Shown here: positions 1-64,000 of the stretch, piece after piece
How positions within the stretch are numbered: the stretch's first letter is position 1
Layout of the letters: every line of letters starts with the position of its first letter
Assembly: GCA_951406725.2 (NCBI GenBank)
Contig: OX597829.1
Location: 13,640,001-13,704,000 of the forward strand
Source: Octopus vulgaris
Lineage: Eukaryota
Reading direction: 5' to 3'
Length of the DNA: 64,000 nt
Notes under the pieces: generated by a model
The model's input: the letters and a program-made list of their open reading frames with translations, nothing else
Told to the model about the DNA's origin: nothing
The model's database searches: none
Program-made: the position numbers and the translations under genes

Positions 1-2341
1 ATGTCGTTTAGAAGGTAACCTTGCTTCCAAGCCGACGCCAAGCCACGCGCATTCACACAACCTAATTTAAGCATAATTGACGTTTACGAAAATTGTGTTT
101 TACACACTACATTGGAAGAGACAAGAGGCAAGAGGGAAGGTCACTTACTCATTTCGAAAGTTTTATTTTTTTCTTCTTCTTTTGTAGTGTCTTTGAGGAT
201 GTGTTTGTATAGTTTTTTGGAGAGGTATCGTTGAAACCCGCCTACCGCATTTGGAAAGTTGGTTTTGAGTGTATGGTGTTGTGTTTGTGTTATGTGTACA
301 ATTCTTATGTTTCGGTGGTGTGGTGCGCGGATGATTGTTTGTCTTAAAGTCATCTTCACAGATGTCCGTGTTGGATGCAATATAATCCATTAATTTTTTA
401 TTGTCTGTGTCTATTGCAGTTAGTTGTATGTGTGGTTTTGCGGGTTCATTGATTTTTTGGTTTTCTAGGGGGATGCTGTCCGGAGTTAAATATCTCCCTC
501 CTTTACTTCCTTGTTTGGTGGGCTTTTTTGATATTTTCCTTTTACCCCCTGTGGCTATTTGCCATTCCGTCGAACTTTCGTCGTCCGACGAATCAGAAGG
601 CAGTAAAGGCAAAGCATTTGCGTTAATATGTATGCTTGTAGAAATTGTTGATGTTTTGTGCGGTGTTTGTGTTGTTGTGGTGTTAGAGGTAGAATTTGTC
701 TTCTTGTCACTGTTTTCTGTCTTTTTAATTGTCGTCCTCGGTGTTGGTGTTGGTTTATCTCTTGTTGGTTCAGTATGTTGAATTGGTTGCGACCTTAACG
801 GTGATTGTGTTGGTACTGTTTCTTTTCTTGGTGACGTTGTTGGGGTTTGTTTGCTGGTTTGTTGTTTTTCTTGGCATTGTTCCATAATTGAGTGTGTTGG
901 TGTTGGTGTTGGCAACAAGGGTTTTTTATTTGTTTTCTGATTTGTTCTTTCTTGTTTTTTCTGTGCCAGAGCGCACTTGGCACTTAAATGTTCTGAGCTG
1001 CCACAGTTGTAGCATCTAGGCTTTTTGCCTTCTGCTACAACATATAGGCTTTGCCCATTTTCTAAATGGATTCTATCATGTAGGTTCTCGATAGAGAACC
1101 CCTCAATCTGGATGGTCACTACTATTGTTTTACCGCCCCAATTGTCGTTTTTGTACACGGCGGTTTCTAATATGTTTATCGTTTTCAAATGGTAACAGAT
1201 TGCCCCTTTTATCCATTTGTTAGGTATCTCAGGGGGTACATTTTTAATACTAATTCTACTCACTCTCTGGCCTTTGTAATATCGTACCATGATGATTTCA
1301 TCATTTTCCAAAGACTCTGTAGAGTGAGCTTTTGCCACTTCCTGGTTAGGGAAGCGGACCACCACTGTATTAAACTGGGGACCCCAGTTTATATATTCTT
1401 TTTTTCATTATGTTTTTTAAACACTTTTCTATGTCCGTTTTTGTAATCTGTTCATTTTGTTGTTTTTTTTGTTTTTTTTTATAATTTTATAAATAATTGT
1501 CTTATTTTCTATTTGTTCCTTTATGTGTTGAGGTGTATGCAGCACTAAATCCTGCCCTTGGATTGTAAAGAATGCTCTCGTTTCTATTAACTCTTCATTC
1601 GTAAATTTTACTATTTCTTTTTTCTGACGCAGGGCGGCAGCGAAATTTACTGTTATATTCTGGCAGTTGTTGTCGTTGTGTGTTTTTGTTGTTGTTATAT
1701 CCGAAATATTCTTGTATGTGGCTTTTACAGCTGCTGTTGATTCTGTTGTATTAACATCTTCACTATTAGATGGTAAGATATTTATTTCATTTTTATTGTT
1801 GTTCTTCTTGTTGTTTTTGTTAATAGTATTCGCGTGAGTTTCATTTTAATCATTTATGTTGGTCATCGTGGTGGTGGTGGTGGTGGTGGTGGTGGTGGTG
1901 GTGGTGGAGGTGGTGGTGGTAGCAGTAGTAGTCACGTTGTTGTTGTTGTTAGTGGTGGTGGTGGTGGTGGTGGTGACAGGGCGGTTACCGCAAGTGGTTG
2001 CAGCGTTCACTACCATGTCATTCAGGTTTGTCGAACGTGTGTGCGTGTATAAGTCCTTTTTTTCTCCTAGCGTTTCAATTCTAGGAAAATGCTGGTCCAT
2101 AAAGGAACGCGACCAGCTTTCTACAATAACATTTCTCGACATTTTTTAATGTCGAGAAGAAAATATACACAAATTAAATAGGGTTGAAACTGCCCCTAGG
2201 GGCGATTCCTCCATTGGAAAAGCACTCAAACGAAAGTTGGGTGCCTTACACACCTTATTTACAAAAATGTACACAAAATATGGGCTATAAATAGTCAAAA
2301 TAAACGATTACCTTCGGAGCCGAGGTGACAACACGTCCGTC
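1..2341 (-). mobile_element. Tx1/L1-clade LINE, 5' part (5' UTR, frameshifted ORF1, start of ORF2 running off the window)
   Basis: ORF1 begins MSRNVIVE (2142) and contains a CCHC knuckle CYNCGSSEHLSAKC. Bases 1-130 match the ORF1/ORF2 junction of the copy near 22840-22970. The 5' end abuts (GATA)n at 2342. Confidence 0.9.
163..1365 (-). pseudogene. LINE ORF1 (gag-like zinc-knuckle RNA-binding protein), main open segment
   Basis: 400 aa frame with CX2CX4HX4C followed by a Thr/Pro/Lys-rich region; the N-terminal part at 1846-2142 is separated by frameshifts. Confidence 0.85.
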
Positions 2342-2492
<151 letters not shown>

Positions 2493-2880
2493 AACTTTTT
2501 ATTGTGGCCACACAGGGCTAAACACAGAATAAAAATGGACGAAATACAATGTAGAGTTTTTTTTTCGAGGTGGGATGGGTGGGACATACAAAGAAAAAAA
2601 AAAGGTTCGATCAATAGGGATCTGTATAAAAATATAATATATATATATATAAATAAAGTTCACAGTTTAGGCGTAGCCCTGGAAAGAAAAAGCTACAAAA
2701 AAGACCAAGGTCACCTCAGACAGTTCGAAAATGAACACATGAGTAAGTCGCCTTACCTCTCGTTGTCTCTTTTGGTCACAGATTTACGCTTAAAATAGTG
2801 TCGCCTTTCATACTGACCATTTTTGCCACTTTTACCCACTTTTTATTAAAACATTCGTTCGACAAAGACTTCCTCTCTAG
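2493..2880 (-). mobile_element. 5'-truncated Tx1 copy (ORF2 C-terminus plus 3' UTR)
   Basis: Closely matches 19452-19855; flanked by CATA/GATA repeats on both sides. Confidence 0.92.
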
Positions 2881-3068
<188 letters not shown>

Positions 3069-3452
3069 ATGTTTCTAGAAATTATCTTTACGGTGCTCCT
3101 TGTTTTGTATTCTTGTTCTTGTATTTCCATCTGAACCTATCCCATCCAACTTCTTATAATTACTCAGAATCGATTTATTTCCTTTTCATTGATATTAAAA
3201 AAATAAATATGTTGATTATATTTTGATAGGGGACATATTGGCACCTCTACCCAGATATGTTTTAATACTTAGTGCATGTACAAATACTTTCACCGTTGAC
3301 TAACGCCTCTGGCACGTTGACTTGACCTCTCAAGACAAATCTGGCAATCTTCAACAGAAACGCACGACCTATGATCCCTATAACTCCAGCCGTTGGTCTA
3401 TCGAAAAAAAAAAGAAAACAAGAAATGGAAAAGAATAACTAAACAAAAGGAA

Positions 3453-3550
<98 letters not shown>

Positions 3551-3729
3551 ATAGATACATACGTAAACGAATAAAAGGCTATAGCATTGCATTTCAGTCA
3601 GTAGTGCGATAGCATTTACTTTCAGTTAAGTAGAAAGGATATTTTTGCAACAGATGGTAATAGCTTTCATGTGGCTTTTCCATACATATAGCAATTTATC
3701 GACTTCTTATAACCAAGCATGTGGCCATT

Positions 3730-4015
3730 TTGTTCTTATTTTTGTTGTTTTCTACTCTTAGGTGAGTTCTGAGCCAGCAGGCTTGGGATCAACAGTGTTC
3801 CAGCTGTGACCACCATGTCTTCTTGCATTCAGATATAAAATATCAAAAACTGCACCATAAGGTACATAATCAAGAATTTGATATTACAGCGGCCATATTT
3901 TTTGTAGTTTAACCCCGAGTTAAATCCGATCCAGCAAATATATAATCAAATGAGTTCCAGCTGTGACCATCCTGTCTTTCTTTTCAGATAAAATATATAC
4001 AGGACCACAAGGTAA
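3730..4015. repeat. Two tandem diverged copies of an old interspersed repeat (core gttccagctgtgacca)
   Basis: Core at about 3797 and 3954; reverse-complement relatives (gtcacggctgga) near 17750 and 19020. Confidence 0.55.
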
Positions 4016-4280
4016 TATCAGAAACTTTCTGACTGCTCTCTGTCTGTTTGTATGTCTGTCTGTCTGTCTCTGTCTGTCTGTCTCTCTCTCTCTCTGATTG
4101 TTCGCTTAAATGTAAATACATGCGCACCTTATTATAATTAATGTGTGTGTGTGTGTGTGCACATGTATATATGTTTGTGTGTATATATGTATATATACAA
4201 TATAACGTACACAGATAAATATTGATATATACATATATACTTACAATCACGTACATTTGTATATAAATATATATGCACAT

Positions 4281-6923
4281 TAGGGTTATGACTTTTTCAC
4301 AACCTATTAACCCTATCATAAAAATCAGGAAACTAACGTTTATTTTGTTTTATAGAATAAAACGTCAACTCCAACTTAAGAAATCGATCACCACTTTTGA
4401 CCCAAATCATGCAAAATTCTTGTGGAATTCATAACGCCTACTCAAGTTTTTACCAAACTTGGAATGCTGACTCAATGCAATGCAGAAATAGTATATCTGA
4501 AATGTCAGCTTTCTAGTTGAAGTAGTATCGGAGTTACGAGCATTTACTAGGTGGCACTAGATTCACACTTCAGTATTTCCGCTGCCTAAATCCTTGTAAA
4601 CGCAAGAGATGTGGAATAAAAGTGTATTTATACATTTTTAAAGATTACTGAATTGAAATTGCTCTATTCAAAGGTTCAAAAGTAGGCTATTTTAAGACAG
4701 AGGCCACTACAAGCATTCGATAACATACAAAATTAAAAATAATACATATTTTAAACTTTATAGGTTTAATTCCTATTTTAAATAACTGTATAAGAAAAAT
4801 GGTGCTGAGTGTTAGTAAAGTTTTAAACATAACAAAGAATTAATATGTTCAGTTAGATAAAAAAAAATTTGAAGATGAAGTTTCTCCTTCTTTTTACAAA
4901 CATCATAAAGATCTTGAAGCCACTTGATTGCCCGTTCTGCACTCTGATTTGTTCTGGGAATTTCCAGTTTTGATGGTTCTGGACACCAAAAGTTTTTCAC
5001 AGAGTTCAATACTTTTTTTAAGAACTTGCAGGCTACCACATAAATTCTGATAATCATGTGCATTAAACATTTGGCCAGTAAACCAAAAATCTGCCCAGCT
5101 GTCAGAGATGGATCGACAAACATTGAGAAGCAAAACTCTTTTCTCTGGTATGTCAAAAGAGCTAGTATTGCTCGAGAAGTCATCTTGCATTACTTAAGTT
5201 GGGTATTTTCTGAAACTTTACAGTGGGAAATTTGCCGGTTTCTTCAAAGAAATGAAAAACTCCGATCAACTGAAATAGAAATTTCATTTAAACTCGCCAT
5301 ACTGTTGATTCAGTAATCTTTTCGCTATTGTTGAAATTAGCCTGGAGTTTCTCGTAATTATTTACAAGATCTGGGATGAATGTATATTCATTATTGGGAA
5401 ATGACTGTTTTTCTCGAAGTTCGCTATCCATTTCAACACGAAGAATTCTACCAAGGATATGACACTGATAACCAATAAATAACGGTTCTTTCAAACCCTT
5501 TCGAGCAATGTCTTTGCGACAGAATGACAATGTCATTTCTTTTCCCAGCGTTCACACCCGTAGTATCAGCGACAATCATTTTTACACAGATTGTATTAAT
5601 CTAAAACTGCTGTTATTCTTTTCAAAACAGTATCGGCTTTCCCGTTTGGTAATTGGAGTACTTCTACCTTAACATCTACTGTTCATTCTTTAAAACTAGC
5701 ACTCGGTATTCTTGGTCATCAATATGTTTACCATCAAAATGCAATTACCAGTTTTACTAATGTAATGTTTTCTTCATTTTCTCTTTTAGTTTAACAGCTT
5801 CTTTGATAGTCGAGATAATTGTCAACAAATTGTTGCTTCTTGCTGAGTTGATTGCTTGGAAGATATTACTAACTTAGTTGCAGCTCCAGTTTTGCTATAC
5901 TTCCTCCTTGTTTGTGTGGATTCTTCATCTGATCTTTCAGTCTCTGCTTCAGCTGTTGACGATGGCAATGGAGTTGCTCTGGTTGAAGTTGACATTAAGG
6001 ACACATTTCTTTTGGATGGATAGTTTTGGAAGTGGCTGCCTGTCCATTTCCATACCCAACCTGTCCCTTGCTTTCAATTTGAAGATCATATAACCTTCTA
6101 TCCTCACTGCACAGCCATTCACCGTTTTCCTTCGTGGTGTCAAAATTTCCTTTCAGTGAATCGTATTTTACTCGTTTTACACATTTATCGTAGGTATTCA
6201 GCACTTTTTCTACTTTTGCATGTACATTTTGAATTGATAAATATGGGAAATTTAATTTCTTTTGCCATAAAAAAGTTACTTCTTTCGAAGTTTACTTTGT
6301 ACTTTCTTTCCTTCCTTTGGTGGTACCTCCAAGGTATAGGGAGCGACCGACAATTTGAAGTTTCATTGGTATCCTGCAGTTGTTTTCCAAAGAATTATCT
6401 TCTAGAGCAACAGGTCTTCTTTTCCTATGTGAATTTTGGAATTGCACGAGATTCGTCGTCCAAATTTTTGTTTCTTTGTGTGACACAAGCACTTCTCTTA
6501 TGAGGCATTATTTTAGATACTTTAGTTGGGCAAGGCTACTATTCTGAAAGGCAGTTAATATGGTCAGAGTTTTTAGCGTCACATAAATAAAAAGGAGAGG
6601 AAGAGGATATTTCCTAATGTAGGGCCTAAGTGGTAACAAATTGAAAACTTTAAAACTCCCAAACTACTTAAACTTGAAAGCTGAAATTTGAGATACACTG
6701 CTTCTGCATAGCATTAAGTCAGCTCACCAAGTTTGGTAAAAACTTGAGTAGTTATTATGAACCCCGCTAGAATTTTGCATGATCTGGTTCAAGAGTGGCG
6801 TTAGATTTCTTCAGTTGGGGTGATGTTTATTTTTTTTAACTTCCCTACTTATATAAACATTTTCATTGACTTTTGATACAGCAAATTGGTTGCTTCCCAA
6901 AAAATCAAGAAGTGATAAACCTA
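4281..6923 (-). mobile_element. hAT-superfamily (hATm-like) DNA transposon, decayed
   Basis: Termini TAGGGTTATGAC...GTGATAAACCTA, roughly 250 bp imperfect TIRs, 8 bp TSD atgcacat/atgcatat. Minus-strand fragments LHFDGK, VADTTGVNAG, YQCHILGRIL and TNQSAERAIK resemble hATm transposase motifs. Confidence 0.85.
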
Positions 6924-7003
6924 ATGCATATACATACATGAGTGTGTACTTGTATATATGAGTTATATAAATTGATATATAAATGAATACATACGTTTAC
7001 ATA

Positions 7004-7057
<54 letters not shown>

Positions 7058-7227
7058 CGTGTGTGTGGAAATATCTATCTACCCATACATATATATACAC
7101 ACACACATACACGCACATACACACACATGATATAAAACATCGGATTTTGTTTATTCTAACTTGTATTGGTTTATTTTTTATTAGTTGACATTTCTATATT
7201 TCAGATTCTATATGTGACTGTTTAATC

Positions 7228-7350
7228 ATGTCATCTACAAGAGAAGCCTTGGAACCGTCTGAATTTCAAAGAAGCCGTATTGTAGGTTAATCTGAAGGTG
7301 GACTTTGTGTAAATTTGCAGAAAACCCTGAGATTCCACTTTCTACGATTA
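7228..7350 (+). mobile_element. Tc1-like transposase N-terminal fragment
   Basis: Translates MSSTREALEPSEFQRSRIVG*SEGG, similar to the Tc1 paired-like HTH start; cut off by (TA)n. Confidence 0.55.
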
Positions 7351-7509
7351 ATATATATATATATATATGTATATACGGTGTACATTTAAACACATAAGAA
7401 GTAACCATCATAGGAAACCTAGCACGCTAGAAAGAATAGCCAAAATCCAAACCACTATTAGGGATAAATTTCGAAGGGAATGAAGAATAAAAACATTTAC
7501 CATCTATCT

Positions 7510-7579
7510 CCTGGACCATGGTTTCTAGCTCTATATTAGCAAATTAAATTATTTGCCAGGCGGAGCTTTCATCATCAGG
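7510..7579 (-). ncRNA. Type I hammerhead ribozyme-like motif (Penelope-associated)
   Basis: CCUG-aUGAUGA-a-AGCUC...GAGCU-a-GAAA-CCAUGG-UC-CAGG: stems I and II pair, stem III is palindromic, GUC site; core C3 is A. Confidence 0.7.
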
Positions 7580-7744
7580 TACGCCAAGATCAAACATATA
7601 AATACGAGGTAAAATCTAGCTTGTGCCCCGTGCTTATATATTATAACTTTTCAAATCCAACGCGCAAGCAATTGAAAATAATGCCGTCATTTCTTCGAAA
7701 ATTTGCCAAAATTTATCAATAATTAATAATATTAATTTTTATGT

Positions 7745-8105
7745 GTTTGAGGTGGCACGAGTTGAATAATAGGTATTGTTTAGAATATGTGGGTTTATAG
7801 AAGATGTCTGTTTCGATGTGGGTATTGACTATTTTATTTAGGATGTCAAGAAAAGGGAATTGTTTCCTGCTGTGCTCCATGGTGAATTGTATGTTGCTAT
7901 AATATTGTTAAGTATTATTTTGAAATCGAGGAGTTTGTCCATGATATCTTTCCAAAGTATAAAGAAATCATGCAAATACCTCTTCCAGTTATCCTTTAAA
8001 TAGCAATGAAATGAGGTGCCATATTTTTGTAGTGATGATTGATATATTTTAAGCTCTAGGTAACCCATTACAAGGTTCGCAATCACTGGACCAGCTCGGG
8101 TTCAC
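7745..8105 (-). mobile_element. Penelope-like reverse transcriptase remnant
   Basis: ANLVMGYLE, WKRYLHDFFILW (decayed RYIDD) and downstream FLDIL...TDIFYKPT are typical of Penelope-like RT. Confidence 0.8.
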
Positions 8106-8276
8106 GAGAAAAAATAATTCACGAAAAATAATTTGCGAAGATACCATTGACTCTGTTATTAACTAGTGTAACAATTTTAAAATGATAATAACAGAATCAA
8201 TAATATAGGCGATTACGGGCCCAGATTTTTAAAAAGCATTAAATAGCTAAAGGATTAAAATTAATCAAAGGAATAT

Positions 8277-8591
8277 TAAGTATGTCTACCTGCTGTCTAA
8301 GTATGTTTACTTACTAAGTATGTCTACCTTCGGCGCAAAACGAATCAGTTGCAGCGCAGACTTCAACACGATGGGTTGGAAGTTTCTATCATGGTAACGC
8401 ATGCTGAGGAAGCTAAGGCTATTTTTGCCAGTGCAGAAACCGGTCCACGGGAATCCAAATACTTGAATGTGCGTTGGGAGATTGTCATAGCGCGTTTGCC
8501 TTCGGACGGTTCATTTCTGTAGTTATTATCAGTGTATTTTGGTGTTTAAGAAAAGTTTTGACAGTTATTTCCAGCAGGTAGACATACTTAG
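8277..8591. repeat. Short inverted-repeat module, possible MITE or DNA transposon remnant
   Basis: taagtatgtctacctgctg at 8277, two partial tandem copies, and the reverse complement cagcaggtagacatactta at 8572. Confidence 0.5.
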
Positions 8592-8747
8592 ATTTGTTAT
8601 ATATAATTTTTGTATACATCTATTAATTTTGCCCATACAGTTTTAAGCTTGCGGCCACTAACATTATTATCTCTCTTGAGTATTAATGTTCCATATATAT
8701 ATATATTACTAATAGTTGTCTTACGTGTTTTCTACATGTAACTCCCA

Positions 8748-9069
8748 TTGAAACGATGCTCCACCCACCATACACCATATTCTCCAGACATTACCCCATC
8801 TGATTATCATTTATTTCGCAGTCTTCAAACTTATTTGAACGGAAAAATATGAATTCTGTAGGCGAGGTCAGAACAGTACTGAAGGAGTATTTTTCGTCAC
8901 AGACAACTGAGTTTTAGAAGAGAGGCCTTGCAAGTCTACTAGATAGATGGAAGAGCATTGTAGAAAATGAAGGATAGTATATTTTGCATTAAAAAATAAC
9001 TTTGTTTATCGTAATTTTGAAAAATAAAAGAAGTATAAAAGGCTGCATTATTTATGGGATGAACCAATA
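8748..9069 (+). mobile_element. mariner transposase C-terminus and right TIR
   Basis: HPP..YSPDITPSDYHLFRSLQ motif, then ...RWKSIVENEG and a terminal gggatgaaccaa-TA. Confidence 0.85.
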
Positions 9070-9549
9070 GTTATTTTTTCTCGCATCCTTTCTCTAATTC
9101 CCGTTTTTCCTCCACTTCACCGTTTCATGACTGTCTTACGGACAGCACATATCCTATCTCTCTCTTCTACATTTTCTGTTGCCGAAGGAAATATTTCTCC
9201 TGCGTTCGCTATTATATCCTCGTTCTGGTTTAACGATCCCCCATGTTTGTTTTCGTTCCGCTTCCTTGTTTGTCACCATTGTCCTGTTTTTGTTCCCAAC
9301 ATTGACCGTCTTTAAATTCCAACTTTTATTTTGGTACTTATGGGAGCAGCTGTCTTCCAAGACTCACATTGTCATTCAATGCTCGAAATGAGGGATAGAT
9401 AGCCGCTCGACAACTGATGAAGGATCGTTCTTTGTGTTACTTGTCTTGTTTTCCAATTGTGTCAGTCATTGTTTGCGTATTGAACTCATTTACTTACGTA
9501 TTTCATGTTGTTTACTGTTGGTGACATCGTGTTCCCATATATGCATGTG

Positions 9550-9603
<54 letters not shown>

Positions 9604-9611
9604 TATATATA

Positions 9612-10557
9612 TAGGGGTTGGACAAAATAATGGAACACCTTATTTTAATATGGGGTAGGACCGCCTTTGGCAGTAATTACAGCTTGAATTCTACGAGGTA
9701 TGGACTTGCACAAAGTTTGAATTGTTTCCCAATGAATTTTTGTCCATTCTTTAGCTAAAAAATCTCCAGTTCTTGTAGTGATGATGGTGGAGGATATCGA
9801 CTCCTTACTTGTTTTTCTAAAATGCACCATAAATGTTCAATAATATTGAGATCTGGGAACTGTGGTGGTAAGATAAGATGTTCAAATTCACTTGAATGAT
9901 CCTTGTGCCATTCAGTAACGACTTTAGTTGTGAACTGGTGCATTATCATCCTGAAAGATTGTGTTTCCTTCCGGAAACAGTTCCGCAGCTATAGGATGAA
10001 TTTGATCAGATAAAATGCTTAAGTAGTCTTGACTATTAATACTGCCATGGAGGTAAACCATTGGGTCGGTGGATTTCCAAGATATAGCCCCGACCCAGAT
10101 CATTACAGATCCTCCTCCATGTTTACCAGTTGGAAGAAGGCTGTCTGGGTTAAATGGGAGGAGTTCAACGGTCCCTATCTAGAAAGTTTTGGTTTTGTTC
10201 CGGAGTTTTGTTTTGATGATGAGGTTTTTCCCTCTTTCTCAAAGGCTGTCATTACTTTCAAGTCAGTACTTCTTGATACACCAAACATTTCGGCTGTTTT
10301 CGTTACACTAGCGCCTGCCATACAGGCACCAACAACTTGACCTCTTTCAAAGTCCGATAGATCTGTCATTTTAATGAATTTTAATTACCTTTTTCTGATG
10401 AAATCTGAAAAGAAACAGCATTTTTTGCAAAACATATTAAGCAACACTAATAATAAATCAAAAAGCATAAAAATAAACAAGCTTTTGACGGTTTTATAGA
10501 CATTTCAAAACTACGATGCTATGATACTAGGTGTTTCGGTTATTTTTTCCAACCGCA

Positions 10558-10558
<1 letters not shown>
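9612..10558 (-). mobile_element. Tc1-like transposon, internally deleted
   Basis: About 30 bp TIRs (aggggttggacaaaataatgg / ggttattttttccaaccgcag) inside (TA)n. Fragments MTDLSDFERGQVVG, FQDDNAPVH, PPQFPDLNIIEHLW and IPRRIQAVITAKGGPTPY. Confidence 0.93.
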
Positions 10559-10622
<64 letters not shown>

Positions 10623-10731
10623 TACATACATATATATACACACAGACAAATATATATATATATAGAGAGAGAGAGAAAGACAGAGAGAGACAGAGACAGT
10701 AAGACACAGCGAGAGAGATATACGTGTATAA

Positions 10732-10762
<31 letters not shown>

Positions 10763-10883
10763 CATACACATCTGAGTGTATATGTATCTACGATTGTGTG
10801 CATTCATGAATGTGTGTGTGTATGCGTATGTATGTCTGTGTGTTTGTGTGTGTTTGTGTGTATGAGTGTGTGCGTGTGTGTGT

Positions 10884-10934
<51 letters not shown>

Positions 10935-10948
10935 TGTGTGTGTGTGTG
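10559..10948 (+). repeat. Compound (TA)n/(GA)n/(CA)n/(GT)n microsatellite
   Basis: Directly visible. Confidence 0.97.
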
Positions 10949-11779
10949 AAGTCTAGAAGGATATAGAGACGTACAAGCAACGGTTGGCAAGGGAAATATA
11001 GACGTTCGTTGACATTTGTGGGCAAGAAAGACTAACAAAAAAATTAAGGGTGTAATCATAATAATGTTTTTCCGGGTGAAGATCGATCTGTGATATAATA
11101 TCGTTAAAGGTGAAAATGACCTGTTTAATTGAAATATCGGCCTATTGAGATTTCAATGTGTGTTTAGGTTTTTATATACGTTGCATAAATGATTGTATAG
11201 TTACTAAAATAAATACACCTATGCAGACGATGTAATTGTAACGGGATTTGTTTTGTTTCTGCTGCTGCTGCTGCTGCTGCTGTTGCTGCTGCTACTACTA
11301 CTGTTGCTACTGCAACTACTTCTTGCTGTTGCTGCTGCTGTGTTGTTGTTGCTATCTGGCACATGCCTCCTCTATCAGGAAGTCTCATGTCACGTACGTA
11401 GTCTATAGAATAATATTTCTGCGATACATAAGGACCATAGGTTTTGCTATGTCATAACCTTCGCCTAGTTGCAAATTGTATTTCACATCTTGACATTCAA
11501 TGATTAATATGTGATGTAGTGGTACTGTTTTGACAGAGTCCATTCTCGTCACTGATTTGATTATCTATTTATGCTACTGTCGTTGTTCCTGCTGGTGCTT
11601 CTGCTGTCGTTGTTGCTACTGCTTCTGCTGTTGTTTTTGGTAAACTGGAGCAAGAGATAGTGCCAATACCTTTACAGCCACTCCGAGACTGGCGAAATCG
11701 ATGTCGTTAATGCCCCGTTTAAACTTATGCAGACCAACACCTGCATGAAATGAATGAGAAAATTACAAAGGGTTGATAT

Positions 11780-12560
11780 TCAGGAAGGAGTTACTAGAGA
11801 TAGCTATTAGTGCGACGAGTGATAATAAAGACGAGTATGTCGCGAGTGATTGGATGAAGTAGGTACGAGATCAGCCAGCTCTTTTTCTTTAAATGCAGCC
11901 CCACTCTGAGTGCATAACCGGAGTATCGTCCTTGATATGAGATCCGTGTTCCCCTATGAGTTTCACCTGATCTTTAGAAGGACGGTATGAGAAATTTGGT
12001 GGGGGACAAATACTCCCTGATTTTGAAGAAAAGTGCCAGCTTTTGGGAAGCGGTCTACCGTGAAGATTCTGATTACCTCTCAAGGGGAATGTGTGCGGTT
12101 GTGTTTCTTTGATATCATTACTGTTTGATATTTTTATCTGTTTGAAGAGATGATTACATTTACCACGCTGCAAGATACTTTCTAGGTCTCCCTTCATGGA
12201 ATCAATGTGGGATGAGGGTGGATGATGTATAGTTGGAGAAGTTTATGAAGGAATGAAGGGGTGTATCTTTCGCATAAGAGTGGAAGTTGTTAGATGTGAC
12301 GGGAATGGGGCACTGATGCTATAGAATGAACAGAATAGCGCACGAAACAGAACCCTAGGGCTTACCAGAATGATGCTATCTGGTTGTATTTAAATGGTTG
12401 TGATAAGAAGCTACCGAGCCAAGAGTTGAGAAATTGATCACGATAGACTCTCCTATATTCCCTGTAGAAATTCCTCGAAGGAGAGCTGCAATCTTCGATA
12501 AAATGTAGCCTTTACAGGAGTAGCAAGTATCTGGAGTGTTAAGAGATGTTCATAACACTT
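11780..12560 (-). mobile_element. Highly decayed LINE RT (Jockey/CR1/L2-group-like)
   Basis: Decayed motifs GKP*GSV..ILFIL (PQGS), YAKDT (YADD) and KDQVKLIGEHGSHI (like KAQVRPxxEYCSHIW). Confidence 0.55.
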
Positions 12561-13239
12561 CCCAGATTGAGCAATGCAATCTTTGCATAACACAACAATC
12601 TTTGTATTTCATAAAAAGTTAGTGGAAAGAATGTATAAAGAACACTTGATCATTTTATTTTATTTTATGTTATACGTGCTCTGAAGAAATATTTTTGCAT
12701 CGAACCTTATAAAGGCCATTCAGAAATAATTAATACTGGGAGTGCTTTTGTGGGATGCAACCGATTTGTAGCGAACTGTACAGATAAGATAGTACAAATA
12801 GTGTGACATACCCGAGATGCAATGAAACAGAGGAATTTGTTTTATAAACCTATGACTAGTTTCTTTGTGTGCTTGTGTATGTGGATCTACCTACCAACCA
12901 CCCTTCCTTACTCCCTCTCTCTCTCTCTCTCTCGCTCTTTGTTATTTACTATCGCTACTCCTTTGTTTCTCTTTCTTACGTAGCCCCATATTTATCTATT
13001 CCACAGCAAACCTCGCTAACCACTAAATCTAATCCTTATTCCTCAGACGGTAGAAGCTGGAGATTTGCACCTTCACCCTGTCGTTTGTGCATCCTTCACT
13101 CCTCTTACATCCGTCAACTCACCGTTGTTCCTTCTCAATAACTGCACCGATGTCAACTGTTGTAGAAGGTCTGTTTAAACTCAATATTCTGACCCTTCAT
13201 TCTGATCAACACATAATTATTACTATTATTATCATTCCG

Positions 13240-13560
13240 CTTTCTTTTAACCGGGAAGGGCAAGCAGTTTTATATGCCTGGCAGCCATGGCGAAATGTGT
13301 TGTATGATGGACGAGATTGAAGGAACTGTAGACAAAACTTTCCTCTTTGGTCAATCCTTCATCAAATTTCTTAAGTTTCACTTGAAGAGAAAAATAAGGG
13401 TGGAAACTTTAGTTGAATGGTGAATAAGCGGGGCGAAAATGGTGCGAGTGAACGGGCCTGAACTAAGCATAAGCCTGTAACTCGGAGATAATTCAGGGCA
13501 CACGTGGTTTTATGGGGTTTTTCTATAAGCAGCCCTCAAATGTTTTCCACCCTATCGACG
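13240..13560 (+). mobile_element. Decayed Tx1 3' fragment
   Basis: Similar to the ORF2 C-terminus (aagtttcacttgaagaga) of the other copies. Confidence 0.7.
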
Positions 13561-13814
13561 ATCACACATTGTTAAATTTTTCTTATTTCTACGTCAAACT
13601 TATTACACGCAAAACTCTAACACATGCACACAAATACACACATGCACACATATACGCATCCGCACACATATACACACATACATACACACACACGTACAAA
13701 TATGCACACATGCATTAAATGTTTTGTCCTCTGCTCACCATAATGATTTTCTGAATGTAAAATTTTGAGGTCAATAGACAAGTTATACAGAAATTTTTAT
13801 TATTAATGTTATAT

Positions 13815-14545
13815 TGGCTAGTACGGTTGTACTGCCAGACAGGGCTTGTTCGAGCTACGAGCAGAGTGACGAAACCGTTCTGCACGCCCTCGTTCAGTGT
13901 TCGGGCATTGCTGACTTGTGGGGTTATGCCGAACAGCAGCTGTCATGTGTGCGGCGGTTCTGTCTGACGGCCGAGTCTGTATTGATGATCGCCCGTCGCC
14001 CTTCTTCAATCGGGCAGGCAAGGTAGTTTTTCTTTGCCTGGTGGCTGTGGTGAAAGAGATTGTTTGGTGGACAAGGCTGAAAAGCGTGAGGACAGAAACA
14101 TTCCTGTTTGGTAGAGCTCTCATTAACTTCTTCAAGTTTCACTTGAAATGGAAATTGAGAGTGGACAGGGAAGTGCTGTCCTCGAGTGAGTTTATTGAAA
14201 GGTGGGTAAAAGTTCCGAAAATGGCAAGAGTGGATGTTACATCTCCAATTGTAGATATGTGAGTCGGGAAGAAAGAACTGGAGAGGGTACTTACTCCTGA
14301 GGTTCAGGGAAATCTCGGACAGTGAGGTTCCTCGATTATCCCTAGAGGCTTTTTGCATCTCTATCATCCTCCACGCCACTTTTTTTTAACCTTTCTAAGC
14401 TATGCATATGCCACTTCTTTTTCAGCGTATACCACGTATACTTTCTTTCTTTCTTTTTATCATTTCATAATACTTAAACACCCACACTTTATGCCTGTAT
14501 TTGTATTGTCACCCTCGTCCTTCACCCTTGTGGCAAATAATGAAC
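13815..14545 (+). mobile_element. 5'-truncated Tx1 copy (C-terminal zinc finger plus 3' UTR)
   Basis: QSDETVLHALVQC and VWWTRLK...FFKFHLK; the 3' UTR matches 31176-31470. Confidence 0.88.
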
Positions 14546-14645
14546 TTATGATTTGCCTTTCATCCTTTCGGGTCGATAAATTAAGTACTAGTGAAACACT
14601 GGGATCGATGTAATTGACTAGTCCCCTATTATTATTATTATTATT

Positions 14646-16613
14646 CTGTTTGACTTTTGCTTTATGTCTGTACAAGTTGGCTCCAAGTCTCACCCAGAGA
14701 CCTCAAGAGACAACAGGTTGGAAGTTCTGTGCCATATATTTGGGGTTTTTTTTTTTTTTTGGTGTTGTACTAGTGAATGTCTAAAAAAAAAAAAAAATAA
14801 ATAAATAAATAAAAAAAAATTGTTTTAAACATTGGGATTACACAGAGAGTATTTTGCGTAGATATGAGCAGTTCCCATGAGCACTATCTTTTGAATTTCT
14901 GCCATTTTGGGGTTTCCTAGTATCTGAGTTAGGTAGCAATTAGTCCCTTTCGCTATCATTCCCAGGGCACCTATGACAACAGGTATTGTTTTAGTCTTCA
15001 GCTTCCACATTTTGCTGATTTCTATTTCAAGATCTTTATATTTGCTCAGTTTTTGGTAGGTCTTGACAGACACGTTTATATCGATTGGGACAGTCATATC
15101 AATGAGGAGGCATGTTCTTTGTCTGAAGTCTTTCAATATGATGTCTAGCATATTTTCATCTACCTTCCTGTCAGTTTGAATGGTGAAGTTCCAGAGGAGT
15201 GAGATGTGGTCCTTTTCAAGCACTGGAGGGGGTTTGTGTTCCCATCAGTTTTTTTCATGGGGCAAATCCAGGTTTTTGCAAATTACACAGTGAATATAAT
15301 GTTCAGCTTTATATGCCTGTTGAGATACTCTGTAGGCGCTAGACGACTGCACTTGGAGACAACATGGTCAATGGTTTCATTTTTTTGTTGACATCCACGA
15401 CGTGTTGGGCTACTGCCGTTCTTTAATATGTTGGCCTGGTAGTTTCTTGTTGGTAGGCATTGATCTTGACCTGCTATGATAAACCCTTCTGTTTCAGATT
15501 TTAAGCCAGAGGCCATTAGCTATTGATGGGTCAGAGCTTTGTCAACATCTGCATTATTCGCCCTCTTTGGGTATTTGCCATAGATAGTTTTTTCTTGCCA
15601 TTTATCATTCAAAATATCTAAGGCCGCAGTTTTAGCACGGGTTTTCATGCGCTTAGCCTTTTCTGTGCTTGTTTCTTGTATGTATAATTCCGAAATTTGT
15701 TTTATTCGGAATTCACTTAGATATTCCTTTGCCTGTTTTGTTACTGAGTATGGTGCTTTCTTGTTTTCATGTTTTGAGACAAGTTTTAACATCCAATCCT
15801 CAGAGTTTTTCAGGTAGGTGTCTAGGCCAATTGTAGTAATCTTCATTGTTATTGCCACTTATAAAAGTCCACGGCAGATAAAGTCGTTCTGTATCTGCCT
15901 TAAGGTGGTGCATTCTATGCATTGTCAACAGTTTTCGTATTTTTCTGTCAAGATTACATATTTCAGTAATTGACCAGTTAACGATATTGAAACTGTAAGT
16001 CACGACTGGTGTGGCTAAAGCATTCATCGCTTCGATCCTGTTTCTCGCATTCAGCTCTGTCTTGAGTATTGCACTCACTCTGCGATAACATTCTCTCCTG
16101 ATCCTTTCCTTCATCACTGAATGCCTTATTCCGTCCCCTTCAATTACCCCTAGGTACTTGTAGCTCTCCGCTGGGTCTAATTCTTTTATGACATTCTGCT
16201 GGTCAAGGTTAACGTTAGATGTTTCTGTCATTTTTCCTTTGATAAAAGTAGCACATTTATCGAGGCCAAATTGTATTCTGATGTCGTCACTGAATCGTTA
16301 GTAAGCCCTTGAGTTGTTGGTCATTTTTTACAAAGAGCTTTAAATCGTCCATGTAAATGAGATGATTTATATTTTTATCAAACATTTTATATCCGTACTG
16401 TGCGTCATTGAGCAATTTTGAATGAGGTATTAAGGCTAAACAAAAGAGGACTGGTGATAGTGAGTCACCCTGGAAAATGCCACATGAAATTTTTACATCA
16501 CCAGCATTTAGAGATTCATTGTCACTGTTCAAAGTTAGTGTGGTTCTCCATGATCTCATACTTACAGTCAAAAAGTTTCGCAGAATAGGTGCTATTTTAT
16601 ACATTTCCAGGCG
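14646..16613 (-). mobile_element. R4/Dong-like RLE LINE, 5'-truncated
   Basis: GIFQGDSLSP, YMDDLK, YKYLG, ETIDHVVSKC and the RLE region DIILKD...LLIDMTVP...KLSKYKDL; (ATT)n at both ends. Confidence 0.92.
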
Positions 16614-16857
<244 letters not shown>

Positions 16858-17412
16858 TGCCCTGATGCAGTACCAGGCAGTGGCTCTCATGGCTTCTGAT
16901 CTTAACTGATTGGAAGTGTTATCATGTACATTGTTTTGTCTTGGTATAAAAGATGGGCTACAGCAAATATTCTGCTCAGTACCACAGATTTGCTTGTCAG
17001 TTGTTTGGCCTTAACCAGTTGAGCATGTCCCTTAGTGGCTGACGATATGTGCATCTCTGATCACGAGCAGAAGTAGTGGGGGAGCATCATAGCCATGTGT
17101 TGAGAGGGATTATTTGGGGTTTGAATAATTCACCTCTGGAAACATAGGTGTTTCGTTCAACATCCTAAAGCAACCCCTATTCAGGGACCTTTTGAGCAGG
17201 ATGGGCTACTCAACCTGAAGAAAATTCTAACTGGGATCCACCTGCAAGGTCATGTGCTGTTTATCTTGATATGAGATCACCATGTCGCGCACATATGGTT
17301 GTGATGTATGTGCCTGGTGTATCTTTATCAGACGGGTAGTCATGATGGGTATATTGGGCTTCGTATATTTTACCCCAGTGTCACTTTGATGGCATGAACT
17401 GCTCTCTCACTC
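16858..17412. mobile_element. ~555 bp non-coding TAA-flanked repeat (longest copy)
   Basis: Near-identical to 30661-31160; the last ~225 bp recur at 59965-60189; (AAT)n on both sides. Confidence 0.88.
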
Positions 17413-17445
17413 AATAATAATAATAATAATAATTATAATTATAAT

Positions 17446-17476
<31 letters not shown>

Positions 17477-18169
17477 GCCACTACTAATACTGCGGAGCAG
17501 CAGCATTAGTTTATCTAGATAGGGCAATTAAATCCTTATAATTCTTTAAATAATCTTCTAATCGTTCTTACAATTTTTATCTTTCACAGAGATCAACCTC
17601 TTTGAGAAGTCCATGAGTGAAGACTCTGTCCACTCACTTTATCGACTAGAAATAACAGCTAACCCCTTTCAAATACACTCTGAAACAAAGGTGGGTTAAA
17701 AGACATTCAAATAATGTATCATTGATAATAGAAAAAACGCAATTGTTAGTCACGGCTGGAAAGCTTTTTATCAAAGATCTACTGGGTCATGGTTAACCTA
17801 GGGTTAAACAGCACTGTTAATTCTTTTCATTTCTCTGGCATTGACAATATAACAATCTAAAGCATTGTCAGCACAGTTTTCGGAGATTCATTTGTGCAGT
17901 TTTATCTAGTGTAATGGTGATGTTTAAGGGTGATATATAACTGCAAAATTTGCAAGAAATAATAATCAAATCACTCTCAAAGTTCACACATTCTACTAGT
18001 CTGCTGATATAGTCATGGATAGCACTATATCTAAAAAAGCAAAATACGAAATAACTATGGCTGGAACTAGATTTGGTCATATTTATGCTGGACCGTAACT
18101 AACCTGCGACTCAAAAACAGTAATAATAAATACCAGCACTACCACCGAAACAACAATAGCTTTTGCCCC

Positions 18170-18575
18170 ATCTAGCGGCCGAGTGTCCATCATTGACAAG
18201 ACCAAACTAGGTTGACATCACATGATCTAGTGCTCTGGACACTGTAGGTGACGGGGATTTATCTCCTAGCGATATAAACAAGGGAGCATTTTGCACCAAA
18301 ATGCCAAAATGAGAGTTTCTCTTGTGGTATCTACTGCAGTATAGTTTGTTCTAACAGAACATCCTCATTTAAATGGGGATAAACATTATTTTTCGGTGTT
18401 GAAACTGCCTCTGTTGTTTATAAATATTTTTTCAATCTCCCCGCTAGCGATATAAAAGCCAATAAGAGACTTTCTCACATGGTAACTACTGCTGTGTAGT
18501 TTGTTCCAACAAAGCATCTACATTTAAGTGGGGATAAATATTACCTCCCGGTATTGATGCGATCTCTGTTGTTAA
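18170..18575 (+). repeat. Interspersed repeat with a partial tandem duplication
   Basis: Core cattttgcaccaaaa..ccaa..tgagagtttctc recurs inverted at 38950-39190 and 40365-40555. Confidence 0.7.
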
Positions 18576-19200
18576 TATATATTAATTAAATTGAGTTTCC
18601 AGTAAATCTTAAGTAATTTACAGTAAATATTTATCTATAACAATTTTCTCATGGCACTACTGTTATCAGTCGGAAGCGTTTAATATTTAATCCGTTTCTT
18701 TTTACATCCCAAATGAGAACTTCCTTCTCACATCTGTCTAGTTATCTACTTCCTCTGTCATCGCCTTTGTAGCACTTCAATTTTAAGAGTGTAAGACGGA
18801 AAGATTTACTTTACCACAGGAAGAACAATTAACCTTATTTTAGTATCAATAACATATATATATAGTGTGATTTGCGTATGTGTCTTGTGCATTGTGTGTG
18901 TATATGTGCGTGTGTGTATATCTGTGTATACACGTGTGTGTATGTGTGTGTATTTGTGTGTGTGATGTCGTTTTATCATAGATCAGTGCTATTTAAGTAT
19001 AAACCAGAGAAAATGCATGGTCACGGCTGGAATATTTTACACATACAGTAATTCGTATTGCACTACTTAGAATATCTTGTGTTAGATGGTAGATGTGATT
19101 TCAGAGAGATTTAGCCGTTATTGTTAGCAGATCAAGTGAACACATGATCGAACTTTAGGTCACTCGGTACATTTATGGCATATATGTGCATACATGCAAA

Positions 19201-19207
19201 GATAGAC

Positions 19208-19286
<79 letters not shown>

Positions 19287-19299
19287 GATAGAGAGATAT

Positions 19300-19342
<43 letters not shown>

Positions 19343-19371
19343 TAAATAGATAGAGATAGAGAGAGAGAGAG

Positions 19372-19433
<62 letters not shown>

Positions 19434-19451
19434 ATGGATAGATAGATAGAT
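19201..19451 (+). repeat. (GATA)n microsatellite
   Basis: Directly visible. Confidence 0.99.
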
Positions 19452-19753
19452 AACTTTTTATTGTAGCCACACAGGGCTAAACACAGAATAAAATGGACGA
19501 AATACAATGTAGAGCTTTTTCTTTTCGAGGTGGGATGGGTGGGACACACAAAAAAACCCCCCAAAAAAACACGTTCGATCAATAGGGATCTGTGGGTTGT
19601 GTGGTTAATAAAAAAGCAATATATATATATATAAAGTTCACAGTTTAGGTGTAGCCTTGGAAAGAAAAACCTACAAAAAAGACCAAGGTCACCTCAGACA
19701 ATTCGAAAATGAACACATGAGTAAGTCACCTTACTTCTCGTTGTCTCTTTTGG

Positions 19754-22700
19754 TTACAGATTTACGCTTAAAATAGTGTCGTCTTTCATACTGACCATTT
19801 TTGCCACTTTTACCCACTTTTTATTAAAACATTCGTTCGACAAAGCCTTCCTCTCAATTCTCATCCTCCTTTTCAAGTGGTACTTGAAAAAGTTGACGAG
19901 AGACAGACCAGAGAGGAAGGTGTTTGTTTGCAGTCCTTTCAAACGCGTCCACCACACACATTCTTTCGCCATAGCCATCAGCGTAACGAAAACCGTTTTC
20001 CCTTCCCGTTTAAAGGAAGGTGGTGGAACAATATTCACGATAGACTCGGCCGATAAGCGGGTCCGTCCTACACGCAACAACAGCTGTTCGATGAAGGTCC
20101 ACAGCTCTTAAATATCTGGACACTGCACGAGTGCGTGCAGAACGGTTTCGTCGCTCTGACCGCATCTCGGGCAGGTCGGTCTGGTGATGGTTTTCGAACC
20201 GTGCCTGTAGCTCTTCTTTCGAACAGGTAGTGCGTCTCGATTGCATTGCCAAGGCAGGGATCTCTGGAAGTTATCCATACGCCCCGGCCCGAACATCGTC
20301 CTGAACAGGTGGGTTAGGAATTTCTCGTCGACGCCCAGGTTTGCCCCGAGTGTGTCGTCGGACATCCCCTCCACTAGTCCTCTATAGAACGCTTTAGTCG
20401 TTTGTAAGTTGCACAAGTTTAACCCCGGTCGGCAGAGCTGCTGTAGAGCTTGGCGACACTCTCGGTGTCAATCGCCCAGTTTCGGTCTCTTCTTGATCCA
20501 CGTTTGCAGTTCGGTCAGTGAGACTAGCTGCGGGAAGGCGCGCCTCACATACCTGTTTACCGTCATCGATGAAGTTCCAGAGATGTCGCAGTCTCAGCGC
20601 TTGCCTGCGCATCATCAACCACGGCATGCCCAGTCCTCCATTTAACGGATGTTGACAGCAAATGGACCGCCTCACCATCGGAACGCCACCCTTCCACAGG
20701 AAGCGGAAGAGTATGCGCTCCAGTTTGGTGATGGTGGCGTCGGGACAAGGTACGACGGTCAGGCGGTAATCGATAACGGATGCGATGTACGCGTTCGCCA
20801 CCTCTGCCCGACCTTTTAGAGACAGCTTTTTCTCGGCCCATGTTTGGCTGAGCGCAACCACTCTACTCGTGATCTCGTCCCAGTTCTTATCCATTTGGAG
20901 GTCCGGACTGAACTAGACCCCGAGCAATTTAACCGGTCCGTCCATCCAGCGTCCCACTATTGAGCCGCAGTCGGACGGCATGGGCTTGTTTCTCCAGGTC
21001 CCGAGTAGCAGACCCACTGACATTTCCGTGTTAATTTTCGCTCCCGTCACCGTTTCGTATTCTTTTAGTGTCTCGCCTATCATCTGGATGTGTTTGTCGC
21101 TCGACACTATGATGATGACATCCTCCGCATATGCTGACCCGCTCGTCCCGCAACCTAGTAGCGGCTCGAGAGTCAATACATACAGAAGCGCCGCAGGGGA
21201 CACCCCTGACGGACCGAACGCGTGATGTCAAACGGTTTCGATAGGTGACCGTTCACCCGAATTACCGATCGGATGCCGCTATAGAAGGCAGCAATCCAAC
21301 CGCGAAAGACAGGACCGAAGCCAGCCGCCCTGAGGACGGCCGCCAAGTACCGATGGTCGACCCTATCGAAGGCTTTAGACTGATCCAAATTGATCAGCGC
21401 CCCACCCATGCCAGGATCCTTAATTACCCTGTTCACAATGTAGCGCATCAGATGGAGGTTGACATGTACGGTTCTGCCCAGCACGGCGCATGTTTTTTGC
21501 CATGTCGACCAGTTTACCAATGACAAGCGCCAACATCTCGGCTATTACTTTGGCCAAAATTTTCAAATCTGCGTTGAGCAGAGTGATGGGCCTGAAATTA
21601 TCTATAAAATTCCCCTTGTTTGGGTCTTTCTTCAGCAACGTCACTGCACCTCGGCTCACGAAACCGGGGATTCTCCCGTTTTGTTGCCAGTTGCAGTAGA
21701 CTGATGCAAAGAGGTCGTCAAACAAGTCTGGCATTTGACAATACAGCTCGTATGGTAAACCATCCAATCCAGGCGACTTATTCCTCGTGCAGCCCGCCAT
21801 CGCATCCCGCATGTCAGCGGCTGTGATGGGACTTTCACAACACTCCGCTTCTCTTGCCGAGAGCCGCGCAGGTCGGTCAGATATGCACTGAAATCTATCC
21901 CGCGTTCCGACCCACTACTCGCACCTAACAGTCGAGCAAATTGCTGTTGAAAGGCCTCACACATCCATTCGGGTTCGAGAAAACTGCATCCCTGTTGATC
22001 TATTAGAGACCGAATGGTGGCTCTGTTGCCACGCTGCGCCTCCGCTACCCGGGCCTCTCGCACAGCTTCGATCCCTTCGTTCCTTAAGGCACGCATTTTA
22101 GTTCTGACGACGCAAACTTCGTGCTTGGCGTTGAGGTGTTGGTCGAGGGCCATCCTCGCAGCCAGCCCGTTGGTTGCGCTGCCAGTGGTAAGTGCCTCTT
22201 CTAGTTTCTTAACCAAGTCTCTCTCTACTCTATTTTGATCTATCGCTAATTCCTTGCTAAACCTAATTGATTCCGATTTTATTGTCATTTTCAAGGCGAA
22301 CCACCAGCGGTTGATAACGATGGTTCCTGGTAACGCCCTCTTAATTAACTCGCTAATCCGGTTCCTGTAAACCTGTCGCGCTAAGAACGACGTGTTCAGT
22401 TTCCAATAACCGGGACCCTGTCTATGTGTCTTATCTAAGTCGAGCGTACACATCACAAATTTGTGATCTGTGTAGCTGACTATTTTAAATTGTGGACATC
22501 CTACACTATCCCTTTCCTCTGTCCTGCATAAAATTCTATCTAGATAAGATCTCGACGATCTGACACGGTTTGTCCAAGTCCACGTTGGCACATTCGGATG
22601 ATCGAGTCGGAACCTGTCAGACAAATGGAAACGTCTGAGTAGGTCTTTGAGGCACTTACACCCACTTCTATTCCTATCCATTCCCACATAGTCTAGATGC

Positions 22701-22909
22701 GTGTCCAAGGTAGCGTTCCAATCCCCTACTAACAGTAAAGGTCTAGACGATTTGACCGCCAACATGGACGCGAGGGCCCGCAGCTTGCTGAGTCTGGTTT
22801 CACTGATAGCTACTATATCCACGTTCAGTGACTTGATGTCGTTTAGAAGGTAACCTTGCTTCCAAGCCGACACCAAGCCACGCTCATTCACACAACCTAA
22901 TTTAAGCAT
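19754..22909 (-). pseudogene. ORF2: APE endonuclease, reverse transcriptase and C-terminal zinc finger, with frameshifts and deletions
   Basis: ISET, VGDWNA, SYLDRI, YTDHK, GYWKLN, KSPGLDGL, NFRPITLLN, DQSKAFDRV, VRQGCPL, YAED and CPRC...ETVLH motifs. Confidence 0.95.
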
Positions 22910-22969
22910 AATTGATGTTTAAGAAATTTGTTTCACACACTACATTGAAAGAGACAAGAGGGAAGGTCA

Positions 22970-24854
22970 CTCACTCATTTCGAAAGTTTGAGTTTTTTCT
23001 TCTTCTTTTGAAATGTCTATGAGGAGGTGTTTGTAAATTTTTTTAGACAAGTACCCCCCCCTCCCCAGTATTTGGAAAGTTGGTTTTGAGTGTGTGGTGC
23101 TGTGTTTGTGTTATGTGCACAATTTTTATGTGTTTCGGTGGTGTAGAGCGCGGATGATTATTTATCTTAAAGTCATCTTCACAGATGTTTGTGTTAGATG
23201 CAATGTATTCCATTAGCGTTTTATTGTCCGTGTCTATTGCTGATACATCTGTGTGTGGTTTTGCGGGGTCATTGATGTTTTGATTGTCTAAGGTGGGGCT
23301 GTCAGGAGTTAAATATCTCTCTGCTTTACTTGCTTGTTTGGTGGGCTTTTTTATCTTTTCCTTTTACCCCCTGTGTGACTATTTGCCATTCCGTCGAACT
23401 TTCGTCGTTGGACGAAGAGTCTGACGAACCAGAAGGGAGTAAAGGCAAAGCATTTGCGTTAATATGTATGTTTGTAGAAAGTGTTGTTGTTTTGTGCGGT
23501 GTTTGTATTGTTGTGGTGTTAGGAGTAGAATTTATCTACTCATCACTCTTATCTGTTTTCATAGTTGTCGTCCTTGGTGCTGGTGTTGGTTTATCTTTTG
23601 ATGTTGGGAATTGTTTGCTAGTTTGTTGTTGTTCTTGGCGTTGTTCCATATCTCTATATAATTCTTGTATCAGTTGTGGGTTTGGTGGTGTTGGTAGCAG
23701 ATGTTGTTTTTTATTTGTTTTCTGATTTGTTTTTTCGTGTTTTTTCTGTCCCAGAACGCACTTTGCGATTAAGTGGTCTGGGCTGCCACAGCGGTAACAT
23801 CGTGGTTTTTTACCTTCCGCTACCACATACAGGCTTTGGCCATTTTCTAAATATATAATATTTGGTAAATTCTCGATAGAAGACTCATCGATTTGAATAG
23901 TGACTTCTATCGATTTCCTACTCTAACTATCATTTTTAACAACGGCGATTTCTAATATGTTGATCGATTTTAAATGATAACATATCGCCGATGTTATTCA
24001 TTTGGGTGGGATTTCGGGCGGGACATTTTTTATTCTTATCTTACTCACTCTTTGTCCCATGTAGTATGGAACCATGACGAGTTCTTCATTTTGTAATGTC
24101 TCCGTAGAGTGAGCTTTTCCTCTTCCTGATTATGGAAGCGGACTACTACGGTATTAAACTGGGGACCCCAGTTTATATATTCTTTTGTTTTCATTATGTT
24201 TTTTGCACATTTTTCCACATCTGTTTTTGTTATTTGTTCGGTTTTTTTCGTGTTTTTCCTAATAATTCTTTATAGAATTGTTCGCTTTTCTACATCTTCT
24301 CTAATATGATGTGGAGTGTGTAGAATCAGGTTTTGTCCTGATGTTGTGAAGTGTGCTCTTGTCTCCAACAACTCTTCATTTGTGAAATGTACAATTTCTC
24401 TTTTTTGACGCAGCGTGTCAGCGAAATTCACAGTTCTCTTCTGGCAGTTGTCGTTGTGTGTTTTTGTTGTTCTTGTATCAGAATTATTGTTGGTTGTTGT
24501 AATGCTTGTAGCTTTTTCAGGGACTGTTAATTTTGTCTTGTTAATATTATCTTCACCATTAATAGGTGAGATAGTCAAATCTTGCGATACATCATGGGCA
24601 TTTATATTTACTTCATTTTTGTTGTTGTTATTCTTGTTGTTGTTGTTATTAACGGTTGTTGTGTCAGTGGGGGTAGTAGATGTGGTAGCTTTGGTGTTGG
24701 TGGTGGTGGCGTTGATAACAGACTTATCATTCTTAGTAGCAGCGTCTTTGTTGACTGACTCGACAATTCTTCTTTCTTCTGTCTTTCCCAAAGCAGGAAA
24801 ATCCTTCTCAGAAAAAATCGCAGAATACTGCTCAACGACATGATTTCTCGACAT
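22970..24854 (-). pseudogene. ORF1 zinc-knuckle protein, frameshifted
   Basis: Pieces 24270-24854 and 23536-23826 are homologous to ORF1 at 163-2142. Confidence 0.88.
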
Positions 24855-25251
24855 TTCTTATCGAGAAATAAAAATCAATTATTGAAAGGTTTATGAAAAT
24901 ACCCCTAGGGGCGAATTCCACGTTTAAAAACACCCAAACGAAAGTTGGGCATTTGAAAAGATAAAAACTCCGAAAATGTAAACAATGGATGTAACAGAGA
25001 GAGAGAGAACAGCGTTTATGCGTTATGTGGAACGCTTCGGCGACATTATGTAAAAATAAGCTAGAGTTTTTATATATAAACAAAACTGAAATTGCCCCTA
25101 GGGGCAAAATCCCATCCGGGAAACACACCCAGACGAAAGCTGGGTGTCTTACACACTCCGTGCGCGAAAATTTGAAATGAAACCCTTGCAAAAAAACAAT
25201 AAAAAAAGGCGATTGACTTCCGAGCCGATCCAACAACGAACACTATCGATC

Positions 25252-25511
<260 letters not shown>

Positions 25512-26680
25512 CGGGACAGATTACAAAATAGAGCTTTTCTTTTGGGGCAAAAAAGGCGGGGGAGGGTTTTCGATGAAAAGGATCATAAAAGGGAAGGAAG
25601 AAAAAAAAGAAAGGAAAAAAAAGAAAAAAAAATGGAAAAGAAAAAAGAAAAAAACGATCAATAGGGATCGTGTATCACAGTGTCATGATGTAAGGTGTAA
25701 AGAAGCAGATAAGGTTTATCTGTGGGAAGAAAAGCCTACGGAAAAGACCACAGTAACCTTGGTCAATATTGTTACATGTTACCACATCTGTTTGCAAGTA
25801 GGTAAACCTCTGTTTTAAATTTCCGGGTTCATAGGATTATGCTCAAGGTAGCTTCGTCATTCATACGTGCCATCCTTGCTACATTTACCCATCATTCTTT
25901 AACACATTCGCTAGACAAAACTTGCCTCTCTACTTTCACTTTCCTTTCCAAGTGATACTTGAAGAAGTTGATGAGAGATTGACCAGAGAGGAAAGTGTTT
26001 GTCTCCAATCCTTTCAGACGCGTCCACCAGATACATTCTTTCGCCACGCCCACAAGGATGATGAAAATAGCTCTTCCTTCCCGTTTGGAGGAAGGAGGTG
26101 TGACAATATTGACGATAGACTCGGCTGATAAACCGACTCGTCCCACACGTGACAGCAGTCGTTCGACATAAGCCCGCAAGTCGGAAAATGTTGGACACTG
26201 CACGAGTGCGTGCAGAACGGTTTCGTCACTCTGACCGCATCTCGGGCAGGTCGGCCCCGTGTTTCTCGAGATGTGTCTGTAGAGCTTATCCCGAACGGGT
26301 AGCGCTTCTCGGTAGCACTGCCAGGCTAGAGATCTCTGGAAGTTGTCCGAAAGTCGTCCTGAACAAGCGGGTCAGGTATTCCTCGTCGACATCCGGGTTC
26401 GACACGAGTTCGTCGTCGTACCTCCCCTCCACTAATCCCCTATAGAATGCATTGGTTGTGTTGAAGTCACTCAAAGTCGACTCGGGACGGCAGAGTTGCT
26501 TGAGAACAACGCGACACTCGCGGTGCCATTCGCCCTTCCTCGGCCTCTTTTTGATCCACGACTGCAGTTCGGTCATGGGGACGAGCTGCGGGAAGGCGTG
26601 CCTCACAAACGGCGACCACACCTGTTCACTGTCGTCTACATAGAGCTGGAGATGTCGCAGTCTCAGCGCATGTCTGCGCA
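25512..26680 (-). mobile_element. 5'-truncated Tx1 copy, sister subfamily
   Basis: RRHALRLRHL...KECIWWTRLKG is similar to ORF2 at 19754-20600 but has a different 3' UTR; GATA repeats on both sides. Confidence 0.93.
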
Positions 26681-26729
26681 GATAGATAGACATATATATA
26701 TATATATATATATAGATAGATAGATAGAT

Positions 26730-26794
<65 letters not shown>

Positions 26795-26919
26795 CAGAGA
26801 TAGATAGATACACTTGTGTCTGTTTACATATATATATAACAATCAATCAATATCTATTATTCAAGATTCAAAGAAATATGAATTATAGGGGAAAAGGTTA
26901 TAGCCAGTCATCCTTTTTG

Positions 26920-27177
26920 GCCCTGGTACTTATTATATTGGGGATTTTTGCCGAACCGCTATGTTACCGGGACGTAAGCGAACCAACACCAGCTGCCAAG
27001 AGTTTTGTGGGACAATTAAAGATACAAAGACACACAAACACACACAATCCACTCACAAGGTTTTGGTCAATCCGAGGCTATAGCAGAAAACACTTGCTGA
27101 AGGTGCCACGCAGTGGAACTAAGTTCAGAACCATTTGATTTGGAAGCAAGCTTCTTACCACACAGTCACGCTTACGG

Positions 27178-27178
<1 letters not shown>
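26920..27178 (-). mobile_element. tRNA-derived SINE
   Basis: Reverse complement resembles 43494-43868 (gtgtggtaagaagcttgcttcc...ttagttccactgcgtggcac). Confidence 0.75.
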
Positions 27179-27211
<33 letters not shown>

Positions 27212-27253
27212 CACAATTAAATCTCAGAATGAGATTGAAACAGTAATCGCTCG

Positions 27254-27434
27254 ATAATGTAAAGTATGGAAGCCATCTTATCATGGCTAACCACATTGGG
27301 GAGGGGGTGTTACTGTAGCTTTAGGGAGGGGTGGGGGTGTTACTGTAGACGAAGATCGCTTGGGGCTATAAAGCTACAGTAACACCCCCTCCCCAATGTG
27401 GTTAGCCATGATAAGATGGCTTCTATACTTTACA

Positions 27435-27438
<4 letters not shown>
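27254..27438. mobile_element. Fold-back MITE-like element
   Basis: About 70 bp near-perfect inverted arms, 27254-27323 and 27369-27438. Confidence 0.85.
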
Positions 27439-27494
<56 letters not shown>

Positions 27495-28273
27495 GTATAT
27501 ATATAGAGAGAAAACTGACCACTAGGTGGGAAGCGATCTTATACCTCTTGGTAGGCTTCATAGTTTTGCTACTTAAGCTACTAGCCCTCTGCTGTTTACC
27601 AGTACAACAATAAACTTATAATTCTGTTACACATTCTGAACGTTTTACAAGGTCATTCGATCTGCTTGGGAAAACAGCTAAATCTTCCTCGTCTTTGATC
27701 AAAAATTTCATTGATCAAAGCTAATCTGGAGCTACATAATAACTATAATAATTTTAATTGAAAATTGGAAAAATCAAATTTTGGGAAAATCATGATTTTG
27801 TTTTGTTTTGTTTTTTATCTAATTTTAAAGGTTTGAAAATTGAAAATTATGCAACTGCCTTATTTTCATAAAATCAACTCAGGAGACGAGGCGTGAATAG
27901 AAAAAAAATCAAACACGAAATTTAAACACCAATAAACGTTGCAATTTAGAAGAAAAATACAAAAGAAATAAAATGAATAAACAAGTATTTGAGGATCAAA
28001 AATATGTCTTTATTTCAATTTTCATTTCGAATGAGACTATTTGCAAATTGCGTTACAAAGCAAACAATAAAAAGATAAAGAAATTAATGGTGCCATTTAA
28101 TTACGATTTTAGCACTCATTTGCAAACCAATGTGTAAGACAGTTTCACAGCAAGTTTTATATTAAAAACCCAGACAGACTTAAGGTATACATCATACATA
28201 GTCACATAATTGTCGAGGAATAACTTACATACATATACATGTATGAATATATATATACATATATATATGTGTG

Positions 28274-28317
<44 letters not shown>

Positions 28318-28831
28318 TTTTCCTTACATGTCTTGAGTTCGTTGCACTGAAGAGCATAGAATGCATATTCTGCATTGATTGCGAAATCACAGGTGATATG
28401 TAACTAAATTCTGTTTTTAAATGACTTGCTTTGAAGTTTTGCATTCGGTAAAGTTTGTTTATTTTAGTAGTTTTGACTGCAAGGGTCCCTTCTAGCGTGT
28501 CGGTACCTATGAATAATAGTACCCTCTATATAATATAAATAAATATTTTCAAAGTGGAAAAATTTACAGATTTTTTGTGGTTGGTTAGCAAGCTACTTAC
28601 CACACAGCCACTCCTGCGCCTGTTTATTTATTTGAATTAACTATATATATATATATGAATAAATGAAAGAATGGAGTCGAACGAAGATGTTAACAACATT
28701 CCTTTACTCTCGTCACATGTTTTCATTCCAAAGGAATAAAGGGTGCATTATGCAATCTTCTCATCAGGAAAGAAAGCGAGCCTCTCTCGACAACAAGACA
28801 AACAAAAACTTCGATGATTCATTCACCTACT

Positions 28832-28878
<47 letters not shown>

Positions 28879-29019
28879 GGCAGTTGAAAGTTACTTAAAA
28901 GTCATTCTCACTGCACTGTGCGAAAGTACAATCTCTTGGAAATTATGTGTGCGTCAGGTATTTTACCGTTATCTCCTGTACCTGAATTGCAAAAGCTGAC
29001 CGTTAAAAATAACGGCTAA

Positions 29020-29460
29020 AATAAGAGTTGTTAGTCCAGAATATTTATGTTAGTGCCATTCTGGAGTTTCCTTGCAACATGTCCAAGCATGACCTTCTCG
29101 TAATTATCGTAATTATCTTTTCTTATGTGCTCGTGTTGCAGTAGAACTGTTCAAGTTCTTTGGGTGTGTCTGAATGGATACTAGTAAGTGAATACATTTC
29201 AAAGAATGATTTACCATGCTGTTCTTTATCTCTCAAGTATGCAAACATGATCGATGGAGCATTTCCAACACTTGATGCAATAGTCAGTGTCTATTTGTTT
29301 CTCTTTTAGCTATTGATATGAAAATTTCTGGTTAATCATCTCATCTCATCTGGATTCCGGATCTCATCTGGAGTCCAATCAAGTGGGCCAAATCATGATA
29401 TGAATACTGCCAAAGTAAATATATTGTGGGTTACTGGCTTTATTGTACAGAAAAGGCTCT
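29020..29460 (-). mobile_element. Possible decayed RLE-LINE fragment
   Basis: Weak resemblance to the post-RT region of the Dong-like copies. Confidence 0.3.
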
Positions 29461-29719
29461 GACAGCCTACTTCTACTTCTACTACTACTGCTGCTACTGA
29501 TACTACTACTACTGCTACTAAAAAAATAATAATAGTAATACTGCCCCTGTCACTTGCCCTCTACGAGCTTTCAGTCAAACTGCAACATATCTTATCCTTC
29601 ACTCGCTCCAGGACGCTGAGTGTGTCTAGGCAAGTGATTGTAACAAACATGCAGATTAAAACTAAAAATATAATTGCCTTGTGGCAAATAAATGAAATCA
29701 TTATTATCATTATTATTAT

Positions 29720-30140
29720 GGTTTCGAATTTTGGCGCAGGGCCAGCAATTTCTGGGGTGGGGCTAGACTGTTACATCGATCCCAGTACTTAGCTGGTACT
29801 TATTTTATCGACTCCGAAAAAGAATGATAAGCAAAGTCGACCCCGGTGGAATTTGAACTCAGAACGTAATGACGGACGAAATGCCACTAAGCATTTTGCG
29901 CGGCGCGGTAACGATTGTGCCAGCTCGTCGCTTTAATAATAATAATAATAATAATCTTTTCTATTATAGGCACATGAGTCCTGAGATTTGAGGGAGGGGG
30001 TTAGCCGATTACATTGACTCCAGTACTCAACTTGACCCTATTTTATCGACCTCAGAAAGAAGAAAGTAAAATCGATCTTAGCAGAATTTGAACATATAAC
30101 GTAAATACGCACGAAATCCGCTATTTGGCAGCTCGGCCCC
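29720..30140 (-). mobile_element. Two tandem copies of a second SINE family
   Basis: Reverse complement of 55400-55585 (gagctggca.aatcgtta...ttctgagttcaaattc...gtcgataaaataagtaccag); separated by (AAT)n. Confidence 0.78.
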
Positions 30141-30141
30141 T

Positions 30142-30657
<516 letters not shown>

Positions 30658-30660
30658 GAA

Positions 30661-31160
30661 GAAGTGTTATCATGTACATTGTTTTGTCTTGGTATAAAAG
30701 ATGGGCTACAGCAAATACTCTGCTCAATACCACAGATTTACTTCTCAGTTGTTTGACCTTAACCAGTTGAGCATGTCCCTTAGTGGCTGACGATATGTGC
30801 ATCTCTGATCACGAGCAGAAGTAGTGGGGGAGCATCATAGCCATGTGTTGAGAGGGATTCTTTGGGGTTTGAATAATTCACCTCTGGAAACATGGGCGGT
30901 TCTTTCAACATCCTTAAACAACCCTTATTCAGGGACCTTTTGAGCAGGATGGGCTACTCGACCTGAAGAAAATTCTAACTGGGCCCCACCTGCAAGGTCA
31001 TGTGCTGTTTATCTTTTTATGAGATCACCATGTCGCGCACATATGGTTGTGATGCATGTGCCTGGTGTACCCTTATCAGACGGGCAGTCATGATGGGTAT
31101 ATTGGGCTTCGTATATTTTACCCCAGTGCCACTTTGATGGCATGAACTGCTCTCTCACTC
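30661..31160. mobile_element. Second copy of the TAA-flanked non-coding repeat
   Basis: Matches about 16913-17412. Confidence 0.9.
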
Positions 31161-31175
31161 AATAATAATAATAAT

Positions 31176-34100
31176 ATCATTTATTTTCCACAAGGGTGAG
31201 AGGCAATACAGAGACAGGCATAAAGTGTGGGAGTTTACATATAATGAAATGATAAAAAAAGAAATAAGTATACACGGTATACACTGAAAAAGAAGGGACA
31301 TGTACATAGTATACAAACGTTAGATGAAACGTGTTGAGGAGGATGATAGAGTTGTGCCCCCCACCCTCGATACAGGATGGCCTCTGGGGATAATCGAAGA
31401 ACCTCACTGTCCGAAATTTCCCTGAAACCTCAAGAGCAAGTGCCCTCTCCAATACCTTCTCACCGGCTCACAGGTCTACATTTAGACCTAATCGGGTTTT
31501 GTTTCCGCGTTGTGTCTCCACCGTTCGGGCGCATCGGACAGCTTTAGTTTCTTCCTGTTTAAGCGCATGGGCCTTAGCTCTGACAAGGCAACCTTCGTGT
31601 TTCGCTTCGAAGAAATAGTCAAGGGCCATTCTCACCGCTAACAGATAGGCCGCCTCTTCTAATTTGCTAATTACTTCACCCTCTAATCTAGTCCTTCCTA
31701 TTGCTAACTCTTTGCTAAACGCAATCGATTCTGCTTTAACCGTCCTCTTAAAGGCGGCATACCACTGGTTGTTGACGATTGTCCACGTCAACTGCCGCTT
31801 AACTAGTTCACTAATCCGGTCCCTGTAGCCTTTGTGTGCCGGAATAGATGCGTTTAACTTCCAGTAACCAGGTCCCTGCCTACGGCTCCTATCTAACTCG
31901 ACTGTGCAGATCAAAAACTTGTGGTTTGAGTAGTCGACCAATTTAAATTTTGGACAACTTACACTCTCCATCCTGCCTCTTCAGGACCCCAACCGCAAAC
32001 CTACCTATTTGTCGGCGTTGATTTTAAGCCCCTGCAACCGACTCATATTCCCTTAAGGTGGTGCCGACCGTCTCCACTTCGGAGGAGTCTAACCTAACAA
32101 TACTCTATCTAGATACGATCTGCATGATCCATTGTGGTTTCTCTATGTCTACTCTGGCACATCAGGGAAATCCAGTCGATACCTTTCAGACAATTGGAAG
32201 TGTGTGTCTGAGAAGGTTTTCGAGGCTTTTTTAGCCCCTTCTTCTGTGTACTAGCTCCACACAGTCCTTCCGTGTATCCAAAATCCCATTCCAGTCCCCT
32301 ACTAGTACTAAGCCGCGAAACTTTCCCAGAAATGCTTCCAGACGCCTGAAGAATTCTGGCCTTCCAGCCACTGTCGTGGCATAGATGACCATCAGTCTAA
32401 GTTTGCTACTTTGGCTACCATTCGCATCTAGGACTTCTAAGGTGCCGACCGGGTCCAAGAAGATTGCCTTTAATTCGAGATCTAAGGATTTTCAGAAAGG
32501 CACTACTACCCCCCGCCTGCTCCCGACAGACCACATGATGAGAATATCTCATAGTCATCGAAAATGGGTGCTAGTGCTTGCGCACTAGAAATCTTTGTCT
32601 TGCTAATTGCAGCCACATCTAAATCGAGTGACCTGAGATCGTTTAGCAAATGACCGAACATTCACACGCTCCACTATGAAAACCACCATGTTTATCGGAG
32701 AAGAAAAATGGAAGAATATCGCTTACCCTGAATTTTGAGAGGTTAGGCTGATTCAGCTATCTCGTCTGGCGCATTATTAATGATGAAGGTCCTTTTATCC
32801 AGTTTTAGCCTATAAGGTCCAGTGACTTTTGGGTCTTTTTTTAAGTTCTAAGTTTGTGTTTGTATCAGTTTTTATCAACTGACTGTTATGGGGAGTTTTC
32901 GACAGAAGTTCATCGAGCCCTATTCCTTTTGTATGAATATTTATATTTTCCATACTTCCTGCATCAGCTCGTTGTTGCTCTTACGAACAACTGTGAAATT
33001 GATGAGGCGTTCAGGTTCTGAAGTGCGAGTTGTTCTTGTGATTGTTGTTTCTCTTCGTGTATTTGTTTTCTGTTTGGTGCTTTTGTAGTTGTGGTTATGG
33101 TTGAGTGAGTGTGAATTGCTTTTGATGTCGAGATTTGGGTGAGTGTGTCGGTGTTGTTAGTGTAGTTGATGGATTAGGTAAATTTTCCTCGTCCTGTCTT
33201 TTCACTTTCAGCTTAGGACGGCCTTTTCTTGAACTATTTTTCCGCTTTTCCCCAACACAAGTCCTTCTTGGGAGATTCAATTCCCCTCGTCGCATGATAA
33301 GGCTTCTAAATCGCCAGTGTCGGAAGTACATTGTGTCTCTGTCGCTTGTCTGTAGGGATGGTCGGGCGTTGCTTGTTGTAGGCAGAGGTTCTTCAAATGT
33401 ATCAGGCCCACAAGTGTGGTATCTTGGCTTTCTGACTTCCACTACGACTTGGAGTTGTGCTCCGTTGGGCAGCTCGATAAGGTTGGGGACCTTGTCCAGG
33501 GATTCCGGTTTTACCTGGATCAAAATCTCCAACCCGCTTCCGGACCAGTTCTCCTTCCGATATTTTTTTAATTTCTAGAAGCGATTCCGGGCCTTCGACC
33601 ACAGCGCCCGCAACCAACCACCAGATGTCTAATTCTGATAGCACATCTGATATTTTAACTTTTACCACCCGCCGTCCAAGGTATGTAGGAAGGGAAAGAA
33701 GATCCTCGTGTTTGCACTGGACCATTGGTGTATTGGGGCCAGTGCCTCTGCGAGGAACCTCACTTCCATAGAAACATATTGTCTCCCTCGTGTGAGGAAA
33801 TCAATATCAGTCCAAATGCCCTTCAAGCATTTTTTACTTGGATGTGTAACACATTGAAAATTTACCTCTTCTTTAGCGATACACATCTGTATACGATGGT
33901 CCTTCTAGCCGTCCTCTCCATCAAATCTGAAGGGATAGTAAGCTTGGTTTTCCTAACCCCTCTATTAAGGATCTTTTCTGCTTCACTCAGATACACATGT
34001 TTTCCTTCCAGATTTGTTAATCCTGTAAATGAGTTGTTTTTATCGTTGCTGTTATTATTGGTGTTGATTATGTAGTTTTTACTGCTTATGTTGTTCCTAT

Positions 34101-34715
34101 CGTTGTTGGTATTAGTCGGAACCAAAACGACGCTATTGTTTCTGGGGATGTTCAAATCGTTGACCGAAGTAGCCAAACTACTTACCAACGAGGGAAAATC
34201 CTTTATGCTGTTGCTGTGCTACTTATTTTTCTCTCCCGTAAAAGCTTTACTGTTGTTGTTGTTGTTGTAGTTGTTCGTAGTGATCGTGGTAGAGGTGATG
34301 GTGGCAGTGGTGCCGGAATTGTTGTTTGTGATTGGGATGGTCATCTTGTTTTGCCTGCTAGTTTGTTTAGTAGTCACATCAACAGGTGAAGAAATATCAC
34401 CTTCTCTCATTTTTGTAGCAAGGCACTCCTCTGTCTCATCTCCGCTCTCATCGACGACTGACATCCCCTCGAAAATATTTGTTGCTGCCATTGATTCTAA
34501 ACTTTTCCACGTGGAATAAAAAATGGATAGAATTCGATAAGACCCCAAGAAACAGAAGGACTTTAAACAAAAATAAAACTCAACAGCCGAAGGAAGAGAC
34601 CTTATTCTCCACCCTGGTTGAAAATGACAGGAAGGCACCGGTATTTTCCGGAGAAAACTGACGATTTTCGAAAGCAAAATATGGAGCCGAAGTCAAGCGT
34701 GGCTTCCTCGGCATA
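31176..34715 (-). mobile_element. Older Tx1 family copy with the RT deleted
   Basis: Decayed ORF1 (about 32730-34490); APE motifs VIYA, VGDWNG, SYLD, YSNHK and GYWKLN; jumps at about 31495 to the ORF2 end and 3' UTR. Confidence 0.88.
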
Positions 34716-34729
34716 GAGTCATAATGATA

Positions 34730-35370
34730 GTAAAATTACTGAAAAAGGTGTCAATTATTGTTGGGTCTCTGGAAACATTACCAGAAGACTGCAAGAGTTA
34801 CAAAAAGTTTGCTTCTTTGGCACGGTCATAATTATCTGGAAAGTATTAGGTAACTGAAAAGAACGGATAGGCTGCTGGTAGTAGGCCCGCTACGCATGCA
34901 TGACTCCAGAAGCTCTAACTAAACCTATGATAAAGAGAAATTAACAACAACAACAATAATCTGAATCATAGATATAGCATGCTGGATCATAGATACAGCA
35001 ATAGTCTTAATTGAGAAAGAAAGCAAACGAGGCTGGATCATAGATATAGCATACCCAGCTGACAACAAAGTATGCGATAAGGAAGAAAGAAAAGTCGATA
35101 GATATGACATGTTAGCTTGATATGACATGTTAAACAGTTGTGGTCGCTGAAAAAGGTGGTAGTAGTACCAATAATTGTCGAAGCCCTGGGAACAGTGAGT
35201 AAAAATCTTGAGAAGTAGATGGAACAAATAGGACGGAGCAGAAAACAACAAAACTGCTCACATACTCCGGATGGTGCTCGGAAAACAAGGGTTGTTACCT
35301 TAGTTCACTGGTAGCGAACAACTAACACCGTAGTACATCTCCACCGTTAGAAGCTGTGCAAAGACAATAT
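34730..35370 (+). mobile_element. Decayed 3' fragments of RLE LINEs
   Basis: Two similar degenerate C-termini (IIVGSL...LQK..L.GT..I) each followed by a short 3' UTR. Confidence 0.5.
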
Positions 35371-35389
35371 AATAACAATAATCATTATA

Positions 35390-37090
35390 GGAAAACCAAT
35401 GACGTGATTCCATACTCATGGATAAGTGAATGTCTGAGTGCATTCAGTACAGCAGACAACATAAAAGAATTAATTAGCTTTGGTATGAAGAAATAGAAAG
35501 TAGATCTCTACTCAGGTGACAAACTCTTAGGGAGAATTAATATCAAAAGAGGAAATTTCCAGAGAGACTCGTTGTCCCCTTTAATATTTGTCTTATGTTT
35601 GATCCACCCACCCTAGTTTAGTATTAAGGACGGCAAAGGCAGGGTCTCATCTCAGAAAAAAAGGAAAAGAATTAACCATTTGCTCTACATGGATGATCTA
35701 AAGCATTTTAGTAAGAATGGAAAAGAGATACAGACTGTAAGACTCTTCAGTAAAGACATAGGCATGCAATATTAATCATGGGAAAGAGACAGATAGTCAA
35801 CAGCGAAGGTATACAATTACCAGATGGCCAGACATTAAAATCATTGGAAGGAAGAGTAGTACCTAGGAGTAGTATGATCTGACAGAGTACTAACTATAGA
35901 AATGAAAACGAAAATTGAGAAGGAGTACATCCGAAGGGTGCGACAGCCAATGAAATCAAAGCTAAATGGTCCGAATGTAGGGAATGCTGTAAATACTTTC
36001 GCAGTATCATTACTTAGATACTCAACAGCTTTTGTAGATTTCACAGGAGCTGAATTAGCAAAGCTAGACAGAAGAACTAGGAAGGAATTCAATATAAATA
36101 AAGGATTCCATCCTTGGGCAGGAGTACAAAGGAAGGCTGAAGAGGGTTAATATCAGTAGAAGACTGCATGGAGTTAGCTAGAGTAGATATAAACTCCTAT
36201 GTAGGTAATAGTAAAGAAAGTTTATTAAGAGCTGCCTGAGTCGCAGTAAGACATAGGAAAACCAAAAACCCAAACGAAGTAGATTCCCAAAGATAGTTTC
36301 AGCAAATAGTTGTAGTGAAACGTGGCTGTGGTTGCAGAAAAGAAAACTGAAAAGGGAGATAGAAAGTTTGTTAGTAGTGGCATAAGATCAAACATTAAGC
36401 ACTAATTGGATAAAAGCCAAAATAGACAAAAACCAAGTAGAGTTCCAATATAGGTTGTGCAAATCAAAAGAGGAAAGTGTTAAACATATAGTAAGTGAAT
36501 CTAGCATGCTGGCACGGAAAGAACACGAGAAAAGACATGACAATCTAGGGAGAATAATCCACTGGGAGTTATGTAGAAAACTAGGATTTTAGCATACTAA
36601 TAAATGGTATGAACATCAACCTAGTAAAGTACTAGGAAGTAAGAAGTACAAGATGCTGTGAGACTTTAACATTCAGACTGACAGTGTAGTAGAAGCTAGG
36701 AGGCCTGATTTAATAATAGTAGATAAAGGGAATACAAAGTGCCAGATAATTTGCTTTACTGTCCCAAATGATGAAAAAAAAAATCAATATGAGAGGTAAA
36801 GAAAGATTAGCAAAGCACCAGGACCTAGCCATTGAATTATAAAGGCTATGGAAACTGCGGGTAAAATGTATCCCAGTAGTTACAAGTGCATTGGGAACTA
36901 TTCCTAAAGATCTTAACAGACGTATAGGGAAAATATGCATAAAACCCATTTTAGTACCTCTCCAGAAAACAGTGTTATTAGGGACAACTAAGATACTTAG
37001 GAAGGTTCTTGGCATTTAAGATTACTTGTTGTAGCCTGATGTTAGGATTTTTTCTTTTCCAACAGTCTAATCTGTTGAGTGTATATGAAA
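35390..37090 (+). mobile_element. R4/Dong-like RLE LINE, decayed and 5'-truncated
   Basis: FQRDSLSP, HLLYMDDLK, ESVKHIVSE, RRPDLIIVD and LQKTVLLGTTKILRKVL; (AAT) tail. Confidence 0.88.
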
Positions 37091-37114
37091 ATAATAATCA
37101 TAATAATAATGATT

Positions 37115-37850
37115 AATTCTTTTTATTGGCTGCGAGGGCTAATATAAATCAAAACATTAAAGGACAACACAAGGCGATATACAAAGTGTTTTGCAAAAAA
37201 AGGTTCGTGTAAACATTTCATAATGAAAACAAAACAATGTAACAAGTAAAACCCCCAATAAAAGGAGGCACTTTAAAGGTTACTCGTGGAAACACCCATA
37301 AAAGCCACGGGTGCCTGGTCAACAAGGCAAGAGCCCTTCTCCTTTGATACTTTGCTTTTTTTTTATAGGCGTATTCTCAGAATTGGTCCATCCATACTGA
37401 CCATTTTTCCGACATTTGCCCACCTTTCAACAAATTTGCTACAAGATAATACTGCCCTCCCTACTCTCACTTTCCCTTTCAAGTGGAACTTGAAGATGTT
37501 GATGAGACATTTGCCAAAGAAGAAATTGTCTGACTTTAGCCCTTTCAAATGGGTCCACTATACTTCTTTCGCTACAGCCACCAGACATATGAAAATTGCC
37601 TTACCCTCCCGTTAAAGGAGGCCGGCGGGGCAATCTTCACTGTGAATTCAGCTGATATCCAGATCCGTCCTAAACGCAACAGAAGCTGTTCGACATAAAC
37701 CCACAGGTCAGCAATGCTCGGGCACTAGACGAGTTCGTGCATAAGGGTTTCGTCACTCTGAGCGCACTTTGAGCAGGCCCGGCTGATGGCACTTCCGTGC
37801 CGGTAGAATTTATCCCGAACAGGCATCGCCCCTCAGTAGCACAGCCAGGC
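37115..37850 (-). mobile_element. 5'-truncated Tx1 copy
   Basis: RDKFYRHGSA...SDETL and FKFHLKGKVRV, followed by a 3' UTR with AATAAA. Confidence 0.85.
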
Positions 37851-37989
37851 GACTACTTCTCCCATCACTACCACCACTGTAGCCTCATTGTTGCTGTTGT
37901 TATTTTTTCAACTGTCCTGTCGTACAGTTGGACTATTTTATACATAGTTGAAGTCCTCTCTGTAATTTTTAGACGCACCGCGCAGCTCT

Positions 37990-38330
37990 ACTTCACATTA
38001 TCGTCAAGCTCTTGAATGCCTTTCTTCAATAAAAACAGTAAATAATTTATTACAATACCACGGTGTGAGAGTGTCTTTAACGATAAACTGAATCATTCAA
38101 TGTGTTCAACTTCTGGATGGCGGTCACGATGAGCTCAACCTTTCTATTGTTCATTATTTTTTATGATCTCTAGAAATTTAGCTAATCGTACTACTTCTCA
38201 AAATAGAAAGAAAAAAACGAATGTGGAACGAAATTAAACTCTTAATCCAGCAAGGCCATTTTCAATTTCTTGCAACGCACGACGCTCATCTCACATCACA
38301 ATTTTGTTCAGCACTTTCACAAACCCCCCT
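37990..38330 (-). mobile_element. Possible decayed mariner fragment
   Basis: Weak LNKIVM*DE motif, similar to mariner IVTxDE. Confidence 0.3.
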
Positions 38331-38659
38331 TTTGAATAAGTTACAACCGAAAGGCATTGTACCAGTAGCCTGATATTTTTGCATATTTTTTTTTGTACTA
38401 CAATCACAAGAATTTCGTTATTGATAGTCTAAAAATGTGTACACTGCAGAGGTAATACTTCTTTGACTTTATTTCTAGCCATGCTGAATCCTGTTTATAT
38501 TATCATTTCAGGTTTTCTCTGCAAAAAGAATTTTTGTCACCTGATAATGAGTTTCTGTGAATTTTACCGACTTACTCTTATCCCGCATCTGTCTGCTGAT
38601 TGCTGTTTGGTTTAGACTGAGTTTTTTTTTTTTTAAACATTTTCGTGCAACTATTTTCC

Positions 38660-38850
38660 GGAGGAAGGCAGCGAACTGCCAGAATTATTAGCTCCTGAGA
38701 CAGTTCTTCTCGCTCATTACGGTCTGAATTAAAATTTGTCGAGATCAGCTTCGCTTTCATCTCTTCAGATTCGATAAAACAAAGTACCAATAAAGTATTG
38801 TGGTCGATGTAATAAACTAAACCCCTTCCCTCAAAATTGCTGTCCTTGAA
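38660..38850 (-). mobile_element. Decayed SINE (55400 family)
   Basis: Shared motifs tcgataaaa.aaagtacca and gtcgatgtaat; strand uncertain in this decayed copy. Confidence 0.55.
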
Positions 38851-38949
38851 CACTACAACTGACCAGCGTTTCAGTCAGGGAGAATGTTGTGATCATGATC
38901 ACTCATAAGCTGTGGAAACTGAGTAACTGGCCCAATGAGTCATGGGACT

Positions 38950-39190
38950 CAAGGCACTTCCGTGCCGGTAGAATTTATTCCACTTCGAACAGGATGCCCT
39001 CTTAGAGCAAATTTTACTGCGGTAGCTACCATGAGGAACTCTCTCATATTGGCTTTTGGTGCAAAATGCACCCTTGTCCCTATTGCTAGCGGAAGACAAA
39101 TTCCTGCCACCTCCAGCGCCGAGGTCACCGGATCCAATGATTTTGACCTTCCTTGGTCTTATCAATGATGGATCCCCGACTGCTCAAGAT
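38950..39190 (-). repeat. Interspersed repeat (18170 family)
   Basis: Matches 18170-18400 inverted and 40365-40555 direct. Confidence 0.7.
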
Positions 39191-39253
39191 AACTTCTAAT
39201 TGAATATGGATGTTTTGACTGCTAGAGACAGCAGCAATTCATCTCCCTGCCAG

Positions 39254-39317
<64 letters not shown>

Positions 39318-39349
39318 TTTATTTTAAGCAGCAGAAAATTCAACAAAAT

Positions 39350-39387
39350 CTGTTACTCTCAGTTTCTCGTTGCCGTTCATCAGACAG
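39350..39387 (-). ncRNA. Minimal type I hammerhead ribozyme motif
   Basis: CUGU-CUGAUGA-aCG(GCAA)CGa-GAAA-CU(GAG)AG-UA-ACAG: canonical core, GUA site, 4 bp stem I. Confidence 0.75.
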
Positions 39388-40274
39388 TTTTTGCTAGAAT
39401 GGAACTGATATATCAATTCAATCTATACTCTTACAAACGCTACACCTTTAAAAAGAAATGGACTTGTTTGATTGGCCCTTTAGAAAAAACGGTCAATCTT
39501 CGAGCGATAAACAAAAAGGTCAAAAATATATGTATATATATATAAAAAACTTATAAAAATTATAAAATCCGAGGAAAAAACCTATTGACGTTAATGAAGA
39601 CAGTGCAAATTAATGCATAGAAATTAAACCTGTTATAAATACTGCAATACATATTTATATTAAAATCTACATATATATATCAACATACACAAAAGGATGC
39701 GCGTAAACGCCATACATACATATACAGACGTATGAATATAAGTCTAAATATACACATAACAGCATGTGTACATATATTCACGCAAACCGTCTCGCACGCA
39801 AGCTAAAATTCATCTATGTAGCAATTCTCATATACTGAGCAAGGAGGGGGAACGAAAGAAAGGGAGAGAGAGAAAAAGGAACGAAGGAGGGGTGGGGAAA
39901 AAACGAAATAAGGAAAAAATTATGTATACAAGTAGTGTAACGATGTTATTGGCATCTATAGAGACCAGTATACATACACAAGTTTGAATGGATACATATA
40001 CATACCGTCGTGTATATGTGTGCTTAAGCACAAACATACTTTCACTTACACATACACAGATACGCATGCTTACAAATACATATGCTTTGCTATACACATA
40101 CTTATATAAACATTCTAATTTTGACAACATTGCTTTTTTTTAAAAAACATTGCTTTTAAAAATGGGTGCATTAATAAAAATATATACGAAAGACATATAA
40201 AATAAAATATAACATCCTATTTTGGGTCATTTATAAATAATCAAGGTAATATAAATAATCAAGGTAATCCTATG

Positions 40275-40327
<53 letters not shown>

Positions 40328-41473
40328 GACAGTTAGCTTGTTAAAAATATATATATTAACGACAGAGGCAGTATTAATACTGGGAGGTAATAACTTATCC
40401 CCAGATACCATGTGAGAAACTCTCGTATTGCCTTTTGGTGCAAAATACATCTCGTTCATACCACTAGTGGAGAGAAAAGTCCCCACTACCTCCAGATCAC
40501 GTGATTTTGACCTTTCTTGGCCTTGCCAATGATAGACGCTCGAACGCTCGAGATAAAAACATTTTCCTGGGGAAGATTTTCATTGACAACTTTTAACTCC
40601 AGTTCAAAGCCGAACAATTTATACTCAAGAGTTGACTTTTAAATATTTCTATATATTTACTGTTTACAACATATTTGTTATATTTTTATTTGTGGACATC
40701 GATATTTAATCCCTTACATGCTACAAGTATCACCACATAATTCGTTGCCGGTGTCATCAGACAGTTTTTGTCTTTTAACAAATACATGATGGGAATTATT
40801 ATTGCTTCCTACCTTTGTTATAGTTATTAAGTCGGATTATTTTATATTCCTTAAAGAGTAACCATTCTTGCTCAAAATAATTTTGTTTATCTTCATATTT
40901 ACAGACTTGAGCAAGACAGTCACTGTCATATTGCTTTCCTATTAACATCTCTATCTGAATGATGCTTCTAAACATTGAAGGTCATAGCTGTTAGTCCAAT
41001 CTGCCTACATCTCGAATGGCACTAAAATCTCCAAGAAGACCGAGTAGCTAAAATACATCTCGCTAATTCTGATACTGACCAATTCATAAGGCCAAATGGC
41101 GTTGCCAAATCATGCGTGGAGTGAACCATGTTTATACTTTCTGCAGGCAGAGCGTTGTCACGATCAGATTTCTTTTACTCTTTCGTATTTATTTACAGTT
41201 CTCTCTCTCACTCCGCTCTTTCACCCCCACTCTCTCTCTCTCCTTCTCTTTCTCTGCTCTTTCTCCCTCCCCCTCTCTCTGTCATTAATGAATCATTTGT
41301 ATTTGACGTTCTCATCTTGTCTATTATACTTGTAGTTGTCATTTGACTCTATTGGCTCTGTTCTCAAGCCATGTAGGTACGAGCCTGTACTGTGATACAC
41401 ATATGCACAAACGCGCGCACACATACACACACACGCACACGTATATATACATATACACGCACACCTACACACA

Positions 41474-41521
<48 letters not shown>

Positions 41522-41582
41522 CGCCATGATGGACCGTTAGTTCCTACAGGCATTTTTTCTCTCCTTGTTTCTTTTCTGTGTA

Positions 41583-41620
41583 TCTTTCTGTCGAAGAGCG
41601 TAGGCTCGAAACGTAAAAGA
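41583..41620 (+). ncRNA. Minimal type I hammerhead ribozyme motif
   Basis: UCUUU-CUGuCGA-a-GAGC(GUAG)GCUC-GAAA-CG-UA-AAAGA; palindromic ACGU stem III; core A6 is U. Confidence 0.75.
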
Positions 41621-42248
41621 CATACTATTTCAATTCCTGAGCACCATACTAATACATTTGCTTGTTTGTACTCCACCTGCCTTCGTCTTTTGTTTATTTT
41701 CGTAAACCTTCCATATATATATATATATATATACATATGCACACTCCCATATATACAAATATATGTATACACGCGCGAATTTATGCATATATATATATAT
41801 ATATATATACATATACGTATATTCAATCGTGCACGCGAGAACAAGTATATACATATGATCATGTAGGCATATATTTATAAGTATGTTGACGTGTTTAATT
41901 AGATGAAAAGTTTTAGGAGGTCTTCTTTTATCAGTTCTGCGTGTATACGGACGTGTATATTTTCATTCGCACTATCTCTAATGCTTCTTTGGAGATTATA
42001 CATAGTAACGTATGAGCGCGCGTGCTCGTGATTATATAGGTGCGTATGTGTATCTGTGATTATGAGCAGACACACATACACACGATGCGTGTGTATGTGT
42101 ATACATGTGTCGGAGGCGGGGGGGATAGGAAGAAAATCAGAAGATATAAGTTGAGTATTTACTTCTCTCATAAATTGATGCTCATAGGTGACTGTTTCGC
42201 AGCCAACATCATGCAAAAATATATATGTATATATGTGTGTATGTATGC

Positions 42249-42296
<48 letters not shown>

Positions 42297-42314
42297 TATG
42301 TATATGTATGTATG

Positions 42315-42347
<33 letters not shown>

Positions 42348-42630
42348 ATTTATATATATATATATTTATATATATATATATATATATTTCAACAATTGAG
42401 GGTAAAATTAATTAATTATTAATCAATTTCACCAAGTGTTCAGTATGCAAAGGGACCATTTAAGGCGAATTCAAATTATTACATTATATAAAAGGGCTTA
42501 GTAAAATAAATTACTTTGCCGCATACTGAACTCATTAGAAATAGCAGCTAAAAAACTTTTTAAAACTATTTCTAATACTTAAAGAAAACCTCTCTCATAT
42601 AATGTTTGCTCAATTCATATAGTGTTTGCT

Positions 42631-42678
<48 letters not shown>

Positions 42679-42924
42679 GGCAGATCCTCTACCCGTGAAC
42701 CTTTTCTAGCACTCTCTAGTATTCGACCTGAGGGGGTCCAAAACTTCCCCTGCTGCCGCTAAGTAGATTAATGGAATTGCGGTTATCCATGGAATGAATA
42801 TTGAAGTAGTTCCCCGTTGCCTTCTCCAGGCAGGTAGAATTTGAACTCGGAATGTAAGTGTGCCGGAAAATATAGCTATATTTTCCAGCACACTACAATC
42901 TGCTGATGCGTTAACAATTGTAGT

Positions 42925-43032
42925 ACACTTCCACCAACTAGAGCAAGAAAACCACACGCCGCCGGGTCGGGGGTTCGAACCTACGGTCTAGTGATCGTTA
43001 CTGCAACATCCTAACCACTAAGCTACGCGCCT
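42925..43032 (-). mobile_element. tRNA-like SINE head
   Basis: A box TAGCTTAGTGG and B box GGTTCGAACC on the minus strand; no complete cloverleaf. Confidence 0.75.
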
Positions 43033-43301
43033 CTTCAAAAGACACAGATAACATAAGTACCATGCTTTAAAAAATATGTACTGGGCTTGATACATTTAAC
43101 TAAAATTTCTTCAAAGCGGTCTCCCAGCATGGTCGCAGTCTAATGACTAAGATAAGTAAAAGATAAAAGATAAAAGATTATACACCCCCATACACGCACA
43201 GACACATACGCACACATAAACACACATGTATATATATACATGAGTACCGCTGGCGATATTTTTCCTCTGTCTTCCCTTCTCGGGATCTTTCCTTCTCCTA
43301 T

Positions 43302-43336
43302 GTTTCCGACGAAGAGCTCCGCTCGAAACGTTAAAC
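43302..43336 (+). ncRNA. Minimal type I hammerhead ribozyme motif
   Basis: GUUU-CcGACGA-a-GAGC(UCC)GCUC-GAAA-CG-UU-AAAC; core U4 is C. Confidence 0.72.
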
Positions 43337-43435
43337 CCTCCTTCTTCCCTTCTTTCCTGAGCGTCCAATAATACTTTTGTTCCACGTCCTCGCGTTGTTG
43401 TGTTTTTTGTTTTTTTTGTGTTTTCTTGTTTGGAT

Positions 43436-43493
<58 letters not shown>

Positions 43494-43495
<2 letters not shown>

Positions 43496-43868
43496 CGCAA
43501 AAGTGGTTGCGTGGTAAGGGTAAGTAGCTTGCTTCCCAACCACATAGTTCCGGGTTCAGTCACACTGCGTACCACATTGGGCAAGTGTCTTCTACTACAG
43601 CGTTGGACCTACCAAAGCTCTGTGAGTGGATTTGGTAGACGGAAACTGAAAGAAACCCGTCGTATATATATATGTACGTATGTATGTATATGTATGTATT
43701 TGTTATTTGTGTCCATGTTTGTCCTCCCACCATCGCTTGACAACCGACGCTGGTGTGTTTACGTCCCTGTCACTTAGCGGTTCGGCAAAAGTGACCGACA
43801 GAGTAAGTACTAGGCTTACAAAGAATAAGTCCTGGAGTCGGTGGCCCACCATGGCCGTTATTAAATGA
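43494..43868 (+). mobile_element. tRNA-derived SINE with an internal microsatellite
   Basis: A-box-like gtggttgcgtggt and B-box-like gggttcagtc; relatives at 26920-27178 and 28580-28621. Confidence 0.82.
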
Positions 43869-43869
43869 A

Positions 43870-45900
43870 GAATTAAGCACCACCACCTTCGCTATTCTCA
43901 TAAGACTCTTAATATATTTAAAAAGAACCCTCACAACGCCTCATCCATGGAAATGAAAGATGTAGTTTTCCATTTGATTCTAGAAAAATGTGCAGATCGC
44001 CTTAGAATGAGCTCTTGATGTAAATTTTAATGATCACAACTATAGAAAGCGAATAATAAATAGTCAGCGGTCGTAGTCCCGAGGAGGTCAACCTCAAGAT
44101 GAAAAGTATCATCAGACTGTGACAATATATAAGAGATATCTCCACCATCCATGGCATTTAAAATAAGGTACGTGAAGGTTACCCAATTCGATATTGAATA
44201 ATTTTATACTTCAACATCTAAGTTTATCTTTCTGAAAGCCCTGGACTTCAAGGCAGAATTTGCCGTAATTACTGATCACGACATCAGAATCATATGGAGC
44301 GTAAAGAAAAACTACAAAATGATCACTATAAAATTTGATTAATTCCAGTTTCTTGGAGTATCTTTTTTCATATTTCCTTTTTGAGTTTCTTCTCACATTT
44401 GCTGAATATCTCCAAGACATCCCATCTCTTCCTTACTATTTTTCCTCTCTATTATAGTAAATGTTGGAGAGCTGTGCTGTAAAGTAATATGGGTCGCGTC
44501 TCCGAGAAAAGTCAGTGCAACCAAACGGACTCATGTCATTTCCTGTGCACCTCGTTCTGTAGCCAGAGATGTCTGAGATTTAATGTCTTTCCCTCAAAAC
44601 AGGACCGACCAGAAACTTTGAATTGTGCCCTTCACTTCTGAGTTTAGCGATATCGCTGCCGCCGCTGATGCTGCTTTTGATGCTGTTTGCACCTCACTTT
44701 TGTTGGTTCTTTCTTTTGGAAGTAAAAATAGCCTTCAAGTAGCCTTTACTACAAAATGTGTAGCAACTGAGCCTTCTGCTCTGCAGTAGTAGTTTCATTG
44801 GAATCCTATCCACCCCATCAAAAAGGCACAGCCCCTAGAATAGTGTTTTAGCTTTGAAGCTTAGTATGTTTATGAAGACTCCCACCATAATATAGTTTCA
44901 GGGCACCTCCACGCCGTCGTGCTGTGCAAATGTTATAACAAACCAAGGGTCGACGTCATCGTCAGTGTCTATTTCTGCGGGGTCTATGCATCATTGCACA
45001 TCCCTGTTAGATATGTACCTTCAGGAGATATGAAAGCTCCCGCCTTTACTTGAGAAACAAAGACCTTTTTTCCTAATGAATTTTTCGGGCAAGAAAGCAC
45101 TGTTTTCTGTTACCTACTTCCTCCAAATATTCTTTTTTCTTCGCTGAATCATATCGAGTCACTCCTCTTTCGCTACAAAGTTTGGAAATGGAATGTTGCT
45201 GATGTTTGTGGTAGTGGTAGCGGTGCCACCATTGTACTTCACATTGCATTATTATTATTTTAAATTAGTTTTTCCAATACTTAATATTTAAACTTGGATC
45301 TTCTGTTTGACTTTTTTCGCTTGAAAATATATTGGGGTCTACTTGTTTACACCACTGCCACCAACACTACTATTCTCCCGAGTAGCTTCTACTACAACCT
45401 TTGAAGCGACCAACTCGCAATGCGGAAAAATACTGCAAATGGCTACATGTCAAAAATGGATAAACAGCTTAAAATATCGAAAGGACAAATCATTTTCTCC
45501 CCCAGTCATTTAGCTCGACCAACGCCAAAATGAACCAAACGTCCTTCCGCTAAATCCTTTTTGTGGATTAGGGCTTAGAGAATTAGTCAAATCTTTTGAA
45601 AATTATATTATTCATAATGCTCGCTTTGACGTCTATTTGCATCAAAATGTAATCATGATATCAATATAAATAATAACAACAATAATAGTTGCCCTGATGT
45701 AGAACCAGTTTATTCAAAAATGGATAAACAGTTTAAAATATCCAAAAGACAAACCATTTTCTCACCCCAAAACAAATCTAAAACCTTTCGCTAAAATCCT
45801 TTTTGTGGATTTTGGCGTGGGAAATAAATGAATTCTTTTTAATCATTTTATTCGTGATGCTCTCTCAGACGTCAGTTTGCATCAAAATGTAATAGCGATA
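43870..45900 (-). mobile_element. Possible very old Tx1/L1 5' portion with a duplicated ~200 bp upstream unit
   Basis: Degenerate knuckle-like YYCRAEGSVATHF near 44770; direct repeat 45451-45660 and 45716-45900. Confidence 0.4.
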
Positions 45901-45932
45901 ATAATGATAATATCAATGATAGTATTAGCTCT

Positions 45933-45986
<54 letters not shown>

Positions 45987-45988
45987 TA

Positions 45989-46030
<42 letters not shown>

Positions 46031-46619
46031 TTTTTAAATTCAGTTTCTTTTATTTGTTAGTATTTTTGCTTGCTGCTTCTCTTTTTGTTTCATTTCATTT
46101 TAGTTGACATATTTTTATGTTACTAGTTTTATATATCTTTCGTTGTTTTATAAAACCACAAGTTGTTCTTTTTCGTCATTTTTGCTGTTGTTTACTTTTT
46201 TCTCTTTTTTCCGCTTTCTCGTCCCAATGACCAGAAATTTCATCAGCATGATAAACGATACTGTGAGGCTTCTCTGAATCATATAAAGACACAAAACTCT
46301 TGGTAGGAATTTTTCAAACGAATCATCACTGAGAAATTGCCAGTGTCTGTCGATACTTCCCATCAATATGGCTTCATTCGACCATCTTCTTGATAAAGAC
46401 ACTTCACTGAATACTTGAACAAAATAAGCGAAAGGAAAAAAAAAGATGACTTATTTATATTCTCCTCCTTTCCTTCGTTCTTTTGCCCCTGTTGTTGTTG
46501 ATTCACAGTTTCCTTTTTCATTTCTTTCCTGTTCTATTTTTCTCCTATTAAATAAATTTAACCACTGGTGAAGCTTTCTACATTTGTCGACAATATATGA
46601 CAACTACACAAGCGCAAAA

Positions 46620-46637
46620 GTATCTGTGTGTGTGTGA

Positions 46638-46672
<35 letters not shown>

Positions 46673-46920
46673 CGTGTGTGTGGATAGAGACAGGGGGAGA
46701 GGAATAACGAGATAGAACTTGAAGAACTTACGTGTACATGTGTATATACGTATGTGAGTGCGTGTGTGTATATACACACACATACATATATATTCTTACA
46801 AACATGCATATATATATATGTTCTTACAAACAGATATATACATATATATCTACCTATATACATGATCAATATATTTATATATACATATGTATATATGCCT
46901 TACATACAAATAAAATACGT

Positions 46921-46956
<36 letters not shown>

Positions 46957-47151
46957 TGTATTAATGTACATATGTATAGATATTCATACATTTATGTATC
47001 AATACGTTTACATATATGAATACATAACATCCATATATAGATATACACATATATATATATATATATATATTCATATACATGTATATATACATATATGTAT
47101 GTATATATTCATATATATATATATATACATATATGTATGTATATATTCATA

Positions 47152-47214
<63 letters not shown>

Positions 47215-47270
47215 ATATATGTATGCATGAGTTTTATATAGAGAGCTATATATACATACAAACACGTACA
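46620..47270 (+). repeat. (GT)n/(TA)n/(CATA)-type low-complexity tract
   Basis: Directly visible. Confidence 0.95.
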
Positions 47271-47660
47271 TAAATAAATGCATGAAATTCTTTGTTGCTC
47301 TTTTTCTTCTGCTTCTATTTTTTTCTTTGTCTTCTTAAAAATTTATTTCAGCCAAAAGCTAAGTTCTGATGAAAAGTTTCTCTATCGAATGTTTTCCAAA
47401 AACTGAAGCGATTGTTTATTCTATTCTTCTATTTACCATTTTATTTGTCTCTATTTTTTTTACCCCACCACACATTTATCTTCCTTGGTATTTTTCTTCG
47501 TTGTTTTTTGTTTTATCTTACAACTCATTTTTTAAATATTTTTGTTTCTTTATTTACTTGCTTCACTTCTTGCGGTAATGCTATCGGCAGATATCGGAAG
47601 ATATCTTTCTTCGTACATTTTTGTATTTAGTTTATTCTTAATTTTTCCCCATTTTTCTTT

Positions 47661-47681
47661 GTGTGTATGTGTATGTGTGTG

Positions 47682-47774
<93 letters not shown>
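47661..47774 (+). repeat. (GT)n microsatellite
   Basis: Directly visible. Confidence 0.99.
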
Positions 47775-47778
<4 letters not shown>

Positions 47779-48484
47779 GATTGCGGAAACACACTTAACT
47801 TGTAATTCTTTACTTTTCATTTTCCATGTGATGCTGATATATATATTTAGAACATGTGTGAGATTACCAAATATTCTGCATCCTTACTCTCTATTTTTGA
47901 TAATCTTTTAGCTTCCAAACCTTTATGAGTACTTCTGCAGAAACAATATTTTAAAAAGATTGTGATGTCTTTGAATATATCCATAATAAATATACAATTA
48001 TACTTATTCGGATCTTTTCTGTTTGGCTTTCACTTTTCAGTTTCTTCAATTTTATTCCAATTCATTTCAAATTTGATGTATTGATGTAGTTTTGTATGTT
48101 AATAATGGAATGGACATTCCTTTCTGCCTTAAATAAATAAATAAATAAATTGCTTCTAAAGTTTGAAAATTTTGATTAATTTTAGACAATTGAAAGCCAG
48201 ACGTATTGGAGATTGTTTCCATCGTAACAAGCCAAGTTGTGTATTCTGCTTACCTGTTTGTTTGTATAACCTTTCGTATATGATGAAGAAATTGAAGAGC
48301 GAGGAAGGTGCGGCTGATCAGGCAGACCTATGATCGAAAGGAGCATGCCAATGCTCCACGGTTTTAGTATTACCTAGGATTAACCATATTCTAGTGTATC
48401 CTTTCTCAATTTATGACGTTATGTTCTTCCGGAGGAGATTTAGCTACATTTTCCAGCAGTTTGATTGTGCCTTTAGTAGAAAGG

Positions 48485-48591
<107 letters not shown>

Positions 48592-48617
48592 CATCATCAT
48601 CATTATTATTATTATTC

Positions 48618-48812
48618 TGTGAGATGGCAGAATCGTTTACACGCTGGGCAGTATTTCGTCTGTCTTTAACTTCTGTGTTCAAAATCCATCGAGTACAACT
48701 TTGCCGTCGATAAGTTAAGTACCGGTTGAATACTGGGATCGATGTAATTGATTATCTCCTCCTCTTAAAATTCATGCCTTGTGCTTTTGGTAGAAAGGAT
48801 TATTATTATTAT
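48618..48812 (+). mobile_element. SINE (55400 family) between (ATT)n tracts
   Basis: ggcagaatcgttt...gtagaaagg followed by (ATT)n. Confidence 0.75.
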
Positions 48813-48994
48813 TAATTCAAATCCGCACAACAGATTAGATTATTGGAAAAGAGAAATTCCTAACATCGAGCTACAACAAGTCACTTTAGATGCCAAGAAT
48901 CTTCCTAAGTATCCAGACTTTATCTGAAAACACGGTTTTCTTGAGCTGCACTAAATTAGATCTCGTGCTGGTTTCTTTTGTCAATCTGTTCAAA

Positions 48995-49325
48995 GTGCTA
49001 TAAAATAAGAAATATGTTGTAGGACTTTAAACATTCAGACTGACAAACTAATCCAAGCTAGAAGACTTCATTTAGTAGTAGCGGACAAAGAGGATAAAAA
49101 GTACCAGGTAATTGACTTTACTGTCCCAAATGATGAAAAAGTCAATAGGAGAGGCATAGTTATAGTTGCATTAGGAACTATTTCAAAAGATTTGAATAAA
49201 TGGACAAAGGAAGTTCTAGAAAACAGTGTTATTAAGGAAGGTTCTGGACATCTAAGATTACTTGTTGTAGTCTGATGTTGTGAATTTTATTTTTTTCCAG
49301 CAGTTTAATCTCTTATGCTTAGATG
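48995..49325 (+). mobile_element. RLE LINE 3' fragment
   Basis: Matches 36650-37085 (gactttaa.cattcagactgac, tttactgtcccaaatgatgaaaaa). Confidence 0.8.
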
Positions 49326-49333
49326 TAATAATA

Positions 49334-49366
<33 letters not shown>

Positions 49367-49373
49367 ATGATTA

Positions 49374-49407
<34 letters not shown>

Positions 49408-49530
49408 GATGATGATGATGATGATGATGAGGATGAGGATGATGGTGATGATGGTGATGAAGAGGAGGAGGAGGAGGAGGGGGAGGGGAGGGGCAGGAGG
49501 GGGATGATGATGAGGATAATGATTATGATT
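49326..49530 (+). repeat. (GAT)/(GGT)/(GAG) compound trinucleotide repeat
   Basis: Directly visible. Confidence 0.97.
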
Positions 49531-49899
49531 GATGCCACTTTTCTCATCGTTCTTTGCAAACTCAAAAGCAGATCTGGATTTTCTCAATCTGCTTCTTAAA
49601 TATATTAATACAATCACAGATAGTACGATGGCAAGACTTAATCTCTTTGAATAATCTCGTCCGGATTATTTGCAATTCCCAACGATTCATTTGTACACTT
49701 TAGTTCTATTTTCAATGATCTTATTGCTTTTCCTATTAAAAAAAGTTGTTAGTCTTTCAATAGACTCCATTGATCATCAGACACTCTGGAAATCAATAGT
49801 ATGATATATTACCGAATCTTAAAACACTCGAAAAATAAGAATCTTTATTTTCTTGTTCAATCAGTAAGGATATTTATCAGAGGTCTTGGTATGTAGTTT

Positions 49900-50790
49900 G
49901 GTGAGTGTACAATTTTATTTATCAAGAGAAGTCGAAAGTTTAAATCTAATGGAATAAAGACGGGATAATACCAAAAGAGAACATGAGATACAAGTACCAA
50001 GTGTGCTGTGGAACGATAATATAAACGAAATTATCAAATTTCCAAAAGAAAGAGGAGAATGGTTAAGACAGGTTGAAAACAAAATTAAATGGAAATTCAA
50101 TTACTAAGGTAGTCAATATTTGAAACATACCAGCATTGAGCTTCTCTGCTCCTTTTATTAAAGTGCATAAATAATGGACTACATGAATTGAGGAGAAGAA
50201 TTAGGAATCTAAATGCTATATTGGCATACTCAATTTACCAAGAAGGGAAATCGGCAAGACTGTTGCAAAATTTTGTTGTGCGCAGAGAAATAAATTGTTA
50301 TGTGCAACGAGAAATATGGAATACATTCTGAAATAGTGAAAGACTTCAGAAATAGAAAGAGTTACATGCCAAATTTCTGAAAAAGCAAAAAAATTCATGC
50401 AACAAATCGGATATGGCTGTGACAAATAGACGGAAACTTGAAACAAGAAACTGAATTGCCAATTATAAATACTCAGGAAGGAAACTTTAAAATGAATTTG
50501 ATAAAAACAAGGATTGATAAAACGGTGGACGAAAATATAAACCATCTCTTAAGTGAGTGTAGTAAGCTAGCACAAGAGGAGTATAAATACAAGCATGACT
50601 TTGTCGGTAAAAAATTCATTGGGATGATAGACAAATTAGCTGATGCAAAGTTACTGGAAATTGGTATGAACACAAGCCGGAGGTTGTGATAAGGTATAAT
50701 AATTATTAGATTTCATGGGACTTCTCCATAAAGACTGGCTATATAATCGGGCAAGAAGACCAAATATGATCGTGAAGTCAGAAAGAACAA
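49900..50790 (+). mobile_element. Decayed R4/Dong-like fragment
   Basis: ENINHLLSECSKLAQEEYKYKHD followed by a decayed WDF...RRP.MIV motif. Confidence 0.7.
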
Positions 50791-51331
50791 ATAGCAATTT
50801 TGAGAGGGAGGTGTTTGTCGATATTACTCTCAGTACTTGAAAGATACTTTATTGTTTCAATCCTGACGTGATGGATGGCTAAGTTGATCCTGCTAGAATT
50901 TGAACACAGAATGTAAAAATATCACAAAGAATTTTCTCGTTGCTCTAACAATTCCGGCAGCTAATAATAATGATGGTAATGATGATGGTCACTCTCGTCG
51001 ATTTCGAGGTATGAGTGTTTGAAGGAGAGGAAAAAGAAAAGAAAGAGAAAGAAAAACAACTTTAAGAGTAAAGCTGCATCTATCTGTGGTAGATGCGTGA
51101 ATGTAATTTCAGTCCAGGTATGGATTTTGATATGAAGTCACAATGGAGACACAGATGATTTTGATTTTGCTTGCGATTGGGCAAGTCGGTCTGTAGATTA
51201 CAAGATGTAATTCTTTTATTGCTTTATTTCTTCAACTCAAGTTATTTTGATGCACCATGACACATTTTATGCCATGCTGATCGATCTAAGCATTGAGTTT
51301 CCCAAGATACCAAATTAAACGGTAGAGACTT

Positions 51332-51429
<98 letters not shown>

Positions 51430-51484
51430 TGATGATGATGATGATGATGATGAGGAGGAGGAGGAGGAGGAGGAGGAGGAGGAT

Positions 51485-51860
51485 AATCGGGATTCTTTCC
51501 TGCAGTCATTTTGTTAATTTCTTTCAAGATGATCATTCAATTTTTCCTATTATTGCATTTAGAAGTTGTCACATCATAGGTAAAAAGGCAATCGGACGAT
51601 AGTTACTGGCCACTCTACCCTTGGATGGATGGATCCTTTACAATCAATATAGTTCTTCCTTTGAGCATCCATTCTGGTATAATTCTCTGGCGCACACAAC
51701 CTTACAGGAGTTCTAGTACTTTAGGGTGTAAATTTGCCAGACCTTGAACCAAAAACCCTGAATTAGCTCCGGGCCAGCTGCCTTCTAATTTCTCGTCTTA
51801 CCAACTCTGGCTTGAATATATCTCAACGTGATGACAATATCCTCCTGTACAATATAGATA
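51485..51860 (-). mobile_element. Decayed RLE-LINE RT N-terminal fragment
   Basis: GPELIQGFWFK and ASNYRPIAF motifs. Confidence 0.6.
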
Positions 51861-51886
51861 CACAAACAAATAAAGTTTTAAGATAT

Positions 51887-51921
<35 letters not shown>

Positions 51922-52887
51922 TTCTGGATGTTTGTACGTATGTGTGTGACTATCCTAGCCTAATTGATGACCCCCCCCCAAACACACAAGAAAATATATG
52001 AAAGCAATTTCATATATGAAATATAGATGAAAGCAATACATCTGTCTTCTCCAAAATTTTTCTCGTACTTCATCATAAGTAACGGGTTAAAAATATTCTT
52101 AACAGAGCATCTCTATTCATTGTGAAGAAATATTAAAATTCCTCTTATGATTTGGCATTGAACCAGTCTACCAAATGGGCTACAACTTGTCTGTATATTT
52201 GTACAAGTAAGCAAACGCTTCAAATATATTTCAAAGCAATATTCATGAAGAACTTGTCTCTGGCAAGACCTTATTTTTTTCTTTCAATCAATGTAAAGTG
52301 TTTTCTAAGTTACAAAAGGAATCAATAAATGCCTAAGGCAAACAAGGAGGTCCTAACATTTGAGTAACCCAAGATATCTATTCATCTATAATAGGTATAT
52401 GCTCTGAGAAGGTAGTTTCAGTACTCCTATAAACAGTACGAGAGCAGAATGCTCTCACGTGCTGGGCTGCTGCAGAAATCCTGGTTAACAATAGTGCAAA
52501 CCCCATTGTTTCTCAAGACAAAGGATGCGAAAGAAATTACATATATGGGAGAATAAATATATCTTCTTAAAATAGCTTCTTAGAATTTTCGGGCAAAATG
52601 TAAAAATAGTAAAGTATCGCTGAAGAATTCACAAGATGTGACGAAAGAGCTTTGATTAAAAATAACAAAACAGATAAATGTCTAACGCCCCATTTCCCTG
52701 TGTAACATGATTTTGTCCTAGGGTAGCTATTGTTATTTTCTTTTTGCTTACCCCTAGAGAGTAAGAAAAATGGCTAATATTATTCAGTTTTATTTCAAGC
52801 TTTCTTGCCAATAGAGAAAGAGTAGGTTTCTAACCTAGATCCAAGGCTCCTTCATTGGAATTTCATCATCAACAACAGGGTATTTTT

Positions 52888-53075
52888 GTATGTATGTATG
52901 TATGCATGTATGTATGTATGTGTGTATGTATGTATGTATGTGTGTATGTATGTATGTATGTATGTATGTATGTATGTATGTATGTATGTATGTATGTATG
53001 TATGTATGTATGTGTGCATGTATATGTGCATGCATGTATACATGTATGTGTGTATGTGTGTGTGTGTGTGTTTGT
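52888..53075 (+). repeat. (TATG)n/(TG)n microsatellite
   Basis: Directly visible. Confidence 0.98.
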
Positions 53076-53089
53076 ATGTAAGTGTTTAG

Positions 53090-53690
53090 GATTTTTCTTT
53101 GAGTTTATATAAGATCTCCTTGAGAGAGTTCAAACCGATCACTAACAAAAGTTGGATTTTGAGCTAATTTGTTGATACATAACCTAATGCATAGTCAGGG
53201 TACAAGAGTTGTAAGTTCCGCATAAATGTTCTCTTTTTCCTACACGTTTGATAGTACATTCACATCCACTGGACAGCTGACATCTACAACAATACATGAC
53301 TTTTGTTCCTTGTCCCTCAGAGCAATATCAGGTTTGTTATGTTCGCACAAAATTTGTTTTAATTAGAGTGTTCCACCGGTATTCTTTGTGCTTAAAAGTG
53401 CGAATGCCTACTAACATACCTTTGATGTATACGTCAGGGCAGTCCTTCCTGCGGTTAACATTGCATTATAAATAGCCTTTGCAATTATATCAAGCATAGG
53501 TGGTGGTAGTATCTCATAGACATCTTGGGACAGCTGCTGATGATGTGGGTGATATCTGCCACACAGGTTGATGTTTGGAGGCATGCAAGCATATCATTTT
53601 TTGGCATCTGAAACTTACCAATGTCTTTTCTCGATATTCATCGTATCCGACCTTTGGAAAACTGATCAACGGATTTACAAACATATACAC
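53090..53690 (-). mobile_element. Decayed RLE-LINE C-terminus
   Basis: DITHIISSCPKM and HNKPDIALRDKEQKSCIVVDVSCP. Confidence 0.78.
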
Positions 53691-55001
53691 AAGCAACTGT
53701 ATAAACAGACGTAGTGTGATTGTTTTATAAATTGTTACGGAAATTTATTTATAGATGCAATTATTCATTATTGAACTAATATTATAAACGTAGCTTTTAG
53801 CAAATGATAAATGTAACGTGTACATATATGATAATTATTGAAATGCATCCAAAATTAAAGATTGAAAGTATAAATCAAAGCATTATTTAAATTACACACA
53901 TAAATATAAAGAATTGATTAAAATATGTTTTGCTTTTGAAATATATTTCATTTTTAACTGATAAAAAGGAATACTCTCAGGTAGCTATAGAATATTCAAA
54001 TAGAAAGATAAGTGGGGTTTCGCATCAAAACACCCGTATAAGTTAGATTTTCTTCGTCTTAACGGGAATTTTTTCTAATTTTATTTTCACCAAGCCTTGG
54101 AAATGATGAGGTGCATCATTTACGATAAACAATCCTCCACTTCTGGGCGGATTTTGGCCAAATTTGTTTGGTATTCCGCACTTAAAAACAATAGGTGAAG
54201 CCATTTCGGTATTAAAAAAATGTAAATGTGAAAGAAACAACAAATCTACTTTAAATCGTGCACAGTGTTTTATCTGAAATATCCTTCGTCAATAGGGTCG
54301 GTTTTAAGACAATTTGGCACATTTGATCAAATTTGGCCTCGCGCCAAGAGACGGCTCAGCTCGGCTTGTAATAAAACATTAAAACTTTAATCAGAACGTT
54401 CAATTTTTAGTACATAACTGTGGTTAATGGTGGAGTCTGAAGCTCCCAACACGTTTTGACTGGGATTGGGACTGATGTACTACATGAAGCATACAACATC
54501 AATCTTCAGCTTTTTCTAGAGTTGAGGGCCCTACTGATTATTCTCTAGTTGGGCCCCGCACTTCCGGTCGCCGGTCTTGACAATGAGTGAGGGATCCCCA
54601 GATGTTGTCAGTGTCCTTGTTGGAGAGTGACATTCTGATGTAAAAATCTACAATTTCAAGTAAATACTTTGTCATCGCGCTTCGGCCTGTTGTTAGCTGT
54701 TTATTACGAAGACTCAGAGAATGTTACTTGTTTATCACTATAATCCACTGACGCACAGATATTTCTTAATGGTAACCTCATTTGTCATTCCATCCTCAGA
54801 AAGTCCTACGGTGATGGGAGAGTAGCAATATGTGAAGACTAAAGCAGTTAGAAGCACATTGTAAGTTACAACATTCGCCTTTTACCTATGCTCCATATCA
54901 CGTAGATCAGCAACAGGACTGCAACTTCACCTGAGAGGTCATGTATGTATGTATGTATGTATATGTATGTATGTATGTATATGTATGTATGTATGTATAT
55001 A

Positions 55002-55246
55002 TATAAAGGATCGTGGGTAAGGCCAGAACAATGTGAATTAAAGGCAAGGCAAATCCCAAGCAAACAAATATATGAATTAATGTAGACTTACCTTACATTC
55101 AATATGTCGTCAGTTTCTTAAAAATGAGGTCATAACCCTGAAATATTGAATGCGAGGTAAGTCTACATTAATTCATATATTTGTGTTCTTGGGATTTGCC
55201 TTGCATTTACTTCGCATTGTTCTGGCCTTACCCATGATCCTTTATA
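55002..55246. mobile_element. Fold-back MITE-like element
   Basis: About 104 bp imperfect inverted arms, 55002-55105 and 55143-55246, with TA-rich ends. Confidence 0.88.
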
Positions 55247-55399
55247 ATACTTATTCCATAAATATATATATATAAGTGATTGTCAATGCTTGGGAATTCT
55301 TTTTAAAGTTCATAAGTGCCTTCTCAGAAAACCATCAAATATTTATCTCTCTCCAAAATTACTAAATAAGTGCTATTGTTATTGTTATTAATATATGAT

Positions 55400-55585
55400 A
55401 AAGCGACGAACTGGCAGAATCGTTAGTACGCTGGACGAAATTCTTAGCGGTATTTCGTCCGTCGTTATGTTCTGAATTCAAATTCCTTTCGGGGTCGAAA
55501 AATTAAATATCAGTTGAGTACTGGGGTCGATGATATCGACTATCCTCCTCCCCCATATTTCAGTCCTTGTGCCTATAATAGAAAG
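55400..55585 (+). mobile_element. SINE (second family) with an (ATT)n tail
   Basis: At least six relatives in the window (about 14551, 29720, 29955, 38660, 48618, 50790). Confidence 0.8.
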
Positions 55586-55883
<298 letters not shown>

Positions 55884-55886
<3 letters not shown>

Positions 55887-58800
55887 TAGTTTTATTTTTA
55901 TAGCGTGCTTTCACTTCACTACCGAGCGCAGCTCTGTGTGCCTTGGCTTTGTGCTGTGATTTGTTGTGATGCTCTGATGGTTATTGTATGGAAAGTGTTC
56001 TGCGTAGGATGTGTGCAGTGCCTAGTAGTGCAATTTTCTGTATGTTATATGTGTTTGTAAGTCCTGGTGTTTTTGTTATGTATTTGTCTGAATATTTTTT
56101 TATCATGCCTCATGCACCTACTATGATAGGAATTGTTTCTGTTTTTAGATTCCACATTCTGGTTACCTCTATTTCCAGGTTTTTGTATTTTGAGAGATTC
56201 TCCATTTCTGTTAGAGACACGTTGTCATCTGCCGGTATTGATACATCAATTAGAAAGCATTGTTTTCCTTCATGATCTCTGACAACTATATCTGGTCTGC
56301 TGGCCTTAATTTCTCTATCTGTGTGTATCGGCATATCCCAGAGTATGGTTGCTTTCTCGTTTTCTGTGAACTTTTCTGGTGTGTGCCTATACCATCTTTT
56401 TTCTGTTGTTATTCCATAATGTTGGCATAGCTTCCAGTGTATGTAGGTTCCAACTTTGTCATGTCTGTGAATATATTCCTTCTTAGCCAGGACTGGGCAA
56501 CCAGAGATAATATGATTTATTGTTTCTTGTCCATCTCCACATATTCTGCAGTTACTTGTTATATTTCTTTTCATTACATGTTTTGGTAATCTCTGGTGGG
56601 GAGGCTTTGGTCTTGTGCTGCAATTAAAAATCCCTCTGTTTCTGCTTTGAGTCCTGAGCTTCTCAACCATTGCTGGGATTTTTCTTTGTCTATTTCTTTT
56701 GCGTTTAGTTTAGTCCAGTATTTACCATGAAGGGGCTTTTCTTGCCATCGTTTTATCATGGTTCGTTGCTGTTCTATTTTTAGTTTGGATTTCATTTGTT
56801 TTATAGCTTTTGTTGTTTCTTCATCTTCTTCTTCTTGTTCTTCATATTTATTAGGTGGTATGATTTCTTGTTTGTATTTGTTAGCTTCCTTAAATACTGA
56901 TAACAGTTTTTTGTTTTGCTCGTGTTTTGCCGCTATTTGTATCAGTTTTCCTTCCTTCTGAAGTAGATATTTTTGCAGTCCTATGGTGGTTATTTTATAG
57001 TAGTTTCCAGCTGTATAAGGCCTCTACCACCTACTATACATTGTATATATAGTCTTTCTATGTCAGATTTTGGGTGATGCATCCTAGACCTTGTCATTAT
57101 TTTTCTTGTTTTCCTATCTATTTTGGTCAGTTCATTTAGTGTCCAGTTAAGGATATTGTAGCTGTAACTTATAACTGGGACAGCTTAAGTGATAATACCT
57201 ATTATCTTGTTTTTAACATTGAGCTCTGTTTTTAGTATTGATCTAACTCGTCTATAATATTCTTTTTTTATTTTTTATTTTATTTGTGTGTGTTGTGTCT
57301 TATCTAGTTCATGGATTCCTAAGTATTTGTAAGTTTGGCTTTGGTCTAATTCTTTTATTTCATTGGTTTTATCTAGTGTGATGTTACTACTCTTAACTAG
57401 TTTTCCTCTTTTCAGGGTTACTTTGGCGCATTTTTCTAATCCAAATTTCATTTCTATTTCATTGGTAAATCCATGAGCTATCTTTAATAGTGTTTCCAGC
57501 TTTTTGTCATTTCCAGCGTATAGTTTGAGGTCGTCCCTATATAAAAGGTGGCTGATCGTTTTGCCGTAACATTTATATCCGCATCCAGTACTGTTTAGCA
57601 TATCAGATAGAGGTGACAGTGCCAAGCAGAAAAGGAGTGGAGAGAGAGTGTCTCCCTGGAATATTCCTCTTTTATGAGGATGGCTTTGGTTTTCATGAGT
57701 CCCTCTTTTGTTTGGAGCTGTTTGCCATTTATTCATAGAGTGCCCTATGAATTTTATAATTGTTGGTGCTACTTTGTTAATGGCTAGTGTTTAGAGGATC
57801 CATGTGTGGGGGATGCTATCAAACGCCTTTTTGTAGTCGATCCAGGCCATACCGAGACCTTTCTTCTTTCTGTGGCCGTCTTCAGTTATGATCATTTATT
57901 GATCATTAGTTGATCTTTACAGCCGTATGAGCCTTTGCGGCATCCTTTCTGCTCTTCTGGAAACAGGGTGTTTTCGGCCAGGTGCTTGTTCAACCTTTGC
58001 GATATCACTGCAGTAAATGCCTTGTACATTGTAGGGAGACAGGTTATTGGTCTGTAGTTTTCTGGTTTTGCTGTCTCATTTGATTTGGGAATTAAGATGG
58101 TTTTCCCCTTCGTGAGCCATTCAGGCATTGTCTCTGACTCTGCTAGTATGTTGTTAAAGTTTTCAGCTAGCGTTTTGTGCATTCCTGTTAGATATTTCAA
58201 CCAGAAGTTGGGGATCTTGTCATGCCCAGGTGCCTTCCAGTTGCTTAGTCTTTGCAGTGCCTGGGTGACATCTTCAGTTGTTATGGGGGTCCAAAGTTGC
58301 TCAGATGCTGAATGTGTTGTTTTAATACTCCTTTTTTTTGGTTGTTCGTTCGCCGACCATATTTCTCTCCAGAATTCTTCCACTTCTTCTGCCGTTGGTG
58401 CTGCAGTGATTACTATTTTATTTTTGCCAAGTTCTTGGTAGAACTTTTTGGGGTTGGAGTTGAACTTTTTGTTTTGTTCAAAGAAGCGCTGGCGTTTCTC
58501 GTACCGGCGGATCCTTTATGCTTTGGCAAGGAAATCTTGCTTTAGCTTTTCTTTTATCTCAGGTAAATCTTATTCTGTGATGTTATATTTGCGGAGTATT
58601 TTTGTTTTCTTTTTGTTGCTCAGTAGCTTTGATTGTCTACTGATTTCATTAAGAATCGACAGATCTTTTCTCATTTTTTGTATTTTGTTTTGGATGTTAT
58701 TTATCCACAGGGTTTGTTTGGGTGGTGGTACTCTTGTTTGGATGAGTTTGAGTGAGTATCCAGCTTTTTTTGTGGCTTCAGTGGCTGCTGCGTATACTAT

Positions 58801-59964
58801 GTCATTTAGCTCAGTGATATCGCTTTTTGTTTCAGTGGCTATTAGTTCCGTGACGGCTAGGTTTATGCTGTTTATAATCGATGTTGTTGTTTCGTCTATT
58901 TTGATTTTTGGGAGTGGTCGGTGGTCCATTTTGAGCTCTGTGGTTTTCAGTTCTTTGATTATTTCACTTTTTATATTATCATAATCATTAGGCTCCCCTT
59001 CGTTGTTTCCAGGTTTTAGCTTTGTGTCGCTTTCTTTCTTATTTATATGTTTGTTTGCCGTGTTTTGGCTTGCTGTTTGTCGTGTATTATTATGCATCCT
59101 TACGGTCTGGGGTTGTTTTTTGTTTACATCGCGTTTGTTGGGAATGTTACGTTTGGCTTCGTGTTTTACTGTTTATATTATTGGGCATTGTTGTGTGGCT
59201 TCTATCTACATTTTCCTGGTGTATTTTTTCTTTTAGACGTTCTATTTCTATTTCTGATATTTTTTGGGTTGAGAATGTATCTTCGTACGTTAGCTAGTTT
59301 ATTAGGGTTCATTGCTGTATCCAAGTCTATGTTATTTTCCTTCCATATTTTATATGTATGTGTTGTTGTGTTTTCATTTTTCGGGTAGAGCACTGCTGTG
59401 AAGTATGCGTGTAGGATAGAAATGTATTCCTCACGTGTCCATTTATGTCTTTTGGGTTTTATTTGCGGGACATGAGGAACAACGTCCGGCCCATTATTTT
59501 GACGGTCGTCATTTTCGTAGGGTACCGGTCCGTTCATTTCTGTTGTCACATTGTTTTGCACGTGTAGTTTTTCGTACATTTTATGTTGTAAGTTTAAAGT
59601 ACGTACCTCCCGATTGTTATTCTTGGGTTGAATAATATCGGTGGTATTTAATTTATTCGTAGTTCCTTTGTACATGGTGTTTGGGGTCGGGGATGATCTG
59701 GTGTTGATGGATCGTAATGTATCACGCATGTTTACATGTGTTGTGTTAGAGGTGGAGATGATATCGAGTCAAAATACATCATTTCGTTTCGAAGATAGTA
59801 ATAAACTTCAATTAGTATTACTTACTCGGATACAGTCCAATCCTTTGTTAGTAAATCTTTGGCTCCATACGATGTCCTTGTTTTCGATGTTTGTGGATAG
59901 ATTTCGGAGCTCTGTTTTATCGTTCTTACATCTTAAACGTCCCCCGGTGTATCCGTAAACGTCC
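55884..59964 (-). mobile_element. Near full-length R4/Dong-like RLE LINE, single ORF broken by frameshifts
   Basis: RHKWTREEY N-terminal motif, KAPGHD, NYRPITCL, GIFQGDTLSP, YRDDLK, CRICG...ETINHIISGC and RPDIVV...LIDVSIP; 3' UTR then (AAT)n on the sense strand. Confidence 0.96.
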
Positions 59965-60189
59965 CCTTTCGAGTGGGATGGGTTACTTGACCTGAAGAAA
60001 ATTCTAACTGGGCCCCACCTGCAAGGTCATGTGCTGTTTATCTTGATATGAGATCACCATGTCGCGCACATATGGTTGTGATGCATGTGCCTGGTGTACC
60101 CTTATCAGACGGGTAGTCATGATGGGTATATTGGGCTTCGTATATTTTACCCCAGTGTCACTTTGATGGCATGCACTGTTCTCTCACTC
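59965..60189. mobile_element. Third, partial copy of the TAA-flanked repeat, fused to the LINE 5' end
   Basis: Matches about 17188-17412 and 30936-31160. Confidence 0.88.
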
Positions 60190-60201
60190 AATAATAATAA
60201 T

Positions 60202-61248
60202 AATAGAAATCACTGCAGCACCAACGGCAGAAGAAGTGGAAGAATTCTGGAGAGAAATATGGTCGGCGAACGAACAACCAAAAAAAAAGGAGTGTCAAAA
60301 CAACAAACTCAGCATCTGAGCAACTTTGGACCCCCATAACAACTGAAGAGGTCACCCAGGCACTGCAAAGACTAAGCAACTGGACGGCACCTGGGCATGA
60401 CAAGATCCCCAACTTCTGGTTGAAATCTCTAACAGGAATGCACAAAAAGCTGGCTGGAAACATTAACAGCATGCTAGCAGAGGCAGAGACAATGCCTGAA
60501 TGGCTCACGAAGGGGAAAACCACCTTAATTCCCAAATCAAATGAGACAGCAAAACCAGAATACTACAGACCAATAACCTGTCTCCCTACAATATACAAGG
60601 CACTTACTGTAGGGATATCGCAAAGGTTGAACAAGCACCTGGACGAAAACAACTTGTTTCCAGAAGAGCAGAAAGGATGCCGCAAAGATCAACTAATGAA
60701 TAATAAAGCCATAACCGAAGACAACCACAGAAAGAAGAAAGGCCTCAGTATGGCTTGGATCGATTACAAAAAGGCGTTTGATAGCATCCCCCACACATGG
60801 ATCCTCGAAACACTAGCCATTAACAAAGTAGCACCAACCCTTATGAAATTCATAGGGCACTCTATGAATACATGGCAAACCGTGCTACAGCTCCAAACAA
60901 AAGAGGGACTCATGAAAAGCAAAGCCATCCCCATTAGAAGAGGAATATTCCAGGGAGACACTCTCTCTCCACTCCTTTTCTGCTTGACACTGTCACAATT
61001 CCTATCATAGTAGGTTCATTAGGCATGATAAAAAAATATTCAGACAAGTACATAACAAAAATACCAGGACTTACAAACACATATAACATACAGAAAATTG
61101 CACTACTAGGCACTGCACACATCCTACGCAGAACACTTTCCATACAATAACCATCAGAGCATCACAACAAATCACAGCACATACCTAAGGCACACAGAGC
61201 TGCGCTCGGTAGTGAAGTGAAAGCACGCTATAAAAATAAAACTACTGA
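60202..61248 (+). mobile_element. Inverted, 5'-truncated and internally deleted copy of the 55884 LINE
   Basis: 60202-60995 mirrors about 58418-57615 and 60995-61248 mirrors about 56136-55884; (AAT)n tail. Confidence 0.94.
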
Positions 61249-61251
61249 ATG

Positions 61252-61337
<86 letters not shown>

Positions 61338-61362
61338 TAATAATAATAATTATTATTATTAT

Positions 61363-62541
61363 GTTTTTTCCTTCTTTCTTCAAATTTTCTTCGGTTTCTC
61401 GCCGAGTGTTTTCCATACACCTAGGGCAGAGAAGCTCATTGTATGCATTCCCAGATTACACGCGCAAATTCTCAGATAAATTATTTTTTTAAAAATTAAT
61501 AAATAAATAAATTCATGGATGGATGTTGTTTCCACAGCGATAATGCTCTTCTCAGTATATAAGCCGTTCCAGTTAGTACGATTTTTGCACTTCCTGTAGG
61601 GATGGTGAGCCTTGAATCATTTCAAATAGGTTTCAGTACCTTTTTTTTATCATTCCTAGAGATCCTACAATCACTGGTACTGTAGTCGCCTTGAGATGCC
61701 ACATTTTTTCAATTTCTGTTAGCAGGTCTTTATATTTACTAATCTTGTCAAATTCTTTTGCCGCTATATTGTGATCGCAAGAGATACTCATGTCAATTAA
61801 TAAACACATCCTTTTTGTCTGATCTTTTATAATAATATCCGGTTTATTAACTTTTATAATCTTGTCGGTCTGTACGGAGAAGTCCCATAGAATCGACACA
61901 TTGTCTCCCTCAGTCACACCTTCAGGATGGTATTTATACCATTTGTCAGCGGTTTTGATTTTATAATACCGACATATTGTCCAATGTAAATACTGGTCGA
62001 CTCTGTCATGTCTTGCTTTATATTCTACAGGTGCTAAGATTCTACATCCTGAGATTAGGTGGTTTATTGTTTCAATCTCATCGTTACAGAATCGGCATTT
62101 TGGGTCAGCTCCATTTTTATCACATTGGCTTGGTAGTTCCAGGTTAATAAGCTTTGGTCTTGAGCAGCTAATATGAAACCTTCACTCTCTGCTTTTAGCT
62201 CTGAACTTCGTAACCATTGGTGCGTGTGTTTCTGGTCGACATCAGCTTGTTTGCTACGGGCCACATACTTGCCATGGAGACGTTTCTGTTCCCATCTGCT
62301 AGCTAATTTTTCATGTGCTTTTGTCTTTGCAGTTGATTTTCTTTTCTTTGCAGCTTCAGTTGGCGCATTTCCTTCAACCTGATAAATCTGGTGGGTATCT
62401 AAGAGATCAGCGGTGAATGTTTTGCTCTCTTTGAGAATAGAGTGAAGTTTTTTAGGTCTTTCATGTTTTTCAACAAGTTTTAGCATCCAATCGTTGGTTG
62501 CTTCAAGGTATTTGGCCAGTCCGATTGTGGTGAGAGTCACA
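61363..62541 (-). mobile_element. R4/Dong-like LINE 3' portion, another subfamily
   Basis: LHGKY, WLRSSELKAESEGFILAAQDQ and NKPDIIIKD...LLIDMSI; (ATT)n on both sides. Confidence 0.92.
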
Positions 62542-62798
<257 letters not shown>

Positions 62799-63049
62799 TT
62801 GGAGCGGAACACATCTGAGGTGCTTTCGAATGCTTCATGTAAGTTCGTTTTAAAATATTATTTACACCAGGCTTGGTGTCGTTTTGCAGTAATTGTTTTA
62901 TTCCAAGTAGTGAATAGAAGCACGTGGAACTTATTACTGGCTTCATATAGTTGTGTAGCCCCGAGAGTGGAGATTTCGTCCCACCAAATAAATCGGTTGA
63001 CGTTAAAATTTTATGGAGTCAATACAACTTAACAAGATAGTGAAACGCG

Positions 63050-64000
63050 TCTTGAAAGTGTTGAGGAAAGACAAAACAAACCCTCCTGCCAATATGGTAA
63101 TAGATGAAGACTTCCCTTCCCTTCCCTCTGTCTGGGGAAGGGGAAGGACAAAAGAACAAGACTGAGATGATACAAAGTACAACGAAACGTAAAATAATAG
63201 TAGCAGAAACACTAACAGTGGTAGAAATGACAACAGCAGCCGCCGCAACATTAGTAGTAGTGAGAGCAGCAACAACCACGAAAAAGAAAGTTACAGCAGT
63301 AACAGTAATGATAGCAACAACAATAACAACAAAAACGAAAGCAAAAGTGACGACTGCAACAGCAACAAAACCAATAGCAGCAACATCGATAAGAACGGTA
63401 GCAAGAACAAAAGCAGCAGCAGCGGCAGAAGCAGCAGCAGAAATCATATACCAATATACCATAGACCTCACAAGTAGGGAGTAGGTGCTCCCAGAGTCAT
63501 GGGAATTAATTAAACAAGAGAAAATTTGAGCAAATCTGACAGTCCCATCAGAGGCCATTGAAGCGGAGGAAAAAGAACTGTGCTTTTTCTGATGCATCTC
63601 AGCAGATACAAAAAGAGCGGCTTTGATAGTCCCCAAGTAGATATTGAGGCGGTGCTAGAGTGCATAAGAAATGACAAGAAATACATAGCGTGGGACAAAC
63701 GATAGGCACCATTTCGGTGCTGTTTAAATCAGAAGCCCTCTATGTGGAACATTCTACGACCTCCTGCAAAACCAGCAAAGTCATTATGTACCCCTCCCAC
63801 TTGCGTAAACTTACAGCCCGTGTCTGCATTCCTAAAATTCCCCCATGACTAGATATTTGGTGGCTTCTGGGACGCGTAATCGTGGATGGAACGGATACTG
63901 TCCGTATTGAGGTGACAAGAACTGCCAGGGAGGACTGGTCAGGGGTTAACCTAGACATATTTCTCCATATCAGACCCGAAAACATTAAAAACATCCCAGA
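63050..64000 (+). mobile_element. Decayed Tx1 ORF1 (5' part, runs off the window)
   Basis: Low-complexity Thr/Ala N-terminus, then EKRTVLF and PKIPP*LDIWWLL, which resembles ELDIWWLV at 33402-33725. Confidence 0.7.

What the first reader, a model, noticed from the sequence alone, without database searches (positions are those of the whole stretch)
41520..43444. Two ~200 bp (TA)n-flanked mini-elements carrying covarying minimal hammerhead ribozymes
Seen: segments 41520-41712 and 43241-43444 each sit between TA tracts and contain a type I hammerhead fold with the same stem II (GAGC/GCUC, different loops) and a palindromic ACGU stem III. Stem I differs in sequence but still pairs (UCUUU/AAAGA versus GUUU/AAAC). 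Both also share downstream blocks (ttcctgagc..., taatac, tccac). Known: minimal hammerheads with palindromic stem III occur in Penelope-like element terminal repeats and retrozymes and can cleave as dimers. Inference: a family of small non-coding ribozyme retroelements or solo Penelope repeats that targets (TA)n. Each copy has one core deviation (A6U, U4C), so these copies may be inactive or may be a variant core.
Basis: partly seen in the sequence, partly recalled or inferred. Interest (0 to 1): 0.78.

Follow-up and report, generated by a model that had tools for sequence, protein, structure and literature searches.

The report
Penelope retrotransposon tails with altered hammerheads
The two 200-base segments are cut-short tail ends of two very abundant Penelope-like jumping genes, an arrangement already known; the one unusual point is that each lineage multiplied to many thousands of copies while carrying a hammerhead-ribozyme core change that would be expected to weaken self-cleavage.

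Summary
Both hammerhead folds are real and lie as described. They are not stand-alone mini-elements. Each is the 5'-truncated 3' end of a different Penelope-like retrotransposon family (A and B). Longer copies run into an RT + zinc-linker + GIY-YIG reading frame and occur as pLTR-ORF-pLTR tandems. The motif has 33,653 exact matches in this genome. Copies share a fixed 3' end at (TA)n, have staggered 5' ends and are mostly solo. The core 'deviations' are not decay: U6 stands in 96 of the first 100 family-A matches, across all four N7 states, and C4 in 73 of 100 family-B matches. U4C recurs in a third hammerhead family. Minimal hammerheads in truncated Penelope ends are published (PMC4209133), and the scan noted the same kind in other genomes. 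A family-wide A6U core was not found in my searches, but the most relevant paper (Lunse 2017) was not available. Most likely the fold is kept while cleavage is weak or dispensable, in line with in-vitro data (PMC11167929). Cleavage and circular RNA were not tested.

The parts
41477..41518 (.). (TA)21 tract on the 5' side of E1
41521..41712 (+). E1: 5'-truncated 3' end (pLTR) of Penelope-like family A (GTAG loop)
   Evidence: 81.5% over 200 bp to the last part of the 4.1-kb unit in L091; nearest 39 copies 92-95% identical; one of them, L192, reaches back into the end of the ORF
41583..41620 (+). Minimal type I hammerhead of E1; core CUGUCGA (A6U at 41591); predicted cut after 41615
   Evidence: cut site inferred from hammerhead numbering, not observed
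41713..41733 (.). (AT)n tract abutting the 3' end of E1
43229..43238 (.). short TA run on the 5' side of E2
43241..43443 (+). E2: 5'-truncated 3' end (pLTR) of Penelope-like family B (TCC loop)
   Evidence: 92.5% over 214 bp to the 3' end of the 6.0-kb unit in L135; nearest 39 copies 94-97% identical
43302..43336 (+). Minimal type I hammerhead of E2; core CCGACGA (U4C at 43307); predicted cut after 43332
   Evidence: cut site inferred, not observed
43444..43493 (.). (TA)25 tract abutting the 3' end of E2

Best explanation
E1 and E2 are the 5'-truncated 3' ends of two protein-coding Penelope-like retrotransposon families, each abutting a (TA)n tract, and their minimal hammerheads carry family-wide core changes (A6U, U4C) that likely leave cleavage weak or dispensable. 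Mechanism, shown: full units have pLTR - RT / CX2-5CxxC linker / GIY-YIG ORF - pLTR; dispersed copies keep a fixed 3' end about 120-135 bp after the core and lose the 5' part at staggered points. Inferred: the element's protein nicks (TA)n and reverse-transcribes from the fixed 3' end, probably helped by a short TATATA that the unit itself carries at the pLTR-5'UTR junction; synthesis usually stops after about 200 bases, leaving solo tails. Inferred: the hammerhead can close stem III only as a dimer through the ACGU palindrome, so solo copies such as E1 and E2 are probably inert, and even in tandem parents the fold is under more constraint than full catalytic speed.
For: Walking 5' from the motif reaches RT, linker and GIY-YIG motifs in both families (Pfam RVT_1 E 1.7e-5 and GIY-YIG E 0.0012, both below curated cut-off). 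Tandems: L091 (hammerheads 4,180 bp apart), L135 (5,969 bp), L228 (4,534 bp). In 82 position-ordered copies: (TA)3 lies 110-150 bp after the core in 59 of 82, against 262 of 1,680 control windows; 5' homology has a median of 68 bp, is at most 100 bp in 68 of 82 and over 200 bp in 11; 4 of 82 have a same-strand neighbour within 1 kb. Exact 24-mers of family B fall 147, 74, 42 going 5': steep but gradual. Core: family A position 6 is T 96, A 2, C 1, G 1 of 100 while N7 is T 43, A 24, C 22, G 11 and C3, U4, G5, G8, A9 are 95-100 of 100 (my hand tally). Family B position 4 is C 73, T 25, A 2 of 100, with only 3 CCAACG as CpG-decay control (hand tally). ORF-bearing copies carry the same states. Runs from three organisms show the same mix. 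Between A and B the ORF is 68.6% identical in DNA and the hammerhead is the only non-repetitive pLTR match found (26 bp, 84.6%). Literature: most minimal hammerheads are single and tied to truncated PLEs (PMC4209133); single changes in the CUGA turn give low activity (PMC9901934); hammerhead catalytic mutants did not affect PLE insertion in vitro (PMC11167929).
Against: No cleavage data exist for these sequences. C3, G5, G8, A9, G12-A14 and stem pairing stay fixed across subfamilies, which also fits retained catalysis. U4C is a known natural viroid variant that stays infectious, and A6C has low but detectable activity (PMC3088659). The PAc hammerhead cleaves only with protein, so protein could rescue these cores. 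Junction-bearing family-B copies show T4 in 6 of 14 parsed (15 of 30 loci not parsed, 1 was a family-A neighbour), somewhat more than 25 of 100 overall, though n is small. The first-100 lists come from the start of one contig. Target preference cannot be fully separated from an element-encoded TA tail. The short-sequence tree does not fix the direction of change.
Confidence: 0.78

Rival explanations
1. Same elements, but the variant cores are fully functional in vivo: dimer formation plus binding of the element's protein offsets A6U and U4C, and cleavage in the upstream pLTR defines the RNA's 5' end.
For: All other core positions and both stems are held across subfamilies while N7 varies freely. 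U4C recurs in another hammerhead family: 12 of the first 100 matches, all 12 linked to one flanking variant. U4C is tolerated in a viroid. A PLE hammerhead is protein-assisted.
Against: Single changes in the CUGA turn gave low activity and no rescue except the C3-G8 swap (passages). No compensating change near U6 or C4 is seen in the alignment. The ACGU duplex alone is predicted at only -1.7 kcal/mol. The PAc study found no RNA-seq ends at the cut site.
Confidence: 0.3
2. The short copies are a self-propagating non-autonomous family (SINE-like solo pLTR or retrozyme) with its own start site about 80 bases before the core, mobilised in trans, possibly through circles.
For: 5' ends pile up 55-86 bp before the core and thin out beyond 86. 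Short copies vastly outnumber long ones.
Against: 5' ends are staggered at many positions. Exact 24-mer counts decline gradually, 147, 74, 42. Several ends coincide with ATAT-like microhomology to the TA tract. No tandem arrays. Long and short copies share the same subfamily variants.
Confidence: 0.12
3. E1 and E2 are the two ends of one composite element, or a selected pair that cuts out the 1.7 kb between them as a cross-family dimer.
For: Same strand, 1.7 kb apart, same ACGU palindrome.
Against: They belong to different families. The spacer holds microsatellites and unrelated repeats and no PLE ORF. At about one match per 83 kb, close pairs occur by chance; 4 of 82 sampled copies have one within 1 kb.
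Confidence: 0.02

Closest known systems
Minimal hammerheads (min-HHR) in pLTRs of metazoan Penelope-like elements (Cervera and de la Pena 2014, PMC4209133)
   Same: Type I, stem I of 4-5 bp, extra base after A9, G10.1-C11.1 pair, palindromic 15-16 region, U-rich 5' flank; mostly single motifs from truncated PLEs; fits their consensus line except at one core base.
   Different: Core is CUGUNGA (family A) or mostly CCGACGA (family B) instead of CUGANGA. The only core variant I saw there is U3-A8. Stem II is 4 bp. Copy number (over 30,000 exact) exceeds their examples of about 2,000-9,000.
Neptune / Nematis clades of EN+ Penelope-like elements (described in Craig et al. 2021, PMC8557442)
   Same: RT followed by CX2-5CxxC linker and C-terminal GIY-YIG with CCHH; partial tandems, 5' truncation, inverted copies, microsatellite bias.
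   Different: Clade not resolved by phylogeny here. The RT motif looks Neptune-like to me from recall only. All ORF copies examined are broken.
PAc (Poseidon) element of Anolis (Frangieh et al. 2024, PMC11167929)
   Same: pLTR hammerhead, AT-rich targets, fixed internal RT start, tail extensions.
   Different: PAc has an intact catalytic core overlapping the ORF start and is of the Penelope/Poseidon clade; here the hammerhead lies several hundred bp before the ORF and the natural core is altered.
Non-LTR retrozymes of animals (PMC7229834; bioRxiv 10.64898/2026.07.22.740005)
   Same: Type I hammerhead, repeat unit of a few hundred bp, related to PLE pLTRs.
   Different: Retrozymes are tandem arrays with canonical hammerheads and circular RNAs; these copies are solo, 5'-staggered, minimal, and continuous with a coding element.
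Natural hammerhead core variants (Perreault et al. 2011, PMC3088659)
   Same: U4C is recorded in a viroid; A6C in a phage, with low activity.
   Different: Those are described as rare variants. A6U does not occur in that text. Here the variants dominate lineages with roughly 17,000 and 9,000 exact copies (extrapolated from the first 100 matches).

Membership tests
EN+ Penelope-like element | RT followed by C-terminal GIY-YIG endonuclease in one ORF | tested here: met
   In longer copies of both families, not in the window; Pfam RVT_1 and GIY-YIG hits below cut-off. Frames are broken in the copies examined.
EN+ Penelope-like element | CCHH motif in the endonuclease | tested here: met
   Two Cys inside the GIY-YIG core and two later His in both families (translations).
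EN+ Penelope-like element | Partial tandems forming pLTRs; frequent 5' truncation | tested here: met
   L091, L135, L228; 5' extents.
Neptune/Nematis clade | CX2-5CxxC linker between RT and EN | tested here: met
   Present in both families.
Neptune/Nematis clade | RT phylogeny with reference elements | not tested
   No reference PLE proteins were fetched.
PLE minimal hammerhead | Short stem I, extra base after A9, G10.1-C11.1, palindromic stem III, NUH | tested here: met
   H17 is A, C or T in 79 of 82 copies.
PLE minimal hammerhead | CUGANGA core | tested here: not met
   A6U in 96 of 100 (family A), U4C in 73 of 100 (family B); minority subfamilies keep CUGANGA.
PLE minimal hammerhead | Self-cleavage as a dimer | not testable with these tools
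   Needs a bench assay; only contigs were available, which cannot show RNA ends.
Non-LTR retrozyme | Tandem arrays of 150-450 bp monomers | tested here: not met
   4 of 82 copies have a same-strand neighbour within 1 kb (two pairs, 474 and 810 bp apart).
Non-LTR retrozyme | Canonical type I hammerhead with 6-bp helix I | tested here: not met
   Stem I is 4-5 bp in 64 of 82 copies and never longer.
Non-LTR retrozyme | Circular RNA | tested here: inconclusive
   Only contigs; a few single-contig back-joints in runs not on record as RNA, none in the run guessed to be RNA that joins the ends.
SINE-like non-autonomous element | Defined 5' end independent of the coding parent | tested here: not met
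   Staggered ends and gradual decline (80, 38, 81).

The most novel reading that the evidence does not exclude
Two dominant Penelope lineages of this genome each fixed a different crippling change in the hammerhead's CUGA turn and then spread to about 17,000 and 9,000 copies, and U4C arose again in a third family. The hammerhead fold would then be kept as a non-catalytic or deliberately slow RNA element (protein-binding site or folding switch), a natural knock-down experiment showing that PLE hammerheads are selected for something other than fast cleavage.
Probability: 0.35. Interest if true: 0.6.

Novelty: new variant of a known kind. Interest (0 to 1): 0.36.

Why it matters
The role of hammerheads in Penelope-like elements is open: PMC8557442 calls it unclear, and PMC11167929 found cleavage unnecessary for insertion in vitro. 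This genome holds sister lineages with canonical and altered cores in the same sequence context (A6 versus U6; U4 versus C4), which gives ready-made matched pairs for cleavage and transposition assays. It also shows that descriptor searches requiring CUGANGA would miss most of the 30,000-plus motifs of these two families. The elements themselves, and the two copies in the window, are ordinary truncated transposon ends.

Tried and rejected
Rfam: nothing at gathering score; weak hits were microsatellite artefacts. Folding z-scores of the bare motifs: uninformative. An alternative helix between the downstream GAGC block and the 3' strand of stem II: predicted probability ranged from 0.0 to 0.85 in 10 copies, 0.0 in E1 and 0.18 in E2; consensus folds of families A and B showed no pair changed on both sides; not claimed. 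Core changes as CpG decay: rejected for C4 versus T4 as the main cause (3 CCAACG against 25 T4 of 100), although single copies such as L228 do show decay. Idea that upstream pLTRs keep canonical U4 and downstream ones C4: suggested by 2 tandems, not upheld (8 C4 and 6 T4 among 14 parsed family-B junction copies of 30 loci; pLTRs within a tandem are closer to each other, 0.95, than between tandems, 0.92). Sharp 5' start site: not supported. Tree of 82 short sequences (80 of 82 sampled copies plus E1 and E2; 2 dropped as too short): separates A from B with support 0.999 and puts the three A6 copies near the base of A, but with weak support and no outgroup; direction of change not settled. Expression: no RNA holder listed; contigs only. 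No tRNA gene in the window. Literature searches that gave no report of these families or of a family-wide A6U core. Lunse, Weinberg and Breaker (PMC5785218) was not held and may cover such variants; supplement file 1 of PMC4209133 was not searchable.

Full report
Observation. The window is G000:C16:13640001-13704000 of a 2.8-Gb assembly. Both hammerhead folds are present as described. A relaxed descriptor finds 3 hits in the window (41588, 43306 and a third at 28347) against 0.13 per shuffle in 30 shuffles. The folds are not unusually stable on their own (z about -0.8) and Rfam does not recognise them. The joint pattern has 16,801 + 16,852 exact matches in the genome and none when reversed.

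Two families. Fixing the stem II loop splits the motif into family A (GTAG loop; 17,677 exact matches) and family B (TCC loop; 12,654). E1 is in A and E2 in B. E1's 39 nearest copies are 92-95% identical and E2's 94-97%.

Link to a coding element. Searching with the 5' part of a longer A copy gave loci whose homology runs 1.5 kb and more upstream into RT, a CX2-5CxxC linker and GIY-YIG. L091 is a full tandem: (TA)n, a truncated pLTR with hammerhead, a short TA run, the ORF region, a second pLTR with hammerhead 4,180 bp after the first, then (TA)n. L192, of E1's own subfamily, reaches back into the end of that ORF. For B the same walk gave L135 with hammerheads 5,969 bp apart around RT, linker and GIY-YIG; L228 is a second tandem. 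Pfam gives RVT_1 (E 1.7e-5) and GIY-YIG (E 0.0012), both under the curated cut-off. A and B proteins are 51-69% identical over aligned pieces. Their DNA aligns at 68.6% over 1,638 bp of ORF, and in the pLTR the only non-repetitive match found is the 26-bp hammerhead (low-complexity filter on). All ORF copies examined are broken.

Shape of the copies. I took the first 82 of the 100 listed matches, in position order on one contig. In 59 of 82 a (TA)3 run lies 110-150 bp after the core start, against 262 of 1,680 control windows. Upstream homology has a median of 68 bp; 68 of 82 end within 100 bp, 11 exceed 200 bp, and 44 of 82 have a TA run at the 5' junction. Four of 82 have a same-strand neighbour within 1 kb and five an opposite-strand one. 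Exact 24-mers of one B subfamily decline 147, 74, 42 in the 5' direction. This is steep 5' truncation, not a defined mini-element, although the pile-up of ends at 55-86 bp leaves some room for a preferred stop. The internal junction of tandems carries its own short TATATA (41 exact matches for B; also in L091), so part of the 3' TA may be element-derived and could pair with the target; that is inference.

The core changes. With all eight core positions left free, the first 100 family-A matches read T at position 6 in 96, while N7 takes all four bases (43, 24, 22, 11) and C3, U4, G5, G8 and A9 are 95-100 of 100 (hand tally). The first 100 family-B matches read C at position 4 in 73 and T in 25; the CpG-decay control CCAACG occurs 3 times, so most T4 copies are a real canonical subfamily (they group together, support 0.885). 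ORF-bearing copies carry the same states. Contigs of four runs from three organisms show T at 43307 in 22-28% of depth and no other letter above 3% at 41591 (depth is not copy number, and one run may be the source of the assembly). A scan of the fetched loci found other hammerhead families, mostly with canonical cores. One of them (4,595 exact matches) has C4 in 12 of the first 100, all tied to one flanking variant, so U4C is present in a separate lineage too. Stem I shows one clear compensatory pair between A and B; stem II is invariant.

Mechanism. Shown: the anatomy above. From the literature: minimal PLE hammerheads are inactive as monomers and weak as dimers (PMC4209133, parts 1-2 of 4 read, plus supplement passages). 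Single changes in the CUGA turn give low activity (PMC9901934, passages). A6C is slow and U4C is a tolerated viroid variant (PMC3088659, passages and section 8). A PLE hammerhead needs the element's protein to cleave, and catalytic mutants insert normally in vitro (PMC11167929, parts 1-2 of 4). The CX2-5CxxC linker marks Neptune and Nematis and is hypothesised to drive microsatellite bias (PMC8557442, passages). Inferred: target-primed reverse transcription at (TA)n from a fixed 3' end with early termination; solo copies inert; cleavage weak or dispensable in the parents while the fold is held. The main rival is that dimerisation and protein rescue the variant cores.

Comparison and novelty. 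As elements these are new members of a known kind, and the scan has noted the same arrangement in other genomes (unchecked notes). They fail the retrozyme tests (PMC7229834, passages; bioRxiv 10.64898/2026.07.22.740005, part 1 of 5). What I did not find in print is a family-wide A6U core, or U4C dominating a PLE family. Lunse et al. (PMC5785218) was seen only as a title in a reference list (PMC6765202, passages) and could already contain such variants, so the novelty claim is provisional. Verdict: observation confirmed, interpretation partly supported, new variant of a known kind, interest 0.36.

Noticed in passing
window 28339-28408 (+): A third minimal hammerhead with a canonical CUGAAGA core, long stem II and stem III ATCACAGGTGAT, starting just after a (TA)n tract; no match in the fetched loci.
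   Followed up: partly
window 42388-42633 (-): TA-flanked 245-bp piece, 89-95% identical to pieces in 6 fetched loci; there it is the tail of yet another hammerhead-bearing family with a canonical core, and in the window it is cut before the hammerhead.
   Followed up: partly
window 40740-40768 (-): Resembles the 5' half of the third hammerhead family (CTGATGA core) by eye; BLAST of 40560-40860 against fetched loci found nothing.
   Followed up: partly
window 43494-43830 (+) and 42945-43035 (-): Dispersed repeats that look like tRNA-derived SINEs (label recalled, not from a call); the first matches 97 of the fetched loci; ARAGORN finds no tRNA gene.
   Followed up: partly
G000, pattern: A hammerhead family with 4,595 exact matches, often as close inverted pairs or 3.4-kb tandems; mostly canonical, with a U4C subfamily.
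   Followed up: partly
L230-L259: Many family-B copies extend about 110-150 or 200-250 bp past the TATATA junction and stop, several inside inverted structures; may be PLE 'tails' from alternative RT start sites.
   Followed up: no
L002:1492-1534 (-), L023:1492-1534 (-): Two very divergent copies (about 68% to their nearest neighbour) also carry C4; L002's stem I is reduced to 1 bp in the standard register.
   Followed up: no
window 14800-16300, 20100-22900, 56100-62500: Broken reading frames that look like non-LTR retrotransposon RT and endonuclease pieces (label by eye, not searched).
   Followed up: no
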